This document shows, in pieces, positions 1 through 64,000 of a stretch of 64,000 nucleotides of DNA. How positions within the stretch are numbered: the first letter of the stretch is position 1; every line of letters starts with the position of its first letter. Source of the stretch: Escherichia phage Av-05. Under the pieces are notes generated by a model. That model did no database searches, had not been told where the DNA came from, and saw nothing but the letters and a program-made list of their open reading frames with translations. Position numbers and translations under genes: made by a program. The DNA is taken from sequence record KM190144. The stretch is one strand, 5' to 3'.

Positions 1-300
1 CATGCAGATCAGACTATATCTTGTGTGTTATTACACACCCCCCTGTTTCGGCGGTTGATAATCAACCGGAGGTTTCCCTCACCGCTTGGCCCTAACGCCC
101 GTAAGCGATAGTCGTTGAACGTTCATCCCATAGGGATGCTTCGCTGCGGATTGTCTAAACATTCACACTGTTACTATACTCAACGTCATTACCGTTGACC
201 ATAAATATGTTACCATACCTACTTAGTGGTGATATGTATAAAGAGTTACCCGTCAATTAAAGGGGTTTATAGAGAGCACACGGTTCTACCCTCATCGAAA
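1..300 (-). mobile_element. Group I self-splicing intron (5' part; continues beyond window start) interrupting the terminase large-subunit gene
   Basis: Minus-strand reading gives the four conserved group I core elements in canonical order P-Q-R-S: P-like AATTGACGGG (plus 249-258), Q-like AATCCGCAGC (143-152), R-like GTTCAACGACTA (109-120), S-like AAGATATAGTC (12-22). Region is non-coding and the terminase ORF stops at 267. Boundaries approximate. Confidence 0.6.
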
Positions 301-1397
301 CCTATAAAGGTATACTGCAAACCCTGATGATCTAATTTGTTATTCTCATACTCCATGTGTCTCCACAACACCTTTGCCCCAGATGGGAAAATTGCTTCCA
401 GAGCTTTCTCCCTGAACTTCGGTTTCCATTCCTTATCAAGTTGCAAATAAATACTTTTCGCTGTATCAAAAAGTCCACCTGCACCTGTCAATTGAGGTGT
501 TGTCCTACGAAACATTATACATGCTGTCTGCGGGTCATCGACATAAGCAAGCGGCATCAATTGTAGGAGATATGATTTTCCACTATTCCCAGTGACAACT
601 ACACAATCTTCTAGTCTGGTAACAAAGAAACCTGTTTGTGTTACAAAGCAGTATTTAAACCCATCCGTAGGTATAAACTCTTTAAACTCAACTTTCTCTT
701 TATCGTTTAATGCTCTTAATGACTCGCCATTAACGTTTACATTAACAATGTACTCTGAGCCAATCTTCTTCAAAGAAGACTCATAATCGAAGCAGGAAAC
801 AACAAACTGGATAAAATCAGCAGTGGATTTGTTACTGGAAGAATACATACCGCCTTGTGCGATAATGGTATCCATGATTACATCAAGTTGATGCCTTGAG
901 CAGTTATAATAGTTCTCTGTTATCTCACCACACAACACTCGCTCTCTGATTGTTTCATCATCTAAGTCCAAACCTGCACCAGAATAATTGAATGTTGTGA
1001 TAAATTTTCCTTCCCAACCACCGCTGGAATTTTTATGTGTCTCCGCAATTTCCGAAAATGGTTGCGTTTTTGGTGGAGTATGGTAATCTTCTTTAAATAG
1101 GACAGTGTGTTCGTCAGATAACTCTTGACAAATACCATTACCTTCTATTCTTGTAAGTTTTTCGCAAGGGAGTTTAACAAACTCTAAAGGAGGGATAAAT
1201 TTAGCCTCCCCTGTGGCTTTATCATATTGCAGAATGTCCTGCCCTGACCATTCTGCTATCTTAATCCAGCCAGATGGTGTCAACACCTCGTGGTCTTTAG
1301 ACAAACACCCGGCGGCCCCGCCAATTATTAGAATTTGGGCTTTACTCTCCAAAATCATTTTTTGTTTAGGACTGGCAGGTCCAAATACTTTACTCAA
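267..1397 (-). CDS. Terminase large subunit, N-terminal ATPase exon, with intein in the Walker A loop; TTG start
   Basis: ORF track; N-terminus MSKVFGPASPKQKMILESKAQILIIGGAAG then, after the insert, SGKSYLL, which reconstitutes the P-loop GAAGSGKS typical of terminase ATPases; FIGFDEG Walker-B-like; GGAGG RBS; C-terminal nuclease domain absent and presumably in a downstream exon beyond the intron. Confidence 0.7.
   Translation of the reverse strand: MSKVFGPASPKQKMILESKAQILIIGGAAGCLSKDHEVLTPSGWIKIAEWSGQDILQYDKATGEAKFIPPLEFVKLPCEKLTRIEGNGICQELSDEHTVLFKEDYHTPPKTQPFSEIAETHKNSSGGWEGKFITTFNYSGAGLDLDDETIRERVLCGEITENYYNCSRHQLDVIMDTIIAQGGMYSSSNKSTADFIQFVVSCFDYESSLKKIGSEYIVNVNVNGESLRALNDKEKVEFKEFIPTDGFKYCFVTQTGFFVTRLEDCVVVTGNSGKSYLLQLMPLAYVDDPQTACIMFRRTTPQLTGAGGLFDTAKSIYLQLDKEWKPKFREKALEAIFPSGAKVLWRHMEYENNKLDHQGLQYTFIGFDEGRTVCSL
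585..1307 (-). mobile_element. Intein (about 241 aa) inserted in terminase P-loop
   Basis: Insert begins Cys-Leu-Ser-Lys-Asp-His-Glu-Val (block A-like CLxxDxxV), ends ...VVVTGN followed by Ser (C-terminal Asn plus nucleophile); flanks rejoin to a perfect Walker A. Penultimate His is absent, so atypical. Confidence 0.55.
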
Positions 1398-1446
1398 AAG
1401 ACCTCCATATTTTCTATTCCTACCATAGAAGGTAGTTTACCACGAA

Positions 1447-1484
1447 TAACGATAAAAATAAAGCCCTTACCCTTAAATAAGGGC
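1447..1484 (-). terminator. Rho-independent terminator after spanin genes
   Basis: Hairpin GCCCTTA/TAAGGGC (1463-1484) followed on minus strand by TTTATTTTTAT. Confidence 0.55.
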
Positions 1485-1492
1485 ATTGTCAA

Positions 1493-1786
1493 CTATTTGT
1501 CTGAAGAAAATATTGTCTTTACATACTGCTGCAACGTTCTTAATTTCATGCGATCTTCAGCAGCATTAATGTTGTTTTTCTTGATCACCTCGATGGCATC
1601 TGCGTTGCTGAGACCACGAGGCAATTTTTCAGGTTCTTTCGGTGGTATCATAGCTTCAGCGGGTGGTCTTGCTAAAAGATCGCTTATCACAACTTCTTTT
1701 GCAACAGGAACAACTCTCTCAGGTGGTGAAGTGCACCCTGTTAACATAAACAATAGAAAAGGAACCATGATAACATACTTTTTCAT
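1493..1786 (-). CDS. o-spanin (outer-membrane lipoprotein, Rz1-like)
   Basis: Signal peptide with lipobox LTGC, Pro-rich mature region, start overlaps stop of upstream i-spanin. Confidence 0.6.
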   Translation of the reverse strand: MKKYVIMVPFLLFMLTGCTSPPERVVPVAKEVVISDLLARPPAEAMIPPKEPEKLPRGLSNADAIEVIKKNNINAAEDRMKLRTLQQYVKTIFSSDK

Positions 1787-2184
1787 TTAGACCCCAAACT
1801 GTCGTTATAGATATCAACAAACTGGTTATCGAGGCAAACCTGTTTTCCTGCTTGTGTCTTGCTATAGCTTTTAATCTTTTTGTCAAGATTTTCTTTCAAT
1901 TGATTGTTGATTTCCCTCTCTTGCACTAACATGGTTGACAATTCATCTATCTTATCCTGCTGTTGCTTTTTAAAAGCGTTATTATGATCCCGAACTTGCT
2001 GGTTAATCCTCTCCCATTTAAGATCAGTGTCGCTGACACCTGCGTTGTACGACGATGTTAACTGGTCATTATACCAATGTTTTATCCCCAAGATACCACA
2101 GACGAGAACCACACCACACAAAACAACACCTATCTGTTTTATGTTCTTAGAAAAGAAAGTTAACAGCGTTTTAAACCATATCAT
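1783..2184 (-). CDS. i-spanin (Rz-like, N-terminal TM plus coiled coil)
   Basis: N-terminal hydrophobic segment IGVVLCGVVLVCGILGI, charged helical remainder; ATGA overlap with upstream gene. Confidence 0.6.
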   Translation of the reverse strand: MIWFKTLLTFFSKNIKQIGVVLCGVVLVCGILGIKHWYNDQLTSSYNAGVSDTDLKWERINQQVRDHNNAFKKQQQDKIDELSTMLVQEREINNQLKENLDKKIKSYSKTQAGKQVCLDNQFVDIYNDSLGSK

Positions 2185-3536
2185 GATATATCCCCATCAC
2201 ACTCAATAATGTTTTCAATTTTCAGTGTTGTTTTTCTGTTTTCAGAAATATTAATCTTATCAGTTATGATATCGTATTGCATCTCAGATGGATTACTTAT
2301 TGAGACATCTAAGAGAACTGCGCCAGGTTTATACGTTTCATATCCATAACCATCTGTCTTACCCTCCTTGCACAGGTATTCGTAATATTCTCTTGCCTTC
2401 TTCTCATCAACATAAAGGCTGAGAGTGCGAAAATTATTTGCTATATCTTCTTTGTAAAGCCCAACATAATGTGTATCTTTTGTTGGCATCATGAGATAGA
2501 AAACTTCAGCAGGACAAACTCCATATAGTTTTGTAAAGTATTTCCTGCCTGTTGCTTTTCTTAATCTTTGAAAGATATTAAACATATTAATTTTAGATAC
2601 ATCATTAAACGGCAACGGTTGCACAGGGGTAACATTTTTGTCTACCTGCTGGCAACAAGATTCTAATCTGTCCAGGCACTCAACCAAAGAATCAAGTGAA
2701 AACTGTTTTGTCTCATCAAAGATATCAGACAGTTTCATTCCGTACATCCCGCTAAGATGTGACTTTGCCGATTCCCAACTTTCTATCTGAAGGCTAGCAA
2801 TGGTCATGGACAGTTTCATTGTCTCTTTTTTCGAAATTGTATAGCCACGAGATTTGTATTTTTCAGATCTCAAAAGTGACATAATCGGGTATTCAGTCTT
2901 ATGATTTACAACTAAGACCCTTTGAGCGATATGTTTTAAGAAGTTGCTATCAAATTCCCACACACCATCTTTGAAGTTAAAAGCACCCATATTTATTGTA
3001 AAATCAAATTTGCTAAAGATATCTTCTGTTGTTTTGAACACATCCATAGCCACACATTGAAAGACAGGCTCTTGTCCAAAGTAAAACATCACACTCTTAT
3101 CTGTCACACCAACCTTTTTGGTTGGTAAATTATCATCTTCATCACCTAAATAATCGCATTCATTGTCATATTTTCTACCTCTAGAAAGAGGATCTGTAAA
3201 ATTTGAAAATGAGGTGTCGCCGTGATCAAGTTTATAGAAATTCCTAAATGCTATTTTTTGTTCTGAGGCCCAGCCATTTGTTTTCTCAGACAAATCATAC
3301 TTTCCTGACAAGAGTCTTTTATCCATCATGTACGCAATGAATATCTCAAGATTTTCCCAAGATGGGAAATACAAATCAAGATCGTTGACTTTACTATTAG
3401 AGAACAAAGAGGTTATTGCCCCGCCAGCTATCTTAACATTCAGCTTTGACAATAAATCATAAACACCTTTTGGTATAAAAGAGCGCAAAATGTCATACTC
3501 TCTTTGAAAATCTTCTTTTTTGAAAACATGCAACAT
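2181..3536 (-). CDS. Hypothetical 452-aa protein with nucleotidyltransferase-fold-like motif, co-transcribed with spanins
   Basis: Start at internal ATG 3536 with GGAGAG RBS; motif KIAGGAITSLFSNSKVNDLDLYF fits hG[GS]x(9-13)DhDh of Pol-beta superfamily; no lysozyme motif recognised. Confidence 0.5.
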   Translation of the reverse strand: MLHVFKKEDFQREYDILRSFIPKGVYDLLSKLNVKIAGGAITSLFSNSKVNDLDLYFPSWENLEIFIAYMMDKRLLSGKYDLSEKTNGWASEQKIAFRNFYKLDHGDTSFSNFTDPLSRGRKYDNECDYLGDEDDNLPTKKVGVTDKSVMFYFGQEPVFQCVAMDVFKTTEDIFSKFDFTINMGAFNFKDGVWEFDSNFLKHIAQRVLVVNHKTEYPIMSLLRSEKYKSRGYTISKKETMKLSMTIASLQIESWESAKSHLSGMYGMKLSDIFDETKQFSLDSLVECLDRLESCCQQVDKNVTPVQPLPFNDVSKINMFNIFQRLRKATGRKYFTKLYGVCPAEVFYLMMPTKDTHYVGLYKEDIANNFRTLSLYVDEKKAREYYEYLCKEGKTDGYGYETYKPGAVLLDVSISNPSEMQYDIITDKINISENRKTTLKIENIIECDGDIS

Positions 3537-3582
3537 CTTAACTCTCCTTGAGTACAAAACAAGATGCGTAAAGACTAGCACA

Positions 3583-3609
3583 TAAAGAAAAACCCCGCAA
3601 TAGGCGGGG
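3583..3609 (-). terminator. Rho-independent terminator at 3' end of tRNA operon
   Basis: Hairpin CCCCGC-AATAG-GCGGGG; minus strand T-run follows (plus-strand A-run 3583-3591). Confidence 0.6.
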
Positions 3610-3741
3610 TTAGGCATAGGAGAGGAGATTGATTGGATTATTATTATAGTTATTTGAGAAAAGTGGCGAAGGAACCTTTACATGTCGAGAGTGTCTTACC
3701 GTTTACTCAGCCACGACCTTCCTTAGTGTCCACTTTAATTC

Positions 3742-3817
3742 TGGTTGCGAGTATTGGGATCGAACCAATCTGGACTGGCTTATGAGACCAGCGAAGTCAC
3801 CAGACTTCAAACTCGCA
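3742..3817 (-). tRNA. tRNA-Met (anticodon CAU), CCA encoded
   Basis: Manual cloverleaf: acceptor TGCGAGT/ACTCGCA, anticodon loop CTCATAA, T-loop TTCGATC. Confidence 0.75.
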
Positions 3818-3821
3818 ATGT

Positions 3822-4052
3822 TCATTTATTACCAAGAGAAATCCTTCTAGGTGGATGACCAAAATGGATCTCATAAGAACCATCAAGTCTTCCTTTCTTT
3901 GTCCGGCAATACTTATCTACTTTCTTGTAGTCCTTCACCTCTTGAGTAGTATACCTAGAATCGGCAATAAGTAGAATAAGAGGCCACCCAACACAAAATT
4001 TTCTAACTGTCTCTATTTTTTGGATATATGCACTCTTCAATTTTCTTCGCAT
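3822..4052 (-). CDS. Small basic hypothetical protein (76 aa) between tRNA genes
   Basis: ORF track only. Confidence 0.3.
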   Translation of the reverse strand: MRRKLKSAYIQKIETVRKFCVGWPLILLIADSRYTTQEVKDYKKVDKYCRTKKGRLDGSYEIHFGHPPRRISLGNK

Positions 4053-4067
4053 GATCTATTTCCTGTT

Positions 4068-4143
4068 TGGTGTGACGGACAGGATTCGAACCTGTGACCA
4101 CCTAGTCTTCAGCAAGGCACTCTACCAACTGAGTTACCGTCAC
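4068..4143 (-). tRNA. tRNA-Phe (GAA), CCA encoded
   Basis: Acceptor GTGACGG/CCGTCAC, D-arm ACTC..GAGT, anticodon loop CTGAAGA, T-loop TTCGAAT. Confidence 0.8.
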
Positions 4144-4148
4144 ATGAT

Positions 4149-4225
4149 TGGTAGGCGATGAGGGACTCGAACCCCCAAAATTCAGGTTCTAAGCCTGACA
4201 TGTATACCAATTCCATCAATCGCCC
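4149..4225 (-). tRNA. tRNA with anticodon UAG (Leu codon family) but class I (short variable loop) architecture
   Basis: Acceptor GGGCGAT/ATCGCCT, anticodon stem TCAGG/CCTGA, loop CTTAGAA, 5-nt variable loop, T-loop TTCGAGT, discriminator A, CCA encoded. Confidence 0.6.
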
Positions 4226-4239
4226 ATCTATATTAACAG

Positions 4240-4431
4240 TTACGGTTTTCCGCGATACACAGAAATAGTTTTTCCATTGGCATTGATCACGTAGGCGGTC
4301 TGATCCTCAGACAAAAATACTTTTTGATCAACGCCGGAAATAGCTATAGACTTTTGATGAGCGCAATACCCAACAATTTTGCCACAAAAAATTTGTTCAT
4401 CATTTGGGGAGACTACTTTAACTGTTAACAT
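4240..4431 (-). CDS. Small hypothetical protein (about 64 aa)
   Basis: ORF track trimmed to internal ATG preceded by GAGGA; upstream part of track ORF overlaps tRNA-Pro. Confidence 0.3.
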   Translation of the reverse strand: MLTVKVVSPNDEQIFCGKIVGYCAHQKSIAISGVDQKVFLSEDQTAYVINANGKTISVYRGKP

Positions 4432-4473
4432 GGTATCCTCTGTACATTTCTGTTTTGATATGTATATGTTTGT

Positions 4474-4551
4474 TGGTCTGTCCGGTTGGATTTGAACCAA
4501 CGACCTGATCATCCCAAGTGACCCGCGCTACCCAAGCTGCGCTACGGACAG
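4474..4551 (-). tRNA. tRNA-Pro (UGG), CCA encoded
   Basis: Acceptor CTGTCCG/CGGACAG, D-stem GCGC, anticodon loop CTTGGGA, T-loop TTCAAAT. Confidence 0.8.
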
Positions 4552-4635
4552 AGAGATGTAGATTTTAATTGTCCCAGAATCTACAAACTGGTATCGCTGG
4601 CTAGGTGATATCTGTGACTTGATTAAGTCAAGAAT

Positions 4636-4726
4636 TGGCGGTTCCTGAAGGATTCGAACCTTCGGTGGGGAGATTCCTCCCAACGGCTTAACAGGCCGTC
4701 ACCATCGACCACTCGGTCAAAGAACC
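4636..4726 (-). tRNA. Class II (long variable arm) tRNA with anticodon GUU (Asn codons); identity ambiguous
   Basis: Acceptor GGTTCTT/AGGAACC, Ser-like D-arm ACC-GAGTGGTCGAT-GGT, anticodon stem ACGGC/GCCGT with loop CTGTTAA, 19-nt variable arm TGGGAGGAATCTCCCCACC, T-loop TTCGAAT, discriminator G, CCA encoded. Confidence 0.55.
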
Positions 4727-4735
4727 AGAATATTT

Positions 4736-4812
4736 TGGTGGATCTGGTTAGATTCGAACTAACAATCCCTCGATTAAAAGTCAAGTGCCTTAAACCATTT
4801 GGCTACAGATCC
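4736..4812 (-). tRNA. tRNA-Lys (UUU), CCA encoded
   Basis: Acceptor GGATCTG/CAGATCC, anticodon loop CTTTTAA, T-loop TTCGAAT. Confidence 0.8.
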
Positions 4813-5034
4813 TTTAAATTATCTTTAAAATAGCTAATTACTCGCACATAATTAGCTATACGCAACAGCCCTCTAGGGAGGGCACACTAATGATAGATTA
4901 CGATTACATGACCATCATGAGTGTTTGACTTACGCCAGTAAAGAGCGGACTGCTCTGGGGTATCGGTAAGATGGTTGCAGCCATCCACCGAAAAATCACA
5001 CCAAGCAACTAAACAAGCTACATTAAAGATAACT

Positions 5035-5123
5035 TGGAGGAGGCTGACAGAATCGAACTGTCACCATATCTCTACAGCGGGACTGGGTTCAAACCAGCTT
5101 GTGCACCATGCACCCCAGCCTCC
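5035..5123 (-). tRNA. tRNA-Ser (UGA), class II, CCA encoded
   Basis: Acceptor GGAGGCT/AGCCTCC, anticodon stem GCTGG/CCAGT loop TTTGAAC, long variable arm, T-loop TTCGATT. Confidence 0.65.
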
Positions 5124-5201
5124 AAAAATAGCCTCTGCCGAGAAGATACACCCAACAAAGACGGCGCTCAGGTCCGAAGAAATCTGAGCCTTGACATACA
5201 G

Positions 5202-5295
5202 TGGAGGAAGATGCCAGACTTGAACTGGCACACCCATTTCTGGGTTACTATCTCCTTAGCAGGGAGACCCCTTACCAAATTAGGGTTAATCTTCC
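5202..5295 (-). tRNA. tRNA-Ser (GCU), class II, CCA encoded
   Basis: Acceptor GGAAGAT/ATCTTCC, anticodon stem TCTCC/GGAGA loop CTGCTAA, long variable arm, T-loop TTCAAGT. Confidence 0.7.
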
Positions 5296-5316
5296 AATAC
5301 CTTAGTAATTAAAAAC

Positions 5317-5406
5317 TGGTGGAGAAGGAGAGAATCGAACTCTCAAGCCGTTTTACCAGTCAGCACATTTCCAATGTGGTTTCGTCGCCAATCGATTTGC
5401 TTCTCC
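5317..5406 (-). tRNA. tRNA-Ser (GGA) candidate, class II, CCA encoded
   Basis: Acceptor GGAGAAG/CTTCTCC, T-arm GAGAG-TTCGATT-CTCTC, anticodon loop TTGGAAA with one mismatch in stem; D-arm irregular. Confidence 0.5.
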
Positions 5407-5415
5407 GTTTTAACT

Positions 5416-5491
5416 TGGCAGGGGATGGTTGATTCGAACAACCGATCACGGGGTCAAAGCCCGTTGCATTAGGCCACTATGCTAATCCCCT
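5416..5491 (-). tRNA. tRNA-Gln (UUG), CCA encoded
   Basis: Acceptor AGGGGAT/ATCCCCT, D-stem GCAT/ATGC, anticodon stem ACGGG/CCCGT loop CTTTGAC, T-loop TTCGAAT. Confidence 0.8.
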
Positions 5492-5492
5492 T

Positions 5493-5574
5493 TGGCACGA
5501 GAGTGAGGAATCGAACCCCTTAGTCACTGGTTTTGGAGGCCAGCCTTCACCCAGTGAAGTTACGCTACTCTCAT
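5493..5574 (-). tRNA. tRNA-Trp (CCA) candidate with atypical, extended D-arm region
   Basis: Anticodon loop CTCCAAA followed by ACC as in E. coli tRNA-Trp; T-loop TTCGATT; acceptor ATGAGAG/CTCTCGT; 79 nt before CCA. Confidence 0.5.
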
Positions 5575-5597
5575 TAAAAACTATTTTCGGAATGGGT

Positions 5598-6140
5598 TTA
5601 TATATAAAACGCCAACATCACTCTTTCTCTTGAGAAAGCTCGGTCTTCAGGAACAACACTCTTCAGTTTCCAACCAACATAAATTCGCCAGTAAAATTGT
5701 TTTCCAAACAGTCTGAAAGACGGGACAAACGCGAATAAACCCCACGCATTGTCATTCCACATCAGCAAGTAGCCTTGTTGATTATCCTCCACATCAGAGC
5801 TTACATGGATGTTTCCTTTCCACTTTGTCACAGATGTAATTTCACGCCCAAGTGCGTGATAGGAGAAATTGTAGGCTTTATTTCTCCACAACCAAGCAAC
5901 TCGTTGCAGATAAACACCAAAACTCCCTATCTTGCGAACTTCTGCCCATCTCTCTATGTGTCCTTTATCACCATCTATAGGATTATCATATGTTTCCATC
6001 CACCTGAAAATATAAGGTAGATGCCCTGTCTTCTCATTATAGAACGGAACAACAAAAGGAGCCAGAATAACACAGAGAACCGACATAACTGGGTCAAGAG
6101 GTGCTAACAGAATCCACGATAAATATTTCAAGTATCTCAT
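5598..6140 (-). CDS. Hypothetical protein (180 aa, hydrophobic N-terminus) embedded in tRNA cluster
   Basis: ORF track; no recognisable motif. Confidence 0.45.
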   Translation of the reverse strand: MRYLKYLSWILLAPLDPVMSVLCVILAPFVVPFYNEKTGHLPYIFRWMETYDNPIDGDKGHIERWAEVRKIGSFGVYLQRVAWLWRNKAYNFSYHALGREITSVTKWKGNIHVSSDVEDNQQGYLLMWNDNAWGLFAFVPSFRLFGKQFYWRIYVGWKLKSVVPEDRAFSRERVMLAFYI

Positions 6141-6367
6141 GCAGGATCAAGCCTAGATATAATGTACTGGTTTAAATCTGAATATGGGAAGATACTTTCA
6201 AAGATAACCTGTTTAAATCTGAAACCGCACAAACCGAAAAGTACCTTCTGACACTCCCCAAAAGAACAATCTTTACCAACTTTTATCACAACCGTATCGG
6301 CAACCTGCACACTTTCTATCTCTTTAGGTTCATGATGCCGTACTATGATTACTTTAGAAACCATCAT
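6137..6367 (-). CDS. Hypothetical protein (76 aa)
   Basis: ORF track; 4-nt overlap with downstream ORF suggests coupling. Confidence 0.4.
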   Translation of the reverse strand: MMVSKVIIVRHHEPKEIESVQVADTVVIKVGKDCSFGECQKVLFGLCGFRFKQVIFESIFPYSDLNQYIISRLDPA

Positions 6368-6492
6368 ACTCGTCCGTATTAAAGCCTTCTACTAAAGATA
6401 GAAGATGTCTAGGGTTGGACCGCAAACTCAACCCCATGGAATTTGTTACGGTCTTCAGTTGACCCAAGCGGATTTCATTGACATCTTTTAGA

Positions 6493-6567
6493 TGGAGCAT
6501 CCAGAGGGTATCGAACCCTCGACTTCAGCTTGGAAGGCTGTAGTTTTCCCAATTAAACTATGGATGC
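6493..6567 (-). tRNA. tRNA-Gly (UCC), CCA encoded
   Basis: Acceptor GCATCCA/TGGATGC, D-stem GTTT/AAAC, anticodon loop CTTCCAA, T-loop TTCGATA. Confidence 0.75.
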
Positions 6568-6572
6568 ATATT

Positions 6573-6648
6573 TGGTGGGAGTGGTAGGCTCTGCCCCTAC
6601 GTCCTCTCGATTATCGGTCGAGCGATCTACTAACTGATCTACACTCCC
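6573..6648 (-). tRNA. tRNA-Ile (GAU)-like gene with non-canonical T-loop and C33
   Basis: Acceptor GGGAGTG/CACTCCC, D-arm GATC-AGTTAGTA-GATC, perfect anticodon stem CTCGA/TCGAG with loop CCGATAA, T-arm GTAGG-GGCAGAG-CCTAC lacks TTCGA, CCA encoded. Confidence 0.45.
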
Positions 6649-6716
6649 AAACTGTACTGGCCCAACAACCACGATTGGAGGGTATCGTCACACATCAAAG
6701 CCAGTACAGATTTAGT

Positions 6717-6806
6717 TGGTGTGCCGTGATAGAGTCGAACTACCCGAGTCCCTTTCGAGACAGGAGATTTACAGTCTCCCCCGCTACCCCTACGGTCTAA
6801 CGACAC
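6717..6806 (-). tRNA. tRNA-Tyr (GUA), class II, CCA encoded
   Basis: Acceptor GTGTCGT/ACGGCAC, anticodon stem GGAGA/TCTCC loop CTGTAAA, long variable arm, T-loop TTCGACT. Confidence 0.75.
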
Positions 6807-6807
6807 A

Positions 6808-7155
6808 TTAACCTTGTTTGAATTGAACAATATCCGTCGAGAACGGTTTAGCTGCCTTAATGGGAGCTTTTTCTGAGTTATCTTTTTCGAGTAACTCTTC
6901 GTTTTCCTCATCAAAGTAATCAGAAAGCATCTGCTCACCTTTCTCAATAACATAGCGAGCAATATTTTCTCTGATATTGTCTTTTGTATTCACATTCTTC
7001 ATCAAATCCCTAAGAACCTGATGAGCTTCAGGAATCATTGCAATCAGATTCGTTTTCAAATCTAGGATATTTTTCTCTAACTGAATTGCATTAGATTCCT
7101 CTTTCAGAGGACGACCTTTTCCTCTTCTACGTTTTGTAAGCTGCTTAGTAGCCAT
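6808..7155 (-). CDS. Hypothetical basic protein (about 116 aa; MATKQLTKRRRGKGRPLKE...)
   Basis: ORF track trimmed to ATG at 7155 downstream of a consensus promoter; the longer track ORF overlaps tRNA genes. Confidence 0.45.
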   Translation of the reverse strand: MATKQLTKRRRGKGRPLKEESNAIQLEKNILDLKTNLIAMIPEAHQVLRDLMKNVNTKDNIRENIARYVIEKGEQMLSDYFDEENEELLEKDNSEKAPIKAAKPFSTDIVQFKQG

Positions 7156-7174
7156 TTTAAAACCCCACTTAATG

Positions 7175-7203
7175 ATATTATCAAATAAAAACATATCTGT
7201 CAA
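7175..7203 (-). promoter_or_regulatory. Sigma70-like promoter (TTGACA-17-TAATAT)
   Basis: Minus strand -35 TTGACA at plus 7198-7203, 17-nt spacer, -10 TAATAT at plus 7175-7180. Confidence 0.6.
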
Positions 7204-7240
7204 GTGGTATTTTAACATATTTACCAAGAAATTGAAAGTT

Positions 7241-16330: not shown

Positions 16331-17161
16331 ATGACAAGTATTTTACACACGACAGGTATTTTACCACACTATCAGAAGGAATATTCTTTCCCTGATTTAT
16401 CTGGGGATATGTTGCAAATATACGACAAAGTGCAAGGCGAAGTGTCGGATCTACAATTTAGTTCAGACCCTGATGATGAGCAAGAGTTTGATAAACAGAT
16501 TTGTCGTGTAGAAAACGAGCTTATAGAGCTACAATCATTAGCCAAATCAACAGATATTGAAGACTTAAGGCGATATGTTGAGAATCTTGAAAATTTAGTG
16601 TTCGGGCTTTCGCAAGCTATTATAAACATTGGTGAAATTGCTAAAATTGCCTCTGACAAGTTGCCAGACAACACAGAAGATCTTGAAGAGGCGTTGCAGA
16701 ATATCTGCTATGAAGGAAGTTCTGCTCTCGGTTGTGAATGTGATCTAGGAAATGCTCTTGAAGAACGTGGGTGGAGCCTAACCCAAAAAACTTTTGTTTA
16801 TCGTATTATTGGTGGTGAGTTCCCACGACTCATACAACTTAATGCCCTTTTTGGAAACAGCCAGAGTGATAATATTGCATTAGGTATTGAAGGTTGGTTC
16901 TGTTTAAGGGGTAAAGAATTAACATTTTGTTGTGGCGATGATGTGTTAATTCTCAACGCTTCTAAACCTGGTGTTGGAATAACAACAAAATTAAATGGTA
17001 AATCCACCAGTTTTCATACCTCTGATTTGTCAGCTATTTTTATGGATATATTTGATCCTTCAGAAGATGAAATTCTCATGTATGAAATGACCAGCGGAAA
17101 AAGGTATGATATTTTGTCGTGGAGAAATATTTTCGGTAAGAAGAGAAAGTCTGTAACGTGA
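16331..17161 (+). CDS. Hypothetical protein (276 aa)
   Basis: ORF track. Confidence 0.45.
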   Translation: MTSILHTTGILPHYQKEYSFPDLSGDMLQIYDKVQGEVSDLQFSSDPDDEQEFDKQICRVENELIELQSLAKSTDIEDLRRYVENLENLVFGLSQAIINIGEIAKIASDKLPDNTEDLEEALQNICYEGSSALGCECDLGNALEERGWSLTQKTFVYRIIGGEFPRLIQLNALFGNSQSDNIALGIEGWFCLRGKELTFCCGDDVLILNASKPGVGITTKLNGKSTSFHTSDLSAIFMDIFDPSEDEILMYEMTSGKRYDILSWRNIFGKKRKSVT

Positions 17162-17415
17162 TATTTTATCATTGATATTTGTTTTCCCTGTGATATTTTT
17201 GCCACAGGGAAAGTTTCAATAACAGATATTTTCTTGATACTTTAAAGCCCTACCAGAAATTCAAATTCTGTAAATTTAGAAAACTATCACTTATAAGCGT
17301 TTCGACACAATTTTGTTATGAAATCCTTGTTTTTATATAAAAACCTGTTTTGGCATGAGTGGTAGGATCACACTCCATACTACCTTTATTCCTACAGATG
17401 AGCACCCCCATGTCC

Positions 17416-17640
17416 GAAAACTCGGTTCTCGATCGAAAATCCATTTTCCAGATCGTATTTGCTCCTTACGGAGCAAATTTTTTAGGGCTACAAATTTCAG
17501 TTCTCGATCGGTTTTTCGATTTCAAAATCGTATTTGTTTTTTCTTGCGAAAAATTTCGCACGCTCGGTTCTCGATCGAGTTTTCAAAATCGAAATCGTAT
17601 TTGCTCTATAGCGCGAAAAAATTTTTATGGGTATCGTAAT
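17416..17640. repeat. Three tandem units of about 75 bp, each with CGGTTCTCGATCG and ATCGTATTTG motifs plus a hairpin
   Basis: CGGTTCTCGATCG at about 17421, 17500, 17573; ATCGTATTTG at about 17451, 17527, 17601; the 13-mer recurs at about 27756. Confidence 0.6.
17458..17483 (+). terminator. Rho-independent terminator-like hairpin inside repeat unit A
   Basis: TTGCTCC-TTAC-GGAGCAA followed by TTTTTT. Confidence 0.5.
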
Positions 17641-18012
17641 TCTATCACACACTTAAACGCAAAGCAACATAAAAATTTTTGTTGAATGATAATCATTCTC
17701 ATTTGTAGAATGACAGACAGGGGCGGTGTCTTATCCTCCCCCGTTGACAATCGTCGCCGTAGTTTGAAGTTTATAGCCGTTCTCGGCTTATCTCTTTGTT
17801 AGACAGATATTAGCATAGTTGGTAAAGAAATCAAGCGTTAATTGCAATCTTTACGTTTCTTTACAAATTTATTTTTGACGAACTACCGGCGATCGACCTT
17901 TCAACCAGCGCCCTGGTATGTTAGCCCCGCCTTTACGCCGTGGGGATGGCGTTTCCTCTTCTGTATGTTAGGCATTATAAGCCCAATCCCTGGGCTTGTC
18001 AAACATTTTCAT

Positions 18013-18276
18013 CTATTTATTTTCTTGCCAGGTTAGGACACCTAACCAGAAATGGCAATCACCTTTCGCCCATTGTGGTATATTGCTTTCTTTCCCACCT
18101 TCTCGCGCCCAGGAATAACCGCCCGTGTAACTTTGCAATTGATAACTATCCTCGACCTTATAATCTGACAGGCTGAGAACTGTTTCTACCTTTAAGCCCG
18201 TTGCGCTCGCTACCTGGTGGATAGTTCCCCCTTGCCAGCCTAACGCGTGCATAAGGTGCAATGTGGTAGTGGTCAT
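18013..18276 (-). CDS. Hypothetical protein (87 aa)
   Basis: ORF track; GAGGA RBS 8 nt upstream of ATG. Confidence 0.4.
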   Translation of the reverse strand: MTTTTLHLMHALGWQGGTIHQVASATGLKVETVLSLSDYKVEDSYQLQSYTGGYSWAREGGKESNIPQWAKGDCHFWLGVLTWQENK

Positions 18277-18376
18277 TTTTTCTATTCCTCTGTTAGTTGG
18301 TTAGTTGTTAAAATTATATCTATAACCAGCCAGGTTAGCAAGGAAAATAAAAGAGAAAAATTTTCAAAAAATAGTA

Positions 18377-18406
18377 TTGACAGCGGGGGTAGTATAGATC
18401 TACTAT
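18377..18406 (+). promoter_or_regulatory. Sigma70-like promoter (TTGACA-18-TACTAT)
   Basis: Motif reading upstream of 18464 gene. Confidence 0.45.
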
Positions 18407-18463
18407 GTGCACATCAAGGCGATACACCGCCACCAACCAACTAACTTAAAGGGGTGAATTAAT

Positions 18464-19087
18464 ATGAAAACCATCGTTAACGCTGAGAATGTATCTTTCG
18501 ATAAGTTGAACGACGCACAAAAAGAAAAAGCCATTGACCTTATTCGTGAGCGTGAAAGAGAAAGTAATAATGATTTCTTTGCTGATAGTGTCATTGAAGA
18601 CTATAAGAATGACATTTTGCCAGAGTACGGGATCGATGACGCGGTCATCTATTGGTCAGGATTCTGGTCGCAAGGTGACGGCGCATCAATCAGCACTGAC
18701 CGCGTGGATATTGAAAAATTTTTAAGAAAAGTTAAATCTTTAACAAAATTCAGAGGTATCCGCAAACTATTTGATCTCGGTGGATATAGTCCGCTATATG
18801 CAAGCATTGAGCGGGATAATTACAGCCGCTACCACCATGAAAATACTGTTTCCGGTTACGTTGAAACTATGTATTGCGGAGATTTAACGGCAAAGCAGGA
18901 AGATTTGGCCGATCAGCTTGAAAACTTGTTGACTGAAACGATCCGCGATCTATCTTGTAAACTCTACAGAGATCTAGAATCTGCTTATGATAGCCAGTTT
19001 ACAGATGAAGCCATCACAGAATCAATCGAGGCTAATGAGTATCGCTTTGATATTGATGAGGATGGAAAAGTTTACGCTATCGCTTAA
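18464..19087 (+). CDS. Hypothetical early protein (207 aa; conserved-looking YWSGFWSQGDGA segment)
   Basis: ORF track; RBS AAAGGGGTGA. Confidence 0.55.
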   Translation: MKTIVNAENVSFDKLNDAQKEKAIDLIRERERESNNDFFADSVIEDYKNDILPEYGIDDAVIYWSGFWSQGDGASISTDRVDIEKFLRKVKSLTKFRGIRKLFDLGGYSPLYASIERDNYSRYHHENTVSGYVETMYCGDLTAKQEDLADQLENLLTETIRDLSCKLYRDLESAYDSQFTDEAITESIEANEYRFDIDEDGKVYAIA

Positions 19088-19174
19088 AAGTACTTGCATT
19101 CAGTTTTAAAATAGTATTATACTACTACAACAGGACGGGGGATCGCTCCCCGTCACATTCAGGAGATCACCAAA

Positions 19175-19387
19175 ATGGCTAATATCCGTTCCTTGTTAAA
19201 AAATGCAACTCAAGTATTATTTTCTGACCACGACCATTTCAATAAAGACATTACAGGCGTAAAGAATATCAAAGAGGTAAAAAGTGTCATGGGTATTTAT
19301 TGCAACATGAAAAAGGTAGGCACTTTCGGTAATAAAGTATTATATCAGGCAGGTGACTACAATTTTACTTTGACAATTATTTCATAA
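19175..19387 (+). CDS. Hypothetical early protein (70 aa)
   Basis: ORF track; AGGAGA RBS; preceded by promoter-like TTGCAT..TATTAT and leader hairpin. Confidence 0.5.
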   Translation: MANIRSLLKNATQVLFSDHDHFNKDITGVKNIKEVKSVMGIYCNMKKVGTFGNKVLYQAGDYNFTLTIIS

Positions 19388-19452
19388 AACCACTTGCAAA
19401 GTTATATAGCTCTGTTATACTACCAACATTGATAAACGAGAGGTAAATAAAA

Positions 19453-19809
19453 ATGGCAATCCAGGCAATCCTGTTAGAACTTACAGACTTCCGTAATACT
19501 GTAAAAAATTTAACCAAAAAACAGGTTGATAATATTATCAAGGGATACCGCGACAAGATTAAAGATCTTCCGCTTAAACGCGATCAACATGCAGCTAATA
19601 TAATGCTTGATGCTATGATTAAAAAGATGATTCAATGTGATCTCACTCTGGCTTATGAATACGCTGGCGACCTCTTTGTAACGTATAATAAGCCCGTACC
19701 AGGTATGAGCACCACGGAAGAATTGCACGCCCTAAACCTGCGGCAAGATGCTTGGGATAATATGCGCCGCGTTATGGTGTGGGTAGAAAGCGGTAAAATT
19801 TATCAATAA
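19453..19809 (+). CDS. Hypothetical early protein (118 aa)
   Basis: ORF track; RBS GAGAGGTAAAT. Confidence 0.5.
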   Translation: MAIQAILLELTDFRNTVKNLTKKQVDNIIKGYRDKIKDLPLKRDQHAANIMLDAMIKKMIQCDLTLAYEYAGDLFVTYNKPVPGMSTTEELHALNLRQDAWDNMRRVMVWVESGKIYQ

Positions 19810-19815
19810 AAATAG

Positions 19816-19843
19816 TTGTCTTTTAGTTATGCCGTGATAGAAT
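19816..19843 (+). promoter_or_regulatory. Promoter (TTGTCT-16-TAGAAT) with inverted repeat CCGTG..CACGG over the -10; copy 1 of a duplicated about 50-bp element
   Basis: Near-identical element at 24039-24084. Confidence 0.5.
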
Positions 19844-19884
19844 GCACGGCATAGATAAAAGAAACTACTTATCAGAGTTTAAAA

Positions 19885-20103
19885 ATGAAAAATATCACGG
19901 GTAAAACCGAACTATTAAAGGCGCTTTCTGTTGGTGAGTCAGCTTTATGGGTATGTGAAAAAGATCGCCTTCCATCGCGGGAGATGGCCTTATTTAAGGC
20001 TTTATCTCTGAAACTGAAAATTAAATTATCCCAAAAATTAGCGGTTGTTGCCGCACCTGGAGAAACCGCTTTCAGTGTCGTAATGGTTAAAAGGGTAGAA
20101 TAG
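19885..20103 (+). CDS. Hypothetical early protein (72 aa)
   Basis: ORF track; weak RBS. Confidence 0.4.
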   Translation: MKNITGKTELLKALSVGESALWVCEKDRLPSREMALFKALSLKLKIKLSQKLAVVAAPGETAFSVVMVKRVE

Positions 20104-20123
20104 AAAAAAAATTAAAAATTATC

Positions 20124-20152
20124 TTGACAAGCAAAACAGCAAAAATTAAACT
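20124..20152 (+). promoter_or_regulatory. Sigma70-like promoter (TTGACA-17-TAAACT)
   Basis: Motif reading. Confidence 0.5.
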
Positions 20153-20190
20153 TACACACAATTAAGCAAACAATATTAACGAGGTAAATC

Positions 20191-20562
20191 ATGAAACAGT
20201 TAACCACTCACCAAAAAACAATGATCCGCAAATATGTTTTAAATTCTCTTTCTTTTGATATTGAATCTGATCTCAAACAAGATCAGATCAAAGAATTAAA
20301 AAACCGCTTTGAATCTGAATACTGGTATGATAGCAACAAGAAACGCTATCAAAATGATAAAGTACAAGGCCTTAAAAATTGGTTGCAAGGCTTGCCGAGT
20401 GGTGTTAATATCGATTTCACTTATTACGATATTGGGCAACGCCTTAAAGATCTTGGAATCATTACCGAGACGACCAGAGAAAGCACTATTGAAAAATATA
20501 TCTCTGAGTGGTGGGATCTGGTAGCGCCGTTTTATGCTGGGCTAATCGTCAACTTAAAATAA
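20191..20562 (+). CDS. Hypothetical early protein (123 aa)
   Basis: ORF track; RBS ACGAGGTAAAT. Confidence 0.5.
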   Translation: MKQLTTHQKTMIRKYVLNSLSFDIESDLKQDQIKELKNRFESEYWYDSNKKRYQNDKVQGLKNWLQGLPSGVNIDFTYYDIGQRLKDLGIITETTRESTIEKYISEWWDLVAPFYAGLIVNLK

Positions 20563-20639
20563 TTATTGTAAACTATCTAAAACTGGTTTAAATTAAAGGG
20601 GTGAATTTAATCACCCCCAACATGAAAGAGGTTAATCAA

Positions 20640-20951
20640 ATGAATACTTATTTTTCTACTCGTTCACTTGCACGCATTGCAGCGAAAGAAACAGGCGGTA
20701 AAGTTTTGGATAATGGTAAAGATGCACCGATCGGCAAACGTTGGCAGGTTATCCCTAGTAATGTTGGTGAAGCCGTCCAAGATACAGCAAAACAACGTGC
20801 CGAGATGGAAAGTAAACCAGTTGTTACCTTGTCCATTGGTAAGCGTAGCAATGTAGCGAATCAAGCCCGTAAGGCGCTTTATTACGCCATCAATTACGCA
20901 AAAAATAATAAAACTGTTCCGGTTTATCATAAGCGTTCATTTAAGAAATAA
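20640..20951 (+). CDS. Hypothetical early protein (about 103 aa)
   Basis: Track ORF trimmed to ATG after AAAGAGGTTAAT. Confidence 0.5.
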   Translation: MNTYFSTRSLARIAAKETGGKVLDNGKDAPIGKRWQVIPSNVGEAVQDTAKQRAEMESKPVVTLSIGKRSNVANQARKALYYAINYAKNNKTVPVYHKRSFKK

Positions 20952-21020
20952 TTTTTAATTAGATAAAAAGCGCCCTAAGAAATGGGCGCTAAACAAAAAC
21001 ACTTAAAGAGGTAAATTATT

Positions 21021-21371
21021 ATGGCTAATATTGTAGAAATTTTCAAAAAAGCCGTAGAAAATAAAAACGCTGAATTGTCTTTAGTATCTCTGGATTTTAC
21101 TGATGTTTACGGTAACACTTATTTTGTTTATGAGCTTGGTTTTACTTGTCCTGAGTTAAAAACATGGGAAACGTTGCATAAATCTCGCGATCTGCAATAT
21201 GGATACGGGGATCATGTTCTTTATGTTGCAATGAGAGACCTTGCAACCATTACCGGGATGGGGTCGGACGCTGTATATATTACCCGTTGGGCACACGATA
21301 ATGATTTAAAAATCAGTGTCAACAAGCGCACCAATTGCCGCAAAAAAGATCTAAAACAGTTCATCGCCTAA
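21021..21371 (+). CDS. Hypothetical early protein (116 aa)
   Basis: ORF track; RBS AAAGAGGTAAAT. Confidence 0.5.
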
Positions 21372-21387
21372 CCATCCTGGTAGCTGT

Positions 21388-21738
21388 ATGATTCAGTTTT
21401 ATATAATCATCGCGGCGCTTGCAATTTATTCAGGATTGCATAAAAGAATATTTAGGTTGATTCTCTGGTTTTATTACGAATATAGGATCAGAATGGTTTA
21501 TCACTATATCGAGTACTCTTTTCACGGTGAGAGATACCACACAAGGAGATCCGGCCCATTAAATGACCTTGAGGGAAACGGCTTAATCTGTGAGGTCAAA
21601 AAGCGGGGCGGGAAAATTCTTTACCACAAAGAGGGCACTTTTGATTATATTGATGAGGTGATTAATTTTAGGCAACAAGCCGTAAAAGATCACGCCAGCA
21701 AAATAATCAACGGCAGCTATAAACGCAAAGCGGGGTAA
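21388..21738 (+). CDS. Hypothetical membrane-anchored protein (116 aa)
   Basis: ORF track; hydrophobic N-terminus; weak RBS. Confidence 0.4.
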   Translation: MIQFYIIIAALAIYSGLHKRIFRLILWFYYEYRIRMVYHYIEYSFHGERYHTRRSGPLNDLEGNGLICEVKKRGGKILYHKEGTFDYIDEVINFRQQAVKDHASKIINGSYKRKAG

Positions 21739-21930
21739 TATGCGGAATTTTGAAAAAATTGTTAAAGCTAATCGCCTGGAATACGGGGAAACAGACGGAA
21801 AAACGGGAACGGGTAGGCAAACGCCATAAACCTAAAAAGGTTCCGAAATTGTGGTGTCCTGATAAATACGATCACAAATTAAAACAGCGTATCGCTGAGA
21901 AACAGCGATTAAACGCAAGATAACAGACAA

Positions 21931-21953
21931 GGCCGGAACTATCCGGCCTTTTT
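21931..21953 (+). terminator. Rho-independent terminator
   Basis: GGCCGGA-ACTA-TCCGGCC followed by TTTTT. Confidence 0.6.
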
Positions 21954-22079
21954 AATGCTTGGTGGCGTTCAGAACGATTAAAACTCTTAAAGATGGCCCA
22001 ATGTACCACAAAATAAAATAGCTCGTTAGAGAGTGTTTTAGAGGCCTTAAAATCGATCCGAAAATATCTATAAAAATGC

Positions 22080-22108
22080 TTGCAATGCTTTCCCGCTATC
22101 GTTATAGT
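22080..22108 (+). promoter_or_regulatory. Sigma70-like promoter (TTGCAA-17-TATAGT)
   Basis: Motif reading. Confidence 0.5.
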
Positions 22109-22141
22109 GTTCCCAACAAGCAAGCAAACGAGGTAACGGCA

Positions 22142-22279
22142 ATGATTGAGATTCTTAAAAATCCTATTTTGTGTGGTATGGTTGTTTCTGTGTCACTTCC
22201 GATCGTGCTGTTATTCGTTAGCGAAATAGATGATTTTATCTTTAATAAAAGACTTGCCAACAAGTCAAAAACAAATTAA
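22142..22279 (+). CDS. Small membrane protein (about 45 aa)
   Basis: Track ORF trimmed to ATG after CGAGGTAACGGCA; hydrophobic core. Confidence 0.4.
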   Translation: MIEILKNPILCGMVVSVSLPIVLLFVSEIDDFIFNKRLANKSKTN

Positions 22280-22316
22280 TATAGTATCAGCATACTAACT
22301 AGCGAGGTGATTTAAT

Positions 22317-22574
22317 ATGTTTGGTTTTATTGTTCTATCTTGTTCTCTTTCTGTCACTGCTGCAAAGGTAGAATGTAACTACACTGTAAAAGAGACTTTT
22401 AATGATGAAAAGTCTTGCAATGTATACGAAAATAATTATAAACTAGGAGACGGGGAGCAGTTCGGGATCTGTGATGAATTAAAGGACGGTATGAAGAAAG
22501 GCGATAAGCGCCCGATCCTGGTCCTGAAAAATAATTTTTCTAATCATGTTGATCAATTTTTAAGAGGTGAATAA
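22317..22574 (+). CDS. Small secreted protein (85 aa, signal peptide)
   Basis: ORF track; N-terminal signal-like segment; RBS GCGAGGTGAT. Confidence 0.5.
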   Translation: MFGFIVLSCSLSVTAAKVECNYTVKETFNDEKSCNVYENNYKLGDGEQFGICDELKDGMKKGDKRPILVLKNNFSNHVDQFLRGE

Positions 22575-22575
22575 A

Positions 22576-22863
22576 ATGTTTGAAGTTTTCGCGGGTATGT
22601 GTTTTTATACAGCTTTGGCAATTCGTCAGTGTGATGATTATATCGTTGAATCATACGATGATCAGCTGACTTGCGAAATAGTCGCTAATGACTACGGCAA
22701 AAAAGATCGCTGGATTAATCCGGCTTGTATACCATCCCCAGAGGCAGAAGCCATGCCAGAAGGGGAAGAGGTGACGGATCCGGTTGTAGCGGTATCCTCC
22801 TTTTTCGTTGACAACCTGGACGCCCAAGAATTGATCAACATGTATGTAAAAAATCAAAAATAA
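22576..22863 (+). CDS. Small secreted/membrane protein (about 95 aa)
   Basis: Track ORF trimmed to ATG after AAGAGGTGAATAAA. Confidence 0.45.
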   Translation: MFEVFAGMCFYTALAIRQCDDYIVESYDDQLTCEIVANDYGKKDRWINPACIPSPEAEAMPEGEEVTDPVVAVSSFFVDNLDAQELINMYVKNQK

Positions 22864-22866
22864 CGC

Positions 22867-22894
22867 TTGACGTTGATTTGTGCCGCTTTATAAT
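22867..22894 (+). promoter_or_regulatory. Sigma70-like promoter (TTGACG-16-TATAAT) with flanking inverted repeat GCCGC..GCGGC
   Basis: Motif reading. Confidence 0.55.
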
Positions 22895-22953
22895 AGGCGG
22901 CATAGGTAAGCGAAAGCGGATCTAAATCTTAAACAAGTTGAGAGAGGTAAATC

Positions 22954-23274
22954 ATGGAACAAGCGAATAAATTTTTCTTCCTGGCTGGGATCGTGGATAA
23001 TGTGAAATGTGATTTCAAGCGTGAAAATGATAAGACGTTACTCACTTTCTGCGATATGCTTGATCATGAGAATGCCGACACGTTACGAATCGAGATCCGC
23101 ACGATAACCAATATCGACAACGTAAGCCGTTTAATTTATAAATCTCACTCTATAGCTTACAGCCTGGAAACATCAACAAGCTGCATACAACAAGGTGAGA
23201 GCTTGCCCATTCTAAATAGTGCCGATGTATTTGGCGCGGTTGTTGCAATTGTAAATGATGTTTTTTCTCGTTGA
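22954..23274 (+). CDS. Hypothetical early protein (106 aa)
   Basis: ORF track; RBS GAGAGAGGTAAAT. Confidence 0.5.
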   Translation: MEQANKFFFLAGIVDNVKCDFKRENDKTLLTFCDMLDHENADTLRIEIRTITNIDNVSRLIYKSHSIAYSLETSTSCIQQGESLPILNSADVFGAVVAIVNDVFSR

Positions 23275-23288
23275 TGGGTGTTAATATT

Positions 23289-23393
23289 ATGTTAGAGAAT
23301 ATCGTCTTTTGGTGTGGTGTCGTTCTTGCTGTTATGGTTGGCATCCTGGCGACGATGGCGAATATTGTGATCTCAAGCAACCTGACAGGATAA
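23289..23393 (+). CDS. Candidate small membrane peptide (34 aa, MLENIVFWCGVVLAVMVGILATMANIVISSNLTG)
   Basis: Not in ORF track (below length cutoff); ATG with GGGTG upstream; single predicted TM helix. Confidence 0.3.
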   Translation: MLENIVFWCGVVLAVMVGILATMANIVISSNLTG

Positions 23394-23412
23394 AAATTTT
23401 TAAAAAAGAGTA

Positions 23413-23440
23413 TTGACATACTACCGGCATATGGTATTAT
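23413..23440 (+). promoter_or_regulatory. Sigma70-like promoter with extended -10 (TTGACA-16-TGgTATTAT)
   Basis: Motif reading. Confidence 0.6.
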
Positions 23441-23491
23441 TTACCACATGAAGGGGAGAGATTGACTCTCCCCACTAACGAAAGGTAAATA

Positions 23492-23761
23492 ATGATGAAC
23501 ATTTCTAAAACTACTTTTAACTTTGCTAAAAAGCGTGGAATTGAGCTTGAGCTAATCGAAGCGGATGATCGCCTAGTCCTGGCTTTTTATGAGGCTAAAA
23601 ATGAATGTGAATGGATGTTCTCTTATAATGTTAATCATGATTGCCTAACATGGCGCGGTAATATCTATCTTTCAAACGAGGTAAAAGAGGAGTTACCCGC
23701 CACGATCACGACTGAGAAAAAACTACGCGAGGTTATTGACTTCATCTCTAAAAATATCTAA
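23492..23761 (+). CDS. Hypothetical early protein (89 aa)
   Basis: ORF track; preceded by GGGGAGAG..CTCTCCCC leader hairpin and RBS GAAAGGTAAAT. Confidence 0.5.
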   Translation: MMNISKTTFNFAKKRGIELELIEADDRLVLAFYEAKNECEWMFSYNVNHDCLTWRGNIYLSNEVKEELPATITTEKKLREVIDFISKNI

Positions 23762-23807
23762 GATTACAGGGAAAGGGGCGAAAGCCCCTGCCACAGAAGG
23801 TAATAAA

Positions 23808-24032
23808 ATGGATAAATTAACAAAGATTGAACATGAAGTTATGGATCTTGCACGGGCTAATAAGCCATTTGACAAGATTTACTCTAAGGAGAATAAAGAG
23901 ATCCTGAAAGATCTCACGCAAGGTCAAAAAGACGGCTTACGCCGCTTATATCGTGAGGCTTATGACTATTTTCGTTGGTGGGAAATAGAAGAGGCTAACG
24001 CGAAAATAGAAGGCCTGGAAAATTTAGTATAA
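23808..24032 (+). CDS. Hypothetical early protein (about 75 aa)
   Basis: Track ORF trimmed to ATG after GAAGGTAATAAA. Confidence 0.45.
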   Translation: MDKLTKIEHEVMDLARANKPFDKIYSKENKEILKDLTQGQKDGLRRLYREAYDYFRWWEIEEANAKIEGLENLV

Positions 24033-24038
24033 AAGTAG

Positions 24039-24066
24039 TTGACTTTTACTTATACCGTGATAGAAT
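24039..24066 (+). promoter_or_regulatory. Promoter (TTGACT-16-TAGAAT) with CCGTG..CTCGG inverted repeat; copy 2 of duplicated element
   Basis: Near-identical to 19816-19860. Confidence 0.5.
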
Positions 24067-24127
24067 GCTCGGTATAGATAAGAGAGACGGCACAAGCCAT
24101 TGATTAAACTTAAAGAGGTAAATTATT

Positions 24128-24529
24128 ATGAATACTTACAAAACTGTTTTTAATTTCGACAACTTCAAAGCTATCTGCGACGATCAGATCGGTAAGTGCC
24201 GTAAAGAAAAAGGATTTTATAAATCTTATAAATTGATTGCTTTGGTTGATGACGAGATCACCGAAGTGGCAACGCTCAACCTGTACCACACTAACGCTAC
24301 TAACTACGCTTGCTTGTGGATGCACTGGGCTAATATCAAAGGTTGGGATCATGGATACGCTGGCGGGAAAGCAAGCGGATACGGTTACAACAGGGAGGAG
24401 GCCGCGATCCATGTCGCAGCTAATAAACTCGGTATAACTGGCAAATGGTTTAACGGTGAACAATTCCTAGATGCAATGGCACGTCATTTTGATATGAAAG
24501 GCGCGAAGGTTATCTGCTGCAACGCGTGA
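24128..24529 (+). CDS. Hypothetical early protein (133 aa)
   Basis: ORF track; RBS AAAGAGGTAAAT. Confidence 0.5.
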   Translation: MNTYKTVFNFDNFKAICDDQIGKCRKEKGFYKSYKLIALVDDEITEVATLNLYHTNATNYACLWMHWANIKGWDHGYAGGKASGYGYNREEAAIHVAANKLGITGKWFNGEQFLDAMARHFDMKGAKVICCNA

Positions 24530-24576
24530 TCATTCAATAGCGGGGAGTATTCCCCGCTTATAGATAGGGCATAATC

Positions 24577-25035
24577 ATGATTTACGATCTTAAATATTAC
24601 GACGAATTGAGCAATGCAGCACAATTAACGGCCCGTGTAAATATTATAGCAGATCTGGAGAATCACCACAGAAAGCGCATAGCTCAGACTCTCGCCAGTT
24701 TTAAAAATAATCCCCATAAAGTGATTAATGACACGAAGCACATTCAACGCCTCAGAAACGGCGCAAAGGCGCTTTATAGTGTACGTCATTACGGGGATGA
24801 TTACCTTATACGGTTTATTCGTGATAATCGTTTGATCTTTACCCCTGGGGGTAGCTATATAACCTATAGCAACGGCTTTATGATGATTATTAAGGGTAAG
24901 GAATACATCCCCACGGCCTCACAACAAAAAGCATTGAGAGAGCTTTACATATCCGTTAATGACCGTGGGCCGTCATACCATGATTGGTTATATAGAATGC
25001 ACAACAAAATAAAAATTTTTATGATCCCCGCTTGA
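24577..25035 (+). CDS. Hypothetical early protein (152 aa)
   Basis: ORF track; leader hairpin GCGGGGAG..TCCCCGC upstream. Confidence 0.5.
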   Translation: MIYDLKYYDELSNAAQLTARVNIIADLENHHRKRIAQTLASFKNNPHKVINDTKHIQRLRNGAKALYSVRHYGDDYLIRFIRDNRLIFTPGGSYITYSNGFMMIIKGKEYIPTASQQKALRELYISVNDRGPSYHDWLYRMHNKIKIFMIPA

Positions 25036-25113
25036 CACTCACACAAAAACGCCTTATTATCTATCTCATAAGACGGGGAGCGGTTCCCCGTCACACTTAA
25101 GAGGTAAATAATC

Positions 25114-25503
25114 ATGCGTAACCTGGTTCATGTTTCCAACGTTGAAAAATTCCAATCTTTACAGGCTATCGTAAACGATACAGCACCTTTCATCGTTAAA
25201 GGTTTGATCGCAAGAATGCAACAGAAAAAACCTCAAATCTGGGCTAATTATTGCCTTGATAATGATGATCAGGCCGCCGCTTTCATGGTTGGCGAACTGC
25301 TGGGAAGTGTAGGGAACATGCTGCCGGAAAACATCGCAGAAGAGATCGCCTATCGTTATAATACGGCGATCATTTACCAGGAGGTTGTACAATTTAACCT
25401 GATGGATGACGACGAACAACAGGATCAGGAAACATTCTGGGAGTATGCCGACCGCCAAGCCGCTTTTGATGAGCGGTTAGAGATGTACTATAACGAATGG
25501 TAA
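25114..25503 (+). CDS. Hypothetical acidic early protein (129 aa)
   Basis: ORF track; leader hairpin GACGGGGAG..TCCCCGTC and RBS AAGAGGTAAAT. Confidence 0.5.
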   Translation: MRNLVHVSNVEKFQSLQAIVNDTAPFIVKGLIARMQQKKPQIWANYCLDNDDQAAAFMVGELLGSVGNMLPENIAEEIAYRYNTAIIYQEVVQFNLMDDDEQQDQETFWEYADRQAAFDERLEMYYNEW

Positions 25504-25509
25504 GAGACA

Positions 25510-25537
25510 GGCCGCCACCATGCGGCCTTTAATTTTT
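25510..25537 (+). terminator. Rho-independent terminator
   Basis: GGCCGC-CACCAT-GCGGCC followed by TTTAATTTTTT. Confidence 0.6.
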
Positions 25538-25541
25538 TCTA

Positions 25542-25569
25542 TTGACAATATCATACTAACCTTTAAAAT
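25542..25569 (+). promoter_or_regulatory. Sigma70-like promoter (TTGACA-16-TAAAAT)
   Basis: Motif reading. Confidence 0.5.
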
Positions 25570-25600
25570 GTTCTTTGTTAAGTATCTTTAAAGGTGTAAC

Positions 25601-25780
25601 ATGTTTCAATCAATCATTGATGTTCTATCAGTCGCTAACAACGTGATGAACGTTATTACAATGATTAAACTTGTTGCGTGGCTTGTTTCTGGGGATTATC
25701 GCTATATCAAATGGCGCAAGCCAACAACAAAAGATGTAGTGAAGATCTTATTTGAAGCAATGACAGAATATTATCTATAA
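25601..25780 (+). CDS. Candidate small membrane protein (about 59 aa, MFQSIIDVLSVANNVMNVITMIKLVAWLVSG...)
   Basis: Not in ORF track; ATG after AAAGGTGTAAC; lies between a promoter and the next promoter. Confidence 0.35.
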   Translation: MFQSIIDVLSVANNVMNVITMIKLVAWLVSGDYRYIKWRKPTTKDVVKILFEAMTEYYL

Positions 25781-25793
25781 CGATTATTTTTTG

Positions 25794-25822
25794 TTGACAT
25801 CTTGGGATTGCTCTTTTACTAT
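25794..25822 (+). promoter_or_regulatory. Sigma70-like promoter (TTGACA-17-TACTAT)
   Basis: Motif reading. Confidence 0.5.
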
Positions 25823-25876
25823 TAACGTGACTGGAAGGCCGTAACTGGCATGGCCTGATTTGAAAGGTGAATTAAT

Positions 25877-26077
25877 ATGAAACGTTTTACTTATGGCGTT
25901 GTTGGCGGTTCTGTTTCAAACCGGTTTTACAATACCGAGCGTGGTGCTAAAAATGCCGCTACCCGTGAACATGGCAATAGTGTGAATTTACAAGTCGGTT
26001 ACATTAGCAAAATTAGCGGTATGTTTATTCCGGTTGCTCAACGCGGTATGTATTGCATAGGCTGGATGCCAATGTAA
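25877..26077 (+). CDS. Hypothetical early protein (66 aa)
   Basis: ORF track; RBS GAAAGGTGAAT. Confidence 0.45.
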   Translation: MKRFTYGVVGGSVSNRFYNTERGAKNAATREHGNSVNLQVGYISKISGMFIPVAQRGMYCIGWMPM

Positions 26078-26092
26078 AAAGGAGTAATAAAA

Positions 26093-26284
26093 ATGGATGT
26101 ACCACAAGTTAGAAAGGTATTAGCAGCGTTACGCTATCACAATTATAGCAAGGTGAAGAATGATCCTGATTATGTTGATTCAAGCCTCGAGGAAGACACA
26201 TTGCAAGCCATAAGCTATATGCAGGAATTGCTTAAGCGTATGACAGAGAAGAATAGATCTGATTATATAGGTGAAGAGATTTAA
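26093..26284 (+). CDS. Hypothetical early protein (63 aa)
   Basis: ORF track; RBS AAAGGAG. Confidence 0.45.
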   Translation: MDVPQVRKVLAALRYHNYSKVKNDPDYVDSSLEEDTLQAISYMQELLKRMTEKNRSDYIGEEI

Positions 26285-26317
26285 TCTCTTACAACCGCAC
26301 AAAGTAAAATCGTACAA

Positions 26318-26344
26318 GGGGCGCATTAAGCGCCCTTTCTTTTT
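26318..26344 (+). terminator. Rho-independent terminator at end of early block
   Basis: GGGGCGC-ATTAA-GCGCCC followed by TTTCTTTTT. Confidence 0.6.
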
Positions 26345-26719
26345 GCCCCAGCAAGTATGATAAGTTTTATCTATCAAAACACCACACAGAACAAAAATGA
26401 ATAAAACGCGGTATCGAGCTAAACGAGGGTGGGCAATACAACGGCAAGGCTAAACACTTAAGGCCGTTACAACGCGATTTAGGCCGCTTAAAATCGATCT
26501 TTACTATAAACAACCTCCACAAAACGACCAAAACGACACAACATGACGTAAATGATAACCATTCTCAATAACATAAGAATTTTTATGCAATTTTAGTGAA
26601 TATCTATTTAAATGATAATGACTCTCAACAACAAACCAACACGACCGAAGCGATTTAATCGCCTATCACAAAATAAACCATTTGTAAAGAACAATTTAAA
26701 AGCTGCGTAGGTGGCGCGA

Positions 26720-26960
26720 CCGTAGGGAGCGACACAATAACGCAGTAGTAACCCCTCCCCCACTCCTTACAGTCGCCCGGTATCGGGGCAGCGTTATTGT
26801 GTCGCTACGCGACAACGCGTTAACAATTTTGCAAGATTTTATTAATAATTTAACTGTTATAATTCCACATAGTCGCTACGCGATTAAGCGCGATGCGCTT
26901 AACCTGCAAAGCAGGCTTCTTTGCAAAATTGTTAACCTACTGCGTTATTGTGTCCGGTAC
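26720..26960. repeat. Inverted and direct repeats built on GCGTTATTGTGTC / GTCGCTACGCGA
   Basis: AGCGACACAATAACGC (about 26729) vs GCGTTATTGTGTCGCT (about 26791), third copy at about 26941; GTCGCTACGCGA twice. Confidence 0.5.
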
Positions 26961-27837
26961 GGATTAGTTACATATGTAACTAACAACTAACGTTGCTAAA
27001 TTGTGTCCATGAATGGATGAGGAATAATATTCCTCCCAGCTATCGCTGCAATATTGTGTTGTAAAACGATTAGCTGAGAATCAGCTAACCCGTGAAACGG
27101 GCTAAATTATTCTCATTAATCCCCCGATTATTCCTCAGTAAATCACTTGTTTATCACGTTTAATCAGCCTGTTTAACAGGCCAGTAATGTGATGATCATT
27201 AACCACGATTATTGTTTGTATTATCCAGAATAAACCGCTTATCATGTTGTTATTATGTTGCCAAGTGCCTGAAATGCCAGATCAATTTGGTCACTGCGTG
27301 ATTATGATTGCGACAATAATTTGTTTGTGATTTGCATCTATTCATAACAAAATTGCTATTATGTTGCTATTCTATTGTTAAACACCCTTTTATCTTTTCC
27401 CTTGCATTTTCGTTATATTTGATTTGTTATCGTTTTCTTTCATTTTGTTTCGTTATTGAAAACAAGAATTATTATCATCTATGTGCCTTAACAGGCTGGC
27501 GGGTCTGTTAGTGGTCTGGTTGTCTGGCCTGTTATTGTTAGCTTGCTTATTGTTGTGTGGTGTATGTATCAGTTAGCTAGTACATTGTGTGGTGCGCATA
27601 ACGTGTATTATGTTAAATCAGGTGGCCCACAAGTAAGGCCGTATGTCAATAGCAATAAGTGCTGTGTGTGGTAGGACTGGCCTATCAGTGTGCCCCTTTG
27701 TTGTGTGATGCTCTCAGTGTGTGACCTGTCTGCTGTGTGCGCTGCGTCAAATCTCGAGCGGTTCTCGATCGCAATAGCTGTAAGATATTTTGTAAAGATT
27801 CGTAGTTTTTCTTGACACCCGCAATCGTCCGTCTAAC

Positions 27838-27893
27838 CCTTCAGAGATAGATCCTTCAGAGATTTATCTGGGCTTTTTACCCTTCAGAGATAG
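27838..27893. repeat. Three tandem copies of CCTTCAGAGAT(A/T)
   Basis: CCCTTCAGAGATAGAT, CCTTCAGAGATTTAT, CCCTTCAGAGATAGAT read directly. Confidence 0.55.
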
Positions 27894-28201
27894 ATACATG
27901 GCAAATTCGCACAAATTTACCACCTGCCATGCCACGTCACTAATCTCGCAAGGATATTTCTGTAAGTGAACCTGCACACAATGCAGCACGCATCTTGTTG
28001 TGTGGGGAGGGTGGGGGTAATAATCAGGAACTGGTCTGACAGTGATAACGCATTGGATAAAACTCTGCGGGGCTTGGTGATGATATTTGTGTGGGTAGAT
28101 GATGATGGATAAGAGATAAGACACTTGTCTCCGACAGGGGTGGGGTGTGGAAAAGAAATGGGCCTGTTGACCCATTGCGATATAGAAATGAAATGGTTAT
28201 C

Positions 28202-28453
28202 TCACCATTGACCAGGTAAACCAATATCAAGACCAAGCTCGTGACATTCATCCCGGTCAAGACTTTGATCCCAGTTTGTAACTGTTCTCTCTGTGTGGTG
28301 GGTGTATGATGCTCTCTGTAACTGCTTTGGCATCTTTTTTGTCTGGGATTTCCCGAAAAGAGGTGTGTTGTCATTAAGCCTTCCGGCAGCCTTTTCACCC
28401 TTTTTGACTTGTCCTCCACGGGCATTCCACTGCTCCAGTGTCCTGTAACACAT
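28202..28453 (-). CDS. Hypothetical protein (83 aa)
   Basis: ORF track; AGGAGA RBS 8 nt upstream. Confidence 0.35.
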   Translation of the reverse strand: MCYRTLEQWNARGGQVKKGEKAAGRLNDNTPLFGKSQTKKMPKQLQRASYTHHTERTVTNWDQSLDRDECHELGLDIGLPGQW

Positions 28454-28847
28454 AAAAGCATTCTCCTGTGATATCTGGTGTAAGGATGATGACAGATTGT
28501 ACCAGAGGTGTCAAGTCTGTTGACCGGAGTGTGTGGGAGGGGGTGTCGCTATAAAAAATTTTTGGAGAGCTTTCCATGACTTATTCTGTAGCTTCAGACA
28601 GGCCATAAACCCAGATGTGACGGGGCTTTCAGCTATGTTGTGTGTTGATCGCAAATAAGGATAAAATAATCAATATAAATGCAGATAAATGTTGTTTTAT
28701 TGTGTTTGTGTAACTGGTGTGTCATGTCTTGACAGGTTATGACCTGTACATATTTTGTACAATTGTGTGGTGTGCAAAGTTTGGGTGGGACTTCACCAGA
28801 CGGGGTAGGGTATGGTGGAGAGCAGGGGCATGGTTAGCCCCATATGA

Positions 28848-29171
28848 TCATGGTTGTGTGTCTGTTTGTTTGAACTGGCCCTTTGAACGTATTACATAAC
28901 CACAACCATATTTTCTCAGCCAGACCAGTTCCCATGGGCTATCACTCAGGTTCTTCCTGTTTATCTCTTTTAGTTGGGCGACCGCATCGTCCCATGATGT
29001 GACTTCGAGATAACCGATAAGACTGTCCTCCCCAAAATCTCCGTAATCAAATGTGCATCTGACCTTAGCGATAAACTCTGTCTGTGGATTTTCTGGTTTT
29101 ACAAAAGCCCAGTGAAAGATTTGTTCTGTGCAATGCTCATTAACCCATCTGATTTGTGTGGTCATAATCAC
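28848..29171 (-). CDS. Hypothetical protein (107 aa)
   Basis: ORF track. Confidence 0.45.
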   Translation of the reverse strand: MIMTTQIRWVNEHCTEQIFHWAFVKPENPQTEFIAKVRCTFDYGDFGEDSLIGYLEVTSWDDAVAQLKEINRKNLSDSPWELVWLRKYGCGYVIRSKGQFKQTDTQP

Positions 29172-29174
29172 CTC

Positions 29175-29792
29175 TTATCGTATAATCTCGCCTCGGAAAA
29201 CTGTCCCTTGCTCCTGAAGATGCCTTGTCATGTAGTCTTTAATCCGATCATCAACCCATTTAATACGTTCTGGGTTGGTGTGGCAATTAGCGTTGGCACT
29301 TTCCAACCAGTAAGCCGCTTGGTCTGTGGTAAATGGAAAATTCAATGGGCGACCCGCAGCCACGAATTGTGCTTGCATTTCCCGAAGCAAGCTATCCCTT
29401 TCTCGCCATAACCAACGCCATTCTGCATAAGCCTTCAGATTGTTTTTCAGGCCTGTTTGTTTTGAAAACTTATATCCTAAGTATTCGTCAGGGTCATTGA
29501 GCCATTTCTGGTAAGCCCTGTAAAACTCATACAATTTTTCACTCGAGACTTTTATCTTTGTTGTCTGCATTGGTGGCAGAGGCAGATATGCCCAGTGTGT
29601 TGGTTCACACACAATACGTGTATCATCGTGGTAAGCATACTGAAACACACCTTGCCCAATATGAGCACCAACAAACATCTCTTTTGTGTCTGAGCAGAAC
29701 ACCAGAACATCTACAAAATCTTGTGGTAACTTATCGGAACACATTACCCATGTATCTGTGTTTAATTCCGCAAAAAATTTATTGTCCATACT
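29175..29792 (-). CDS. Hypothetical protein (about 205 aa)
   Basis: Track ORF trimmed to MDNKFF start. Confidence 0.45.
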   Translation of the reverse strand, partial: SMDNKFFAELNTDTWVMCSDKLPQDFVDVLVFCSDTKEMFVGAHIGQGVFQYAYHDDTRIVCEPTHWAYLPLPPMQTTKIKVSSEKLYEFYRAYQKWLNDPDEYLGYKFSKQTGLKNNLKAYAEWRWLWRERDSLLREMQAQFVAAGRPLNFPFTTDQAAYWLESANANCHTNPERIKWVDDRIKDYMTRHLQEQGTVFRGEIIR

Positions 29793-30037
29793 TATACCCT
29801 TAAAAATAAGGAAAACAGACAGGCGACCCCACCGAATACCGCGACACAACTTAGAAAAATACTCCACAACCTTTTCCAGCCTTTAACAGCAGCACTTTCC
29901 GAGAGTCCGCAGAGTGCCAACATGAAATTGGAGATTCCAAGAAAGGTCAGTAGTAAATTTAATAGTATATCTGTCATCGGCATCACCCAAACCACATTAC
30001 TATCCCTAATACTACGAAAATAAACCCAAGTAGGCAA
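29792..30037 (-). CDS. Small membrane protein (81 aa)
   Basis: ORF track; two hydrophobic segments. Confidence 0.4.
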   Translation of the reverse strand: MPTWVYFRSIRDSNVVWVMPMTDILLNLLLTFLGISNFMLALCGLSESAAVKGWKRLWSIFLSCVAVFGGVACLFSLFLRV

Positions 30038-30339
30038 AAGGAGGTTATTCTCTCTTTCTTTTTAAACTCTTTTGTTGGGTTGTAATTTTCCTGTTTTAAT
30101 ACAAGATTCTCATCATACCAAGTAATCCGTTGCCCGTTAAGGTTATGATACCGCTTATGAAGCTGCACAGCTTTCTTGGCAATATCTCCTGTTGGGTATG
30201 GGTTTGAGTACATGGCCTCGCCATCATCTGAAACTACTGTTTGATTTATCGCATCGCCATCGTAGTACACTTTCCAGCAGGATTTAGTTATAACCCCGTC
30301 AACCATGTCTTCTATGTGGTATATATTGTACTTGCTCAT
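29983..30339 (-). CDS. Hypothetical protein with C-terminal TM anchor (118 aa)
   Basis: ORF track. Confidence 0.45.
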   Translation of the reverse strand: MSKYNIYHIEDMVDGVITKSCWKVYYDGDAINQTVVSDDGEAMYSNPYPTGDIAKKAVQLHKRYHNLNGQRITWYDENLVLKQENYNPTKEFKKKERITSFCLLGFIFVVLGIVMWFG

Positions 30340-30356
30340 GCGTACTCTTTTATCTC

Positions 30357-30707
30357 CTAGATTGCATCTTTCGATAACCAGCTATTAACAGGAATACTAC
30401 TGAAATCTTTGTGCCACCGATGGGGCTTGTGCCCCTCCCTATGGTCAAGGGGGCATATGTCCTCTGGCACTTTAAAATGAATGCCTTCGATATCGTAGTA
30501 GTTTCCATCTATAAGGGTGTAGACGTGCCCTTGTATCCTGCTATAGCATATCTGCGCTTGTGGGAAAATGTGTTTAAGTACTAATGCCACTTGGTAGCAC
30601 TTCCCATTCTGACCAATCCACACACTATCCACTTGTGGTGGGAAAATATCTCTGATTTTTCTTATCAGAGATGTTATATGGTTTTCTACACAACCTGCCA
30701 TACTCAT
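30357..30707 (-). CDS. Hypothetical protein (116 aa)
   Basis: ORF track. Confidence 0.45.
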   Translation of the reverse strand: MSMAGCVENHITSLIRKIRDIFPPQVDSVWIGQNGKCYQVALVLKHIFPQAQICYSRIQGHVYTLIDGNYYDIEGIHFKVPEDICPLDHREGHKPHRWHKDFSSIPVNSWLSKDAI

Positions 30708-30979
30708 CGCCTTGCTTTTAGCAGTGCCTTGAAAAATTTTCTCGCTGCTTTTTCTGCCTGTCCTTTACGAGAAAACTCGTTCTCTCTGAATCTCCATTTT
30801 CCCGTATCTTCATCCTTCCAGACTTCTGCGTTAAGGAAATCAAGAATATTATCTGGAATCAATTCAATATCCTCATCTGTAAACCAATATTTTATAACCC
30901 CGTTATAGACTTCCCGGAGGTACTCTCTACGGTCATTGCCAGAAATCATACTTTTCCCTGATAGCTGCTCCCAGTCCAA
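30704..30979 (-). CDS. Hypothetical protein (91 aa)
   Basis: ORF track; overlap-coupled. Confidence 0.4.
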   Translation of the reverse strand: MDWEQLSGKSMISGNDRREYLREVYNGVIKYWFTDEDIELIPDNILDFLNAEVWKDEDTGKWRFRENEFSRKGQAEKAARKFFKALLKARR

Positions 30980-31121
30980 TACCGATAACTAATAATATTG
31001 CCACAGTGAGCAACCAAAAGAGATAGGCATTTCCAAAGATGGTCATTGGAAACACAACAACAAACAAAACAAGCAGTACGACAGGAACCCCGACACACAA
31101 ATTCTTCAGCACTTCCTTCAT
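30933..31121 (-). CDS. Small membrane protein (62 aa)
   Basis: ORF track; hydrophobic. Confidence 0.35.
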   Translation of the reverse strand: MKEVLKNLCVGVPVVLLVLFVVVFPMTIFGNAYLFWLLTVAILLVIGIGLGAAIREKYDFWQ

Positions 31122-31123
31122 AA

Positions 31124-31444
31124 TTACAAACTATCCTCCTTCTTTGGCAATGGCATAAAACTTGGCGGTAATTCACCACCTAATGACCAACGTAGAAGGT
31201 AATTATATCCTGGGAGTCTCTTTATACCCCCTTCTCCTTTATACACCCACGGAACAAGCGTAGATTCAAATTTTCTCTTGCCTGTCTTTGACTCGTACAA
31301 TAGCCACATACCTTGGGTATTGGTTCCTGTATCCGTCCAATTTATCTGCCACTCTGATGTTCCCACTAATTCGAAATTGTCTGTTTCTTTCTTTTTCTTA
31401 AGCCATCCAAACATCACTCTATCCTCACTGATACGTAACGCCAT
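31124..31444 (-). CDS. Hypothetical protein (106 aa)
   Basis: ORF track. Confidence 0.45.
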   Translation of the reverse strand: MALRISEDRVMFGWLKKKKETDNFELVGTSEWQINWTDTGTNTQGMWLLYESKTGKRKFESTLVPWVYKGEGGIKRLPGYNYLLRWSLGGELPPSFMPLPKKEDSL

Positions 31445-31571
31445 GTTCTTTTGTAATATTCTACAGTTTCCTTCAGTTTGTCAAGAGGAACTTTAGTTTT
31501 CAACACCCACCAGTTTCCCAAGTATTCGGTAGAACATGCACTCATCCTGCCACATATGGTATACGTTGCCA

Positions 31572-31772
31572 TTACATCCTCCACGTTAGTTTCTGAGCAA
31601 TCTCTAACAGGGCATCTATCTTGTGCATATACTCTTTCCTTTTCTCACTGCCAGGAGGGAATTGGTCTCTCGTTTGCATCAAGGTTTTTATCTCTCCAGA
31701 CAGATGATTAAGGATCTCAACGCGCTCACGTTTTCGACCTAGTTGCTCAATTTCTTTATCACGACAATTCAT
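31572..31772 (-). CDS. Hypothetical protein (66 aa)
   Basis: ORF track. Confidence 0.4.
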   Translation of the reverse strand: MNCRDKEIEQLGRKRERVEILNHLSGEIKTLMQTRDQFPPGSEKRKEYMHKIDALLEIAQKLTWRM

Positions 31773-31788
31773 AATGCGCCCTACAGTG

Positions 31789-31816
31789 TTGTCAAACTAT
31801 GAAAGTATGATAATAT
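31789..31816 (+). promoter_or_regulatory. Sigma70-like promoter (TTGTCA-16-TAATAT)
   Basis: Motif reading upstream of 31852 gene. Confidence 0.5.
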
Positions 31817-31851
31817 ATGGTGCAACAACTTACAATAGCAGGAGACGATTA

Positions 31852-32058
31852 ATGACTGTGAAAATACCTAAAGGTGGCAGACCAGATAGAAATGCATGTG
31901 ACATGCGTGTAAGAGTAGGGAGAATGTGCCTAATTTATGGAATAACTTATCCACCAATGGTGCGGCTTAATGGTAAAATATGTAAGGTCATCGACATACC
32001 AAAAGATAACACAACACGCTTCTTGTGCAAGGTTAAAGATGAAGAGAAGGGTTTTTAA
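31852..32058 (+). CDS. Hypothetical protein (about 68 aa), lone plus-strand gene in minus-strand block
   Basis: Track ORF trimmed to ATG after AGGAGA. Confidence 0.45.
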   Translation: MTVKIPKGGRPDRNACDMRVRVGRMCLIYGITYPPMVRLNGKICKVIDIPKDNTTRFLCKVKDEEKGF

Positions 32059-32136
32059 CATCCCACACAAAAACCTAACAGTTTTGGATCTTAATGACAA
32101 CATTGTTATCTCCAGATACAGAGATAGCCACTGAAA

Positions 32137-32169
32137 ATAAAAAAGGCCAAGAGAAATCTTGGCCTTTTT
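32137..32169. terminator. Bidirectional rho-independent terminator
   Basis: A-run, hairpin GGCCAAGA-GAAA-TCTTGGCC, T-run; between convergent genes. Confidence 0.6.
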
Positions 32170-32495
32170 CTGGGTAAAAATACCCTTTTACTTTTGGTAG
32201 GTACTTAAAATAAATGTCTTACTATAGCACAAAGATATTTTTCAAAATGCTACAACTCGACCTTATCATCGACCTATAGATGCTTGCCTTCAGCACAACA
32301 CAAGTGTTAACGAATGTTGCGAGTTGACTACACATCGGTCTTCAGGTGCTTCTTTCGGCTATCTATTACTAGACAAAATCCGTCACCATGAACATCTGGC
32401 CTTTAAAATACAAAGCGGAGAGTTCTTATACTTACCAAACATAAATCTTTAATATAAGTATACCATACTCTCTATCATAATGCAACAGCCTATGT

Positions 32496-33215
32496 TTATT
32501 CAAAATCATCAACACCGCTATCGGTAAGGTTTTCTCTGCTCGAGGGTTTTGTTGAAAGAACTTGCTCAAGCAGAGAGGAGAATTTCTGCAAATTGCTTAC
32601 AGAAGAAGTTCCTGTTGCCATGGCAAGCATATCCACTTCTTTTTCGGTAGGTTGCGTCCAGTCTAGAAACATCTCTTTCATGTACAACGTTGATGTCCCT
32701 ATTGGTGTGGCGTGGTCAACCCTATCAGCATAGACCCAGAAAAGAACTTCTTTCTCTATACATACACACAAAGCAGCACCCAACGAGTATCCTGTAACGA
32801 GGATCTCGACATTCAGGTCATCCCAGTGAAATACAACACCCAAACACTTCATACCCACAATGTCTTCCACTGCGGGTTTTAGCTCCTCATGGGAAGAAAG
32901 GGAGTCATAGTTAATATTCTTTATGAATTTAAGAACGTCTTGGCTGTTGTAGACGCAATCACTATCTCCTTGCTTCCAGTAACCCCAAAATGAAGTCGAC
33001 AAATTCAACCAAAAACTTGCAGTTGTCCCTAATGTCTCAGCCAGTTTTTCAGCCACATCCTCTGTTACTTCTTCCATGTTATATAGGATAGTTCTTAACT
33101 TATTTACAGGTATACCAGATCTGTCGGCAAGATCATCCACACACCAACCTAATGGATCCAGATATTCGTGGATAATAACCTCACCTGGTGACGCTGGTGC
33201 TCTTTCTTTCTGCAT
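32496..33215 (-). CDS. HigA-like HTH (XRE-family antitoxin-type) domain fused to an about 170-aa C-terminal domain of unknown function
   Basis: N-terminal GEVIIHEYLDPLGWCVDDLADRSGIPVNKLRTIL...LAETLGTTASFWLNLSTSFW resembles the HigA/VapI HTH signature (...SxxFWLNLQ); start trimmed to ATG after AAGGGGAAAG. Confidence 0.55.
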   Translation of the reverse strand: MQKERAPASPGEVIIHEYLDPLGWCVDDLADRSGIPVNKLRTILYNMEEVTEDVAEKLAETLGTTASFWLNLSTSFWGYWKQGDSDCVYNSQDVLKFIKNINYDSLSSHEELKPAVEDIVGMKCLGVVFHWDDLNVEILVTGYSLGAALCVCIEKEVLFWVYADRVDHATPIGTSTLYMKEMFLDWTQPTEKEVDMLAMATGTSSVSNLQKFSSLLEQVLSTKPSSRENLTDSGVDDFE

Positions 33216-33268
33216 TCTTTCCCCTTTTTCTCTACCAGAAAACCCTGCAAAGCAGGGTTTTGTTACTA

Positions 33269-33472
33269 TCAGCATTTAGGCGAGCATTTATCGCACGGGC
33301 ATGAAATGCCGTGGAAACACAAACCTGTTCCGTCTTTCTTGACCCCTGTCCCACCACATTGGGGACAACTATCGTGTAAGCATTTTGTTTTTGTTGTCTC
33401 CTCTTCATCTTTATTAAAGAGGTTTTTCATAATCATTTTCTGTTGTTCAATCGTAAACATTTGCGTCCCCAA
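33269..33472 (-). CDS. Small Cys-rich zinc-ribbon protein (67 aa) with DnaJ-type CxxCxGxG motif
   Basis: CPQCGGTG and additional Cys pairs (CFHGISCPCDKCSPKC). Confidence 0.5.
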   Translation of the reverse strand: MGTQMFTIEQQKMIMKNLFNKDEEETTKTKCLHDSCPQCGGTGVKKDGTGLCFHGISCPCDKCSPKC

Positions 33473-33753
33473 AATCTTTCAAGTGCTTCTGCCTCTTCCA
33501 TGTTTGGGAAGATACCATAGAAACAGAACTTACCTTTAGAGAAGTACGGAATAAATACCTGCCCATCAGATGTTTGAAACATCTTGTCAAAATTTGGTAG
33601 CTTCAGGTGGGATTTTATAGCCTCTTTAATACTTTTATCCCATTGATGCTGCCATTTACAGACTTTTAGGTACTCACTAATATTGTAAGAACCTACTCTC
33701 CCCACAATACTGGAAAGAAACTTTTTATTTTTACGAATAATCTTCTTTTTCAC
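33433..33753 (-). CDS. Hypothetical protein (106 aa), paralog pair member
   Basis: N-terminus MKKKIIRKNKKFLSS resembles upstream paralog MKKKLVRRNKLFLSKS. Confidence 0.45.
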   Translation of the reverse strand: MKKKIIRKNKKFLSSIVGRVGSYNISEYLKVCKWQHQWDKSIKEAIKSHLKLPNFDKMFQTSDGQVFIPYFSKGKFCFYGIFPNMEEAEALERFWGRKCLRLNNRK

Positions 33754-34036
33754 TCAAAGACCTCGTCTCTTCAAACTGCTCTGGTGTCAATAAACTTGTT
33801 CCTACACGACTGCCATTACCACACATAATGGGCACGGCAATCATGTGGCTATCCTTTTCTGCATTACTTAAATCAAGGTACTGCCCATAACGTTTAATAA
33901 GTCGATGTTTCATTTTTGACTTAGCAAAAGCCCTCTCATTATAGAGATAATCCTCAAGGTACAAATGCATTGCGTTTGCGGATTTTAAGGATTTCGATAA
34001 GAATAATTTATTACGCCGTACCAGTTTTTTCTTCAT
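33731..34036 (-). CDS. Hypothetical protein (101 aa), paralog pair member
   Basis: ORF track; shared N-terminal motif with 33433-33753. Confidence 0.45.
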   Translation of the reverse strand: MKKKLVRRNKLFLSKSLKSANAMHLYLEDYLYNERAFAKSKMKHRLIKRYGQYLDLSNAEKDSHMIAVPIMCGNGSRVGTSLLTPEQFEETRSLSEKEDYS

Positions 34037-34229
34037 GCAACCCTCGCTTGTGCCTGTACATTGCTAAGGGCCATACAGAACTCACTATAAAGCATTTCCA
34101 TGCCCAGCCCCATGCAGTTTTTGGTGCATATACCTGCTCAAGTATTTTACTATTCTCCATCTCTGCGGTATGTACAAACCATACAGCAATATACAATGTA
34201 ACTATAATGTAGATAAAGCCATTAATCAT
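34011..34229 (-). CDS. Small membrane protein (72 aa)
   Basis: ORF track; hydrophobic N-terminal half. Confidence 0.35.
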   Translation of the reverse strand: MINGFIYIIVTLYIAVWFVHTAEMENSKILEQVYAPKTAWGWAWKCFIVSSVWPLAMYRHKRGLHEEKTGTA

Positions 34230-35283
34230 TCATCTTATCCCAGCACATTTGTTGCGCTGTCATCAAAACATCGGCAGCAAAGTTAAGATCTGTTGTCTTC
34301 GGTAAATGCGTGTTCTTGTACAGAGTGTTACGAATATAATCATCCTTCTCTTCTGCCCAAGCCAAGAGCTTCTCCAAAGACCATGCACCATTCCTGATTG
34401 CAAGAAGCTCCTGAGCATCAGGTCTTTTTACTAAGACTTTACCTTCTGCTAAGATCTCCTCAGCCATACGCATCAATCTTACCAAATGGAGGGCATGTTT
34501 GCAATCGTACCCGTACTTTTCTTCTAACTCATGCCGGACCGGATTTCTGTTTTCAACCCATGCCCAGTAGTTCTTATGCTTTTCCTTCGCTTGTTTATGG
34601 TCATCTGCCAGATATTTAACGATTAAAATTGGCTTACGTTTCTTATCCTCGTCAGAGAACTGCTCGTATGGAACTTTACGAATAGAACCATCAGAGTTAA
34701 ACAAACCAGCGTTGTCATGTGTACCAATCACACCATAGATATTATCACCCATCGGCAAAAAGACACACAACTTATTAAGGTCATCCAGCATTTTCTGGAA
34801 GTCTTTATGTTTTGTAAGATTATCATCCATCCACGAGTGTGTCAAGCGCATGAACTCTTTTTGTGTTGGTTGCTCTTTAGGTTGCGGGTTATTAATCCAT
34901 TTATTATGGCCTTTGATACGCTTAAGTTGCGCCATCGCGTACCCAGAAAATGTAAAAGCAACTTTGCTTGATAGAAGTTTTGGCGCTTGCTCGCGTAGGT
35001 ACTCGTAAACATCTGAAGTTTGCAGAATGTCACCTCTATCAACAAACATAAGCTCGATAATGTTTGGGTTCATATCAACGAACAGCTTCATATAGTTTGT
35101 TAGCTCATACAGCTTACCATCCTCTTCATCAATAAGAGTCATCTCCCTGTCAACGAAAAATGGGGTAAGAATGCTTTTAGGCTCTGCACAATAAATTCCG
35201 CGAATATCCACATCGGATGTTGGCAAGTTAGTTCCATAGGCAATACTGCCGGAGTAACAACGCATTAGTTCTAGTTTCTTCAT
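34222..35283 (-). CDS. Nucleotidyltransferase-fold (Pol-beta superfamily) protein (353 aa)
   Basis: Classic motif GSIAYGTNLPTSDVDIRGIY (GSx(9-13)DhDh) at N-terminus, helical C-terminal domain. Confidence 0.6.
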   Translation of the reverse strand: MKKLELMRCYSGSIAYGTNLPTSDVDIRGIYCAEPKSILTPFFVDREMTLIDEEDGKLYELTNYMKLFVDMNPNIIELMFVDRGDILQTSDVYEYLREQAPKLLSSKVAFTFSGYAMAQLKRIKGHNKWINNPQPKEQPTQKEFMRLTHSWMDDNLTKHKDFQKMLDDLNKLCVFLPMGDNIYGVIGTHDNAGLFNSDGSIRKVPYEQFSDEDKKRKPILIVKYLADDHKQAKEKHKNYWAWVENRNPVRHELEEKYGYDCKHALHLVRLMRMAEEILAEGKVLVKRPDAQELLAIRNGAWSLEKLLAWAEEKDDYIRNTLYKNTHLPKTTDLNFAADVLMTAQQMCWDKMND

Positions 35284-35660
35284 TGTTGTACCTTTTTGTC
35301 TTTTCTTGCATTATCCCAAAAATTAAGGATATTTTGGTAACGGATTTTGTCTTCCATATATTCAGCTTCATCACGAAGACCACATACATGGTCTATTAAG
35401 GCACATACTTCATTATGGTATTCTGTGCCACTCGTGATGTGTTTAATCATACAAGATCCTGCTTTCCATTTCGAGAGGGAGTATCTCAGATTATCATCTT
35501 TTTCTGTGGGGAAAGCATCAACAAGCACCTTTGCTCTATTCCCTTGTATCGTTTGCACTGTTCCTCGGCGCAGTTCGTTATTACCCCAATAGATAAATAC
35601 TGTATCGCCAACAAATAATCTTGTTCCGCTTGCATCCCTCATTTTATGCCCCCAACACAA
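35280..35660 (-). CDS. Hypothetical protein (126 aa)
   Basis: ORF track. Confidence 0.45.
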   Translation of the reverse strand: MCWGHKMRDASGTRLFVGDTVFIYWGNNELRRGTVQTIQGNRAKVLVDAFPTEKDDNLRYSLSKWKAGSCMIKHITSGTEYHNEVCALIDHVCGLRDEAEYMEDKIRYQNILNFWDNARKDKKVQQ

Positions 35661-35988
35661 AGAAATAATGAACTGTTACCGCTGCAAAGTAAAGCGTTTT
35701 GGAAATCAATCGTAGCCAGCAATCTCTGTTTGTATACACTTTTCCTGCTAAGATATTACTCCCTGTTACGATATTTCCCCACAGCCACACAACAAACAAG
35801 AATGCTCCGAGCAAACCACTTGTCGGTGGTGTTAATGTAGTAATCATCGCAATACCTTCGAGGGTGGCGAATATGAAGAAGTATGGAAATGCCTCCCTTA
35901 CACATTTTATTCCTTTGCCAGTAATGCAGGTATTAACTAAACCTATAAGACAAAATATCGTCCAAAGCACATACAATGTATAAACCAT
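35644..35988 (-). CDS. Membrane protein (114 aa, multiple TM)
   Basis: ORF track; hydrophobic. Confidence 0.45.
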   Translation of the reverse strand: MVYTLYVLWTIFCLIGLVNTCITGKGIKCVREAFPYFFIFATLEGIAMITTLTPPTSGLLGAFLFVVWLWGNIVTGSNILAGKVYTNRDCWLRLISKTLYFAAVTVHYFFVLGA

Positions 35989-36053
35989 AATCCACTTAAC
36001 CCCAAAAATGTTAACCTCTCCAAACCTATCAGAGAGGTTTCAAAAATAATCTA

Positions 36054-36551
36054 CTACTCACCTTTTAGCTTAAAACTTTTCAATGTTTTGATAAAGTCTT
36101 TCTCCGCTGGTGTGTAAGTGTGTACGAAACCTGTCTCTTCGCAGGTGTAGGTATCATTAACCTCCATTGCGTGTGGAGGGATAAATGCACCATCAGGAAC
36201 AGACTTATATTCCGGGTTGTAGATAAATTCCGGCAGCACAACAGCTACAGCAGTCATTGCCCCATTCAAGGCTTTCTTTTCTTCACGCCACCAAGCCACA
36301 GGGTAGGTTTGTAAAGACATTGCCTGATCAAGAAAATCTTCAAGCACGGACTGATAACCACCATTCAAAACAATAATGGTCTTATCTTCTTCTTTCCAGC
36401 ATTTCAGCCAATGGTGTGCAGTGATCTGCTCTGGTGTATATGCTTCACCACTATGCAAAACCATAAGCTCTGCAATGGCGTGTGCTGATTGGATACCTGC
36501 ATGGATACCGCAGATATACTGGTTAACAATACAATACATTCTTGTTTTCAT
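36054..36551 (-). CDS. Hypothetical protein (165 aa) with weak PTH2-type peptidyl-tRNA hydrolase-like N-terminal motif
   Basis: MYCIVNQ..GIHAGIQSAHAIAEL loosely resembles PTH2 signature (hhVVR.DL.MG.GKIAAQ.SHAA); assignment tentative. Confidence 0.35.
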   Translation of the reverse strand: MKTRMYCIVNQYICGIHAGIQSAHAIAELMVLHSGEAYTPEQITAHHWLKCWKEEDKTIIVLNGGYQSVLEDFLDQAMSLQTYPVAWWREEKKALNGAMTAVAVVLPEFIYNPEYKSVPDGAFIPPHAMEVNDTYTCEETGFVHTYTPAEKDFIKTLKSFKLKGE

Positions 36552-36766
36552 TTTTGTTTCTTCCTCAAAATTATCCGTTCAGGACTGAAAAATTCTTTCA
36601 AACACAGGAAGATGGCTAATGCGCCACCCAACCACCAAAAAGGTATCAACAGCAAAGCAGGTATTAAGTCCTCTCCTGTGATACAATCCTGTGTTTTATA
36701 GGTCATGGTAAGAAATACACCTGCTGCTACTATCCCAGCAACCACATACAAGATCAGTTCAATCAT
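36548..36766 (-). CDS. Small membrane protein (72 aa)
   Basis: ORF track; two TM segments. Confidence 0.4.
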   Translation of the reverse strand: MIELILYVVAGIVAAGVFLTMTYKTQDCITGEDLIPALLLIPFWWLGGALAIFLCLKEFFSPERIILRKKQK

Positions 36767-37079
36767 TATCCCGTTTCTCCAGAAACGCTTTCACCGCAAG
36801 AGCCGCAGCGTAAATTGCCACAAGACAAATACAAAATGTGAAAATAATAGGTAAAACCATTACCGCAAACATCATAAACAGTGGTCCTGCAACAGTAACG
36901 AATGCTGTTCCAAGCAACAATAGAAATACCACATATTTATCTGCCGTCTCATCCACCTTCTTAAGATACACACCTAAACACACAGAAGACAACAGGAATG
37001 ACAGAATGGACAGCAATAGATACCAATTATCAATAAAGATGATAATTGGACCAGCAACATTTTCTAGCCACCACATCAT
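36759..37079 (-). CDS. Membrane protein (106 aa)
   Basis: ORF track; three hydrophobic segments. Confidence 0.4.
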   Translation of the reverse strand: MMWWLENVAGPIIIFIDNWYLLLSILSFLLSSVCLGVYLKKVDETADKYVVFLLLLGTAFVTVAGPLFMMFAVMVLPIIFTFCICLVAIYAAALAVKAFLEKRDND

Positions 37080-37093
37080 ATATACTTACCTCT

Positions 37094-38338
37094 TTAGAAT
37101 AACATATCTCTGCTGATTGCTTTACGAATAGCATCAATACGGGCTACTCGCACAGCCTCACCAATCTCTTTACCCTTCTTACCTTTTTCCAGAAGGGGTT
37201 TTGTTATAGCTTTAGAATCAACTTTTGTCATAGCGTCGTAGGCTTCCAACAAAATATGACCCTGAGGATAAGGTTTATGTCTAAAATCACCACCTCTCCC
37301 TTTAGCATCACAATAACACGCATCTGCAAGTGTGTAAACCTTTATTTTCTGATCAGCTTGTCCAGCAGCTTCAAATATTTTCATGATGCTTTTTGGTTTC
37401 AAACCGTTGTTACCATCTTTGGGGGAGATGGCGTGCACTTTTGTGTGATTTTCCGCAACATATTTTGCCGTGTCACGATAGATATTATAAATCTTCAACC
37501 TTTCACACAAGGATTGGATAACATCTACACCAGCTTTTTCATGACCATGAAGATTACCATTGTCCTTATGAGTCACAGCTTTGCCAAAATCATGGCACAG
37601 CACAGCAAACTTGGTCAGTGGATCAGCTCCTAATTCATCAGCAACCCGTAACGCTAGAATTGTATGGGTGTAAGCATCCCCTTCTGGGTGATGTTCTTTA
37701 GGTTGTTGCACACCACGTAGGGCTTCCAGTTCAGGGAGTTCGCCAATACGTCCCATATTGACAGCAAAAGATCTGAAATAACCACTCTTTAAGGCTTTCA
37801 ACATTTCCTTCCATTTACGCTCGGCGCTTATTTCTGCCAAAGAGTGTCGGTTGTCATAAGCCAGTTTAAAAGTTTCTGGATGGATATGCCATTCTTCCCC
37901 AAGCTGGGCTTTAAATCTAAACAGGCGTAGAATACGTAATGGATCTTCAATAAATGCCTGTGATGTATGACGTAATGTTTTAAGTCCTAAGTCAACCTGA
38001 CCACCAAAAGGATCTATAATTTCACCACTCTCAACATCCATCGCCATGGAATTGATGGTTAGGTCTCTACGTGCCAAATCCTCTTCCAGAGTTACATCTG
38101 GACTAAAGCATACCTCAAATCCTTTATGGCCTTCACCTGTTTTTCTTTCTGTGCGTGCAAGAGCGTACTCTTCTCTTGTTTCTGGGTGAAGATAAACTGG
38201 AAAAGATGCGCCAACTTGTGTGAACCCTCTTTTCAACATCTCTTCATGCGTAGCACCAACAACCACATAATCACGGTCTGATATTTCACGACCTAACAAT
38301 TTATCTCTTACTGCGCCACCTACCAAGTATACCTTCAT
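37094..38338 (-). CDS. cca: CCA-adding enzyme (class II tRNA nucleotidyltransferase with HD phosphohydrolase domain)
   Basis: N-terminus MKVYLVGGAVRD...DRDYVVVG...RDLTINSMA matches bacterial Cca head domain; HD-type motif LCHDFGK; start at ATG overlapping upstream stop (ATGA). Confidence 0.85.
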   Translation of the reverse strand: MKVYLVGGAVRDKLLGREISDRDYVVVGATHEEMLKRGFTQVGASFPVYLHPETREEYALARTERKTGEGHKGFEVCFSPDVTLEEDLARRDLTINSMAMDVESGEIIDPFGGQVDLGLKTLRHTSQAFIEDPLRILRLFRFKAQLGEEWHIHPETFKLAYDNRHSLAEISAERKWKEMLKALKSGYFRSFAVNMGRIGELPELEALRGVQQPKEHHPEGDAYTHTILALRVADELGADPLTKFAVLCHDFGKAVTHKDNGNLHGHEKAGVDVIQSLCERLKIYNIYRDTAKYVAENHTKVHAISPKDGNNGLKPKSIMKIFEAAGQADQKIKVYTLADACYCDAKGRGGDFRHKPYPQGHILLEAYDAMTKVDSKAITKPLLEKGKKGKEIGEAVRVARIDAIRKAISRDMLF

Positions 38339-38607
38339 TTCTTCGCCCACGTATTCATATAATTAACAATATCTTTTACGGCTCTCTTTCCGTCTAGTGG
38401 ATAAACTATGTCATCGCTCATCCCACCGTGTTTTAGCATTGCTACCAGTCTAGTATATACCTCTTTTGGTCTTTTGCAAGTTCTTTTCTTCCATTTATGA
38501 CCGTCTGGGGAGTACTCCTTATCTTCAAGAGAGATATGAAGTATATCCCCTATAAACTCTTTAGCCTGTGTGCTGTAAAGTGGACGGTGGAATATGTAGA
38601 ATTTCAT
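38335..38607 (-). CDS. Hypothetical protein (about 91 aa) translationally coupled to cca
   Basis: Track ORF trimmed to ATG after AGGAGCAAGCA. Confidence 0.45.
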   Translation of the reverse strand: MKFYIFHRPLYSTQAKEFIGDILHISLEDKEYSPDGHKWKKRTCKRPKEVYTRLVAMLKHGGMSDDIVYPLDGKRAVKDIVNYMNTWAKK

Positions 38608-38696
38608 TGCTTGCTCCTTTGTTGTAATAACAATATCAGTGCAAGCCACCTGTGTCAACACATAAAGAAAAACCCGCTAAAAAGCGGGTTAATCTC

Positions 38697-38978
38697 TTAC
38701 CATGTTACAAATATGTTTATAGATGTGCCTTGTTTTGTTGGTTGATAGCTAATAATATCTACCGTGAAGCCACCACCACGAAGATCGCCAACAATATGAG
38801 GCAGGTAATCACCCATTTCCTCCGGGAACTGTAGTGACATACCCATTCCAAATAGACCTTTCTTTGCACACTGGCTGATCCCGTTTACTATCTGGTCGTA
38901 CAGTTCCACCAGAGATTTTGGGGTGTCCTTTTTCGACTTGTTCGCTATCTCTCTCATTTTGCTGGCGACATTTGCCAT
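38697..38978 (-). CDS. Hypothetical protein (93 aa)
   Basis: ORF track; strong RBS AAGAGGTAAAG. Confidence 0.5.
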   Translation of the reverse strand: MANVASKMREIANKSKKDTPKSLVELYDQIVNGISQCAKKGLFGMGMSLQFPEEMGDYLPHIVGDLRGGGFTVDIISYQPTKQGTSINIFVTW

Positions 38979-39489
38979 CTTTACCTCTTAAAAAATAGAA
39001 AGGCTTCAAATTAAGGGTGTTCTTTTTGTCCCACACATACCATGCATACCCGCTTCCATCTGTCTTACCATCATCTGTAAAAGATGGTCTTTGAGAAAGT
39101 ACAAGCAGAGATGTTGGAGGATTATCTTGCCACCACTCCCACCTTTTCATACTTTCAAGAAAACCAAGGCGTAGAAGCATGATAACGACATCAGCGTCAC
39201 GTAGAGCTTTCTCAACAAATTCCTGAGCCAGTGAGTATGGAGGGTTAGAGATTATGATGTCTGTGTGATTATACTCTGTTGCCAGATAATCAACACCTTG
39301 ACGTATTTCTCCCCAAGCACTTCCGATTGGTAGAAAATTATAAATCCTACCGGAAGCCCTGCACGGCTCCATATATTTCTTTTTCATATCTATGGGGATG
39401 ACTTCCAACAGGGCTTCAACAGCCCATACTGGGGTTTCATACGTATCGTATTCTCTCCGCTCACTCTTCCTTTTCAGGGGCGCTACCAT
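38809..39489 (-). CDS. DNA N6-adenine methyltransferase (phage Dam-like, NPPY motif); C-terminal extent uncertain
   Basis: ETPVWAVEALLEVI...IISNPPYSLAQEFVEKAL; ORF tail overlaps next gene by about 170 nt in another frame. Confidence 0.65.
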   Translation of the reverse strand: MVAPLKRKSERREYDTYETPVWAVEALLEVIPIDMKKKYMEPCRASGRIYNFLPIGSAWGEIRQGVDYLATEYNHTDIIISNPPYSLAQEFVEKALRDADVVIMLLRLGFLESMKRWEWWQDNPPTSLLVLSQRPSFTDDGKTDGSGYAWYVWDKKNTLNLKPFYFLRGKDGKCRQQNERDSEQVEKGHPKISGGTVRPDSKRDQPVCKERSIWNGYVTTVPGGNG

Positions 39490-40415
39490 CAGTTATTCAC
39501 CTTTTCCATAGCCTCTTTCAAAAGATCTTCTGAGACACCAAGAATCTGATTTAACAAAACGTCCCGCTTATGTGGTATTGTGCGTGTTTCACTTTCACCA
39601 TATCGTAGGCTATTCAGTTGCACAAGGATTCCTTTTAACTCCTCAACATTAAAACCGTCAAAATCACGTTCATTGAGTGTTAGCATATTGAAACTGAAAT
39701 TTTCACCCCCAATCGCTATATTTAGAGGCACTTCCTGTAGTTCATCTTCAGAAACAATATCTATATTTTGCAGTGCTACACTCTTCGACTTTGCAGGTTT
39801 TGTCGTTTTCGGTCCTGTTATATACTTCAGCCCTTGTTGCTCTCTTCGGATATTCTCTTTATCCAGTAAAGCGGCTTCTGTGCGTACCAAAATATCTTCT
39901 TCTGTCAGCCAAACTTCCCCACCACCTTTAATGGTTTCCATTTCTTCAGGTGTTAGCACATCTTTATAGAAATAATCGAAGACACGATCAAAGTAGTCTT
40001 TTTGGAACACAGCTTGGCGGTAAATATTGGATCCGTCTCCACCTATCCAACCCTGGTAGTTATGGAACATAAAAATTGTCAATGGTGAAACAGTTCTCCG
40101 CTCACATGCCAACCATAATACTGTTCCTGCTGAACACACTTGGCCTTCTGCATGAACAATAACCATGGCCTGACTTTCTCTGATGGCGCTAACGTATGCC
40201 ATAGCAATAGCAACATCCCCACCCAATGTATTTATAATAATGCGTACCGTATCCTCTGGGTTGGCTGCACGAATTGTTTGTAACCGCTCTTGGTGGTCTT
40301 CCAACCAATGCATCTCGTTAACGTACACGACATGATTATTGGCATAGGCACGATATGTGAAAACATTAGAAGTCTCTACACGGTTAATATCAAATCCGTT
40401 ATTCAGTTTTTGCAT
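39489..40415 (-). CDS. ClpP-like serine protease (S14 family) with C-terminal extension
   Basis: INTLGGDVAIAMAYVSAI and VHAEGQVCSAGTVLWLA correspond to ClpP INSPGG and catalytic Ser regions. Confidence 0.6.
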   Translation of the reverse strand: MQKLNNGFDINRVETSNVFTYRAYANNHVVYVNEMHWLEDHQERLQTIRAANPEDTVRIIINTLGGDVAIAMAYVSAIRESQAMVIVHAEGQVCSAGTVLWLACERRTVSPLTIFMFHNYQGWIGGDGSNIYRQAVFQKDYFDRVFDYFYKDVLTPEEMETIKGGGEVWLTEEDILVRTEAALLDKENIRREQQGLKYITGPKTTKPAKSKSVALQNIDIVSEDELQEVPLNIAIGGENFSFNMLTLNERDFDGFNVEELKGILVQLNSLRYGESETRTIPHKRDVLLNQILGVSEDLLKEAMEKVNN

Positions 40416-40896
40416 TACAAACCTCTTCGTTTTTAATGAGGATACCCCTCAGAATGTGACTATTGCTCAAAAGCCAATCTATATTTATACCGCACTCCTC
40501 GTCAACAATAACTTTGTCACTATATCTGGAGCACCGGATAACTCTACGCGCATACTCAGCCGCTATAGCTGCTTGATGTATGATTGTAAATATGTCAAGT
40601 TCATCTTTAGTAAGATGAATGAACTTAGATTTACCATTCATGCAGATGAGATGCTCTAGCAGCTCAATTCTGTTAGAGAACATCAATTCGGCATCCTTCT
40701 TAGCAGCACTTTCAGAATAAAACATACTAGCTAAGAGGCTTTTATTAACAACTCTTAAAGAATTAGCTACCGTGGTCATATATCTGTTATAAAGCTCAGT
40801 AGCCATCTCTTCAAACACGTCAGGCTCTACAACACCACAATTCTGTAACTTTACCAAGGTATCGTTTGTTAAGACACTGTAGACAGTATTTTTCAT
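40399..40896 (-). CDS. Hypothetical protein (165 aa)
   Basis: ORF track. Confidence 0.45.
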   Translation of the reverse strand: MKNTVYSVLTNDTLVKLQNCGVVEPDVFEEMATELYNRYMTTVANSLRVVNKSLLASMFYSESAAKKDAELMFSNRIELLEHLICMNGKSKFIHLTKDELDIFTIIHQAAIAAEYARRVIRCSRYSDKVIVDEECGINIDWLLSNSHILRGILIKNEEVCNAKTE

Positions 40897-40902
40897 TGTC
40901 CC

Positions 40903-41211
40903 CTACCTAGCAATTAGATATTGTATCTTTCCGTCATCTTCCTGATACCCAACATCTACAACATAGTATTCCCCAACATCAGGAATCAACAACTTATCCC
41001 CAACCTCGTACTCTTTTGCGGTATGGTATACCATTGATTCTGTAAAATATTTGTACTTATCCATATCGTTAATGTTGCATGAGATTTCCATTTCTCCGTT
41101 GTTGTTGGGTATGAGAATATCCTCACCATTCTTTTTCCCAACCACATAACCACCTACCAATGTTTTAACTAAGCACAGTGTTTTATTGAGTTTGTCTTGG
41201 AACTTTGGCAA
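40903..41211 (-). CDS. Hypothetical protein (102 aa)
   Basis: ORF track. Confidence 0.45.
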   Translation of the reverse strand: MPKFQDKLNKTLCLVKTLVGGYVVGKKNGEDILIPNNNGEMEISCNINDMDKYKYFTESMVYHTAKEYEVGDKLLIPDVGEYYVVDVGYQEDDGKIQYLIAR

Positions 41212-41728
41212 AAGAATCCTCCATTTTGTCCAGGAATGTTTCCAGGAGTTTTATTCTTTCTGGTGTGTTAAGATTAAGTGTTTTAATCCCTTTCATCTTA
41301 GCAAGATTGACAGCAGTAGCCGTGCCGCCTCTTGGATTGCCATTCTTATCTTCTTTTGCAAAGTAGAGCACAAAGGAAGATGGCTTTGGGTTGTTAATAT
41401 TCACTCCCAACACTTGATGCACATTCCTAGAATGCAACGCAAATGCTGATCTGTTTCTCAACAATGCTTGTGGGTTTGGATGCACCTTTTGCACCAACTC
41501 ATCTCGATATTCTATTTGGTCGATATATAGATGGTTAATATATTGTAAGGCATAATCCCAGTTATCGTACAAACCCACTTCTTTATCACCAAAACCTTTC
41601 CATGGTATGTAGATTTCTGCGAGTCTGTTACCATACAACATTTTGGTTTTATCGTCAAGGCCATCGAAATATCGCTGCATCCCTCTCTGGAACGCTGCAT
41701 CGGCTCCTTCTGCCTTACCGCTCCGCAA
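41183..41728 (-). CDS. DprA/Smf-like (SLOG-type Rossmann) protein, tentative
   Basis: N-terminal SGKAEGADAAFQRG resembles the GxAxGxDxxAHxGA nucleotide-binding signature. Confidence 0.35.
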   Translation of the reverse strand: MRSGKAEGADAAFQRGMQRYFDGLDDKTKMLYGNRLAEIYIPWKGFGDKEVGLYDNWDYALQYINHLYIDQIEYRDELVQKVHPNPQALLRNRSAFALHSRNVHQVLGVNINNPKPSSFVLYFAKEDKNGNPRGGTATAVNLAKMKGIKTLNLNTPERIKLLETFLDKMEDSFAKVPRQTQ

Positions 41729-41762
41729 TGTAAACCCTATTTTTTTTTCAAGGAGTTAAGCA

Positions 41763-43013
41763 ATGACAGCAACAACAGGTGTTGGTGGTTTAATTTATGG
41801 TCGTGCATTGGTTGATCAGAGGACAGGAAAGAAAATAAATTTTGATGAACTGGGCGGCGGGAATATTCCAGAAGACATAACAGATCTTATTGCATCTAAA
41901 GCCCCAATAGAAAGCCCTTCATTTACAGGAAACCCCCAAGCACCAACACCGTTGGATGATGCTATTGGAAAGGAAATAGCTAATGTAGAATATGTGAGGG
42001 GTTTAATTGCAAAATTGGCTGACTCAGCGCCTGAAACATTAGATACTCTCAATGAATTAGCGAAGGCATTAGGTGATGACCCTAACTTTGCGACAACCAT
42101 AACTAACGCTCTTGCTGGTAAACAACCATTGAGTGAAATACTGACATCTTTGTCAGGATTGATTACTGCCGGAAATAAACTAGCTTATTTCAGTGACAAA
42201 AACGTAATGGCTTTGGCAAATCTCTCCGCTGTTGGTCGAGTTATTATAGGGCAAGACTCAAAAACTGGGGTTCTTGATTATCTGGGGATAAAAACCGCCG
42301 CTACAAAAGATGTACAAAACGATATCTATGATGCCACCGATGGGGTAGTATCTTTGCCTGGTGCATTTGGTTTTGGGGCGTTTATCCCTGCCGAGAAAGA
42401 AGTTGTTTTTCAAGAGAAGAATGGGCCAGAGGAATGGGTTTCTTGGTTGAGAAGTGCACAACCTGGTCGTTACCTTGTTCGCCAAGATTTACCTTCAGGT
42501 GGTATACGTATTATTGAAGGGATCACATTTAGAGGTATGGTTGAGGTATTGTCCCTATTTCCAGCGGAGAGTGCGGAACAGGCATCTAAAAATAACAAAT
42601 ATGCTTATTTTTATGGTATAAATGGGGAGTTATACTCTTATCGCTTACTGACTATTTTTGCCAGTGGTGACTGGGTGAATATAAAAGGACAATTCTCTTC
42701 TTTACAGTCTACGGTAGACAATTCATGGGGGAGTCCTGATGTTGGAGGAATAATGTTAGGAGTGTATCTTGGCGCTTCGGACACTGATTCAAACAGAAAA
42801 CTTGTTCGTGGTCAGACTATCCCAGGATCCCGCATAGGGTGTATAACTCTTTACAGCAATGTTTCCGCAACAGGTGCATATCAAAGTACACCAGTTTCTG
42901 TTACACACAGTAATGAAACACAGAGAGGCACGTTTGTAGCCTTATCTGGCTCACCAAGCAACAGCGGTGGTACAGCCACAGGTTACATAGGTCTTTTTAT
43001 GAGGATTGCATAA
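41763..43013 (+). CDS. Tail fiber protein (416 aa)
   Basis: SPSFTGNPQAPTP...IANVEYVRG tail-fiber N-terminal signature; AGGAG RBS. Confidence 0.65.
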   Translation: MTATTGVGGLIYGRALVDQRTGKKINFDELGGGNIPEDITDLIASKAPIESPSFTGNPQAPTPLDDAIGKEIANVEYVRGLIAKLADSAPETLDTLNELAKALGDDPNFATTITNALAGKQPLSEILTSLSGLITAGNKLAYFSDKNVMALANLSAVGRVIIGQDSKTGVLDYLGIKTAATKDVQNDIYDATDGVVSLPGAFGFGAFIPAEKEVVFQEKNGPEEWVSWLRSAQPGRYLVRQDLPSGGIRIIEGITFRGMVEVLSLFPAESAEQASKNNKYAYFYGINGELYSYRLLTIFASGDWVNIKGQFSSLQSTVDNSWGSPDVGGIMLGVYLGASDTDSNRKLVRGQTIPGSRIGCITLYSNVSATGAYQSTPVSVTHSNETQRGTFVALSGSPSNSGGTATGYIGLFMRIA

Positions 43014-43582
43014 TGCTGGATATTAAAGATATTAAGTCCCCGCAGTATCTTCTTAATGGTGACGTTGATTGCCTCGTCCTTTTTGAGGGTTTCTCTGATT
43101 ATCTCCCATACACCGCTTCCAGTAACGACTGTAGCGAAACAGGAAAGGCAGTTTGGGATTCCTTACAATCTGGTAATTTTGGGGAGATTGCCCCGTATGT
43201 AGTAAACCCTCAATTTATCGAGGCATTAAAGCAACAGATGTTATCAGAAATAAAAGAGTGGAGAAAACTGGAAGAAAGCTCTACGGCTATTGTTTCTTAT
43301 AATGGTGCAAGGTATGATGTTGATAATGCAACCCTTGGTCGTATTTATCCAGTATTATTAGCACAAAAAGCATCCCCAGCCAGACAAGCTGTGGTTTGGA
43401 GAGATGTTGATAACAAACCTGTAGAGATGAGTAGCTCTGAATTTGAAAATCTTGTTGTAGCTATGTCTTCCGAGTTGGCAACTAAGAATGATTCAATATA
43501 CATCAAGCAACGAGAAATGAAAGATCAAGTGCTTTCAGCCTCTACGATTGAGGAATTACAAAGGATAAAAATTGGGTGGTAG
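43013..43582 (+). CDS. Putative tail fiber assembly/accessory protein (189 aa)
   Basis: ORF track; position between fiber genes. Confidence 0.4.
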   Translation: MLDIKDIKSPQYLLNGDVDCLVLFEGFSDYLPYTASSNDCSETGKAVWDSLQSGNFGEIAPYVVNPQFIEALKQQMLSEIKEWRKLEESSTAIVSYNGARYDVDNATLGRIYPVLLAQKASPARQAVVWRDVDNKPVEMSSSEFENLVVAMSSELATKNDSIYIKQREMKDQVLSASTIEELQRIKIGW

Positions 43583-45222
43583 CTATGGATTATAAGGATA
43601 AAGTTGTCAATGCTGAAGTCATACTTCCAGATGGGCATAGTATTGGAGGATCAGGACTCCCAAGCCAATCTTTTAAATTATACACAGAAGACACCGCGAC
43701 CATAAAACTTTCAGGTAATGGTGAAAAAGCAACACCACTTAAAGGTGTTGTTGTGGTGGCAGAAGATGAAAATAATGCTCTCCAAGCTGGAGATAATGGG
43801 TTAGCTGTTAAGGTGAGTCCTGCTGCAAATAACCTGCTGGAGTTGAAGCAAGGAGCATTATATGTAACAGCACCAGAGATAAATATTCCAATTTCTCCTA
43901 AAGAAGGAAACGCTTTAACAAATATAACCTCTGAAGGGGAAGAGGGGTTGTATGTTGCGCCTACCAAAGTGCAAGGATGGCTTTATGATTCTGCACCTGG
44001 TGTTGCAGCTTTGCCTGGCGCTTTCGGCTACGGAATGACAGATCCTGGAGCAATTTCACTTATTGCTAACAGTCTTGGCGATGTTGCACGTTCTGCCCAT
44101 AACCTACACCCAGGAAGGTATTATACTTTCACCACACGATCTGAGGAAATGACCGGAATAACAGAAATTATCTGGTTGGATAATGGCTGGGGCAACAAAA
44201 CCAGTCAGACAGCAACAAAGCTGGTTCTGTTTTTTGGAAAAGACGGTCGTATGAAGTATACAATCCGTGGCGACAATCTAAGCGATCCGGCAGTGTGGTA
44301 TGATTTGTTAACTACTAAGCAAACAGATATCTATGATCGTACAGAAGGTGTTGTCGCCATACCTGGCATGTTTGGATTCGGTAGTGATTTCGTCGGTATT
44401 GATACTGTCTATTTTAACAACAAAGCGGAGTTCCTTACTTGGGTGCATAATACTCGTTCTGGTCGTTATCTGGTGAGCCAGATATATGGTAGCGAGCCTA
44501 TCATTAACAGCAATGTTACGTTTAGCGGTATTCTTGAGGTTATCCCAACTGGTAGTGTTGGCGTTGGTTACGAGGAGAATTTACCTAACGTATGGAAAAA
44601 CCTTATTTTTTACGGCGCTAATTACGGCGATATCTGGTACACACGTTTTACCACACAACCGAATAACTTGTCTGGTTGGAGGTGCTTAGATAAGACAACG
44701 GATATAATCAATTTGCAGAACTCGCTTAATAGAAAAGCTCCATTGTACAACCCTAATTTCTCTGGTACACCAACAGTACCTACACCAAGCGATTCAGCAT
44801 CAGGAACCCAGATTGCCAACGTAGATTTTGTTAAAAAACAGGTATCTAATAACACTTACACACTGTCTGCTGGCACGGTTACTGTTTTAGATAGTGGATC
44901 ACAACCTACTATTGAGATAACTGGTCAATCACCATCACAGGTTTTAAATTTGGGAATACCAAAAGCACCTGATGGACAAACAATAAAATCTGTCAATGCT
45001 GTTGTTAAAGAAATAGACAGCGCACAACAGGTTACACTAACTTTTACAATGACAGATGATTCAAGTCAACAGGCGAGCTTTAATATCCCGTTTTCTCCTC
45101 AGCCGACTATGAAGCTGTCAGCAACATCTGGGAATTTCTCTTTCAATTATGGCGATACACCTTCAGCGGAAAAACGCAGCGGGAAGATCTGGGTCTTCTA
45201 TATATTTGAAAACAACAGTTGA
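43576..45222 (+). CDS. Tail fiber protein (548 aa); possible +1-frame C-terminal continuation to 45553
   Basis: Internal NPNFSGTPTVPTPS...IANVDFVKK repeat of the fiber signature; N-terminus MVAMDYKDKVVNAEV. Confidence 0.6.
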   Translation: MVAMDYKDKVVNAEVILPDGHSIGGSGLPSQSFKLYTEDTATIKLSGNGEKATPLKGVVVVAEDENNALQAGDNGLAVKVSPAANNLLELKQGALYVTAPEINIPISPKEGNALTNITSEGEEGLYVAPTKVQGWLYDSAPGVAALPGAFGYGMTDPGAISLIANSLGDVARSAHNLHPGRYYTFTTRSEEMTGITEIIWLDNGWGNKTSQTATKLVLFFGKDGRMKYTIRGDNLSDPAVWYDLLTTKQTDIYDRTEGVVAIPGMFGFGSDFVGIDTVYFNNKAEFLTWVHNTRSGRYLVSQIYGSEPIINSNVTFSGILEVIPTGSVGVGYEENLPNVWKNLIFYGANYGDIWYTRFTTQPNNLSGWRCLDKTTDIINLQNSLNRKAPLYNPNFSGTPTVPTPSDSASGTQIANVDFVKKQVSNNTYTLSAGTVTVLDSGSQPTIEITGQSPSQVLNLGIPKAPDGQTIKSVNAVVKEIDSAQQVTLTFTMTDDSSQQASFNIPFSPQPTMKLSATSGNFSFNYGDTPSAEKRSGKIWVFYIFENNS

Positions 45223-45553
45223 TCTGAACAGAGCACCTGCTGGCAGTACAGATGTTATGGTGGATGTTCGTTTGACAGAGATACCTTGTACGGAAGACGG
45301 TACGTATCTTGATTATGATATCTATGCAGAATACCCAAGTGTTGTCGGGTCAGGGCAACCCACAGTGGCTGTATGGCTTATTCTGCCAACAGTTCCCACG
45401 CATACCATTGATCCCAAGACGAAGATAATAACTAAACTTCTTCGCGGAGACGGTGGCTTATCAGGACTTAATGGAGTCATTCCTATTGCAGGTGCAGACG
45501 AACAAGTCCACGAGTTTAAATATTTCTTGCAATATTCTTATCTAAACAACTAA
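45149..45553 (+). CDS. ORF in +1 frame overlapping tail fiber 3' end (C-terminal extension or separate small gene)
   Basis: No RBS before in-frame ATGs; frame change coincides with GGAAAAAC at about 45167. Confidence 0.35.
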   Translation: MAIHLQRKNAAGRSGSSIYLKTTVDLNRAPAGSTDVMVDVRLTEIPCTEDGTYLDYDIYAEYPSVVGSGQPTVAVWLILPTVPTHTIDPKTKIITKLLRGDGGLSGLNGVIPIAGADEQVHEFKYFLQYSYLNN

Positions 45554-45563
45554 GGGGATAATT

Positions 45564-45821
45564 ATGGCAACAACAGGTGTGGCTGGTAAAGTATATGCAT
45601 CAAGCCTTGTTGATATTAAGACAGGTAAATCTGTTAAAGTTGGAGATATAGTTGCTGGAGGATCCGGTGGCTATGTTCTTCCAGAAGCGACAACATCTAC
45701 ATTAGGAGGTGTAAAGAAAGCAGAGTCCCAATCTGATTCTGTAGCCTCTGAGGTAGCTCAATTAGTAACAGATTTTAATGCTCTGCTTTCCAAGTTAAAA
45801 GCCGCTGGCATCATGGCGTAA
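45564..45821 (+). CDS. Short tail-fiber-like protein (85 aa)
   Basis: N-terminus MATTGVAGKVYASSLVDIKTGK parallels MTATTGVGGLIYGRALVDQRTGKK of 41763 gene. Confidence 0.5.
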   Translation: MATTGVAGKVYASSLVDIKTGKSVKVGDIVAGGSGGYVLPEATTSTLGGVKKAESQSDSVASEVAQLVTDFNALLSKLKAAGIMA

Positions 45822-45825
45822 TATA

Positions 45826-45850
45826 AAGACCCTTCGGGGTCTTTTATTTT
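45826..45850. terminator. Bidirectional rho-independent terminator
   Basis: GACCC-TTCG-GGGTC flanked by A-run and T-run. Confidence 0.6.
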
Positions 45851-46248
45851 AGGAAGCTCTGTACTCTTTTGTCCAAATTTGCATTAATATACGGCTCACG
45901 CCCATTTTTGTAGAAAGTACAAATATATTTTCCTGTGTAGGATTGTTTTCCTGAGATAATTGCGACATCATCAAAATATTGATATGCTTCTGCTTGCTCT
46001 GCAATTCTGCCTTCAAAACCTGATGACACAACAATAACGTCCGGTTTAAATGCTTCTCTGAATCTTTTATCGCAAGATAATTGCACAATACGGCTGATCG
46101 CCTCATCTTTTTCTTCTGGCGATAACCAACTTGCCTCGACAGATTTGTAATCGTCAAGATCTGGGTTGTTTTTTATATAGCTGGTAATACCCGCACCAAC
46201 AAGAGCACAAGCACATACTGCAAGCGTAACTTTCAAAATACTTTTCAT
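45844..46248 (-). CDS. Secreted or membrane-anchored moron protein (about 135 aa) on opposite strand within structural module
   Basis: Strong AAGGAGA RBS; N-terminal signal peptide MKSILKVTLAVCACALVGAG. Confidence 0.55.
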   Translation of the reverse strand: MKSILKVTLAVCACALVGAGITSYIKNNPDLDDYKSVEASWLSPEEKDEAISRIVQLSCDKRFREAFKPDVIVVSSGFEGRIAEQAEAYQYFDDVAIISGKQSYTGKYICTFYKNGREPYINANLDKRVQSFLK

Positions 46249-46374
46249 AATATTCTCCTTAGTTGCTAAGGACATTTTACACATAAGGGTTTTTCGTGTC
46301 AAGTGTTTTTAATGACAAAAATTGTATTTTGTGATAATATAGTTACTAACAAGTAACATAAAATGGAGAGTTAG

Positions 46375-46893
46375 ATGACAGACCAAGAAATTGTTGATTA
46401 CATCAGGCTCCTGCTTGGGTCAATATCCCCAGAGGCACTACCTGATGAAGTTATCACGGCATTCCTTGAGATGGAGAAAAAAAGAGCAAACTGGCCTAAT
46501 CCGTCATCCACACCGTGTGACATGTGGAGAGTAGTTTATAACACAATGGTAGCTGTATTAAGATGGTTAATTCTTCAAGAGATAAATTCTGGGGAAGCAT
46601 CTATCACAGAAAGACTGGAAAAGATAGGTGATGAGACGATACAGGTAAAAGGGGGATCTTCCTATCAGAACTGGAAAGATTTTCTGGACTGGTTGTTACA
46701 AAACCCTGATTACGTCAATAGCTGCCTGAATGGTGTCTCTGGTTTGGTTATTGTTGGTGGTGTGCGACAGGATGAGTTTTGGCGTGTTAAGAGTAATCCT
46801 AACTCAAGAAGCCCGTTTGATGTTTCCGGTATAGTTCCTCAAACAGGAGTTCCCGGTATTCCTCGGAGATACCCAAAACACAGGTATTGTTGA
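46375..46893 (+). CDS. Putative neck/head-tail joining protein (172 aa)
   Basis: ORF track; synteny upstream of sheath. Confidence 0.4.
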   Translation: MTDQEIVDYIRLLLGSISPEALPDEVITAFLEMEKKRANWPNPSSTPCDMWRVVYNTMVAVLRWLILQEINSGEASITERLEKIGDETIQVKGGSSYQNWKDFLDWLLQNPDYVNSCLNGVSGLVIVGGVRQDEFWRVKSNPNSRSPFDVSGIVPQTGVPGIPRRYPKHRYC

Positions 46894-46958
46894 CAATCGC
46901 ATTCCTAATTATTGATTTTGCTTGGATAATGTGGTAAAATACCTTAACGGGAGTTCTT

Positions 46959-47435
46959 ATGAGAACAAAATTTAAATCTCATCAAGATTTAAGTGCTGTG
47001 GAGAATTTTTATAATTCTGTACAGCAACTTGATAAAAAACAAGTCTCTTATGGTTATTATGATGATCCACACTATTCAGGACTGAATACTGCAACTCTGG
47101 CAGCTATCCATGAACAAGGCTGGAATAATCTTCCAGCCCGTACATTCATAACTAGCGCGGCTGTATCCTTTCAAAAGGATTTGGAGAAATTACAGAAGGA
47201 GTTATTCGGCACGTTAGCATCTGGAAGTAATAATCCAACCCCGATGCTGAAAAAAATTGGTAAAGCAGGTGCTGAAAAAATTAAGTTTGTGATAGACTCT
47301 GGGCTTTTCCCTCATAATACTGTATCAGATGCATGGGCAGATGTCAAAGGTTTTAGTGCGGCTATGTATCATTATGGGGATTTAAGAGATTCCACGACTT
47401 ATAAAATTTCGAACAGAAGAGGTTCAGGGGCGTAA
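46959..47435 (+). CDS. Putative neck/tail completion protein (158 aa)
   Basis: ORF track; synteny. Confidence 0.4.
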   Translation: MRTKFKSHQDLSAVENFYNSVQQLDKKQVSYGYYDDPHYSGLNTATLAAIHEQGWNNLPARTFITSAAVSFQKDLEKLQKELFGTLASGSNNPTPMLKKIGKAGAEKIKFVIDSGLFPHNTVSDAWADVKGFSAAMYHYGDLRDSTTYKISNRRGSGA

Positions 47436-47438
47436 ATT

Positions 47439-47873
47439 ATGGCGGGATACAAACTTATAGGCAAGAACAAATTGATACCCAGAGTTACCATGAAAGGTAG
47501 ACACAGGCAGTTCAAAAAGACAGACTTAGATAACCCATTTGAAAATGGTGGGTTGGATATTGAGTATGTTGAATTTGATGTACCTGAATGTGTCGTTCAA
47601 CCTATTAGTGGTAAAGCGGCGAGAGATTACACATCTCAATTAGTTCCTGAAGGTGGTAGGCAGTATGATTCCTTTACTGTGTATTCATCTGTGATGTTGA
47701 AAGGTCCAGTTGAAGGATCTGATAACATGGCTGATCAGATCCTATTAATGAACTCTCGTGGTGAGATGGAGTGGTTCACAGTTATTAAATCTGATTTGTA
47801 TCAGACCACAGGTGTCTCTAGGTTCAGAGCTTATGTGGTGGCAATACCAGAAGGAACAAACGGGGGTATTTAA
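47439..47873 (+). CDS. Putative tail completion protein (144 aa)
   Basis: ORF track; synteny. Confidence 0.4.
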   Translation: MAGYKLIGKNKLIPRVTMKGRHRQFKKTDLDNPFENGGLDIEYVEFDVPECVVQPISGKAARDYTSQLVPEGGRQYDSFTVYSSVMLKGPVEGSDNMADQILLMNSRGEMEWFTVIKSDLYQTTGVSRFRAYVVAIPEGTNGGI

Positions 47874-48403
47874 TGGCTGATTTTATCAGTACAGATGAGA
47901 TCTTCGATGCCTTGACGAAAACAATAGGTTCTTTTTGTAAAGAGGTTACTGGTCGAAAAGTCGTGCTGGCAGGGGAAGATGAAATACCTAAAGTTGATGG
48001 TGAGTTTATTTTGGTGGATCTTACTGCGGTAGATCAGCTTGACTGGCAATCTGATGATGGATTTACTGATGATGGTCGAGCGATGACAGTCCATAACTAC
48101 GAGGTGGTATATACATTGACTGCTTATCGCGGTAAAGCACCAAATGCCCTAAGTCGTATTTTACAGGCTATGAACTTACCTTTTATATACGATAAGTATT
48201 TCCCAACTAATTCCCCTTTTGCGTATTCCTCTTCTTCAACAATATCTCGGTTAAGAGTTCCTTTGAATGTTCAAAAATATGAAACTCGTGCTGTCGTGTT
48301 GCTAACATTCAATGTTTGCTTTGCAGAAACAGACACTGGAGTTTTCGAAGATTTGGAAACCCTCAATGCGCAACTTTCATATCATTTTCCGAAAGAGGAT
48401 TAA
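47873..48403 (+). CDS. Putative tail terminator/sheath stabiliser (176 aa)
   Basis: ORF track; immediately upstream of sheath gene. Confidence 0.4.
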   Translation: MADFISTDEIFDALTKTIGSFCKEVTGRKVVLAGEDEIPKVDGEFILVDLTAVDQLDWQSDDGFTDDGRAMTVHNYEVVYTLTAYRGKAPNALSRILQAMNLPFIYDKYFPTNSPFAYSSSSTISRLRVPLNVQKYETRAVVLLTFNVCFAETDTGVFEDLETLNAQLSYHFPKED

Positions 48404-48527
48404 AAGAAATATTTTGGTTATTGATAAGCACTGGCTTATTAGTGATCGTAAAGGGCTTTTTGCCCAAAGTACAGCACAAATAAGTGCTGGTCAATAACTG
48501 TACGTACAGAAATAAAAGAGGAAATCG

Positions 48528-49940
48528 ATGGCTTATAATGACAAGGTGGTTGATGTAACAGTCACACTTGGTACTCAACCAATCGACACAAAAGGGTTTG
48601 AAACCCCACTGTTCCTTGCGATCCATAATGTCTTCCCAGAAAGAGTTCGTGCTTATACCGAACTTAGTCAGTTAGTTGATGATGGATTTGCTGTTGGAAC
48701 ACCTGCATACAATTATGCATCTAAGGCATTTTCTGGAACATTCCGTCCACAATATCTGATGATTGGTCGTCAAGGCTTCACCAACACCGTTGTGGATTTT
48801 ACAGGACAAACTAACACAGATCCAGAGACACCTGTTGCATTGAATTTTGTTTCCGGTGCTTACCAGAAAAGCATTATTGTTAACGTTTCAGCTTCCTCTG
48901 AAGCAAATGCGATAGCTACATCTCTGGCAGCTGCGATTAATGCAGACACAACCCTGCAAACAGTACTTACTGCGACAGCAAGTGAAGCCAAAGTAACAAT
49001 TGCTCCAAAAGATGATGGTAAGTTTAGTGTTGGTAAGGACAGTGGCAACATGGTCATCACCAATACCTCTGATGAAACAGTTTCTTCTGTTCTCCCACAG
49101 GTTATGACTGCCAATGAAAACTGGTATTTCGTCAGTACTGAATCCCACACTAAGACATCTATTTTGAGTGCTGCTGCCTTTGCTGCTGCAAATTACAAGA
49201 TGCATGTTTACTCAACTGCTGACGAAAAATCTAAAACTGCCGATACCGATTCTATTGCAGATCAACTCAAAGCATTGCAATACGACACATCTATCGGTAT
49301 GTATGATCCTTTGGCAGACAGTGAGTATCCCGAGGGTGGGATTATCGGAGCGATGGCTTCGAATGACCCTTCCTATGGGGATTCTATCCACCTGAAAACT
49401 ATGGATGGGGTCATTGCTCCAACCTTAAGCGCAACGGAACGTATGACTATCTGGGGTAAGAATCTGAACTTCTACCGCATGATTAATGGTGTGGGATCCT
49501 TCTATGAAGGCAAATGTGCTTCCGGCAATTATGTAGATGTTGTGAGATTTGGTCACTGGCTTAAGTTCCGCACCGAAGAAAGTGTTTTCGGATATATGTC
49601 CCGCAGATCCAACATGGGGCTGTCTGTTAAAATGAGTGATGATGACCTCCCTAACCTGAAGTCTGTCATCATGAATAACCCTATCAACGTAGGTATTTCT
49701 AACGGAGCTATTTTAACAGGTTATGATGAGGTTAACAAGGTCTTCTTCGATCCTGTAATCACAATCCCTCTGCGTGGAAGCATACCCACTAACGATCTGG
49801 CAGCACGTACACTTAACAACGTGAAAGTGGAACTAGTGTACAACACACCACTACATTTTGTCAAGATCCGTATGACTGTCATGCTGGACAAAACAGGTTC
49901 AAATTCTGGCAACGCACAGACAGTAACAGCAGGAGTGTAA
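48528..49940 (+). CDS. Tail sheath protein (470 aa)
   Basis: Size and position immediately before a 157-aa tube gene, chaperone and tape measure; strong RBS AAGAGGAAA. Confidence 0.6.
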   Translation: MAYNDKVVDVTVTLGTQPIDTKGFETPLFLAIHNVFPERVRAYTELSQLVDDGFAVGTPAYNYASKAFSGTFRPQYLMIGRQGFTNTVVDFTGQTNTDPETPVALNFVSGAYQKSIIVNVSASSEANAIATSLAAAINADTTLQTVLTATASEAKVTIAPKDDGKFSVGKDSGNMVITNTSDETVSSVLPQVMTANENWYFVSTESHTKTSILSAAAFAAANYKMHVYSTADEKSKTADTDSIADQLKALQYDTSIGMYDPLADSEYPEGGIIGAMASNDPSYGDSIHLKTMDGVIAPTLSATERMTIWGKNLNFYRMINGVGSFYEGKCASGNYVDVVRFGHWLKFRTEESVFGYMSRRSNMGLSVKMSDDDLPNLKSVIMNNPINVGISNGAILTGYDEVNKVFFDPVITIPLRGSIPTNDLAARTLNNVKVELVYNTPLHFVKIRMTVMLDKTGSNSGNAQTVTAGV

Positions 49941-49943
49941 TAA

Positions 49944-50417
49944 ATGAATACAGCTATTCTAACGCCGTATGCATATGACCCTAAAAAAGTAAAACTGTAT
50001 CTGATGACTCAAAGAGTAACAGGATTCGCAGCGGACACGAAAATTGTGGTGTCCCGTAATGAAGACAATATCATTCCCCACATGGGGGTTGATGGTGAGC
50101 TATCTGCTGCACTGTCCCGTAACCAATCTGGTGTTATGACGGTTTCTCTTCAGAATACAGCATCATGGAATGGTAATTTAGCAAACTGGCAAAAACAAGC
50201 ATCCGTAACTGGTCTTATTTTCTTCCCTGTTCTTCTGGAAGGTTCTCAAGGTATGGGTTTGAGTACAATTGGATGGATTCAGAAGCAGCCTGACCTTACT
50301 TACGGAACGGAAGTTGGTCAAATGGACTGGGAAATTGGTATTCTGGATGCTTGGTTGAGTCCTGATACTCTGTCCTCTGTTGGCTTCGGCCTCGCTGGAC
50401 TTTCCGGTATCGTTTAA
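49944..50417 (+). CDS. Tail tube protein (157 aa)
   Basis: Synteny (sheath-tube-chaperone-TMP); AGGAG RBS. Confidence 0.6.
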   Translation: MNTAILTPYAYDPKKVKLYLMTQRVTGFAADTKIVVSRNEDNIIPHMGVDGELSAALSRNQSGVMTVSLQNTASWNGNLANWQKQASVTGLIFFPVLLEGSQGMGLSTIGWIQKQPDLTYGTEVGQMDWEIGILDAWLSPDTLSSVGFGLAGLSGIV

Positions 50418-50428
50418 TAATTTCGTGT

Positions 50429-50452
50429 GCCACATGGATGTGGCCTTTATAC
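50429..50452 (+). terminator. Hairpin/attenuator after tube gene
   Basis: GCCACA-TGGA-TGTGGC followed by CTTTAT. Confidence 0.4.
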
Positions 50453-50492
50453 ACGTAAGGATAATTCAACTTTTAAAGACGCAGGAGCGTGC

Positions 50493-50960
50493 ATGAAAAT
50501 TAGACAAACAACTGAAATTGACCTCGCAGGTCACAACTTTGTTATCACACATTGGTCTCCAACAAAAGCATTTAAAAATATTCCTAAGATAGGACGTTAT
50601 ATTGCTGTTCCAATGGCATCCATCTCTGGGGCACTTATGTCTGGTGGGCAGAATCTTTCTGATGCTATCCCAACAGCAGTATTATACCTGTTTGACCAGA
50701 TGGAGCAAGATAATATTGAAGAACTTTTTGCCTTAATTCTGGACGATGTATCTGTTGATGGTATGGCAGGTAAGGTAGACATTGATGATATTTTCCAAGG
50801 GAAGATGATGGACCTTATCAAACTCGTGGCAAAAGTGCTGGAGGTTAATTACGGCTGTTTTTTCACGAAAGACGGTTTCGCAAGCCTTCAGGATCTTCTG
50901 GGACGCCTGGGTCAGACCCATCAACTGAACACGATGGATCAGGCAGAGGAAGCGGAGTAA
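50493..50960 (+). CDS. Tail assembly chaperone (G-like; about 156 aa)
   Basis: Track ORF trimmed to ATG after AGGAG; position between tube and tape measure. Confidence 0.55.
   Translation: MKIRQTTEIDLAGHNFVITHWSPTKAFKNIPKIGRYIAVPMASISGALMSGGQNLSDAIPTAVLYLFDQMEQDNIEELFALILDDVSVDGMAGKVDIDDIFQGKMMDLIKLVAKVLEVNYGCFFTKDGFASLQDLLGRLGQTHQLNTMDQAEEAE
50858..50864 (+). promoter_or_regulatory. Candidate -1 programmed ribosomal frameshift slippery site TTTTTTC
   Basis: Heptamer T_TTT_TTC in the zero frame of the chaperone; the -1 frame opens at 50849 and runs to 51238. Confidence 0.55.
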
Positions 50961-50995
50961 CACCGTCCAATATTTCGAAAGTTGTCCTGAGAGCT

Positions 50996-51238
50996 ATGAA
51001 TTATGCAAGAAAAAATAGCTCATTGACTTGGTTCGATTATTTGTGGTGTCGTGCTCTGAAGAGTTTTAAAGGTGAGTCTTATTCCTCACTTGAGTCTGCT
51101 GACATGGCCTACCTGCTTAAACTGAACGAATATCTTGATATTGAAGAGTTTATCCAAGACGTACAGGAGAGAGAGGAACAAAGTGCAGCCAATGCTGCCG
51201 CCGCTGCAAATAGGTCGCGCCGAGGTAGAAGAGGTTAA
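50996..51238 (+). CDS. C-terminal extension of chaperone in -1 frame (GT-like frameshift product tail)
   Basis: -1 frame ORF open from 50849 to 51238; weak own RBS. Confidence 0.5.
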   Translation: MNYARKNSSLTWFDYLWCRALKSFKGESYSSLESADMAYLLKLNEYLDIEEFIQDVQEREEQSAANAAAAANRSRRGRRG

Positions 51239-51244
51239 TCTCAA

Positions 51245-51278
51245 GCCAGGTTCCTTCTCGGAACCTGGCTTTTTTATT
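51245..51278 (+). terminator. Rho-independent terminator/attenuator before tape measure gene
   Basis: GCCAGGTTCC-TTCTC-GGAACCTGGC followed by TTTTTTATT. Confidence 0.6.
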
Positions 51279-51289
51279 GAGGAAAATCT

Positions 51290-53671
51290 ATGGCGAATAT
51301 CATAGTAACTAAAACCGTAAATACTGTCGAGTGGTCTGTAGATCGCACCAGTTACGGTCGTGCAATGAAAGCTATAAAATCCCTGAAGAAGGAATGGGAA
51401 AAGACTAACAGAGCTTTCACTTCTAATAAAAGTAATCCGGCAGCAATTTATAAACGTTCTGCACAAGAGGCTCGTCTTGTAGCTAAAAGATTACACCAAA
51501 CTGAACGTGCAGAGCAAGCAAAATCTACGGCACATGCTATTGCAATGGCAAAAAAGGAAGCTCGTGCTCGTGAACAAATAGCTAAAGTTGAGAGCGCGAG
51601 AAGAAAGCAAGCAGTAGCCAGACTAACAAACAGAAGAACACCCGAAGAACAAAAAGAATATAATGCATTAAAATCAAAGTTGAAGCAGATGGAAAAAACA
51701 GGTTCTGGGTATGGGACAAATCCAGAAATATCTGCTGCCCGTCAAGCAAGATTGCAGCAAGAACTTGCAGCAAGGAAGTCTTCAGGATCTGCCTCTGGTA
51801 TTGTTGGGGATCCTAATAGTCGCCACGACCCAAGTCTTGTGGCTGCTCAGAACTCTGCTATGGAACGCTATCATAAATCTATCCCGAAAGAAAAAACAGC
51901 GGATGAGATTAAGGCAGAAAAAGATGCTAATAAGAAGAAAGAAAGAGAAGCGTTAAGAGCAGAAAGAATAAAGGCTGCAAAACAATCAACGATTGCTAAT
52001 GCTGCTGTAAGACTTCGTGCTAAGTATGGTGATGATTTCAGATCTAAAATTAAAGGTTATGATGATCTGGAAAAGAGATTTATGCAAAGCCAGACTATGA
52101 GAGCTTCTAATTTCCGTGCTGAATTGGCAGCAATGGAAACAGGACTCCGCAAAGCTAAGGCAAATACACTATCTCTTGATCAAGGATTGAAGAACCTTCG
52201 TAGCACATTAATTAGTGTTTCTGCTGCATACGGGGCTTTTAATGCTGCCGCAAGTGTTGTGAAAACAGGGCAATTCTTTCAAGGCATGGAAGCTACCATG
52301 TTAATGGTTTCTGATGACTCAGAAGAAGCTGCGAAAAGAATGCAGTTTGTTCGGGAGCAATCTTACAGATTGGGTTTGGATTTAAAAACCGCCGCTCAAG
52401 GTTATACCCAAATGGCTATCTCTGCTAACGGTGTTTTGAGCAAGGCGCAAAATGACGAACTGTTCAAAGGCCTCTCAGAATATGCTACTGCACTTCAGGT
52501 TGATCCTGTAAAATACCAGCGTGGTATCACTGCTATCCAACAAATGATGGGTAAAGGTCAGATCATGGCTGAGGAGTTAAAATCACAACTTTCCGAAGGT
52601 ATTCCAGGTTCTCTTAATGTATTCCTTAAAGCCACACAAGAAGCATTCAATGATTCATCTATAGACATTGCAAAATTAATGGATATGATGAAGAATGGAG
52701 AGCTAAAGGCTTCAAAAATTCTTCCTTTGGTTGCTAAGTATTATGCCGAGGCCGCAAGAAAAGGTGGTGCACTTACCAAGGCACAACAAAGCAACCGTGT
52801 TGCTATGCAGCGTTTACAACAAACGTGGATGAACTTTCAGAATCAAATATTTGAAAGTGGTTTTGGTGAAGCCTTGACAGACACGTTTAACAATCTGGCA
52901 AAAGCCTTGGATAGTAATGGGGAATTGGCACGTAACATAGGACAGATAACAAAAGGTTTTGTTGAAGGCTTTATGTGGGTATTCTACCAAATATATAATA
53001 TCTTTATAGATATTGACGGGATTTTGCAGAGATATATCCCAATTTTCAGAAGAAATGGTGATGAATTAGGGAAGGCTTGGGAATGGACAGGAATGGCTAT
53101 AGGAGCTTTGTTCTTCGCCACTTCGCTAGGTAGAGTTTTCACTATCTTATCTAAAATCGCAGGACTTTCGAAGTCTCTCAAATTTTTGAAAACACTTGGT
53201 GGTGGGGTAGCTACGCCAACCGCTCCAAGCAAAGGCCCGTGGGGGGGAGGTGGATCTGGAAAAGGATCATTTCCGTTTTTCTTAAATCCCTATGCTGCTG
53301 CAACAGTTTGGGGTTTGGATTATGCGGTCTCCACTGATAGTGAGAAAGATGATAAAAAGCGGCAGCTTGGTAATGCCTATTCCTATGGTAGTGGTGACTT
53401 CATGGCTGTGGTTGGAGGGATGTTAACAAACTGGTGGTCATCCCTGTGGGCTGGGCATATGCAGGATAAAGCTAACTATCTCCAATCCCATAATCTAATG
53501 CCTGGTGGTTCGACGGGTCAAACTGTAGCCCCTATGGTCATTCCTACCGAGCCTGTCAGTGGTGAAATAACCATTAAAATAGATGCTGGTGAATTACGCA
53601 ATATGATTGATCAGCAAATAGAGACAGCCAATATGGATAACATTAATCTTATTCTCGCTGTCCCTCAATAA
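51290..53671 (+). CDS. Tail tape measure protein (793 aa)
   Basis: Long helical Ala/Lys/Glu-rich protein with C-terminal hydrophobic/Gly-rich segment, after chaperone pair. Confidence 0.7.
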   Translation: MANIIVTKTVNTVEWSVDRTSYGRAMKAIKSLKKEWEKTNRAFTSNKSNPAAIYKRSAQEARLVAKRLHQTERAEQAKSTAHAIAMAKKEARAREQIAKVESARRKQAVARLTNRRTPEEQKEYNALKSKLKQMEKTGSGYGTNPEISAARQARLQQELAARKSSGSASGIVGDPNSRHDPSLVAAQNSAMERYHKSIPKEKTADEIKAEKDANKKKEREALRAERIKAAKQSTIANAAVRLRAKYGDDFRSKIKGYDDLEKRFMQSQTMRASNFRAELAAMETGLRKAKANTLSLDQGLKNLRSTLISVSAAYGAFNAAASVVKTGQFFQGMEATMLMVSDDSEEAAKRMQFVREQSYRLGLDLKTAAQGYTQMAISANGVLSKAQNDELFKGLSEYATALQVDPVKYQRGITAIQQMMGKGQIMAEELKSQLSEGIPGSLNVFLKATQEAFNDSSIDIAKLMDMMKNGELKASKILPLVAKYYAEAARKGGALTKAQQSNRVAMQRLQQTWMNFQNQIFESGFGEALTDTFNNLAKALDSNGELARNIGQITKGFVEGFMWVFYQIYNIFIDIDGILQRYIPIFRRNGDELGKAWEWTGMAIGALFFATSLGRVFTILSKIAGLSKSLKFLKTLGGGVATPTAPSKGPWGGGGSGKGSFPFFLNPYAAATVWGLDYAVSTDSEKDDKKRQLGNAYSYGSGDFMAVVGGMLTNWWSSLWAGHMQDKANYLQSHNLMPGGSTGQTVAPMVIPTEPVSGEITIKIDAGELRNMIDQQIETANMDNINLILAVPQ

Positions 53672-53675
53672 TTTG

Positions 53676-53700
53676 AAGGGGCTTTTGCCCCTTTTATTGT
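53676..53700 (+). terminator. Rho-independent terminator
   Basis: AAGGGGC-TTTT-GCCCCTT followed by TTATTGTTTT. Confidence 0.6.
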
Positions 53701-53751
53701 TTTAATAAAAGATTTATGATAAAATCATACAAGAACAAGTGAGGGTTTTTC

Positions 53752-54624
53752 ATGGCTTCAGTTTCTAATAACCAGTCAAAACCACAGCAAGGGAAGGCCA
53801 CGGCAAATGTTGAAAGAAAAGTAAACAATGCGCAGGATACAAGTGCTGGCGTTAAGTATACACTTTTTGCTAGTGGTCTTAATTATGGTGGTCGTAATAT
53901 TGAGTTAAAAGACAAAAATTATACAGATGATCTGGCAATAATTTTCGATGTTGTCGAGGAACACACCTATACAAGAGAAGTGGATAAAACATCTTACGCA
54001 GTTGAAGATAGGGTTAAATTCAGCGACCACGGTGTAATAAAAGATGGGAAATTCTCTTTTAGCGCAAGGGTTAGCTCATCACCACTCTCAATTATTCAGT
54101 TTAACTACATAGATAAAGATACTGATAATAAAAACCCTGCTGCATCAAAAAGACCAGAAAAAGCCCTAGAGATTCTTGAACGTCTTATAGACCAACGACA
54201 AATTGTAACTCTTGTGACAGAGGATAGAATCTTAGATAATTACATCCTCACTTCAATGGAAGCATCACGTAGTAATTCTGATGGTGCGGCATTAGTTTTT
54301 CAATTAGAGTTTACAGAGTTCCGTACATTTACATTGGGAAAGACCATCTTAGCCACCATCTATACAGACGCTAAAAAAACAGGAAAGACAAAGCAAAAAG
54401 GGGCTGTTCAATCTTCGGCTAACCAAGAAGAGTTAGATGTTACAGCTATGAGAACACGGTATATAGGGCCGGATGCTGAGAACAGGCAGAAAATGGCAGA
54501 CGCGAGAGGGTATGGCAATTTTACGAAACATGACACCAAAGTTGGCACATTATCTCCAGATGGGAAATTAAGAGATTTAGAAGGTAATATCACAGATTAT
54601 GATAGCCTAGTGGGGAAAAATTAA
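53752..54624 (+). CDS. Tail/baseplate-associated protein (290 aa)
   Basis: ORF track; synteny after TMP. Confidence 0.4.
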   Translation: MASVSNNQSKPQQGKATANVERKVNNAQDTSAGVKYTLFASGLNYGGRNIELKDKNYTDDLAIIFDVVEEHTYTREVDKTSYAVEDRVKFSDHGVIKDGKFSFSARVSSSPLSIIQFNYIDKDTDNKNPAASKRPEKALEILERLIDQRQIVTLVTEDRILDNYILTSMEASRSNSDGAALVFQLEFTEFRTFTLGKTILATIYTDAKKTGKTKQKGAVQSSANQEELDVTAMRTRYIGPDAENRQKMADARGYGNFTKHDTKVGTLSPDGKLRDLEGNITDYDSLVGKN

Positions 54625-54971
54625 TGAAAGTTACATTTTCGTGGGATATTGATGGATTTGCCGACCAAACAATGAGAGTCGTTTTGGACAGCAGGACTTA
54701 TGAAATGAGATTCCAATGGAATGAGAGAGATGAATCTTGGTTGGTATATTTTGGGGATGTTGGTTCAGAACCTACGGTGTCCTTCAAATTAACAACAATA
54801 TTCGATATACTGGAACCTTTTAAGTATATGGAAAACATTCCTAATGGTGTTTTGAGTGTTTGGTCATTCAGTTCATCTACAAAACGTGTTGGAAGGTACA
54901 ATATCGGATTTCTTGCAGATCTCCAACTTCTTTATTCATCTCCTGATGAGGAGTTAACAGGTGAGGAGTAA
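54624..54971 (+). CDS. Small baseplate-associated protein (115 aa)
   Basis: ORF track; TAATG overlap. Confidence 0.4.
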   Translation: MKVTFSWDIDGFADQTMRVVLDSRTYEMRFQWNERDESWLVYFGDVGSEPTVSFKLTTIFDILEPFKYMENIPNGVLSVWSFSSSTKRVGRYNIGFLADLQLLYSSPDEELTGEE

Positions 54972-54976
54972 TAATT

Positions 54977-55975
54977 ATGCCATCTTACAGAACAAGAACA
55001 TATAAACTAACAATAGGCAAACCAGTATATATCGGAGAAAAGCCTACAAATATTTCCGATTATACAAATAAAAACAGTAAAGATGCTTATGTTGTAAGTA
55101 ATGAGTACGGTTCTGCAAATATAGAATTTGAAGTTAAAAAAGATAACTCGAAAGACCCCAACAAAGGTTACGTAACAATTTACAATTTGAGTGATGAAAC
55201 AGTTAGCTATTTAGATGCTAACCAGAGAGAATCTATAGCCATAGTGTTGGAGGCTGGGTTTGATGGTGAAAACCAAATGTTATTCTCTGGGACAGTAGAG
55301 TTTGTTCAGGATAAATGGGATGGAAATACCCGCCAAACAAAGATGATCCTTGGTGATGCAACCACAAATATTATGACTGCTAAAACAGCAAGATCATATA
55401 AAAAAGGAACACCTTTAGATACTGTTCTTAATGATTTGATTTCCGATTTAAAATTACCTATCGGAAAAGTTGTTAAATTCGGGAATAGGACTCTTCAACA
55501 ATCAATGGCATTCACAGGGAATGCTGCTAATAATCTTGAGAGATTAGCCAGAAATACAGGTTCCACATTTAGTGTCCAGGATGGCGCTGTGTACTGGACA
55601 ACACAAGGTAAAAGATTTAAGAACGCTGTTTTTGAAATAAGCGCAGAATCTGGGATGCATGATTCTCCAACCCCACAGAATCCAGAACCTGCTAAAAGAA
55701 GACTTGAGAAAGAAAGCAAAAAGAAAAAAAGGAAACCTAAACCTGGCACGGATACAAGACCAAGTAGAGCAAGAATAAAAGAAGACGCTGGGTTGGTTGT
55801 AACCACAGAGCTTAATGGGGCAATTATTCCTGAGAGCACAATTTATTTGAAGAGTCATAAATATACAGGTTTCTATAAAGTAGTATATTTGACACACAAA
55901 GGGCAACTTGAAGGTGGAGATTGGATTTCCGAAATTGGCCTTGCTGAAGCCCGTGGTGGTGTTGTGGAGGAATAA
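54977..55975 (+). CDS. Baseplate hub-like protein (332 aa)
   Basis: Synteny before spike protein; GAGGAG RBS. Confidence 0.45.
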   Translation: MPSYRTRTYKLTIGKPVYIGEKPTNISDYTNKNSKDAYVVSNEYGSANIEFEVKKDNSKDPNKGYVTIYNLSDETVSYLDANQRESIAIVLEAGFDGENQMLFSGTVEFVQDKWDGNTRQTKMILGDATTNIMTAKTARSYKKGTPLDTVLNDLISDLKLPIGKVVKFGNRTLQQSMAFTGNAANNLERLARNTGSTFSVQDGAVYWTTQGKRFKNAVFEISAESGMHDSPTPQNPEPAKRRLEKESKKKKRKPKPGTDTRPSRARIKEDAGLVVTTELNGAIIPESTIYLKSHKYTGFYKVVYLTHKGQLEGGDWISEIGLAEARGGVVEE

Positions 55976-56676
55976 TGGCAGCAATTCAAAGAATGGACGC
56001 AGCATTGAATCAGTGGTTTGCGAGACAAGCCAGAGACATCCATACAGGATTAAGGGCGAAGGTTGTTGAGGTTGATTATAGCATACCCTCAGCAACTGTA
56101 CAACCTTTAGCATCCACCAATTTCGATGACGGAACAGTAGATGCATATCCTGCTGTTTTCGATGTGCCGCTTTCGATGCCAAGCGCAAACGGCGGTAAGG
56201 CAAGACTTACATTGCCTGTTAAACCCGGTGATATTGTCGGGTTATCTTTTTCAGAGAGAAATGAGTCAGATGCTAATGACTTAACGACACACGGTTTATT
56301 TCCTGGGTGGTCAATCATTGGTGTTCACAGTGATGGGAATGCAATGGTTATCGACCCAAACAATGTGGAATTATGGAACGATCAAGTTCATTTCTCTCTT
56401 GCCCCTGAAGGAGATTTTGTATTAAAAGGCCCAGTGGGAACATTTACTGTTGATAAAGATGGCAAAATGTCTTTTACCAACGGGTCTGCGACATTGACAG
56501 CGAAGCCTGATGGGAATATAGAGATGAATGGGGCGAAGGTGACACCAGATGGGAATATTGTGACAGCTAGAGGTGTGAATTTAAATGATTTCTACGACTG
56601 GTTTGCAAGGCACACACACCACTATGTTTGGACAGACCCATCTGGTGAAAGTGACACAAATGTCCCTAACAAATAA
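55975..56676 (+). CDS. Baseplate central spike protein (gpV/gp45-like, 233 aa)
   Basis: OB-fold-like N-terminus, Gly-rich beta-helix-like repeats and C-terminal ARHTHH His cluster typical of spike tips. Confidence 0.55.
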   Translation: MAAIQRMDAALNQWFARQARDIHTGLRAKVVEVDYSIPSATVQPLASTNFDDGTVDAYPAVFDVPLSMPSANGGKARLTLPVKPGDIVGLSFSERNESDANDLTTHGLFPGWSIIGVHSDGNAMVIDPNNVELWNDQVHFSLAPEGDFVLKGPVGTFTVDKDGKMSFTNGSATLTAKPDGNIEMNGAKVTPDGNIVTARGVNLNDFYDWFARHTHHYVWTDPSGESDTNVPNK

Positions 56677-56685
56677 GGAGTCTAA

Positions 56686-57213
56686 ATGGCAACTCTCTAT
56701 TCTGATTTATTAATGGATCCTGTTACTGGGGATCTCGATGTCTCAGAAGGTCTTAAACTGATAGAATCAAACCAAGTTAGTCTTCGTCAACGTTTATGGC
56801 TAAGGTTTAATGTCTGGCAAGGAGACTGGTATTTCGATGAGACATTCGGATTCCCATATCGAACATATATTAGCAAGAAGGTTATGAAGACTGTACTTGA
56901 TAATAAGATAAAAGAGGTGACGAGGCAGGAACCGGACGTTTTGGAAATAACTTATTTTCATTCCACAATGGATTCAGGAACAAGAAGCTATCAAGCATAT
57001 TTTGAAGTGACAACCAAAGAACAAGAGGTTGTTAGGATTGCCTTTATAGGGCAGGATGAGTATTATTATCCAGAAGCTGATGCAGGGACAACAATCCTTT
57101 GCGATGATGATGGCTGGATACTTTGGGCTAACAAACTCTATTATCTCATCAATTTCCGTTTGCCTCGTACAGGCGACGCAACTTGGTGGAATAAGTGGGC
57201 AACTAATGAATAA
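56686..57213 (+). CDS. Baseplate wedge protein (gp25/gpW-like, 175 aa)
   Basis: Synteny between spike and baseplate J-like gene. Confidence 0.45.
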   Translation: MATLYSDLLMDPVTGDLDVSEGLKLIESNQVSLRQRLWLRFNVWQGDWYFDETFGFPYRTYISKKVMKTVLDNKIKEVTRQEPDVLEITYFHSTMDSGTRSYQAYFEVTTKEQEVVRIAFIGQDEYYYPEADAGTTILCDDDGWILWANKLYYLINFRLPRTGDATWWNKWATNE

Positions 57214-57216
57214 TGG

Positions 57217-57243
57217 AAAGGGGCATAAGCCCCTTTATTTGTG
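57217..57243 (+). terminator. Rho-independent terminator-like hairpin
   Basis: AAAGGGGC-ATAA-GCCCCTTT followed by ATTTGTGTTT. Confidence 0.5.
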
Positions 57244-57318
57244 TTTACTATTTATAATTAAGACATATTGTGGTAAAATAACCACATCTTATAATAATTT
57301 ACAAGAGGAGGCATAATC

Positions 57319-57633
57319 GTGGCTGCTCAATTTGGATTAAATGACTACGGTTTTTCAATTCCGTCCCTTGATGACTTGATAACAGATACCAAGCAATCCC
57401 TTATTAGAGCTTTTGGTGAAAACTTTAACACCCAAACTAACTCCGTTGTTGATAAGATCACTACTATTTTCAACGAAAGGGAATATCAATTAATTCTTTT
57501 GGCTGCATCTATTTATGCAGCACAAACGTTAGCAGGGGCAGAAGGTATATATCTTGACGAGATTCTTGGTCGTCGTGGGATATTCCGTAGAGGAAAAACC
57601 AAAGGGTCCGGTACTGGTTCAAATGGTAATTAA
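57319..57633 (+). CDS. Baseplate J-like protein, N-terminal segment (GTG start); frame breaks relative to downstream segment
   Basis: AGGAGG RBS; ends ...LDEILGRRGIFRRGKTKGSGTG then stop. Confidence 0.45.
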   Translation: MAAQFGLNDYGFSIPSLDDLITDTKQSLIRAFGENFNTQTNSVVDKITTIFNEREYQLILLAASIYAAQTLAGAEGIYLDEILGRRGIFRRGKTKGSGTGSNGN

Positions 57634-58813
57634 TAACACAGTGCCGTATAATATGATTTATGATGCCGCAACATACAGTATTGACGGTGGGAATTTTGTG
57701 TTAACAGAAGATACTGCCGTTGCTGGTAATATCATAGCGCAGCAAATAACCAATCAGGATTGGGTTCTTGGTAACTACACCATCCAGATAGTTAACCAGA
57801 ATGATGGGACAACAAAGACACTGAACCTATCTCTGAAAAACAAAACCCCAAACAGCACCGAATTAAACTCTTTTATGATGGCTATGAAAGAGTTTATAGT
57901 CGATAATACAACTTATCTGAACGAAGATAAGATCTTTATCGAATCTTCTTCAGGAAGTATGTTTATAGGTTATGATCAAAATAAGAAAATGATTGGTCTT
58001 AATGCTCCTGTTGACTTTAGAACATCACCCCTGCTTGGTCAAAGAACAATAACCATGGATGTTATTGCTGTTGAAGCAGGAGAAATATCTAGAGAAGCAG
58101 AGACAGTTACCAACATAAGCCCGACACCAAGTGGTTTTGTTAGCTTGACGAACAGGGAAGCATTTAGTGATGGTACAGATGTTGAGACGGATACAGAATA
58201 TAAGCTGAGGGCTTCGAGCACCACATCAACAGGTGCTGCCGCAACACGGCCAGCTATTGTTTCTGCTGTTTTAAATGTGCCTGGTGTAAGTAAGGTTAAA
58301 ATTTTCTCCAACAATACTGGTGTGACAAACGAGTACGGTGTTCCAGCGTATAAGTTTGAGACAGTAGTCTATGGTGGGGCCACAGAAGATATCAGTAAGG
58401 CACTTTATAATACCATAGCACTCTCTAATGCTACTTATGGTGATGTATTCTATGATGTGACTACAGAAGATGACCAAGTAGAAAGAATTTATCATAGCAA
58501 GGCAAAAGTAAGGCAACTTGAAATTCGTGTCAGATATAAAGGTAAATTACTATCCCTTACAGAACAGAACACGATCAGGGATTCCCTTAAAGCTGTTGTT
58601 GATCCTCTTAACATTGCAGATACGTTGTACAATATCCAACTTGTTTCTGCTGTGGGGTCATCCATCTCATCAGGTAGATTTACTCAACTTTTAGTAGATG
58701 TCAAAAACAAAGGTGAACCAGACAGTACGTATACTAATGATGATATTGTTGCTACTATGACAGAAGTTTTCGCTGTAGAGTTAAATGACATAACTTTCCA
58801 GCAAGTTCTTTAA
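57554..58813 (+). CDS. Baseplate J-like protein, C-terminal segment (+1 frame)
   Basis: 419-aa ORF in +1 frame overlapping upstream segment; no own RBS; frame change at GGAAAAACC (about 57590). Confidence 0.5.
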   Translation: MTRFLVVVGYSVEEKPKGPVLVQMVINNTVPYNMIYDAATYSIDGGNFVLTEDTAVAGNIIAQQITNQDWVLGNYTIQIVNQNDGTTKTLNLSLKNKTPNSTELNSFMMAMKEFIVDNTTYLNEDKIFIESSSGSMFIGYDQNKKMIGLNAPVDFRTSPLLGQRTITMDVIAVEAGEISREAETVTNISPTPSGFVSLTNREAFSDGTDVETDTEYKLRASSTTSTGAAATRPAIVSAVLNVPGVSKVKIFSNNTGVTNEYGVPAYKFETVVYGGATEDISKALYNTIALSNATYGDVFYDVTTEDDQVERIYHSKAKVRQLEIRVRYKGKLLSLTEQNTIRDSLKAVVDPLNIADTLYNIQLVSAVGSSISSGRFTQLLVDVKNKGEPDSTYTNDDIVATMTEVFAVELNDITFQQVL

Positions 58814-58823
58814 GGATGTTATT

Positions 58824-59501
58824 ATGGCAGACTATTTAAAAGATGTAAATCATATACACACACTGCCAGATTTCGTTGAGGGAGGTATTGACTATCTCCC
58901 TGGTGATTTTCTGAAAGAGAAAAAGAATCTTGTAAAATTTCTGACAATATACCTTGAAAGATTGAAAGCTGTTGATGAGATGCTTGTAAAGCTATCAGAA
59001 GGTAGATTATTAAGGAATGCCGCAGGGCTGAATCTTGATGAGATAGGTAATCAGGTTGGTATTGAGAGAAACGGGCTTGATGATGCCACCTATAGGGCAA
59101 TAATAATGATCTTGGCTGCTGGATCTGCAAGACACGGTACAAGACCAGAGTTTATTGAAACATTAAATCAACTGTTTGGTGTTGGAAATTTTACAACTTA
59201 CAAAGGGGATAATTACCGTTTTGACGTAAACGTATCGAAAAGCTGTTTCGACTTAGCAGCAGCGATAGATGAGATACTTGACCTATTACCGTTACCAACG
59301 CATCTTAGACTAACAGAGTCTGTGGGTTTGGCGTTTGGTTTTAAGAATGACAAACATGCACTTGGATTCGGATCTGTGACAGAGAAATCAAGAACTGGTG
59401 ATGGTGGTTTAGCCCATCTAGTTTACGTACCGGATCCACCAAGAACATCGGATGACATCCTTATTTATGTTGACAATATTTCTGTAGATGCTACAGAGTA
59501 G
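58824..59501 (+). CDS. Baseplate wedge protein (gpI/gp48-like, 225 aa)
   Basis: Synteny after baseplate J. Confidence 0.4.
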   Translation: MADYLKDVNHIHTLPDFVEGGIDYLPGDFLKEKKNLVKFLTIYLERLKAVDEMLVKLSEGRLLRNAAGLNLDEIGNQVGIERNGLDDATYRAIIMILAAGSARHGTRPEFIETLNQLFGVGNFTTYKGDNYRFDVNVSKSCFDLAAAIDEILDLLPLPTHLRLTESVGLAFGFKNDKHALGFGSVTEKSRTGDGGLAHLVYVPDPPRTSDDILIYVDNISVDATE

Positions 59502-59513
59502 AGGAGACCACAT

Positions 59514-61577
59514 ATGACAGAGGCTATTTTCACAGCCAGAAGAGAAGATGACTCTGTAGCTGTTAGCTTTGACTATGAAACAATATCAAACACAGCTATT
59601 GCTGGAAGAGATTATACACCCAAAGTAGGTACGGCAACAATTCCTAAAGGGGAAAAGTCTGTACAGATACCTGTGGAGATAAAACAACATCCTAAAAACT
59701 CATTACCAAGAGAATTTACCTTGAAAATGAGTAATCCGTCTTTTGGTGCAAGGCTAGACAGGCTGGCTTCCAGATGTGTTATTAGCACCAAGGAGGATAT
59801 GTCTGAGTTGGGGTGGGGAACAAAAGAAGAGAAAATGTTTCTACCTAAATATTGGACAATTGATTCTCAGCCCACAGAAAGTTGCTCTATAATATCTAAT
59901 GGTAATATACTTACAGCTTATATGACTAATAGAACTGTAAGCGGTTTAGCAGGGGTTATTTGGAGCACAAAAGATAAGTATGATCATAAAGGGATCTCTT
60001 TTCAAGATCACACAGATCTTCGAAACGCTAAACTGTGGTTCGATATAGAGTTGGGCGACGGAATGCCTGATTTTAATAATGAGAAATTGACCCCGACATT
60101 AACTCTTAAACTTTTAGATGGGGCGACCCATTATATCCCTCTGTACGCTTATGCTGAAAATATCGGTGAGGATTATAAAAGAGCCACAATCAAACTTGAT
60201 TTTTCAAATTTAAAATCCGGCCCTGATGTGAACGTGCCAGTGGATACCTCTCAAGTGGATCAGTTTTTCTTTTCTATGATATCTGAGAAGTATGCAGAAG
60301 GAGAAGATGTTGTCCCTAAAGAAAATCAGAACCTTATGTTGAAAATAACTCTTAAAGAGCCTGATACAGGCTATACAATGATGAGAGTTAATAATTTGAC
60401 AATTCCTGCACATGATGTGCGTATGTGTACATCCTATGATGATATGTATAACCTGACACCTGAACGAGTGGTGGACAACTGCTTGAAACTTGGGTACAGG
60501 GATATGATAAACCACTATAATGGTATGTCGCATTATTACGAGTTCTCTTGGGAAAGCTCCGCATGGAAACTGAACAAAGATGTCCCTGTCAATAATGCAA
60601 CCCTACAATGGATGAATAACTATTTCGCACTGACACGAGCAAATGGTTATAAGGTTATCAATTCTATTAGTTTTGAGTTGATGAGTACTGTATGTCCGGC
60701 AGAATGGGTGCAGCATGATTGGAATGATGCATTAGCTGAAACAGGATACACACCACCAAGTTGGGTATTATCTCCTAATATTAATGAGGGTATGCAATAT
60801 ATCCAAAGTGTGATAAATAAAATAGCAGCCACATGCGAACAAGCTAACCAGGTTGTTATCATTCAGATAGGGGAGCCTTGGTGGTGGTATAATACTGCTA
60901 CAAATTTACCTTGTGTGTATGATTATACTACAAAAGCGCGTTTTAATGAAGAGACTGGATTGTATGCTCAAGACATGGGGACAATTTATGACTTTAAGAC
61001 CGGAACACCCTATGATGAGTATGTAGATTTTCTAAGACAGTGCTTAGGGGAGCGAGTGGTAAAATTCGGTGCTGATCTTAAAAAATCTTATCCTAATGCA
61101 AAAATAACACTTTTACCGTTTTTACCATCCATTATTGGTAATGGTATTATGGAAAAGATAAATTTCCCTAGTGGTAGTTATACACCTGAGAATTTTGATC
61201 TCTATTGCTCCGAGTGCTATGACTGGTTACTCCAAGGGAAAATGGAAAAATCATTCCAAGCCATCACCATTCCGCGAGATGTCTTAAAATTTAAAGAAGA
61301 TAAGATACATTATCTGGCAGGATTTGTTCCAGACGAAGGGCTAGCACCATTATACGGATTTGACCCTAATTCTAATTATAGAGAATATCTTTGGAAAATG
61401 ATTATAGGGAACATTGTCCTTAATGAGTTTAAGTTTCCAGGTATTTATCAATACATATGGGCGTATCCACAAGTAATGCATGATTCTATAACAGTGCACA
61501 ACTCTCAATCCGCAGTCTTTCATATGGGGCATACAGCATTGAAAGGGTATTTAAAAGATACCCCACCAGAAGTTTAA
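59514..61577 (+). CDS. Tail fiber/tailspike-like structural protein (687 aa)
   Basis: Large ORF between baseplate genes and fiber; GAGGAG RBS. Confidence 0.45.
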   Translation: MTEAIFTARREDDSVAVSFDYETISNTAIAGRDYTPKVGTATIPKGEKSVQIPVEIKQHPKNSLPREFTLKMSNPSFGARLDRLASRCVISTKEDMSELGWGTKEEKMFLPKYWTIDSQPTESCSIISNGNILTAYMTNRTVSGLAGVIWSTKDKYDHKGISFQDHTDLRNAKLWFDIELGDGMPDFNNEKLTPTLTLKLLDGATHYIPLYAYAENIGEDYKRATIKLDFSNLKSGPDVNVPVDTSQVDQFFFSMISEKYAEGEDVVPKENQNLMLKITLKEPDTGYTMMRVNNLTIPAHDVRMCTSYDDMYNLTPERVVDNCLKLGYRDMINHYNGMSHYYEFSWESSAWKLNKDVPVNNATLQWMNNYFALTRANGYKVINSISFELMSTVCPAEWVQHDWNDALAETGYTPPSWVLSPNINEGMQYIQSVINKIAATCEQANQVVIIQIGEPWWWYNTATNLPCVYDYTTKARFNEETGLYAQDMGTIYDFKTGTPYDEYVDFLRQCLGERVVKFGADLKKSYPNAKITLLPFLPSIIGNGIMEKINFPSGSYTPENFDLYCSECYDWLLQGKMEKSFQAITIPRDVLKFKEDKIHYLAGFVPDEGLAPLYGFDPNSNYREYLWKMIIGNIVLNEFKFPGIYQYIWAYPQVMHDSITVHNSQSAVFHMGHTALKGYLKDTPPEV

Positions 61578-61592
61578 GAAGGAGATACTTTT

Positions 61593-62663
61593 ATGGCTAT
61601 ACCAAGTATACCAATCGAGATTTGGGCAGCGGGAGATGTAATTCTCCCTAATACTCACGGGGAGAACAAAATAAGACCTATTGACGACCTTTGGTTAAAA
61701 GGTTGGGATATGGGAGAAAAACCAGCTTGTGAAGAGTTTAACTATGTTCTTCATATGATGACAAGTTGGATAAAATATGTTACAGGGGATCAAATTCCTG
61801 AATTAGATACAAGATTTTTAAGAAGAAGTGAAAATCTGTCTGATTTAGCGGATAAGGAAACATCCAGAGTCAACCTTGATGTGTGGAGCAGATCAGAGGC
61901 CGACAACCGTTACGTGAATGTAACGGGAGATACAATGACAGGAGCTTTGTCATTGCCGAGATTGAATTTTCAACCTTCTGAGACAGATACTGCGTATATC
62001 ACAACTACAAATCCGGCTTCTGACTGGACGTACTGGGATTTTGTTCTTGGAGATAATCCAGGAACAGCAGGGACAAACGGTGTAGATTCTATACGTTTCC
62101 GATTCTCTCCTTCAGGTAACTCTGGGATGTTCACTATGATGGAGCTTAATGCTATTAGCTCCTCAGCGGCTTTGTGTAAAGTAACAGGAAATGTTGTTGC
62201 CACAGGCACTGTACAAGGAACAAATGTTAATGGCACAAATGCAACATTCACCACAACAAGAACATCCTCTTTGACGGCTACAGGGCAAATTCAAGGTCAA
62301 ACTGTTGTAGCAACAAGCTCATTAACAACACCATATGCAAGGGTTAATGGGGAAGCGAATGTAAATTCACTGGTTGTAAATAATAACTCTGCAAGGGTTG
62401 CGGGGAGAAATATCGTAAGATCTGTTAATGGTGTAGGTGCTGACGGGAATGGTAATGTTAACTTACCAACAGGAAGTGTTCAGCAAATAAGACTTGGTAA
62501 TCGTTTCTCTGCGGGGGTTGTTGAGTCTACGTTTTATCCTGGACATGTAATGACTGGCTGGGCATTTGGTAATAAAAAGGAATTGAGAGGTGGTACGTAT
62601 TACACTGCTCCTTTGCAATATCTTGTGAATGGTCAATGGGTAACAGTAACAAATTTAAACTAA
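61593..62663 (+). CDS. Tail fiber protein (356 aa)
   Basis: Thr/Gly/Asn/Val-rich beta-repeat segments (GTNVNGTNATFTTTRTSSLTATGQIQGQTVVATSSLTT). Confidence 0.6.
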   Translation: MAIPSIPIEIWAAGDVILPNTHGENKIRPIDDLWLKGWDMGEKPACEEFNYVLHMMTSWIKYVTGDQIPELDTRFLRRSENLSDLADKETSRVNLDVWSRSEADNRYVNVTGDTMTGALSLPRLNFQPSETDTAYITTTNPASDWTYWDFVLGDNPGTAGTNGVDSIRFRFSPSGNSGMFTMMELNAISSSAALCKVTGNVVATGTVQGTNVNGTNATFTTTRTSSLTATGQIQGQTVVATSSLTTPYARVNGEANVNSLVVNNNSARVAGRNIVRSVNGVGADGNGNVNLPTGSVQQIRLGNRFSAGVVESTFYPGHVMTGWAFGNKKELRGGTYYTAPLQYLVNGQWVTVTNLN

Positions 62664-62666
62664 GGG

Positions 62667-63218
62667 GTGCATATGTACAAAATCTATGGTAATTTTCAGC
62701 CTTACACACCTGAAAGAACAGAGTATAATTCGGCCTTCATAGACACAGGGGCAGGTTTCCTTAAAGACAGTGATGGTAGAGATTGGTATGAATTATCAAA
62801 AGAACTAGCTGATAACAAAGCGGAAAACCAAAAATTTTTGCTTCTGACTTCGGATGATATAGTCCTCTGTGTCTCACAAGACCCAACCGCTTATTTTCCT
62901 TATGGAATGAAAATAGTAGTTATTGAGAATCTTACTGTAAACTTAGACCCTAAACTCGGGCATATAAAATTTACAGATGGAGAATTTTTTGATTATAACA
63001 AAGAAGCGGTAGAACAAGCTCAATCAATTATAGAAACAGAAATGATGTGGGCTTCTAATCAAATCTCTACCTTGGAGGATATGATCTCTATGGGATTGGG
63101 TACAGAGAGTAGAAAAAAATATCTGGAAAAATTAAAAGAGTATCGCATAAAACTGTTTTCGTTAGACCCTGAAGAAGATATGAATATTTCTTTACCAGAC
63201 AGACCTTCTAAAAAATAA
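62667..63218 (+). CDS. Tail fiber assembly chaperone (Tfa/gpU-like, 183 aa)
   Basis: Position after fiber gene; C-terminal segment ...LEKLKEYRIKLFSLDPEE resembles Tfa C-termini. Confidence 0.5.
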   Translation: MHMYKIYGNFQPYTPERTEYNSAFIDTGAGFLKDSDGRDWYELSKELADNKAENQKFLLLTSDDIVLCVSQDPTAYFPYGMKIVVIENLTVNLDPKLGHIKFTDGEFFDYNKEAVEQAQSIIETEMMWASNQISTLEDMISMGLGTESRKKYLEKLKEYRIKLFSLDPEEDMNISLPDRPSKK

Positions 63219-63229
63219 GGAGACAAGGA

Positions 63230-63544
63230 ATGTCTATTGACCTATTTGCTATCTTAAAAGCCGTATGGGGTGTATTGACGTTTTTCTTAGTTGGTGTTCT
63301 GAAGTTAACATACTCAGACTATAAAAAGACACAGCAACGTCTTGATGAACTTGATAGGGACATCATAAGAATTAAGGCAGAGATGGTCACTAAAGAGAAA
63401 CTTGATGAGATTCTTGATAAAAAACTGAAAGCTGTCCGCGATGATGTTTCAGATTTTAGAAAAGACTTAAAAGAGGATGTGAGCAGTTTGAGAGTTGATC
63501 TTATAGACCAGCTTAAAATTCTTATAGAGAGTCAAATGAAATGA
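63230..63544 (+). CDS. Membrane-anchored coiled-coil protein (104 aa)
   Basis: N-terminal TM LFAILKAVWGVLTFFLVGVL then charged helical region. Confidence 0.45.
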   Translation: MSIDLFAILKAVWGVLTFFLVGVLKLTYSDYKKTQQRLDELDRDIIRIKAEMVTKEKLDEILDKKLKAVRDDVSDFRKDLKEDVSSLRVDLIDQLKILIESQMK

Positions 63545-64000
63545 TAAGTTCTGCACTGTACTTTATATGCTTTGCAGTGCTACTTCTTGATAATGACAAA
63601 GGGATCCGAGCCATGTCAGTATTTGGCATGGTTCATATCGTGGCAGAGAATATACTGTACTGGTGGTTCTGTTCCCATATCTACGCATTTGACTTGTCAC
63701 TCTACCTAACCTTTTGTTGGTTCTTGGATATATCTCTGATTTTCTTTACTGCATGTGCTTTGACAGGATGGAGAAAAAAGCTAATGCTTACACTATCTCT
63801 TCCTGTTCTGTTTTGCCAAATTTTAGTTATGCAGTTCCCATTTATTTTACCAATCGCATTAGGCTTCACGATAAATTCATCATATCCAACATTTATGGAA
63901 GTTCTTTTATTATGCGCAGCATACAAAAGCGGCACAATAAAAGAATTGCTTGAGACTTCTGTTGTTGTTGGTTTCATAATTATAGCCAGAATTGTTCCTG
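63541..64000 (+). CDS. Multi-pass membrane protein (partial; runs off window end)
   Basis: Hand-translated open frame from ATG 63541 with no stop to 64000 (MISSALYFICFAVLLL...); absent from ORF track, presumably because it is incomplete. Confidence 0.45.
   Translation, partial: MISSALYFICFAVLLLDNDKGIRAMSVFGMVHIVAENILYWWFCSHIYAFDLSLYLTFCWFLDISLIFFTACALTGWRKKLMLTLSLPVLFCQILVMQFPFILPIALGFTINSSYPTFMEVLLLCAAYKSGTIKELLETSVVVGFIIIARIVP

What the first reader, a model, noticed from the sequence alone, without database searches (positions are those of the whole stretch)
18377..26344. Early-gene block with stereotyped promoter, leader-hairpin and RBS architecture, including a duplicated promoter-operator cassette
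About 25 small ORFs are each preceded by a near-consensus sigma70 promoter, and many by a G/C hairpin (GACGGGGAG...CTCCCCGTC family at about 19130, 23448, 24548, 25067) and the RBS context AGAGGTAAAT-N-ATG. A roughly 50-bp promoter element with an inverted repeat over its -10 occurs twice (19816-19860, 24039-24084), implying a shared repressor or activator site. None of the proteins has a recognised function.
Basis: seen in the sequence. Interest (0 to 1): 0.5.

Follow-up and report, generated by a model that had tools for sequence, protein, structure and literature searches.

The report
Promoter–stem-loop cassettes in phage early genes
A block of 22 small genes of unknown function in an rV5-like E. 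coli phage is driven by repeated promoter, RNA hairpin and ribosome-site cassettes that also mark where genes have been swapped between phages; this kind of element is already described in T4-type phages, so the finding is real but only moderately new.

Summary
The block (18277-26344) belongs to an Avunavirus-like Vequintavirinae (rV5-like) coliphage. It carries 22, not 25, small plus-strand genes, and the 20 tested fall in PHROG families of unknown function. About 15 have a sigma70-type promoter; only 8 are near-consensus (>=10/12; 2.3 expected).

Twelve of the 15 most stable local hairpins are intergenic, in three classes:
- Leader stem-loops that start 9-12 nt after the -10 (about +3 to +6 of their own mRNA) and end 18-23 nt before the ATG.
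- Stem-loops that straddle the -10. This is the 'duplicated operator'; it has a third, diverged copy at 22876.
- Three ordinary T-tailed terminators.

Stems covary, both against relative TH18 and across Klebsiella and Salmonella phage copies. They contain G.U but no A.C pairs, so they are sense-strand RNA structures, not a double-stranded operator. The same cassettes precede unrelated genes in Vequintavirinae and Stephanstirmvirinae, and homology breakpoints fall on -35 hexamers.

This matches the promoter-early stem-loop (PeSL) cassettes of T4-type phages, here in another phage lineage. Hairpin function (5' mRNA protection or insulation versus attenuation) and early timing are inferred, not shown.

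The parts
18277..26344 (+). Whole block: 22 small plus-strand genes. It runs from a divergent promoter region on the left to the last T-tailed terminator on the right.
18377..18406 (+). P1 promoter, TTGACA-18-TACTAT (10/12), with an AT-rich upstream tract; precedes g1
19094..19123 (+). P2 promoter, TTGCAT-18-TATACT (8/12); precedes the g2 leader hairpin
   Evidence: chosen over the 19084 alternative because its spacing to the hairpin fits the family
19134..19154 (+). Class A leader stem-loop GACGGGGGATCGCTCCCCGTC. It starts 10 nt after the -10 and ends 20 nt before the g2 ATG.
   Evidence: z -3.7; substitutions versus TH18 lie in the loop or the closing pair
19394..19421 (+). P3 promoter, TTGCAA-16-TATACT with TG extension (9/12). 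Homology to Stephanstirmvirinae phages ends on its -35.
19784..19865 (+). Duplicated cassette, copy 1: last codons of g3, AT-rich tract, P4 and the stem-loop
   Evidence: D1: 82 nt, 78%
19816..19843 (+). P4 promoter, TTGTCT-16-TAGAAT with TG extension (9/12)
19827..19854 (+). Class B stem-loop TTATGCCGTG-ATAGAATG-CACGGCATAG with the -10 in its loop. The predicted start of P4's own transcript (about 19850) lies inside the 3' arm.
   Evidence: z -5.7
20124..20152 (+). P5 promoter, TTGACA-17-TAAACT (10/12); no hairpin
20566..20594 (+). P6, a weak promoter, TTGTAA-17-TAAATT (8/12; TTGAAA in TH18)
20598..20617 (+). Stem-loop GGGGTGA-ATTTAA-TCACCCC, 3 nt after the P6 -10 and 22 nt before the g6 ATG. 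It also scores as terminator-like on the minus strand.
   Evidence: z -3.2
20969..20990 (+). Intercistronic stem-loop before g7 with no convincing promoter. It reads as a terminator on the minus strand.
   Evidence: z -5.2
21929..21950 (+). Class C: ordinary intrinsic terminator (stem followed by TTTTTAAT) after g9
   Evidence: z -5.6
22080..22108 (+). P10 promoter, TTGCAA-17-TATAGT (9/12)
22254..22282 (+). P11 promoter, TTGCCA-17-TAATAT (9/12), inside the 3' end of g10
22867..22894 (+). P13 promoter, TTGACG-16-TATAAT (11/12)
22876..22907 (+). Class B stem-loop, third and diverged copy (TGCCGCT...AGGCGGCA) with TATAAT in the loop. Its closest match is the Salmonella phage SSBI34 copy.
   Evidence: z -5.4
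23413..23440 (+). P15 promoter, TTGACA-16-TATTAT with TG extension (11/12). Its AT-rich tract is 90% identical to that of P1.
   Evidence: (D12)
23453..23473 (+). Class A leader stem-loop GGGGAGAGATTGACTCTCCCC, 12 nt after the -10 and 18 nt before the g15 ATG
   Evidence: z -4.7; two double compensatory changes plus one G.U versus TH18
23736..23764 (+). P16 promoter, TTGACT-17-TAAGAT (9/12), inside the 3' end of g15
23770..23792 (+). Class A leader stem-loop (core AGGGGC-GAAA-GCCCCT, 23774-23789), 9 nt after the -10 and 18 nt before the g16 ATG
   Evidence: z -3.2
24007..24088 (+). Duplicated cassette, copy 2: last codons of g16, AT-rich tract, P17 and the stem-loop
   Evidence: D1
24039..24066 (+). 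P17 promoter, TTGACT-16-TAGAAT with TG extension (10/12)
24050..24077 (+). Class B stem-loop TTATACCGTG-ATAGAATG-CTCGGTATAG. Compared with copy 1 it has a compensatory G-C to A-T change and one U-U mismatch.
   Evidence: (z -3.0)
24539..24558 (+). Intercistronic stem-loop AGCGGGGA-GTAT-TCCCCGCT, 18 nt before the g18 ATG, with no promoter
   Evidence: z -4.5
25032..25060 (+). P19 promoter, TTGACA-17-TATTAT (11/12)
25072..25092 (+). Class A leader stem-loop GACGGGGAGCGGTTCCCCGTC, 11 nt after the -10 and 21 nt before the g19 ATG
   Evidence: z -4.2; compensatory changes in the TH18, J-01 and IMG/VR orthologues
25509..25528 (+). Class C: ordinary intrinsic terminator (stem followed by TTTAATTTTTT) after g19
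   Evidence: z -4.0
25542..25569 (+). P20 promoter, TTGACA-16-TAAAAT (11/12). The 91%-identical module shared with phage JEP1 begins exactly at its -35.
25794..25822 (+). P21 promoter, TTGACA-17-TACTAT (10/12). Collinearity with TH18 breaks just after its -35 (25801); TH18 has an extra gene there.
25836..25856 (+). Marginal leader stem-loop before g21 (z -1.65). It is longer and more stable in JEP1.
26316..26338 (+). Class C: ordinary intrinsic terminator (stem followed by CTTTTTG) that closes the block
   Evidence: z -3.4
18464..19087 (+). g1 (207 aa), phrog_5162, unknown function
19175..19387 (+). g2 (70 aa), phrog_12266, unknown. It is shared as a single-gene module with Stephanstirmvirinae phages.
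19453..19809 (+). g3 (118 aa), phrog_7352. The 3' half (19570-19818) is about 90% identical to part of a Justusliebigvirus gene, so g3 is chimeric.
19885..20103 (+). g4 (72 aa), phrog_5988, unknown; weak SD
20191..20562 (+). g5 (123 aa), phrog_11100, unknown
20640..20951 (+). g6 (103 aa), phrog_8127, unknown
21021..21371 (+). g7 (116 aa), phrog_6246, unknown
21388..21738 (+). g8 (116 aa, or 81 aa from the ATG at 21493 as annotated in TH18), phrog_7903, unknown
21750..21923 (+). g9 (57 aa from TTG; start uncertain), phrog_8176, unknown
22142..22279 (+). g10 (45 aa), phrog_7482, unknown
22317..22574 (+). g11 (85 aa), phrog_12257, unknown
22576..22863 (+). g12 (95 aa), phrog_8255, unknown
22954..23274 (+). 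g13 (106 aa), phrog_7366, unknown
23289..23393 (+). g14 (34 aa; 40 aa from the TTG at 23271 as annotated in TH18); not tested against the family libraries
23492..23761 (+). g15 (89 aa), phrog_6147, unknown. One borderline Pfam hit (TPK_B1_binding, 23 bits against a cut-off of 22) is treated as spurious.
23808..24032 (+). g16 (74 aa), phrog_24380, unknown
24128..24529 (+). g17 (133 aa), phrog_7028, unknown. It is 40% identical to the gene that follows the same cassette in Klebsiella phage 05F01.
24577..25035 (+). g18 (152 aa), phrog_8549, unknown
25114..25503 (+). g19 (129 aa), phrog_15485, unknown
25601..25780 (+). g20 (59 aa); not tested against the family libraries; shared with JEP1
25877..26077 (+). 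g21 (66 aa), phrog_7744, unknown
26093..26284 (+). g22 (63 aa), phrog_9599, unknown

Best explanation
The block is the hyperplastic, presumably early, small-gene region of an rV5-like (Vequintavirinae, Avunavirus-like) coliphage. Its intergenic DNA is built from portable composite regulatory cassettes of the kind named PeSL (promoter-early stem-loop) in T4-type phages.

Each cassette reads, in order: an AT-rich tract, a host sigma70 promoter, a G-run/C-run stem-loop, an A/C-rich spacer, a strong GAGGT-type Shine-Dalgarno and the ATG.

SHOWN
- The promoters are enriched and oriented with the genes.
- The stem-loops are under selection as sense-strand RNA structures.
- The stem-loops occupy two fixed registers.
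- The same cassettes precede unrelated genes in several phage genera.
- Homology between genomes breaks at the cassettes.

INFERRED MECHANISM
1. Host RNA polymerase fires at many strong promoters right after infection, so most small genes have their own start.
2. In class A cassettes the hairpin begins about +3 to +6 of the cassette's own transcript. It acts as a near-terminal 5' stem-loop that slows 5'-end-dependent decay (RppH and RNase E). It also gives every gene the same leader, a local hairpin followed by an open A-rich RBS, whatever lies upstream.
3. In class B cassettes the 5' arm lies upstream of the cassette's own start site. The hairpin therefore exists only in RNA reading through from the upstream gene, where it acts as an attenuator or 3'-end protector. 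This separates the upstream message from the promoter it runs into.
4. The 60-100 nt of sequence shared between cassettes gives homologous recombination a foothold. Single genes are then gained, lost and swapped together with their own expression signals.
For: IDENTITY. The nearest records are TH18, 24-2-1, 18-1-2 and 19-1-2 at 93%. TH18 is filed under Vequintavirinae and 24-2-1 under Avunavirus.

PROMOTERS.
- Eight plus-strand sites at >=10/12 (2.3 +/- 1.6 expected) and four at >=11/12 (0.22 expected), all intergenic.
- The 25 nt upstream of the -35 are 76% AT, against 61% for the block.

HAIRPINS.
- 12 of the 15 strongest are in the 20.6% of the block that is intergenic.
- z-scores are -3 to -5.7.

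SELECTION ON THE STEMS.
- Window versus TH18 substitution rates: promoter hexamers 1.4%, SD to ATG 2.9%, stems 5.9%, loops 15.7%, other intergenic 9.3%, CDS 6.4%.
- 7 of the 8 stem pairs touched by substitutions stay paired, and 4 of them are double compensatory changes.
- The orthologous g19 leader in four phages shows two compensatory pairs.
- Class B stem in 10 copies: 99% paired, 5 of 10 pairs changed on both sides, 0 of 500 shuffles reach this, and slid controls give 26-51% paired.

RNA LEVEL, SENSE STRAND.
- The class B stem has many G.U/U.G cells and no A.C.
- In an unbiased scan, the single non-Watson-Crick pair in class A stems was G.T in 4 of 4 distinct cases. All such hairpins upstream of an SD and ATG were on the gene strand.

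FIXED GEOMETRY.
- The hairpin starts 9-12 nt after the -10 and ends 18-23 nt before the ATG. This holds in the window, TH18, JEP1, ESCO32, J-01 and an IMG/VR contig.
- Predicted leaders are 37-47 nt with a local hairpin and a mostly open SD-AUG region.
- No class A or B hairpin is followed by a U-tract, whereas three ordinary T-tailed terminators exist in the same block.

PORTABILITY.
- The identical hairpin GGCGGGAAATGGTTTCCCGCC precedes unrelated genes in J-01, ESCO32 and L005.
- The class B cassette sits between at least 5 unrelated downstream and at least 6 unrelated upstream genes in Escherichia, Klebsiella and Salmonella phages.
- It is 84% identical in nucleotides where the downstream proteins are only 40% identical.

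JUNCTIONS.
- High-identity modules end or begin on the -35 hexamers of P3, P4, P20 and P21.
- TH18 carries an extra gene flanked by promoter copies.

LITERATURE.
- The PeSL definition is an AT-rich tract, a sigma70 promoter, a stem-loop often made of polyG then polyC and commonly overlapping the -10, then the SD and ATG. PeSLs lie in hyperplastic regions and act as recombination joints (PMC2839356; PMC4122927).
- RNase E prefers 5'-monophosphate ends and scans from the 5' terminus (PMC9943677). Literature on 5'-terminal stem-loop stabilisers is listed in PMC3997798.
Against: - No transcription start sites, 3' ends, half-lives or timing data exist for this phage group, and the literature searches found none. 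'Early', '+3 to +6' and every function of the hairpins are therefore inferences.
- With 3-6 unpaired nucleotides predicted at the 5' end, RppH could still act: PMC3997798 reports that the B. subtilis enzyme needs only 2-3 unpaired nucleotides. Simple hairpins may be weak obstacles to RNase E scanning, because the obstacle named in the abstract of PMC9943677 is base pairing coaxial with the enzyme's path. Protection could therefore be modest.
- Six of 15 promoters have no hairpin, and two hairpins (20969, 24539) have no promoter. The cassette is thus a loose composite rather than a fixed unit.
- Two hairpins (20598, 20969) also read as minus-strand terminators.
- Breakpoints of diverged (65-80% identity) matches at gene ends are expected anyway, because intergenic DNA diverges faster. 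Only the ~84-91% identical modules (JEP1, ESCO32/J-01, tuntematon) and the TH18 indel count as recombination evidence, and they are few.
- Covariation rests on few independent lineages: 4 near-identical close relatives, and 10 class B copies of which some are near-duplicates.
Confidence: 0.65

Rival explanations
1. All the non-T-tailed hairpins are chiefly transcription attenuators or terminators, as originally proposed for PeSLs. They stop or dampen RNA polymerase arriving from upstream promoters. Each small gene is then expressed mainly from its own promoter, and early transcription does not pile up or spill over.
For: - In RB49 one PeSL stem-loop reduced downstream lacZ as strongly as rrnB T1 (PMC2839356).
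- The hairpins are intergenic, G/C-rich and stable.
- The class B hairpin can form only in read-through RNA (and the geometry), which fits a role directed at upstream transcripts. For class B this reading is part of the best explanation.
Against: - No class A or B hairpin is followed by a U-tract. All are followed by A-rich sequence, while the block's three true terminators have T-runs.
- Class A hairpins lie downstream of their own start site at a fixed 9-12 nt from the -10. A terminator there would also abort the cassette's own strong promoter, and a terminator for upstream RNA would not need a fixed distance to the -10 or to the ATG.
Confidence: 0.2
2. The inverted repeat across the -10 (19827-19854, 24050-24077, 22876-22907) is a DNA operator for a dimeric phage or host regulator. 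That regulator would switch these three promoters off or on together.
For: - The palindrome is centred on the -10.
- TGCCG-N12-CGGCA has the same spacing in two copies.
- The element is well conserved across phages.
Against: - Half-site sequences differ among the three copies in this genome and among phages, while pairing is kept through double changes in 5 of 10 pairs.
- There are many G.U/U.G pairs and no A.C, an asymmetry with no meaning for double-stranded DNA.
- TGCCG-N12-CGGCA at up to 1 mismatch is not itself rare: at least 2 matches occurred in 11 of 100 shuffles.
- No DNA-binding domain was found in the 20 block proteins tested.
Confidence: 0.07
3. The leader hairpins are recognition or processing sites for a phage-encoded RNA-binding protein or nuclease. 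This could be a translational repressor or a processing enzyme that times or shuts off early gene expression after transcription.
For: - The hairpins have a fixed position just upstream of the SD.
- The initial transcribed sequence (TTAYCACRTA) and the 'ACA' after many stems are conserved.
- Many proteins of unknown function are available as candidates.
Against: - Loop and stem sequences differ widely among cassettes in one genome (loops ATCGC, ATTGA, GCGGT, GAAA, GTAT). Loops are the fastest-evolving class (15.7%). Both argue against sequence-specific recognition.
- Stems of 6-8 bp are too short for RNase III (established knowledge).
Confidence: 0.06
4. The hairpins matter mainly at the DNA level, as recombination hot spots or targets of a site-specific enzyme. 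Their RNA forms would be incidental.
For: - In RB49 and phi1, crossovers mapped within or next to the stem-loop (PMC2839356).
- Mosaic junctions lie at the cassettes.
Against: - The observed junctions fall on the -35 and AT-rich tract rather than in the stems.
- The G.U versus A.C strand asymmetry points to one strand only.
- The fixed distance to the ATG is unexplained by this reading.
Confidence: 0.02

Closest known systems
PeSL (promoter-early stem-loop) cassettes of T4-type phages RB49, phi1, T4/PST and KVP40/nt-1 (Arbiol et al. 2010, PMC2839356; Comeau et al. 2014, PMC4122927)
   Same: - An AT-rich tract upstream of the -35 and a sigma70-consensus promoter.
- A stable stem-loop, often with G-runs then C-runs, that commonly overlaps the -10 (our class B).
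- The SD and start codon at the 3' end.
- Concentration in a variable region of small genes of unknown function.
- Cassettes sit at insertion, deletion and replacement junctions between related genomes.
   Different: - The host lineage is different (Vequintavirinae and Stephanstirmvirinae, not T4-type). No paper in the searched library reports PeSLs there.
- A second, dominant register exists here (class A), in which the hairpin is a fixed 9-12 nt downstream of the -10 and hence inside the cassette's own leader.
- No U-tract follows the stems.
- Nothing has been tested experimentally here: neither terminator activity nor mini-circles.
Sigma70-like promoters with UP elements reported in Vequintavirinae genomes (rV5: PMC3606486; Certrevirus CB7, CR3, CR8 and CR9: PMC7344957)
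   Same: Consensus host-type promoters with AT-rich upstream elements and some extended -10 regions. In Certrevirus they are concentrated in a region of short hypothetical ORFs described as the likely early region.
   Different: Those papers list promoters and rho-independent terminators separately. They do not describe promoter-linked stem-loops, their covariation, or their role as mosaic junctions.
5'-terminal stabilising stem-loops of E. coli and phage mRNAs, such as the ompA and papA 5' hairpins and the T7 gene 10 leader GGGAGACCACAACGGTTTCCC (from my own knowledge; literature listed in PMC3997798)
   Same: A G-rich/C-rich hairpin within a few nucleotides of the 5' end, followed by an unstructured A-rich stretch and a strong SD. 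This is functionally a plausible model for class A.
   Different: The start sites here are only predicted, and 3-6 unpaired 5' nucleotides may weaken protection. The T7 leader is made by T7 RNA polymerase, not from sigma70 promoters. The resemblance is one of design, not of homology.
Intrinsic (rho-independent) terminators
   Same: Three elements in the block (21929, 25509, 26316) are ordinary examples, each a G/C stem followed by a T-run.
   Different: The nine class A, class B and stand-alone hairpins lack the T-run and are followed by A-rich sequence.

Membership tests
PeSL cassettes (T4-type phages) | Sigma70-consensus early promoter | tested here: met
   8 sites at >=10/12 against 2.3 expected, and 4 at >=11/12 against 0.22 expected. 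All are intergenic and on the gene strand.
PeSL cassettes (T4-type phages) | [quoted passage not shown] | tested here: met
   The 25 nt upstream of the 15 promoters are 76% AT, against 61% for the block. The P1 and P15 tracts are 90% identical.
PeSL cassettes (T4-type phages) | Stable stem-loop within the cassette, often G-run then C-run, commonly overlapping the -10 | tested here: met
   9 of 15 promoters carry one. Three overlap the -10 (class B). Four or five lie 9-12 nt downstream of the -10 (class A). z-scores are -3 to -5.7 and the stems covary.
PeSL cassettes (T4-type phages) | Shine-Dalgarno and start codon at the 3' end of the cassette | tested here: met
   AGGT occurs before 14 of 22 genes and GAGGT before 10 of 22. 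The hairpin ends 18-23 nt before the ATG.
PeSL cassettes (T4-type phages) | Located preferentially in a hyperplastic region of small genes without known function | tested here: met
   20 of 20 proteins tested are in PHROGs of unknown function. Only 4 of 465 matching phage records are collinear. Hairpin-bearing cassettes are confined to this block within the 64-kb window.
PeSL cassettes (T4-type phages) | Insertion, deletion and replacement junctions between related genomes lie at the cassettes, and the same cassette flanks unrelated genes | tested here: met
   Breaks fall at the -35 of P3, P4, P20 and P21. TH18 has an extra gene flanked by promoter copies. The class B cassette sits between unrelated genes in 6 phages. 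The sample is small.
PeSL cassettes (T4-type phages) | The stem-loop terminates or attenuates transcription from upstream | not testable with these tools
   This needs reporter or in vitro assays. From sequence alone, no U-tract follows the stems, so canonical termination is not expected.
PeSL cassettes (T4-type phages) | Recombination between cassettes yields mini-circles | not testable with these tools
   This needs inverse PCR on infected cells or virions.
PeSL cassettes (T4-type phages) | Resides in a T4-type genome (the range in which the family was described) | tested here: not met
   The window is Vequintavirinae. The claim is therefore 'works like, and is built like, a PeSL'. It is not a claim of shared ancestry with the T4-type elements.
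Intrinsic terminator | G/C-rich hairpin immediately followed by a U-tract | tested here: not met
   Class A and B hairpins are followed by A-rich sequence. The feature is met only by 21929, 25509 and 26316.
Palindromic repressor operator overlapping the -10 | Half-site sequence conserved among sites bound by one protein | tested here: not met
   The arms differ among the three copies in this genome and among phages, while pairing is preserved.
Palindromic repressor operator overlapping the -10 | Symmetry is a property of the duplex, so there should be no strand-specific G.T versus A.C bias | tested here: not met
   There are many G.U/U.G cells and no A.C cells. The only non-pair is one U-U.
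Palindromic repressor operator overlapping the -10 | A cognate DNA-binding regulator is encoded by the phage | tested here: inconclusive
   No DNA-binding Pfam domain was found in the 20 block proteins tested. The rest of the genome and small novel folds were not examined.
5'-terminal stabilising stem-loop (ompA / T7 gene 10 type) | The stem-loop lies within a few unpaired nucleotides of the transcript's 5' end | tested here: inconclusive
   With the start assumed 7 nt after the -10, 3-6 nt are unpaired. Start sites have not been mapped.
5'-terminal stabilising stem-loop (ompA / T7 gene 10 type) | Removing the stem shortens mRNA half-life | not testable with these tools
   This needs rifampicin-chase experiments with stem and compensatory mutants.

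The most novel reading that the evidence does not exclude
The class A cassette could be a dedicated, horizontally mobile 'expression plug' shared across two myovirus subfamilies that infect Escherichia, Klebsiella and Salmonella. Its near-terminal 5' hairpin would mark early phage messages as protected while host mRNA is being degraded or attacked by defence nucleases. Any newly captured gene that lands behind a cassette would then be transcribed, stabilised and translated at once. This would be a general mechanism for rapid recruitment of anti-defence genes.
Probability: 0.12. Interest if true: 0.7.

Novelty: new member of a known kind. Interest (0 to 1): 0.4.

Why it matters
rV5-like and phi92-like phages are widely used in therapy and biocontrol collections, yet their large blocks of small unknown genes are essentially unstudied.

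- Recognising these blocks as PeSL-type cassettes gives a rule for finding transcription units and gene boundaries.
- It explains why the region is mosaic at single-gene resolution.
- It extends a mechanism of modular gene shuffling from T4-type phages to other large myoviruses.
- The covariation data give a concrete set of RNA stem-loops whose role in mRNA protection or insulation can be tested directly.
- The cassettes are compact, strong expression modules that may be useful for engineering.

None of this overturns current views. It is an extension of known ideas rather than a surprise.

Tried and rejected
1. Operator reading of the inverted repeat across the -10. Rejected on covariation and G.U asymmetry.
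2. Known RNA families. Rfam at gathering threshold finds only tRNAs in the window and nothing in the block.
3. Protein function. Pfam gave only one borderline and two sub-threshold hits, treated as spurious. PHROGs gave only 'unknown function' families.
4. Homologue loci from IMG/VR viral contigs. There were none for g15 and one for g19, so the annotated phage collection was used instead.
5. My first cassette finder missed known hairpins: it tried only even lengths and picked SD-like GGAG inside stems. It was rewritten.
6. RNase III sites. Rejected because the stems are only 6-10 bp (established knowledge).
7. Treating cross-cassette 'covariation' among non-homologous class A hairpins as evidence. 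Rejected as circular; only orthologous comparisons (TH18, J-01, L005) were counted for class A.
8. Transcriptome or start-site data for Vequintavirinae or Stephanstirmvirinae. None were found in the searched library.
9. TGCCG-N12-CGGCA as a specific motif. It is not significant on its own: at least 2 matches occurred in 11 of 100 shuffles.

Full report
WHAT THE WINDOW IS. The block matches four E. coli phage records at 93% identity over 93-99% of its length: TH18, 24-2-1, 18-1-2 and 19-1-2. TH18 is filed under Vequintavirinae and 24-2-1 under Avunavirus. The window also carries a tRNA cluster on the minus strand, and the TH18 locus has NAD-salvage genes upstream of the block. Both are typical of rV5-like myoviruses. 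Of 465 phage records with any similarity to the block, only those four are collinear. Other Vequintavirus and Stephanstirmvirinae phages share only about 10-16% of it. The block is therefore a hypervariable region.

CHECKING THE OBSERVATION.
- Genes. Gene calling by ORF plus RBS gives 22 plus-strand genes between 18464 and 26284, not about 25. Twenty products were scanned. Pfam gave nothing credible, and every one hit a PHROG family labelled 'unknown function' at E-values of 1e-12 to 1e-84. They are real, conserved phage genes with no assigned role.
- Promoters. Sigma70-type promoters are enriched and strand-biased. Eight plus-strand sites match at >=10/12, against 2.3 +/- 1.6 in dinucleotide shuffles. 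Four match at >=11/12, against 0.22. All eight lie in intergenic DNA just upstream of a gene. Weaker sites (8-9/12) bring the total to about 15 of 22 genes, and seven genes have no promoter of their own. The 25 nt upstream of the -35 are 76% AT, against 61% for the block. Four promoters have a TG extension.
- RBS. The motif is stereotyped but less uniform than stated. The exact AGAGGTAAAT occurs before 5 genes, GAGGT before 10 and AGGT before 14.
- Duplication. The 'about 50 bp' duplicated element is real and is 82 nt long at 78% identity (19784-19865 and 24007-24088). Its core occurs exactly twice in 64 kb. A third, diverged copy sits at 22867-22907.

THE HAIRPINS FORM THREE CLASSES. An unbiased sliding-window fold finds 15 hairpins with dG <= -12.5 kcal/mol. 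Twelve lie in the 20.6% of the block that is intergenic. Shuffle z-scores are -3 to -5.7, except for a marginal one at 25836.
- Class C (21929, 25509, 26316) are ordinary intrinsic terminators with T-runs. They divide the block into three units.
- Class A (19134, 23453, 23770, 25072) lie downstream of a promoter. Stand-alone or intermediate cases occur at 20598, 20969 and 24539.
- Class B (19827, 22876, 24050) have the -10 hexamer in the loop.
- No class A or B hairpin is followed by a U-tract. All are followed by A/C-rich sequence leading to the SD.

THE STEMS ARE UNDER SELECTION AS SENSE-STRAND RNA.
- Against TH18, substitution rates are: promoter hexamers 1.4%, SD to ATG 2.9%, stems 5.9%, loops 15.7%, other intergenic 9.3% and coding 6.4%.
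- Of the eight stem pairs touched by substitutions, seven remain paired and four are double compensatory changes. For example, GGGGAGAG/CTCTCCCC becomes GGGGCAAG/CTTGCCTC.
- The orthologous g19 leader in the window, TH18, J-01 and an IMG/VR contig shows two compensatory pairs.
- For class B, a search with the cassette found further copies in Klebsiella phages (05F01, FKP3, KP13-26, phi1_175008) and Salmonella phage SSBI34.
- In the ten-copy alignment, 99% of cells pair and five of ten pairs change on both sides. No shuffle of 500 reaches this, and slid controls give 26-51% paired.
- That helix contains many G.U/U.G cells and no A.C.
- In an unbiased scan of class A-type stems that allowed one arbitrary internal mismatch, the odd pair was G.T in 4 of 4 distinct cases. 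All hits were on the gene strand.
- A double-stranded protein-binding palindrome would show no such strand asymmetry and would conserve half-site sequence. Here the three copies within this one genome differ in their arms.

GEOMETRY. Class A hairpins start 9-12 nt after the -10 hexamer and end 18-23 nt before the ATG. This holds in the window, TH18, JEP1 (Vequintavirus), ESCO32 and J-01 (Justusliebigvirus-like) and an IMG/VR contig. The initial transcribed sequence (TTAYCACRTA) is also conserved.
- If transcription starts 7 nt after the -10, the leaders are 37-47 nt with 3-6 unpaired 5' nucleotides, a local hairpin and a mostly open SD-AUG region.
- A fixed distance to the -10 ties the hairpin to the cassette's own start site. 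A terminator meant only for upstream RNA would not need that distance, and it would abort its own strong promoter.
- Class B is the mirror case. The predicted start (about 19850 for P4) lies inside the 3' arm, so the hairpin can exist only in RNA reading through from the upstream gene, about 17 nt after that gene's stop codon.

PORTABILITY AND MOSAICISM.
- The identical hairpin GGCGGGAAATGGTTTCCCGCC, with its promoter, precedes unrelated genes at three sites in J-01, two in ESCO32 and one in the IMG/VR contig.
- The class B cassette is flanked by at least five unrelated downstream and at least six unrelated upstream genes.
- Where the downstream genes are homologous (g17 and the Klebsiella 05F01 gene, 40% amino-acid identity), the cassette is 84% identical in nucleotides.
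- KP13-26 and FKP3 share the downstream gene but not the upstream one.
- Single genes of the block (g1, g2, the 3' half of g3, g6, g7, g8, g11-12, g13, g15, g19, g20-22) are shared with different lineages in different orders.
- The ~84-91% identical modules end or begin on -35 hexamers. g2 ends on P3 (19399), the g3 3' half ends on P4 (19818), and the JEP1 module starts on P20 (25542).
- Collinearity with TH18 breaks just after the -35 of P21 (25801), where TH18 carries an extra gene flanked by promoter copies.
- Caveat: for 65-80% identical matches, breaks at gene ends are expected from faster intergenic divergence. Only the few high-identity cases are evidence for recombination at cassettes.

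COMPARISON WITH WHAT IS KNOWN.
- The anatomy matches the PeSL cassettes of T4-type phages point by point. These have an AT-rich tract, a sigma70 consensus promoter, a stem-loop often of polyG then polyC and most commonly overlapping the -10, and the SD and ATG at the 3' end. They are located in hyperplastic regions and act as recombination joints (PMC2839356; PMC4122927).
- PeSLs have been described only in T4-type phages. No paper in the searched library links them to Vequintavirinae or Stephanstirmvirinae.
- Clustering of UP-element sigma70 promoters in a 'likely early' region of short ORFs is already reported for Certrevirus (PMC7344957), and 33 consensus promoters are reported for rV5 (PMC3606486). 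Neither paper mentions the stem-loops.
- The class A design resembles the 5'-terminal stabilising hairpins of ompA and the T7 gene 10 leader (my own knowledge; literature listed in PMC3997798). RNase E acts from the 5' end (PMC9943677).
- That same literature warns that 2-3 unpaired 5' nucleotides suffice for at least the B. subtilis RppH, and that simple hairpins may be weak obstacles to scanning. Protection may therefore be partial.

MOST LIKELY MECHANISM.
- Shown: real promoters by sequence statistics; sense-strand RNA stem-loops under selection; two fixed registers; portable cassettes; junctions at cassettes.
- Inferred: (1) early firing by host polymerase; (2) class A hairpins act as near-terminal 5' protectors and context insulators for an open RBS; (3) class B hairpins act as attenuators or 3'-end protectors of upstream messages; (4) cassette-to-cassette homologous recombination drives single-gene shuffling.
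- Confidence is 0.65 that the block is a PeSL-type cassette system with RNA-level stem-loops. The specific 5'-protection role is less certain, at roughly even odds.

VERDICT. The finding is real and well localised, and its details are partly overstated. The operator interpretation is wrong. It is a new member of a known kind: PeSL-like cassettes in an rV5-like phage, with a leader-hairpin register not emphasised before. Interest is moderate (0.4). It is useful for annotating, understanding and engineering these phages, but it would not surprise a phage genomicist.

Noticed in passing
window 26340-28200: A stretch with no credible ORFs lies right after the block's last terminator. It has nested perfect inverted repeats: 26728-26743/26791-26806, 26731-26748/26937-26954 and 26819-26834/26921-26936. 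These amount to one forward and two reverse copies of GACACAATAACGC, so alternative pairings are possible. It also has three iterons ACCCTTCAGAGATAGAT (27836, 27851, 27879) and many TTGTGTG motifs. The rV5 paper marks a 'non-coding' box on its map. This may be an origin or a regulatory RNA region.
   Followed up: partly
window 22024-22058 and 26465-26499: A roughly 35-nt motif (CGTTA...TTAGRSSCTTAAAATCGATC) recurs about 100-150 nt downstream of two of the T-tailed terminators, in otherwise non-coding DNA. The first copy is fully conserved in TH18.
   Followed up: no
window 18002-17974 (minus strand) and 18341-18313 (minus strand): A perfect-consensus promoter, TTGACA-17-TATAAT (12/12), lies on the minus strand just downstream of the 87-aa minus-strand gene 18013-18276. 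A 10/12 minus-strand promoter faces away from P1, so the left edge of the block is a divergent promoter region.
   Followed up: no
window 19453-19809 (g3): g3 is chimeric. Only its 3' half (19570-19818) is about 90% identical to the 3' part of a Justusliebigvirus gene annotated as 'membrane protein'. That half matches a separate 69-aa PHROG (phrog_29101) in addition to the full-length phrog_7352.
   Followed up: partly
window 21740-21923 (g9): The start of g9 is uncertain. The ATG at 21740 is out of frame with the ORF that ends at 21923, which starts at the TTG at 21750. TH18 annotates a 183-nt gene here. The window may carry a small indel or an unusual start.
   Followed up: no
window 17500-17623: Two adjacent 57-nt direct repeats (77% identical, spaced 67 nt) lie upstream of the block. 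They also cross-match TH18.
   Followed up: no
window 4068-9659 (minus strand): A tRNA cluster. ARAGORN genes. Rfam, including one at 6576-6648 that ARAGORN did not list.
   Followed up: no
L003 5631-5846 (ESCO32) and L011 3203-3415 (tuntematon): The 70-aa homologue of g2 is annotated in several Stephanstirmvirinae records as 'phosphoribosylpyrophosphate synthetase'. That is implausible for a protein of this size with no Pfam hit, and is probably a propagated misannotation.
   Followed up: no

Follow-up and report, generated by a model that had tools for sequence, protein, structure and literature searches.

The stretch of DNA analysed here, which we call the 64-kb window, comprises 64,000 nucleotides of Escherichia phage Av-05 (record KM190144). 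It comes from an rV5-like myophage of the Vequintavirinae; the record closest to it is that of phage TH18, about 89% identical. At positions 26345-28157 of the window lies a gap of about 1.8 kb, bounded by two terminators that face each other, at the ends of gene blocks that converge upon it. On the left, the rightward block ends in an intrinsic terminator (26316-26338, + strand) with a 9-bp stem, six G-C pairs and a subsequent T-run, a structure that is kept in TH18, phi92 and DE16. On the right, an intrinsic terminator on the - strand (28157-28176) belongs to the leftward gene 28202-28453.

A gap devoid of genes

The open reading frames (ORFs) that flank the gap (25877-26077, 26093-26284 and 28202-28453) all match PHROG families, with E values from 1e-25 to 1e-41; the last of them, on the - strand, matches phrog_25175 (E = 4e-41). 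Of the six ORFs (51-145 aa) inside or overlapping the gap, none has a PHROG match, and coding potential was rejected for this reason. Alignment of the window with TH18 points the same way: insertions and deletions in the gap consist of whole modules, with lengths that are not multiples of three. The curated record of PVP-SE1 displays a gap of equal length, likewise without genes, and the convergent topology is common to TH18, Hena1, Gotham, PVP-SE1 and KPP-1. An earlier note, made from the letters of the sequence, had described a convergent noncoding region of about 1.9 kb at this place, a description that homology to conserved protein-coding genes would have overturned. It stands: by PHROG, such homology is found in the flanks and nowhere in the gap.

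Immediately to the right of the first terminator comes a conserved A+C-rich block (26345-26500, + strand), common to phi92-like and phAPEC8-like phages and about 73-75% identical in the majority of the 155 records that match it. Within it lie the 25-mer TGAATAAAACGCGGTATCGAGCTAA (26398-26422) and a palindrome of the form GATAAG..CTATC; the block may bind protein or be promoter-proximal. A candidate sigma-70-like promoter is located at 26466-26494 on the + strand (GTTACA, a 17-nt spacer and TAAAAT, with 9/12 consensus matches), directed at the terminal repeat that we predict below. Its -10 element aligns with TAAAAT, TATTTT or TAAAAG in TH18, phi92, DE16, KPP-1, PVP-SE1 and Hena1, while its -35 element is poor in several of the aligned relatives. 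Two further sigma-70 candidates, one at the 31-mer inside the predicted repeat and one at TTGACA near its right boundary, were rejected, their spacing, as judged by eye, not being conserved.

Palindromes, inverted repeats and base composition

Two palindromes that resemble the Fur box, GTAAATGATAACCATTCTC and TTAAATGATAATGACTCTC, stand 60 nt apart on either side of TTTTTATGCAAT (26548-26632). They match the E. coli Fur box, GATAATGATAATCATTATC, at 15/19 and 13-14/19 positions, and they are aligned in five to seven genomes. There are six clusters of Fur-like sites in the gap for 0.62 expected; such sites exceed a first-order Markov expectation 3- to 10-fold in all eight gaps tested. The consensus is matched best at 15/19 positions in the window and at 17/19 in phi92. 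At the equivalent hairpin of GAP31 the pairing is kept and the Fur-like sequence is lost. Our literature search returned no paper connecting Fur boxes with lytic phage genomes.

Further right, about 430 nt to the left of the predicted terminal repeat, a conserved inverted-repeat element made of multiple hairpins occupies positions 26703-26954. Its head is a conserved stretch of 23 nt, GTGGCGCGACCGTAGGGAGCGAC (26711-26733). The outer stem is formed by perfect 18-nt arms of the GCGTTATTGTGTC family (26731-26748 with 26937-26954), for which perfect 16-nt arms of the same family provide an alternative pairing (26728-26743 with 26791-26806). An inner stem, itself a 16-nt pair nested within the outer one (26819-26834 with 26921-26936), and small hairpins complete the element, so that the nested inverted repeats noticed earlier are borne out. 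The outer stem is perfect, over 17-19 nt, in each of the 14 genomes where the region is complete. Across the 14 genomes, 14 of its 18 pairs show compensatory changes and pairing is kept in 99% of cells, a result matched by none of 500 shuffles; the stem stays Watson-Crick throughout, with essentially no G-U pairs (14 sequences x 18 pairs). The sequence of the arms varies freely between genera, yet they stay complementary. The core of the element, that is head, outer stem and inner stem, retains its order and its place with respect to the terminal repeat in six genera or more, and a comparable repeat exists in a second subfamily: phi92 and DE16 have a long-range perfect or near-perfect repeat at the equivalent position. 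We also considered GNA trinucleotide loops as a signature of DNA hairpins; they are only about 2-fold enriched, without strand specificity, and are therefore not used as evidence. A metagenome scan with a degenerate 21-mer of the head yielded mostly chance hits in GC-rich contigs, and true relatives in only three instances (L031, L065 and L017).

Next to the element comes an array of modules (26955-27190), each of which combines a copy of the 3' arm, of the ATTGTGT type, with a mini-hairpin and a palindrome of 17-20 bp (for example TTAGTTACATATGTAACTAA, GAGGAATAATATTCCTC, TTAGCTGAGAATCAGCTAA). Modules of the array have been gained, lost or relocated with respect to TH18. A 52-nt module at 26869-26920 is 100% identical in TH18, where it is found at a different position, and its flanks are 89-92% identical. 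All seven ATTGTGT copies of the window lie within 26345-28850. The density of perfect hairpins in 26700-27250 is about 6 times the average of the window (+2.3 sd), but the maximum of the window is elsewhere.

The G+T content of the window peaks in the right half of the gap, where 300-nt windows at 27300-27750 reach 0.65 (mean 0.495, sd 0.042), and this peak coincides with the left half of the predicted terminal repeat. The opposite is true of 26350-26700, which at 0.37 is among the lowest values of the 64 kb; the strong G+T strand bias formerly attributed to the region as a whole is thus a property of its right half. Half of the + strand copies of TGTGTGG in the window (8/16) are found within 27554-28764, and there are tandem T-rich repeats at 27407-27456. 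CCTTCAGAGAT is present in three copies, at 27838, 27853 and 27881, with no others in the window. These copies, previously listed as tandem repeats, do exist, but as direct repeats at close intervals of 15 and 28 nt, and not as a strict tandem array; Tandem Repeats Finder did not report them.

The predicted terminal repeat

Four relatives carry an annotated short direct terminal repeat (DTR) in this convergent gap, of 343 bp in phi92, 519 bp in Hena1, 459 bp in Gotham and 514 bp in KPP-1. The DTR of KPP-1 was established by two-fold read coverage and PhageTerm, which classes packaging in this phage as T7-type (PMC9862379), and that of Gotham is published as well (PMC7471380). The published coordinates of KPP-1 map exactly onto tgcta/AACAC and GTCCGTC/tagcac, where the slash marks the boundary. 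The same end motifs recur at the annotated ends of Hena1, in slightly diverged form at those of Gotham, and at 27381 and 27833 in the window. Among the roles that had been suggested for the gap, that of a packaging or terminal-repeat boundary is therefore the one that comparison with related phages favours, the annotated or published ends of Vequintavirinae references aligning with these two positions.

The predicted DTR of Av-05 spans 453 bp (27381-27833, + strand), with boundaries that align with the ends of Hena1, KPP-1 and Gotham: TTA/AACACCC on the left, CGTCCGTC/TAAC on the right. Its position, both boundary motifs, the 31-mer and the fixed spacing of the latter to the right boundary are all derived by homology, and the exact ends could deviate by a few bases. 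The window contains the repeat once, which is what a collapsed assembly would give; none of the four closest records, TH18 among them, is opened at the predicted ends.

The left part of the DTR is T-rich, with phased tracts of the TTTCGTTAT type. Inside the repeat, the ultra-conserved 31-mer TGTGGTGCGCATAACGTGTATTATGTTAAAT (27588-27618) is 93-100% identical across genera, in Seunavirus, Mydovirus, Henunavirus, Vequintavirus and Serratia phages, in which the flanking DNA is unalignable, and it falls within the annotated DTR of Hena1. The right boundary follows 214-216 nt past the conserved core in 10 of the 12 genomes with a detectable boundary motif. As a candidate recognition site, the 31-mer could serve the packaging enzyme or some other protein that binds the terminus. 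At 52 nt before the right boundary is a conserved island, AGATATTTTGTAAAGATTCGTA (27783-27804, + strand), the innermost member of a (C)AGRGATAT family; a 17-nt stretch of this island is 100% identical in GAP31 and PVP-SE1, at a spacing of 194-195 nt from the 31-mer. The three CCTTCAGAGAT direct repeats (27838-27891, + strand) start 5 nt past the boundary. In 13 genomes, related motifs are found from about -53 to +98 of the right boundary (-52, +8, +23 to +98), with 0-1 copies per gap away from it, as counted with a regular expression for the motif family that was written after inspection of the data. Because the family is nearly confined to the 100 nt or so on either side of the right boundary, the CCTTCAGAGAT copies are candidate terminase-recognition repeats, and more precisely candidate binding repeats for the terminase small subunit. 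A Pfam search of 8 of the 27 ORFs of at least 200 aa in the window did not identify a terminase gene.

Short DTRs are documented both in Vequintavirinae and in Stephanstirmvirinae, those of Schickermooser (328 bp) and BME3 (342 bp) adding to the four already named (PMC9862379, PMC7471380, PMC6563267, PMC12210895), and the 453 bp of Av-05 fall in this size range, in the same convergent gap and between the same gene blocks. With KPP-1, Hena1 and Gotham, Av-05 further shares the boundaries TA/AACAC... and ...GTCCGTC/TA and the 31-mer at the same spacing. It differs from references of the KPP-1 type in that its ends are predicted from homology, in that the sequence between the conserved islands is unalignable beyond the TH18 group, and in that Av-05 and TH18 carry CCTTCAGAGAT where others have ATCAGACATAGAG or TCAGGGATAT variants. 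Repeats of the phi92 type are alike in position and architecture and differ in boundary sequence and 31-mer. Scans of IMG/VR with the DTR-start motif and with the conserved islands added few or no genomes, and exact-protein contig look-ups returned only contigs of less than 1 kb. Against a DTR, a 2012 paper describes phiTE, and likewise PVP-SE1, as circularly permuted (PMC3475682); the genus of PVP-SE1 carries the same motifs as Av-05.

Most likely the gap holds the physical ends of the DNA, a terminal repeat of about 453 bases with cutting and packaging signals around it. It is probably the concatemer junction, or genome terminus, of a Vequintavirinae myophage whose DNA is packaged in unit lengths with short exact DTRs, in T7-like fashion. 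The terminal repeat itself is a known feature of the relatives, not a new kind of element.

Roles of the gap and known counterparts

If the gap is the concatemer junction, the segment 27381-27833 would be present at both ends of virion DNA, with a left end starting at AACACCC (27381) and a right end finishing in ...CGTCCGTC (27833). The 31-mer, together with the (C)AGRGATAT and CCTTCAGAGAT repeats around the right boundary, would be bound and cut by the terminase, while the phased T-rich tracts at the left boundary would bend the DNA. The inverted-repeat element, with its Watson-Crick stems, might act as folded single-stranded DNA that serves the duplication or processing of the single copy of the junction repeat, as proposed for the hairpin intermediate left of the T7 junction. 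The G+T-rich top strand of the repeat would be the 3'-ended strand at the right terminus, where it may aid strand annealing or RecA-type pairing during concatemer formation. The Fur-like palindromes could bind host Fur, or a phage protein with similar specificity. We put forward, as a tentative proposal that may well fail, that the gap carries a cis-acting module of which we found no description, made of the covarying element headed by the 23-mer and of the Fur-box-like cluster, and needed for the duplication or processing of the junction repeat; it might also recruit Fur to the genome ends. The module, which Vequintavirinae conserve and to which repeats at equivalent positions correspond in Stephanstirmvirinae, would act as folded single-stranded DNA or as RNA.

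That the element 26703-26954, with or without the flanking blocks, is a structured noncoding RNA, and the gap an RNA locus as well as a terminus, is unlikely, and it is for this element only that we keep the noncoding RNA locus of the earlier note. Transcription would proceed from the promoter-like site at 26466-26494, which is aligned between subfamilies, or from a site closer to the element; a TTGTCA...TAATCG motif that Seunavirus and Mydovirus possess would make it start at the conserved 23-mer. A promoter just upstream of the element is, however, unrecognisable in the window and in TH18, and no consistent terminator follows the element. Strong covariation in the long-range stem and in local hairpins and a fold z-score of -6.9 speak for an RNA, but the reverse strand folds equally well (z = -6.2), leaving no strand preference, and an outer stem without G-U pairs is odd for an RNA helix. 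In a search of Rfam 15, tRNAs alone pass the gathering threshold; the element matches no family even up to E 10, and 26200-28900 gives chance-level hits only (E > 2). The subfamily does offer a precedent, the pseudo-ToxI noncoding RNA of phiTE (PMC3475682). Mimicry of ToxI or pseudo-ToxI, with their tandem repeats of about 36 nt, was rejected, as the window contains nothing resembling ToxI; the ToxI-like locus of Certrevirus CB7 adjoins tRNA-Tyr, outside the terminus gap. A literature search for transcriptomics of this phage group gave nothing usable.

It is quite improbable that the gap is, or contains, a replication origin, with ATTGTGT/GACACAAT as iterons and the T-rich segment 27250-27480 as unwinding element. 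Repeated motifs in both orientations, an adjoining T-rich segment of 68-75% A+T, hairpin clusters typical of single-strand initiation sites, and a conserved architecture in gene-free DNA would all suit an origin. Yet arms that diverge between genera while remaining complementary are more easily explained by base pairing than by an iteron specific for a protein, and the gap has no initiator gene next to it. Changes of GC skew in the window coincide with changes of gene orientation, as likewise reported for rV5 (PMC3606486), and provide no evidence for an origin or a terminus. Moreover, both peak A+T (85-90%, 13626-13830) and peak hairpin density belong to a divergent region at 13600-14200, whose AT-rich part (13626-13830) is a better candidate for DNA unwinding than the gap. 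The replication terminus or origin suggested earlier received no specific support.

Finally, the hairpin and palindrome modules might be selfish or recombinogenic repeats (miniature-transposon-like, REP-like or an invertible segment), functionless and tolerated in gene-free DNA, as their mobility with respect to TH18 and the relocated identical 52-nt module would allow, with gene conversion maintaining perfect arms, but this is very improbable given the constant core of the element and its counterpart in the second subfamily, an internal segment that is collinear in 14/14 genomes and never inverted, and the failure to find a recombinase or transposase near the element.

Where the ends lie is of practical consequence. 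True ends are needed for annotation, most records of the group being opened arbitrarily, and several of them carry spurious small genes called over the gap. This phage group is widely used in therapy and biocontrol work, and correct ends also serve genome engineering, in-vitro packaging and the judgement of transduction risk. For a large group of myophages whose packaging is unstudied, the comparison supplies concrete candidates for packaging signals: motifs shared at the boundaries, the 31-mer with its constant spacing, repeats on both sides of the predicted cut site, and the inverted-repeat element with its covarying stem. With Fur-like boxes enriched at the ends, a link to a host factor is also suggested.

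Known systems place these features in perspective. Matches to the E. coli Fur box, 13-15/19 in the window, rise to 16-17/19 in phi92, PVP-SE1 and KPP-1; many copies, however, read AATGAGAAT..ATTCTCATT and depart from the exact consensus, and, unlike Fur operators, the sites are located in a terminus region with no iron-uptake gene downstream.

The concatemer junction of T7 and T3 combines a 160-bp terminal repeat with flanking arrays of short repeats and a promoter reading into the junction. Av-05 is similar in that its predicted repeat is single, short and exact and has arrays of short direct repeats on its flanks; an inverted repeat lies to the left of it, at a distance of a few hundred bp, and a promoter-like site is aimed at it. 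The likeness is one of architecture only, with no sequence similarity. The T7 hairpin paper of Chung, Nardone and Hinkle (J Mol Biol 216:939, 1990) is said to place a hairpin intermediate left of the junction; for the group of Av-05 such an intermediate is suggested by analogy. The pausing of T7 RNA polymerase is not a transferable mechanism, because Av-05 is a large myovirus that uses the host RNA polymerase. In lambda, the cosB site displays arrays of repeats that bind the small terminase subunit near the cut site, and the DNA has 12-nt cohesive ends. The predicted ends of Av-05 differ in being long repeats, with candidate binding sites beside them; these sites resemble cosB in their arrangement, three close direct repeats next to the predicted cleavage and one more 52 nt across it.

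Gene content and composition of the gap

High-identity matches to the 1.95 kb around the gap come from only four phage records, all about 89% identical: Escherichia phage vB_EcoM_TH18, classified in the Vequintavirinae, and three partial assemblies. A more sensitive search adds weaker matches, mainly to the first 340 nt, in about 150 rV5-, phi92- and phAPEC8-like myophages. Genes typical of such myophages are present in the window, among them those for NAPRTase, the tape measure and a tRNA cluster; a Pfam search of eight of its 27 ORFs of at least 200 aa identified no terminase gene. The cluster holds about 15 tRNA genes (4068-9659). One Rfam tRNA (6576-6648, minus strand, 53 bits) is missing from the ARAGORN list, which in turn has several to which Rfam gave a lower score or no call.

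On the left, the block of rightward genes stops at 26284, ahead of a plus-strand terminator (26316-26338); on the right, the leftward gene at 28202-28453 is followed by a minus-strand one (28176-28157). No ORF that lies between the terminators or overlaps one of them has a PHROG match, while the three ORFs flanking the gap all have one. Alignment with TH18 reveals insertions and deletions of whole modules, incompatible with coding, and in the curated PVP-SE1 record the corresponding 2.2 kb are likewise without genes. The earlier note was thus right to see no convincing ORF here. Several public records do annotate the terminus gap, and even the repeat within it, with small genes for 'hypothetical proteins' of 30-70 aa (GEC_vB_MG, 1421-3274; KPP-1, 2705-3518; GAP31, 2228-2782); they are probably over-calls. 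Right of an 83-aa gene lies a second apparently gene-free stretch (28454-28847), also a gap in the TH18 annotation. Its plus strand is G+T-rich, with a TGTGTGG cluster running on to 28764, and promoter-like sites occur at 28486-28523 (minus strand) and 28729-28756 (plus strand).

Other features attributed to the gap fared unevenly. The strong G+T strand bias holds for the right half only, where windows at 27300-27750 reach the maximum of the 64 kb (0.65 vs 0.495 ± 0.042); 26350-26700 is among the most A+C-rich stretches. The inverted repeats of the GCGTTATTGTGTC family are real: their arms match perfectly over 16-18 nt and enclose a second perfect pair. The window has no other copies of CCTTCAGAGAT than the three at 27838, 27853 and 27881, which are spaced direct repeats rather than a strict tandem array.

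A predicted direct terminal repeat

Among the readings offered earlier, that of a packaging or terminal-repeat boundary is the one that comparison with related phages upholds: the gap is very probably the terminus region of a myophage with a short direct terminal repeat (DTR), an already known kind of feature. Relatives with annotated physical ends carry such a repeat in the exactly equivalent convergent gap: 343 bp in phi92, 519 bp in Erwinia phage Hena1, 459 bp in Gotham (PMC7471380) and 514 bp in Klebsiella phage KPP-1 (116316-116829, from two-fold coverage and PhageTerm; PMC9862379). With the repeats of Schickermooser (328 bp) and BME3 (342 bp) the pattern reaches phAPEC8- and phi92-like phages. 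The published KPP-1 coordinates coincide exactly with tgcta|AACACAATTC and GAGCTGTCCGTC|tagcac; the annotated ends read gtgcta|AACACTTTTC and GTTGTCCGTC|taacag in Hena1 and, reverse-complemented, atgtca|GACAAGTTTT and CCGTCCGCC|tggcag in Gotham. The window has ttgtta|AACACCCTTT at 27381 and AATCGTCCGTC|taaccc at 27833, and both positions share columns with the mapped ends in a MAFFT alignment of 14 genomes. We therefore predict, by homology to those ends, a DTR of 453 bp at 27381-27833, present as one copy in the window. A 2012 paper describes phiTE, and likewise PVP-SE1, as circularly permuted (PMC3475682), a description at odds with the conserved boundary motifs that we find in PVP-SE1.

The predicted repeat contains a 31-mer (27588-27618) with 93-100% identity across Seunavirus, Mydovirus, Henunavirus, Vequintavirus and Serratia phages, while the DNA around it is unalignable between the phages that keep it. 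The distance from its core to the right boundary is 214-216 nt in 10 of 12 genomes with a recognised boundary motif. A second conserved island, AGATATTTTGTAAAGATTCGTA (27783-27804), lies 52 nt before that boundary and keeps a distance of 194-195 nt to the 31-mer. Together with the CCTTCAGAGAT repeats it makes up a single motif family, (C)AGRGATAT, whose copies in 13 genomes lie at -52, +8 and +23 to +98 relative to the right boundary and are almost absent elsewhere in the gaps, as judged by a pattern devised post hoc on data already seen. Since similar sequences directly follow both boundaries (AACAC... and TA[A/G]CAC...), one recognition motif may serve both cuts. The left part of the repeat, T-rich with TTTCGTTAT-type tracts of roughly 10-nt and 20-26-nt periods, accounts for the G+T peak.

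The inverted-repeat element and rival readings

Left of the repeat, the block after the plus-strand terminator, with a conserved 25-mer (26398-26422) and a promoter-like site aimed at the DTR (26466-26494), is conserved in phages as distant as phi92 and the phAPEC8-like ones. Two Fur-box-like palindromes follow, then a 250-nt inverted-repeat element (26703-26954), headed by a conserved 23-mer, GTGGCGCGACCGTAGGGAGCGAC, and with an 18-bp outer stem around more stems and hairpins. In all 14 genomes with the complete region the two outer arms can pair without a mismatch for 17-19 nt, despite sequence that varies between and within genera. Compensatory changes affect 14 of the 18 outer-stem pairs, and 99% of cells are paired; none of 500 shuffles reached these values, and the signal was lost when partner columns were slid. 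Phi92 and DE16 have a long-range repeat in the equivalent position, with perfect 15-nt arms in the former and, in the latter, 24-nt arms, 83% complementary and preceded by TAGCGAGC; differences between the two are compensated.

That the element encodes a noncoding RNA, as its strong folding might suggest, is unlikely: folding is as strong on one strand as on the other (z = -6.9 and -6.2), and the outer stem has essentially no G-U pairs. We therefore favour DNA-level pairing or maintenance by gene conversion. To its right lies a series of modules, in each of which an additional copy of the 3' arm (ATTGTGT family) precedes a mini-hairpin and a palindrome; comparison with TH18 shows gains, losses and moves of such modules. 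Selfish repeats may explain this shuffling of the outer modules, but leave the conserved core unexplained. A 52-nt three-hairpin module (26869-26920) is 100% identical in TH18 (about 8843-8894) and sits about 350 nt further right there, between flanks 89-92% identical, which points to recent relocation or gene conversion. Unrelated metagenome contigs (L037, about 700-870, minus strand; L053; L096) carry the same head motif, GGCGCGASC..AG.GAGCGAC, enclosed by nested perfect stems, its mini-hairpin covarying (GC-GTA-GC, CC-AAA-GG etc.); this could be chance, given database size, or a wider motif.

In each of eight genomes the gap contains 3-7 clusters of Fur-like matches (at least 13/19 to GATAATGATAATCATTATC), where 0.5-1.7 would be expected (P ≤ 0.02). 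The best match in the window scores 15/19; PVP-SE1, KPP-1 and phi92 reach 16-17/19, and one of these sites falls inside the phi92 repeat. Some may be structural, because in one case, GAP31, the equivalent hairpin keeps its pairing and has lost the Fur-like sequence. An isolated strong site, TTGAATGATAATCATTCTCATTTGT (15/19), lies at 17682-17706 amid small ORFs with locally atypical GC skew. Our literature search found no paper on Fur-like boxes in lytic phage genomes; the conserved inverted-repeat element and the box cluster appear undescribed and deserve experimental work.

An origin of replication in the gap is improbable, and the terminus or origin proposed before finds no specific backing: changes in GC skew simply track gene orientation, and both an 85-90% A+T tract and the window's highest hairpin density are found in the divergent region at 13.6-14.2 kb. 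That region (13580-14260; 16 perfect hairpins per 550 nt) is a candidate for origin unwinding or for divergent early promoters. Its tract, at 13626-13830, has the highest A+T content of the 64 kb and stands between twin hairpins, GTCCCCATTTCAGGGGAC and GTCCCCGTTTTGGGGAC. Likeness to the phiTE pseudo-ToxI locus was rejected, the window having no ToxI-repeat match. Sequences nearly identical to the 36-nt ToxI antitoxin repeat occur in 80 phage records from many genera; the one in Certrevirus CB7 (3501-3564) lies just downstream of tRNA-Tyr.

A proposed packaging scheme

For the terminal repeat, we infer that concatemers would hold a single copy per junction, that terminase would recognise the 31-mer and the repeats bracketing the right boundary and cut at both boundary motifs, and that the DTR would be duplicated, leaving a copy at each end of every packaged genome. 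The promoter-like site might supply transcription into the junction, and the inverted-repeat element a fold-back structure. The latter would be the counterpart of the hairpin-ended intermediate, left of the junction, that Chung, Nardone and Hinkle reportedly proposed for T7 in 1990.

Follow-up and report, generated by a model that had tools for sequence, protein, structure and literature searches.

A HigA-type helix-turn-helix module fused to a gp172-like accessory protein in a Vequintavirinae phage

HigA antitoxins are single-domain proteins of about 95-140 aa, and in HigBA modules they are paired with a HigB toxin. Two of the best-matching plasmid HigAs, which we examined, lie 12 nt downstream of RelE/ParE-family HigB toxins. 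In the HigA of Proteus, Arg40 makes the sole base-specific contact with DNA and Lys45 contacts phosphate (PMC12266136). Such systems matter to phages, as E. coli HigBA-chaperone systems defend against them (bioRxiv 10.1101/2024.02.24.581848) and orphan antitoxins are carried by phages as counter-defence (PMC11825919). HigA-like genes are present in many other phages, jumbo phages included, and are routinely labelled 'plasmid antitoxin'. The second family of relevance here, that of PVP-SE1 gp172 (phrog_19128), comprises only about 25 sequence clusters. Our literature searches found no study on gp172, or on the fusion protein that is described below.

We analysed a 64-kb stretch of DNA (64,000 nucleotides, called the window below) from a Vequintavirinae phage, the DNA of which is about 91% identical to that of Escherichia phage vB_EcoM_TH18. 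Positions 32496-34036 contain four genes, all on the minus strand. The features of this region and of its flanks are as follows.

31774..32134, plus strand: gp173-like gene (phrog_13562 family), convergent, frameshifted here by a 1-nt insertion near 32052
32135..32460, minus strand: plasmid-derived segment of about 320 nt with a stable RNA fold, inserted between the fusion gene and the terminator
32139..32170, no strand assigned: bidirectional intrinsic terminator, ending both convergent transcription units
32496..33215, minus strand: HigA-HTH::gp172-like fusion gene, 239 aa (stop codon 32496-32498, start ATG 33215)
32499..32945, minus strand: gp172-like (phrog_19128) alpha/beta domain plus acidic tail, residues 91-239 (end-to-end alignment, fold)
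32946..33215, minus strand: complete HigA/XRE-type helix-turn-helix (HTH) module, residues 1-90 (TIGR02607, PDB matches, plasmid HigA similarity)
33239..33261, minus strand: conserved hairpin AAAACCCTGC-TTT-GCAGGGTTTT, recognised from the sequence, between the zinc-ribbon gene and the fusion gene
33269..33460, minus strand: zinc-ribbon protein, 63 aa, ATG 33460, homologue of PVP-SE1 gp169 (phrog_17149)
33433..33753, minus strand: 106-aa protein with a GTG start and the N-terminus MKKKIIRKNKKFLS (similarity to the 101-aa protein)
33731..34036, minus strand: 101-aa protein with the N-terminus MKKKLVRRNKLFLS (phrog_12809, 2.4e-39)
34011..34229, minus strand: small protein, 72 aa (phrog_11850), at the position of PVP-SE1 gp167, which is annotated there as a membrane protein
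34222..35283, minus strand: RlaP-like nucleotidyltransferase, counterpart of PVP-SE1 gp166 (PF10127, 5e-13; phrog_388)

The start of the fusion gene is ATG 33215 (MQKERAP) and not ATG 33275, which opens the maximal ORF of 259 aa; the homologues P0001-P0003 begin with MQKERAP or MLKERAP, and every homologue starts there. Because the real start is ATG 33215, the protein has 239 aa and extends about 150 aa past its HTH. The long C-terminal extension of the original prediction is thus present, but shorter than the 170 aa or so given there. Along its full length the protein matched phrog_1381 (3e-95). A single-sequence AlphaFold model of the whole fusion protein (pLDDT 37) was not usable.

A non-functional accident, whether a recent read-through fusion or an artefact of assembly or gene calling, appears extremely improbable. 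The fusion is indeed limited to one narrow, TH18-like clade, the members of which are 92-97% identical, but four GenBank records and several metagenome assemblies of independent origin all show an unbroken reading frame. The selection analysis already contradicts an accident, with dN/dS values of 0.10-0.14 for the gene (versus TH18 and L008) and omega values of 0.05-0.20 in both domains at dS up to 0.16-0.42, which indicates purifying selection. We conclude that this is a real, selected gene fusion in a virulent E. coli phage.

The HTH was assigned to the HigA type with the NCBIfam model TIGR02607 (antidote_HigA), which scored 58.5 bits (cutoff 47.7; E=4e-16) over residues 25-94 of the 259-aa ORF; the generic Pfam models HTH_3 and HTH_26 scored under their gathering scores. 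The PDB matches were E. coli YbaQ (2eby, E=1.3e-11), Coxiella VapI (3trb, E=3.4e-8) and P. putida GraA (6f8h, E=4.6e-7), and plasmid HigA proteins were 35-41% identical to the module, which equals a whole HigA in length (about 95 aa). The HigA/VapI-like N-terminus that had been noticed from the letters was therefore upheld by profile searches. In alignments, the recognition helix keeps N38, K39 and R41 and the pattern xxN+VxxI, as in YbaQ and VapI. The equivalents of Arg40 and Lys45 of Proteus HigA are here Thr42 and Met47-Glu48-Glu49, according to our own alignment, in which the Proteus sequence was checked against nine residue numbers of PMC12266136. The module is also acidic (pI 4.3, net charge about -7), while a hand count gave net charges of -1 to +1 for five reference HigA domains (YbaQ, VapI, GraA and the two plasmid HigAs).

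No toxin was found to accompany this module. The gene upstream of the fusion is the zinc-ribbon gp169 homologue and not a HigB or another RelE/ParE-family toxin. None of the 72 small ORFs of the window matched a RelE, ParE or HigB model of Pfam, and tblastn of the HigB partners of two of the best-matching plasmid HigAs against the window gave only E>0.4. A HigB-like partner is thus absent, as had been proposed, over the whole 64 kb, and the locus is not a toxin-antitoxin module. PADLOC gave no match for the fusion protein, the zinc ribbon, gp171 or gp172.

An orphan HigA could still serve as an antitoxin decoy, the module neutralising a host or plasmid HigB/RelE-type toxin from an abortive-infection TA or TAC system and the gp172-like domain providing a stabilising or multimerising scaffold. 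We regard this as unlikely, though worth weighing. It would agree with the full-length match to an equivalog model, with the toxin neighbours of the plasmid relatives and the lack of a toxin in the window, with the unusual acidity of the HTH and the loss of two DNA-contact positions, and with the occurrence of HigA-like genes in other phages; we also counted for it the defensive role of HigBA-chaperone systems and the counter-defence role of orphan antitoxins described above. Toxin-antitoxin pairs are usually highly specific, however, which counts against a decoy. Since known HigAs include no close relative of the module (the best is 41% identical, and a word-indexed homologue search with the HTH alone gave nothing but two fragments of the same protein), no cognate toxin can be named. 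A decoy would also leave the fusion to gp172 at the gp171 position unexplained.

The small genes upstream offered another candidate, namely an unconventional pair in which the toxin would be the zinc-ribbon protein, at the usual HigB position, or one of the supposed paralogs. Although a small gene right upstream of a higA-like gene mimics the higBA order, we consider such a pair very improbable, as similarity to toxin families was not found, the zinc ribbon is conserved, as gp169, in phages that have no HTH, and the zinc-ribbon and 106-aa genes are disrupted in L008, where the fusion gene is intact and selected. The L008 zinc-ribbon gene is frameshifted by a 1-nt deletion, consistent with a 75-aa gene call in L009, and its 106-aa gene is disrupted by 1-nt and 77-nt deletions; the latter gene is intact, though unannotated, in TH18. 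Since both genes are disrupted in this sister lineage while the fusion is intact, they are not its obligate partners.

The zinc-ribbon protein, the maximal ORF of which begins at TTG 33472, contains 8 Cys and 2 His and is 45% identical to PVP-SE1 gp169 (E=2e-17), a gene that occurs in Seunavirus without any HTH. It had been called DnaJ-type. The CxxCxGxG motif is there, as CPQCGGTG, but it occurs once, whereas it is repeated in the DnaJ-type zinc finger (PF00684), and the protein gave no Pfam match at E<=0.1, the DnaJ family included. Its best PDB matches, L32 (E=0.24) and anti-TRAP (E=1.7), lacked significance. As to the 'tandem paralog pair', the likeness of the 101-aa and 106-aa proteins holds for the N-terminus, BLASTP being significant over the first 14 residues only; from residue 15 to the end, shuffling gave p=0.04 for the local and p=0.38 for the global alignment. 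The phrog_12809 family, strong on the 101-aa protein, was weak on the 106-aa protein (1e-3). A PADLOC match of the 101-aa protein to AbiGi (E=0.007) and a GIY-YIG match of the 106-aa protein (E=0.04) were judged to be due to chance. These neighbours do not form a functional unit with the HTH at its centre; the zinc ribbon owes its place to inherited synteny.

The C-terminal domain, which had been described as unknown, belongs to a known phage family. It aligns over its whole length with free-standing phage proteins of 160-172 aa, those of the PVP-SE1 gp172 family. It was matched by phrog_19128 (2e-8) and by tblastn against GAP31 and EC152 (E=4e-5, residues 97-221), and the fusion homologues P0001-P0003 matched the gp172-family profile at 2e-44 to 5e-42. 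About 30 columns of the family alignment are invariant, including W160, V166, Y178, F183, E193 and M196. The AF2 model of the domain (pLDDT 87.8, pTM 0.83) matched in Foldseek the BFVD entry K4I1L4, a homologue from phage SSE121 (E=6.9e-9, TM 0.74/0.70). No PDB match was found for the fold. Searching 1.84 billion representatives with the alignment profile retrieved no more than 10 proteins, including one spurious repeat protein, and no distant annotated relatives. Evolution is also much faster in gp172 than in the adjoining genes, the identities between L012 and PVP-SE1 being 23% for gp172, 64% for gp171 and 43% for gp173. Such a rate agrees with a protein that interacts with a partner which itself changes.

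The junction is sharp. The C-terminal domain begins exactly at the start of gp172, SQDVLKFIKN aligning with MQDELIKLFVKD, and the surrounding genes keep the order nucleotidyltransferase, small membrane protein, zinc ribbon (gp169), gp172, terminator and convergent gp173, with other genes before and after the zinc ribbon. The nucleotidyltransferase, 71% identical to its PVP-SE1 counterpart, anchors this synteny. The C-terminal domain is thus a complete gp172 at its ancestral syntenic position, and we therefore view the gene as an end-to-end fusion of two whole genes. We are highly confident of this anatomy, a HigA-type HTH joined to gp172 with no toxin-antitoxin module.

In PVP-SE1, GAP31, 4MG, L012, L014 and L016, gp171-like genes overlap gp172 by 16-47 nt, and wherever an examined locus has free-standing gp172 in an intact operon, gp171 precedes and overlaps it; there are gp172 copies in NINP13076 with no gp171 beside them. 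The gp171 protein matched phrog_1035, 'endonuclease VII' (3e-17). The TH18-like clade lacks both gp170 and gp171, no homologue of either being found in the window, and the HTH coding sequence sits exactly at the position that the nuclease-like gene has in related phages. By position only, this suggests that the HTH may replace gp171 at this locus.

A gene for an HTH protein at the 3' end of a run of small uncharacterised genes recalls anti-CRISPR-associated (Aca) proteins, and the fusion might likewise act as a repressor at the promoter from which the small accessory (anti-defence) genes upstream are transcribed as a cluster. The combination of an HTH with a dimerisation domain is typical of Aca proteins and counts for such an autoregulator. 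We nevertheless think it improbable. Neither a promoter-like site nor a palindromic operator was found ahead of the small genes, and these belong to a long operon that also contains genes of a housekeeping type (CCA-adding enzyme, nucleotidyltransferase). Seunavirus carries the zinc-ribbon gene without the HTH, and the upstream genes can decay without the fusion gene doing so. There was also no promoter-like site directly upstream of the fusion gene, and a search of the whole window for a recurring palindromic operator yielded nothing but the hairpins of terminators and some palindromes from a divergent intergenic region that is unrelated to this locus. The stem of the hairpin at 33239..33261 is kept in L008, in L009 and, even with 3 nt inserted, in TH18, and the hairpin has just one related copy in the window, so that it is not a recurring operator. 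An operator role was rejected as unproven, the element looking like a terminator-type stem followed by T residues and having no repeats near promoters; it could be an attenuator or terminator-like element or one that affects RNA stability. On the other side of the gene, the plasmid-derived segment is absent from TH18, and the fusion protein showed no homology to the 279-aa plasmid protein that adjoins the shared 320-nt element.

What, then, may the fusion do? The roles suggested at first, a transcriptional regulator, an anti-toxin decoy or a sensor-effector fusion, are all still live candidates. In the fusion, a complete orphan HigA-type (XRE) HTH is joined in frame and end to end to a complete, fast-evolving gp172, the accessory protein that closes a conserved operon in Seunavirus-like Vequintavirinae. 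In the mechanism that we propose as the most likely one, we infer that the HTH dimerises and binds DNA as HigA/XRE domains do. The gp172-like domain would thereby be tethered to DNA in cis, and the protein would act as a phage transcription regulator or a DNA-associated regulator or effector. DNA targeting, perhaps supplied elsewhere in trans by the translationally coupled gp171, would here come from the fused HTH; this functional link between gp171 and gp172 is, like DNA binding, part of the proposal. Counted for it were the domain identities, the exact junction and the synteny, the gp171 overlap elsewhere, purifying selection on both domains next to two decayed genes, the residues kept in the recognition helix and the rapid evolution of gp172. 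We hold the mechanism tentatively, at somewhat below even chances, as the acidity of the HTH, the loss of the Arg40 and Lys45 contacts, the failure to find an operator or an own promoter, a C-terminal fold that gives no functional clue, and the purely positional argument for a replacement of gp171, together with the NINP13076 copies of gp172, were all counted against it. A bolder reading, which we offer as a long shot, is that gp172 is a rapidly evolving phage effector which is brought to its target, either DNA or some component of host defence, by targeting partners that can be exchanged, a coupled HNH nuclease in Seunavirus-like phages and a captured, acidified HigA module here; the fusion would then represent a counter-defence protein of a new kind, such as a trap for HigB-family toxins or an inhibitor that is made from an antitoxin domain and sits on DNA. 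Should the protein be an ordinary DNA-binding regulator, the gain would be better annotation only. As it stands, a HigA module kept under selection is joined to a protein that evolves fast, is restricted to a clade and has a predicted fold with no match, and this provides a testable handle on whether phage HigA modules are regulators or toxin decoys and on the role of the gp171-gp172-gp173 module of Vequintavirinae.

Compared with known systems, the HTH shares with HigA antitoxins (TIGR02607; Proteus vulgaris HigA, YbaQ, VapI, GraA) the whole signature xPxSPGEvi..EyL.PLG ... FWLNL. It differs from the reference HigAs in its net charge and in the two Proteus contact positions that are not conserved, and the protein differs in its length (239 aa against about 95-105 aa), in carrying an extra folded domain and in having no HigB partner. 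Unlike HigBA modules, the fusion gene lies in a virulent phage, within a long operon and without its own promoter. The C-terminal 150 residues can be aligned over their entire length with the family of PVP-SE1 gp172, GAP31_104 and 4MG gp179, and the predicted folds superpose, but the identity is just 22-30%, the pI is 4.5 here against 7.8, and the acidic C-terminal tail differs. Like the genes of this family, the fusion gene ends its operon and converges with gp173; free-standing gp172 follows an overlapping HNH-like gene, whereas here the HTH is fused instead. As in the case of the orphan antitoxins of phages (T4 Dmd and the AdfN NADAR proteins; PMC11825919), an antitoxin-family module is found in a lytic phage without a toxin, but this one, a mere candidate for such a role, is fused to an unrelated domain. 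Two-domain XRE/Cro-type phage regulators, such as CI-like repressors and Aca proteins, combine an N-terminal XRE-superfamily HTH with a C-terminal alpha/beta domain, and here too the latter is a candidate for oligomerisation or partner binding.

The region 32496-34036 holds four genes, all on the minus strand. The largest ORF has homologues that all begin with MQKERAP; therefore, the gene was assigned to 32496..33215 (239 aa). The fusion of an HTH to a long extension, as proposed in the original prediction, is real, but the protein is shorter than the maximal ORF. The N-terminal domain scored above the cutoff for the HigA family addiction module antitoxin (NCBIfam TIGR02607; 58.5 bits, cutoff 47.7), which bore out its likeness to HigA/VapI, and matched the solved structures of YbaQ (2eby, E=1e-11), VapI (3trb, E=3e-8) and GraA (6f8h, E=5e-7). 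Plasmid HigA proteins were 35-41% identical to it. The signature of the HigA fold was complete, and the recognition helix was kept (PVNKLRTIL in the fusion protein, PTNRVTAIL in VapI). As judged from its sequence, the N-terminal module belongs to the HigA family.

Residues 97-221 matched, in a tblastn search of phage genomes, the free-standing Seunavirus proteins PVP-SE1 gp172, GAP31_104 and 4MG gp179. The alignment extended from the first residues of the gp172 proteins (MQDELIKLFVKD versus SQDVLKFIKN) to their C-terminal helices, with about 30 invariant columns in the family. This end-to-end alignment, together with an HTH part as long as an entire HigA (~95 aa), indicates that the fusion protein consists of two complete genes joined end to end. 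The C-terminal module belongs to the uncharacterised gp172 family (phrog_19128 in PHROGs, 'function unknown'). The family is tiny: a profile search of a 5.8-billion-sequence collection returned 25 proteins, including fusion proteins and fragments, and 10 representatives, one of them spurious, were present among 1.84 billion proteins. An AlphaFold2 model of residues 86-239, computed from an alignment of 25 sequences, was confident (pLDDT 87.8, pTM 0.83). The predicted fold opens with three helices, continues with a six-stranded antiparallel meander and closes with two long helices and a short strand. Foldseek found no PDB match to this model below E=0.05, and the family profile matched no PDB sequence at E<=10; among predicted viral structures, the sole match was a family member from SSE121 (TM 0.74). 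The domain first described as unknown was therefore found to have a free-standing phage family, but no convincing solved-structure match.

A megablast search with positions 31000-36000 matched Escherichia phage vB_EcoM_TH18 (133.9 kb, Vequintavirinae) and three partial records, with 91% identity, and nothing else. The neighbourhood, which includes a PhoH-like protein as well as the genes listed here, is consistent with a placement in Vequintavirinae.

4068-9659: 14 tRNA genes
34222-35283, minus strand: RlaP-like nucleotidyltransferase, in an RNA-repair or translation-related cluster
36054-38350, minus strand: CCA-adding enzyme / PTH2-like cluster, RNA-repair or translation-related genes

Judged by how similar its nucleotidyltransferase is, Seunavirus was the nearest named genus (71% identity), followed by Mydovirus-like Klebsiella phages (67%) and Vequintavirus-type phages (~54%). 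The likeness of one ORF to PTH2 is weak (phrog_3668, 'hydrolase'), and it is probably to this ORF that the Pfam PTH2 match (E=0.0016) belongs. The RNA-repair cluster and the 14 tRNA genes suggest a tRNA-maintenance toolkit.

In the Seunavirus-type order (PVP-SE1 gene numbers), the nucleotidyltransferase gp166 is followed by the small membrane protein gp167, gp168, the zinc ribbon gp169, gp170-gp172, a terminator and the convergent gp173. The gene for gp171, an HNH/endonuclease-VII-like protein (phrog_1035 at 3e-17), shares 16 nt with the start of gp172. A distant metagenomic relative retains the gp171-gp172-gp173 trio with an overlap of 47 nt; its identity to PVP-SE1 was 64% for gp171, 43% for gp173 and only 23% for gp172, so gp172 evolves much faster than its neighbours. 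The Salmonella phage NINP13076 carries an inverted duplication (1423-3315) of the convergent gp172/gp173 pair, with two gp173-gp172 units head to head and no adjacent gp171; therefore, the gp171-gp172 link is strong, though not absolute. This duplication is either a real module duplication or an artefact of assembly of the 161-kb record. The TH18-like clade keeps gp166, gp167, gp169, gp172 and gp173, has two 'MKKK' genes in place of gp168, and lacks homologues of gp170 and gp171, whose position is occupied by the HigA module fused to gp172. The convergent gp173-like gene of the window (phrog_13562 family; 31774-32134, plus strand) has one extra nucleotide (GGG for GG near 32052), which breaks it into ORFs of 94 and 54 aa, while the copies of TH18 and of L008, a metagenomic sister lineage, are intact (115-119 aa); the break reflects either a pseudogene or an error in sequencing.

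When the window, TH18 and L008 were compared, both halves of the fusion gene gave omega values of 0.05-0.20 (dS 0.10-0.42). The CxxCxGxG-type neighbour is indeed present, as a gp169 homologue (45% identical to that of PVP-SE1) inherited with the Seunavirus-type order. The supposed tandem paralogs do share their N-termini, but significant similarity was confined to residues 1-14, and the motif did not occur elsewhere in the window. In L008, the 106-aa 'paralog' has 1-nt and 77-nt deletions and the zinc-ribbon gene a 1-nt deletion; both are therefore dispensable and no obligate partners of the fusion protein. An independent assembly of this lineage, L009, has a 75-aa gene called at the zinc-ribbon position, in agreement with the frameshift. 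In L008 (3540-3990) and L009, the genes flanking the two decayed ones are intact, which points to gene decay still under way in this variable region. The 106-aa gene, which starts with GTG, is intact in TH18 (8125-8445), yet unannotated in the GenBank record.

Directly 3' of the fusion gene lies a further element.

32135-32460, minus strand (likely RNA strand): plasmid-like element of ~320 nt, between the stop codon of the fusion gene and a bidirectional terminator that forms its end

It was not found in TH18 or in any phage record searched, and is carried by the L008/L009 lineage. Non-coding stretches of plasmids from E. coli and from E. albertii (typed IncFII/IncI-gamma/K1 in E. albertii) matched it at 95-97% identity, and ColE1-type plasmids of 4.6 kb from Klebsiella and Pseudocitrobacter at 89%; in these plasmids it adjoins uncharacterised genes of 131 and 279 aa. 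Shuffled controls folded much less stably (z=-5.5), most substitutions in predicted pairs preserved pairing, and no Rfam family corresponded to the element. Two lineages carry frameshifts in its 37-aa ORF, which makes a coding role unlikely. The element is a candidate small mobile structured RNA, common to plasmids and a phage and apparently captured from the former. Two other non-coding regions were observed. About 1 kb without ORFs (26990-28020) contains dispersed short direct repeats, among them GCGTTATTGTGT-type units at 106-151 nt spacing and three copies of ACCCTTCAGAGATAGAT, and may be an origin or regulatory region. The AT-rich divergent intergenic region 13581-13978, between leftward and rightward gene blocks, contains two copies each of the palindromes TGTCCC-N7-GGGACA (25 nt apart) and TATAATAC-N3-GTATTATA (76 nt apart), which are candidate operators or hairpins.

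On the best-supported reading, the fusion protein would be a dimeric DNA-binding protein tethering the gp172-like domain; the full HigA fold signature, the conserved recognition helix and the location of the HTH, exactly at the position of gp171, speak for it. The dimer would bind DNA through the HTH and hold the gp172-like domain there, providing in cis what coupled gp171 may provide in trans elsewhere. Another idea is that the HigA module would be a decoy trapping a toxin. It has precedents: HigBA-chaperone systems protect E. coli from phage (bioRxiv 10.1101/2024.02.24.581848), and orphan antitoxins in phages serve as counter-defence (PMC11825919). In Proteus HigA, Arg40 and Lys45 contact DNA (PMC12266136). 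The net charge of the HTH region is about -7 in the fusion protein and lies between -1 and +1 in five HigAs taken for reference, which counts against a DNA tether or hints at a decoy. The residues that we take to correspond to Arg40 and Lys45 are Thr42 and Met47, the latter followed by Glu-Glu, and no repeated operator was found in the window, nor a promoter-like site directly upstream of the fusion gene; these points argue in the same direction.

Databases already list the fusion protein, under the names 'hypothetical protein' or 'plasmid antitoxin with HTH domain' (phrog_1381, 3e-95), and we found no published study of it. The wider importance of the combination hinges on the counter-defence reading, if true. 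The lack of a HigB-like partner, noted in the original prediction, was confirmed for the window: a Pfam scan of 72 of its ORFs, of 60-165 aa, revealed no RelE, ParE or HigB family, and two plasmid HigB proteins used as tblastn queries gave at best E=0.4 in the window. These two queries, RelE/ParE-family toxins of 93 aa, are encoded next to the two plasmid HigA relatives examined, each of which follows its toxin gene after 12 nt. None of the defining features of a HigBA system is found at the fusion locus, be it the toxin partner, the size of the protein or the structure of the operon.

Follow-up and report, generated by a model that had tools for sequence, protein, structure and literature searches.

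In Escherichia phage Av-05, a putative CCA-adding enzyme, a PTH2-fold hydrolase and a nucleotidyltransferase of the RlaP family, encoded in the order Cca→PTH2-like→RlaP, are proposed to be a conserved core that, on balance, we favor as servicing damaged tRNA and so keeping tRNAs chargeable during infection. The comparative evidence is new here, while the idea of tRNA repair itself has already been published for jumbo phages, where RlaP was predicted to act in RNA repair as a set with a CCA-adding enzyme and PTH2 (Iyer et al., 2021, PMC7824862). A counter-defence role of the trio is plausible. The sequence-only reading had proposed a tRNA repair and counter-defence module at this locus. Of that proposal, the repair reading is upheld by the profile and fold checks, the RlaP family assignment, the recurring cassette and the encoded CCA ends, but the distance to the tRNA array and the accessory genes do not support the wider module that it had described.

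The window, i.e., the whole 64,000-nt stretch of sequence record KM190144 that was analyzed, contains all the ORFs previously called at this locus on the minus strand with their coordinates unchanged, and the profile searches that had been suggested for each ORF, together with the fold results, all agree with the gene calls. In Av-05, a member of the Vequintavirinae, the region belongs to a leftward early/middle operon, which is tight, with gene overlaps of 4–8 nt and hairpins at its bounds. Unrelated early genes are also found in the same operon. The phage has a genome of ~121–148 kb and is not a jumbo phage. Upstream, the feature at 38630..38690 comprises a terminator-like hairpin (38690–38671; AACCCGC-TTTTT-AGCGGGTT followed by a T-run) and, downstream of the hairpin, the best promoter-like site of the region (38658–38630; TTGACA-17-TATTGT). 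With the Shine-Dalgarno match AGGAG upstream of the ATG at 38607, this feature is the probable start of a transcription unit. The calls in this feature are consensus matches only, of a kind no more numerous in the region than in shuffled controls, and it is their placement in an intergenic gap that carries the argument. A second terminator-like hairpin with an 11-bp stem (36013..36039), on the minus strand like the first, lies past the PTH2-like gene in a gap of 65 nt and is overlapped by a weak promoter-like site (36014–35987), and the two are a possible boundary of two transcription units. The four proteins looked up (Cca, the PTH2-like protein, RlaP and the DUF7205 protein) all have exact matches among annotated Av-05 proteins, in which the trio is called "tRNA nucleotidyltransferase," "hydrolase" and "nucleotidyltransferase," respectively.

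Cca (37094..38338; 414 aa from its ATG; identical to AII27611.1) is predicted to be a CCA-adding/repair enzyme of class II that has an HD phosphohydrolase domain at its C-terminus, and Pfam, NF008137 and motifs concur with the earlier call of such an enzyme. It matches the PolyA_pol head (PF01743; 8.8e-22), PolyA_pol_RNAbd (1.3e-06), the HD domain (PF01966; 1.6e-08; residues 227–348) and phrog_2244 (2.5e-144), and it aligns collinearly and at full length with positions 1–404 of the 409 in the NCBIfam profile NF008137, "multifunctional CCA addition/repair protein." The score of 424.5 bits is below the equivalog cut-off of 451 bits, which makes Cca a close relative whose equivalog status is not certified. 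Motif A (GGAVRD at residue 7 and DRD at 21–23), motif B (RRD at 90), motif D (EDPLR at 131) and the HD motif (H216-H217...H249-D250) are all present; in class II CCA-adding enzymes, motifs B (RRD) and D (EDxxR) constitute the protein template that selects the nucleotide. PcnB models score much lower on this protein (82 and 54 bits), which favors Cca over poly(A) polymerase. Relatives of Cca are found across 504 phage records. The multifunctional Cca of E. coli carries out CCA addition as well as 2',3'-cyclic phosphodiesterase/phosphatase repair, and by analogy the Av-05 enzyme likely combines the same activities.

The nucleotidyltransferase of the Pol-beta type noted earlier (34222..35283; 353 aa; identical to AII27605.1) can now be placed in the RNA-repair-associated RlaP family. 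The match to PF10127 (5.4e-13; 49.6 bits against a cut-off of 23) covers only the N-terminal ~120 aa, where the nucleotidyltransferase motif GS...DVD is found ("YSGSIAYGTNLPTSDVDIRG"); the protein also matches phrog_388 (5e-77) and is weakly similar to NrdC.11 of the T4 type. Members of the RlaP family add one or two NMPs to RNA 3'-OH ends and rescue the aminoacylation of over-damaged tRNA, and for Pseudomonas RlaP the 3' end at a break in the anticodon loop is a better substrate than the native acceptor end (PMC12776372). Given this preference, the Av-05 RlaP may, by analogy, work with RNA ligases encoded elsewhere instead of on tRNA tails. No ligase domain was found beside RlaP among the window proteins scanned, nor was any RNA ligase or polynucleotide kinase detected among them across the 64 kb, and in relatives the Rnl1-like and Rnl2-like genes lie tens of kb from RlaP. 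Since kinase/phosphatase and ligase are absent from both locus and window, the locus is not a heal-and-seal system of the T4 type. In TH18, the closest relative with a complete genome, genes for Rnl1, Rnl2, cREC_REC, a Macro domain, a phosphoesterase (Metallophos) and a kinase (AAA_33) lie away from the trio, with Metallophos, Rnl1 (PF09511), cREC_REC and AAA_33 forming a separate cluster in that order, and the trio locus may cooperate with such a heal-and-seal cluster. The stop codon of the DUF7205 gene (35280..35642; 120 aa; PF23835) overlaps the RlaP start by 4 nt, and in a low-confidence model of its product a small beta-barrel (KOW/Tudor-like) at the N-terminus precedes two helices.

The remaining ORFs appear peripheral. 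The small ORF p90 (38335..38607; 90 aa, or 108 aa from the GTG at 38661; phrog_7526) has a stop codon that overlaps the cca ATG by 4 nt (ATGA), which bears out the suggested translational coupling; in Klebsiella and Salmonella relatives its homologue lies 0.9–2.2 kb from cca, so p90 is not a conserved partner of cca. Three small membrane proteins of 106 aa (36759..37079; three hydrophobic segments), 72 aa (36548..36766; phrog_14512; two segments) and 114 aa (35644..35988; phrog_16835) have two to three hydrophobic segments each, and two of them match PHROG "membrane protein" families. At its stop codon the phrog_14512 gene shares 4 nt with the start of the PTH2-like gene, and it is also upstream of the PTH2-like gene in some relatives among Klebsiella phages. 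The small ORF p72 (34011..34229; 72 aa; phrog_11850; one N-terminal hydrophobic segment) overlaps the RlaP end by 8 nt, and relatives retain it after RlaP. DUF7205, p90 and the membrane proteins are absent from the compact Cca/PTH2-like/RlaP cassettes described below and look like lineage-specific inserts, probably including the 106-aa protein; together with p72, we infer that they are lineage-specific passengers or, at most, accessories. The small membrane proteins reported earlier are thus real, but their membership in the module is not borne out.

The tRNA array (4068..9659, minus strand) contains 15 confident genes, 14 found by ARAGORN and one more by Rfam; the four further elements needed to arrive at the 19 originally counted (3747–7777) are tRNA-like but sub-threshold. 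The array is 24.5 kb away from the module in a different gene block, and to describe the two as near each other was an overstatement. Physically unlinked as they are, the phage tRNAs are likely substrates of the module. All 15 confident genes encode the 3'-CCA. E. coli tRNA genes also encode CCA, and Cca there serves end turnover. Because the CCA is encoded in every confident phage tRNA gene, the phage Cca would be an enzyme of repair or end turnover, for which "repair" fits better than "maturation."

The three genes recur in distant genomes. In Rheinheimera phage Barba19A, Cca, the PTH2-like protein and RlaP are encoded contiguously with a 4-nt overlap and a 9-nt gap; the same contiguous order is found in the IMG/VR locus L035, in which a GIY-YIG homing endonuclease interrupts RlaP, and a second IMG/VR locus, L029, has the contiguous Cca→PTH2-like pair (two genes). 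In tblastx comparisons, only ~1.5–1.8 kb of 20 kb is common to the three loci, which, judged by size alone, fits the cassette. As these genomes have the trio or pair and little else in common, we regard the trio as the conserved core. A tight cassette that recurs between otherwise unrelated flanks is real evidence of functional linkage. The order is also kept throughout the Vequintavirinae at 40–70% protein identity. Among 26 other phage loci, the neighborhoods of PTH2-like genes are rich in RNA-end-processing families (nine Metallophos, three each of PolyA_pol, RlaP and RNA/ATP-ligase and two each of AAA_33 kinase and HD_4).

The least certain member of the trio is the PTH2-like protein (36054..36551; 165 aa; phrog_3668; identical to AII27608.1), and an alternative is that it is not a peptidyl-tRNA hydrolase at all, and that it hydrolyzes or binds another ligand, as may be the case for other PTH2-fold families such as Atu0240. 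The fold behind the PTH2-like motif noted in the sequence-only reading is confirmed as the PTH2 alpha/beta fold, although the Pfam PTH2 match (PF01981; E = 0.0016; 19.1 bits) falls below the cut-off of 23. No matches were obtained in PDB sequence searches, none of 90 homologues has a precomputed Pfam domain, and hhalign against an approximate human PTRH2 sequence gave no alignment. The Lys/Asp/Thr catalytic triad of PTH2 is K18, D86 and T90 in Sulfolobus solfataricus; by motif register, the presumed Lys position (His17) is His in 148 and Gln in 75 of 227 family sequences. The protein also has a C-terminal extension of ~55 aa that PTH2 lacks. Because of the sub-threshold match and the His or Gln at the presumed Lys position, peptidyl-tRNA as the substrate is uncertain. 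The protein belongs to a large family of phage proteins separate from canonical PTH2, with ~2,455 clusters at 50% identity and no curated model. Nevertheless, the top fold match is a bona fide PTH2 (112 of 118 residues aligned), and some of the fold matches in BFVD are proteins of phages and giant viruses that carry the annotation peptidyl-tRNA hydrolase. The PTH2-like Q..HA motif, E90 and T100 do not vary across the 227 sequences, in which K57 is 98% conserved, and the gene directly adjoins Cca in four genomic backgrounds. We therefore consider a different ligand unlikely.

Even with a hydrolase acting on tRNA, the three genes might support translation in general rather than counter host defence: in a large lytic phage that has ~15–19 tRNAs and drives very high translation, ordinary 3'-end turnover (RNase T, RNase PH and PNPase) and peptidyl-tRNA drop-off would increase, and RlaP would tidy up RNA ends in general. 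The phage Cca belongs to the end-repair type of E. coli, the tRNA genes all encode CCA as they do in E. coli, where Cca serves end turnover, tRNA nucleotidyltransferase, peptidyl-tRNA hydrolase and many tRNA genes have repeatedly been reported together in large phages, and unrelated early genes share the operon. The host, however, already has Cca and Pth; nuclease-damaged RNA is the documented preference of RlaP (PMC12776372); the lineage also has Rnl1, kinase and phosphoesterase, the classic counter-ribotoxin kit; and the neighbors of PTH2-like genes elsewhere are RNA-repair enzymes and not translation factors. Housekeeping is hence possible, though we lean clearly away from it. It is also conceivable, but quite improbable, that there is no functional module and that these are independent early genes ordered by inherited synteny, with RlaP acting only with distant ligases, Cca acting alone and the PTH2-like protein unrelated to tRNA. 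In Av-05 the trio is interrupted by four other ORFs and possibly also a terminator, tens of kb separate its members in jumbo phages, and at most PTH2-like loci neither Cca nor RlaP is close by. The wider order PhoH-ClpP-methyltransferase...Cca is common to Barba19A and the Vequintavirinae, so part of the conservation may indeed be inherited synteny. Against this stand the strict contiguity of all three genes in Barba19A and L035 and of two in L029 between unrelated flanks and the retention of the order at Cca identities down to ~44%.

For the favored reading, repair of damaged tRNA by the trio, all the steps of the mechanism are inferred from knowledge of the families. The PTH2-like hydrolase would strip ester-linked peptidyl or acyl-aminoacyl groups from damaged or stalled tRNAs, freeing the terminal ribose and allowing the tRNA to be recycled, and the HD domain of Cca would take off the 2',3'-cyclic, 2'- or 3'-phosphates left by nucleases. 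RlaP would restore the one or two nucleotides lost by trimming, either at an anticodon-loop break that is then sealed by phage RNA ligases, which relatives encode elsewhere, or at the acceptor end if the discriminator base is lost. Finally, the Cca head domain would rebuild the CCA end. Host and phage tRNAs would thereby stay chargeable, most plausibly under attack by host tRNA-directed nucleases or toxins. A narrower and doubtful proposal is that the trio is a dedicated, horizontally portable cassette for tRNA tails, in which the divergent PTH2-like protein deacylates blocked or damaged acceptor ends, RlaP puts back the discriminator base and Cca, through its HD and head domains, cleans the end and renews the CCA, neutralizing 3'-end effectors such as tail cleavage of the Cas12a3 type, acceptor-stem tRNases and tail-extending or tail-modifying toxins. 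The immune nuclease Cas12a3 trims tRNA tails away as far as the discriminator base (PMC12851939). This purely 3'-tail version is weakened by the preference of Pseudomonas RlaP for the anticodon-break 3' end; if true, it would be a class of counter-defence distinct from anticodon-loop repair in T4.

As three small clonable genes with clear predictions, the cassette makes tRNA end repair as counter-defence directly testable. tRNAs are a major target of bacterial immunity, as seen with PrrC, RloC, PARIS, retron-linked nucleases and the tail-clipping Cas12a3. If the genes serve housekeeping instead, this would explain why a Cca of their own is found in large phages that have CCA encoded in all their tRNA genes. 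The analysis also brings to notice a very large, phage-specific PTH2-fold family.

Repair of tRNA cut by the PrrC anticodon nuclease through Pnkp and Rnl1 of phage T4 is, to our knowledge, the only experimentally established phage answer by tRNA repair. The logic would be the same in Av-05, with phage enzymes restoring tRNAs damaged by host ribotoxins, but the Av-05 locus is without the healing and sealing enzymes and would hold the accessory steps only, i.e., deacylation, nucleotide restoration and CCA rebuilding. Similar to the multifunctional Cca of E. coli, the Av-05 Cca has head motifs A, B and D and the HD motif, collinear over the full length; it differs in being phage-encoded and in scoring under the NF008137 cut-off. 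Compared with archaeal and eukaryotic PTH2 (PF01981; e.g., Pyrococcus horikoshii 1wn2), the phage PTH2-like protein falls below the Pfam cut-off, has the extra ~55-aa C-terminal segment, constitutes its own family and, by motif register, would have Lys replaced by His/Gln and Asp by Glu. The Av-05 RlaP shares the above-cut-off Pfam match and the nucleotidyltransferase motif with its family, which is named for its association with RNA ligase; in Av-05 it is instead downstream of Cca and the PTH2-like hydrolase, and in the Vequintavirinae RlaP is translationally coupled to a DUF7205 protein. The same three enzymes are found in the jumbo-phage repertoire (Iyer et al., 2021, PMC7824862), although Av-05 itself is not a jumbo phage.

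Every gene between approximately 28 and 41.7 kb of the window lies on the minus strand, and the gene calls and coordinates of the sequence-only reading are correct for this region. The four module proteins that were checked are exact matches to Av-05 proteins: AII27611.1 ("tRNA nucleotidyltransferase", the cca product), AII27608.1 ("hydrolase", the PTH2-like product), AII27606.1 ("hypothetical protein Av05_0063", the DUF7205 product) and AII27605.1 ("nucleotidyltransferase", the RlaP product). Of the records in the phage collection, vB_EcoM_TH18 (TH18; Vequintavirinae) comes closest, with 90.6% nucleotide identity across the region. On the minus strand, a terminator-like hairpin (38690-38671), the region's best promoter-like site (TTGACA-17-TATTGT; 38658-38630) and an AGGAG precede an operon that probably starts with p90, a 90-aa ORF (38607-38335), and cca (38338-37094), which overlap by 4 nt (ATGA). 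After a gap of 14 nt follow membrane proteins of 106 aa (37079-36759) and 72 aa (36766-36548), overlapping by 8 nt, and the PTH2-like ORF (36551-36054), which overlaps the latter by 4 nt. A 65-nt gap with an 11-bp hairpin (36039-36013) separates the PTH2-like ORF from a membrane protein of 114 aa (35988-35644), followed after 1 nt by DUF7205 (35642-35280), by RlaP (35283-34222; 4-nt overlap with DUF7205) and by p72, a 72-aa ORF (34229-34011; 8-nt overlap with RlaP). Neither promoter-like nor terminator-like sites are more numerous here than in shuffled controls; the two hairpins count only through their placement, which is in the sole two sizeable intergenic gaps of the region.

Up to position 41739, the window follows TH18 (66148-107833) collinearly; beyond it, the match jumps to TH18 58383 and runs the other way. 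This junction (41739/41740) cuts a DprA-like ORF (41183-41680), and the early genes are then followed directly by tail and structural genes. The 120.9-kb Av-05 genome is a de novo assembly of 36-nt reads, while its relatives have 134-148 kb; the junction is likely a misassembly or an inversion. At 26284-28024, where plus- and minus-strand gene blocks converge, 1.7 kb contain no ORF of at least 50 aa and are alignable to TH18 only in part; three perfect inverted repeats of 16-18 nt (26728-26954) and a triple direct repeat of 17 nt (27836-27895) are found there.

The 414-aa Cca possesses a PolyA_pol head (8.8e-22) plus PolyA_pol_RNAbd and HD domains (Pfam), and aligns end-to-end with the NCBIfam model NF008137 "multifunctional CCA addition/repair protein" at 424.5 bits, slightly below the equivalog cut-off of 451. 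Matches to the models of the poly(A) polymerase PcnB are much weaker (82 and 54 bits). The Av-05 protein carries motif A (GGAVRD and DRD), motif B (RRD), motif D (EDPLR) and the H...HD motif, and relatives of Cca occur in 504 phage records. RlaP (353 aa) scores 49.6 bits with PF10127 "RNA repair pathway DNA polymerase beta family", for which the cut-off is 23, and also matches phrog_388 (5e-77); a PDB sequence search with RlaP returned nothing meaningful. T4 NrdC.11 is listed as a member of the same family (PMC12776372). Within Vequintavirinae, DUF7205 is always coupled to RlaP, and we regard it as a Vequintavirinae-specific companion of RlaP, which may be part of the module. Its structural model, which is weak (pLDDT 66.9, 5 usable homologues), hints at a KOW/Tudor-like barrel followed by two helices.

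The PTH2-like protein matches Pfam PTH2 with 19.1 bits (E=0.0016), below the threshold of 23. PDB sequence searches with the protein and with its family profile returned nothing meaningful, and a fold search was the sole route by which it was placed: its AlphaFold2 model (pLDDT 95, pTM 0.89, 38 homologues) matched, by Foldseek against viral models, proteins of phages and giant viruses that are annotated as peptidyl-tRNA hydrolase. A profile search among 1.84 billion representatives identified 2,455 clusters at a limit of E<=1e-3 (467 at E<=1e-30), mostly stand-alone proteins of 130-200 aa, some of which are named "peptidyl-tRNA hydrolase" or "hydrolase" in public records. Thus, the protein has the PTH2 fold and belongs to a phage family of its own, which is very large. 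Among 227 aligned members, G19, Q21, H24, G65, E90 and T100 are invariant, while conservation is 98% or higher at Y6, Y12, W52, K57, T58 and P107. Given that hhalign produced no alignment between the family and a human PTRH2 sequence, the catalytic residues were mapped by motif register only. By this register, Q21..H24-A25 would be the counterpart of the PTH2 AQxxHA motif, and the position of the PTH2 catalytic Lys appears to be occupied by His (148/227) or Gln (75/227). The protein plausibly still hydrolyses esters on tRNA.

The three genes are found together well beyond Av-05. The Vequintavirinae examined (SSE121, CR8, Iguana_ER37 and the IMG/VR loci L010-L018) all keep the order Cca ... PTH2-like ... 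DUF7205-RlaP, with protein identities of 40-70%, and the small ORFs in between vary in number and kind. In Rheinheimera phage Barba19A (Barbavirus, 84.6 kb), Cca (419 aa), PTH2-like protein (143 aa) and RlaP (322 aa) are encoded strictly contiguously, with a 4-nt overlap and then a 9-nt gap. The same three genes are carried by the 94.9-kb IMG/VR contig L035, whose RlaP is apparently split by a GIY-YIG/NUMOD3 homing endonuclease; the scan of that locus (10417-12244) covered the ORFs up to the endonuclease, which follows an N-terminal RlaP fragment of 173 aa. At another locus, L029, the PTH2-like gene directly follows Cca. These last three loci have only 1.5-1.8 kb of their 20 kb in common (tblastx E<1e-10), a stretch that, compared by size, would match the cassette. 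Barba19A and Vequintavirinae also share the wider order PhoH-ClpP-methyltransferase...Cca, and conservation of the trio is therefore not all independent. Among 127 neighboring proteins from 26 non-redundant PTH2-like loci outside Vequintavirinae, the commonest Pfam domains are Metallophos (9), PolyA_pol (3) and RlaP (3), followed by ATP-dependent and RNA ligases (3), AAA_33 kinase (2) and HD_4 (2), all of which are raw counts with no formal null. Most PTH2-like loci have neither Cca nor RlaP nearby, and in jumbo phages all trio genes are present but tens of kb apart. We regard the association of Cca, PTH2-like protein and RlaP as a real and recurrent linkage.

The setting of the PTH2-like gene in four RaK2/GAP32-like jumbo contigs (L041, L044, L049 and L051; 355-371 kb) is different, yet also repair-flavored: a 259-aa Metallophos phosphoesterase is encoded upstream, and an uncharacterized protein of ~410 aa and a 472-aa ATP-dependent ligase are encoded downstream. 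The small membrane proteins and p90, which had been counted as parts of the module, were rejected as such: they are missing from the compact cassettes, and the p90 homologues of relatives are 0.9-2.2 kb from cca. Hence, we read p90, together with the membrane proteins, as inserts.

ARAGORN identified 14 tRNA genes at 4068-9659, and Rfam added one with anticodon GAU and an atypical T-loop that ARAGORN missed (6648-6573, minus strand). The proposed repertoire of 19 tRNAs thus stands for 15 confident genes and is reached only by adding four sub-threshold elements on the minus strand (3747-3816, 5496-5574, 7394-7479 and 7680-7777), two of which encode CCA, with anticodons readable as CCA (Trp) and UCU (Arg), while the other two do not. 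The published note on Av-05 mentions only 9 tRNAs. Nor is the array near the module: it is 24.5 kb away, in another gene block beside the terminase and NAD-salvage genes. The latter (10571-13159, minus strand) encode a nicotinamide/nicotinate phosphoribosyltransferase-family protein (571 aa) and a ribose-phosphate pyrophosphokinase (269 aa) and look like a NAD-salvage set, of which relatives also carry NMN adenylyltransferase, PnuC and Sir2; such sets are reported to counter NAD-depleting defenses. One tRNA with the Asn anticodon GUU (4636-4726, minus strand) is 91 nt long, with G73 and a long base-paired variable arm. This class II shape is normally that of Leu, Ser and Tyr tRNAs in bacteria, which makes its charging identity ambiguous.

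Some T4 tRNA genes lack an encoded CCA, and completion of such tRNAs would be the most obvious ordinary explanation of a phage Cca. In all 15 confident genes, CCA directly follows the discriminator base; maturation of the phage tRNAs therefore needs no CCA-adding enzyme, and this role was rejected. Judged from these genes, the phage enzyme fits repair or end turnover, the role of Cca in E. coli. We propose that the PTH2-like enzyme may act on damaged or stalled tRNAs to free their 3' ribose, the HD domain of Cca may clean terminal phosphates, RlaP may put back lost nucleotides and the Cca head may rebuild CCA. RlaP could act on the acceptor end, which would suit tail-clipping nucleases such as Cas12a3, an enzyme that takes 2-4 nt off the tRNA tail, up to the discriminator base (PMC12851939). 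In a 2025 preprint (PMC12776372), Pseudomonas RlaPs extended RNA 3'-OH ends by one or two NMPs, and over-trimmed tRNA needed them to regain aminoacylation. The same biochemistry, in which, of the native acceptor end and the 3' end at a break in the anticodon loop, Pseudomonas RlaP favors the latter (PMC12776372), suggests that RlaP might instead act on anticodon breaks together with distant ligases. An RNA ligase adjoining RlaP at the Av-05 locus was rejected, as the 30 larger ORFs scanned in the window outside the module contain no RNA ligase or polynucleotide kinase domain. In TH18, the nearest relative with a complete genome, a cluster at ~128.8-133.3 kb (L009) comprises a Metallophos phosphoesterase, a small ORF, an Rnl1-type ligase (PF09511), cREC_REC, an AAA_33 kinase, Sir2 and a DNA ligase, and away from it a Macro-domain protein is encoded near an Rnl2-type ligase (L007, 7591-9675); a Klebsiella relative has two RNA ligases. 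These gene sets indicate that the lineage has a heal-and-seal kit apart from the Cca-PTH2-like-RlaP "accessory" set. A counter-defense role of the trio is plausible, and literature searches turned up no experiment that tested phage Cca or PTH2 for a part in defense evasion. That the trio is specifically a "tRNA tail repair" system we consider rather unlikely.

For Av-05, RefSeq already annotates the gene products, and Iyer, Anantharaman, Krishnan, Burroughs and Aravind (2021; PMC7824862) explicitly united RlaP, CCA-adding enzyme and PTH2 in an RNA-repair repertoire carried by jumbo phages. The present analysis contributes three points: several mid-sized, unrelated phages have the trio as a compact cassette; the PTH2-like protein falls into a large family that is uncurated and whose putative catalytic residues are altered; and every confident phage tRNA gene has an encoded CCA.
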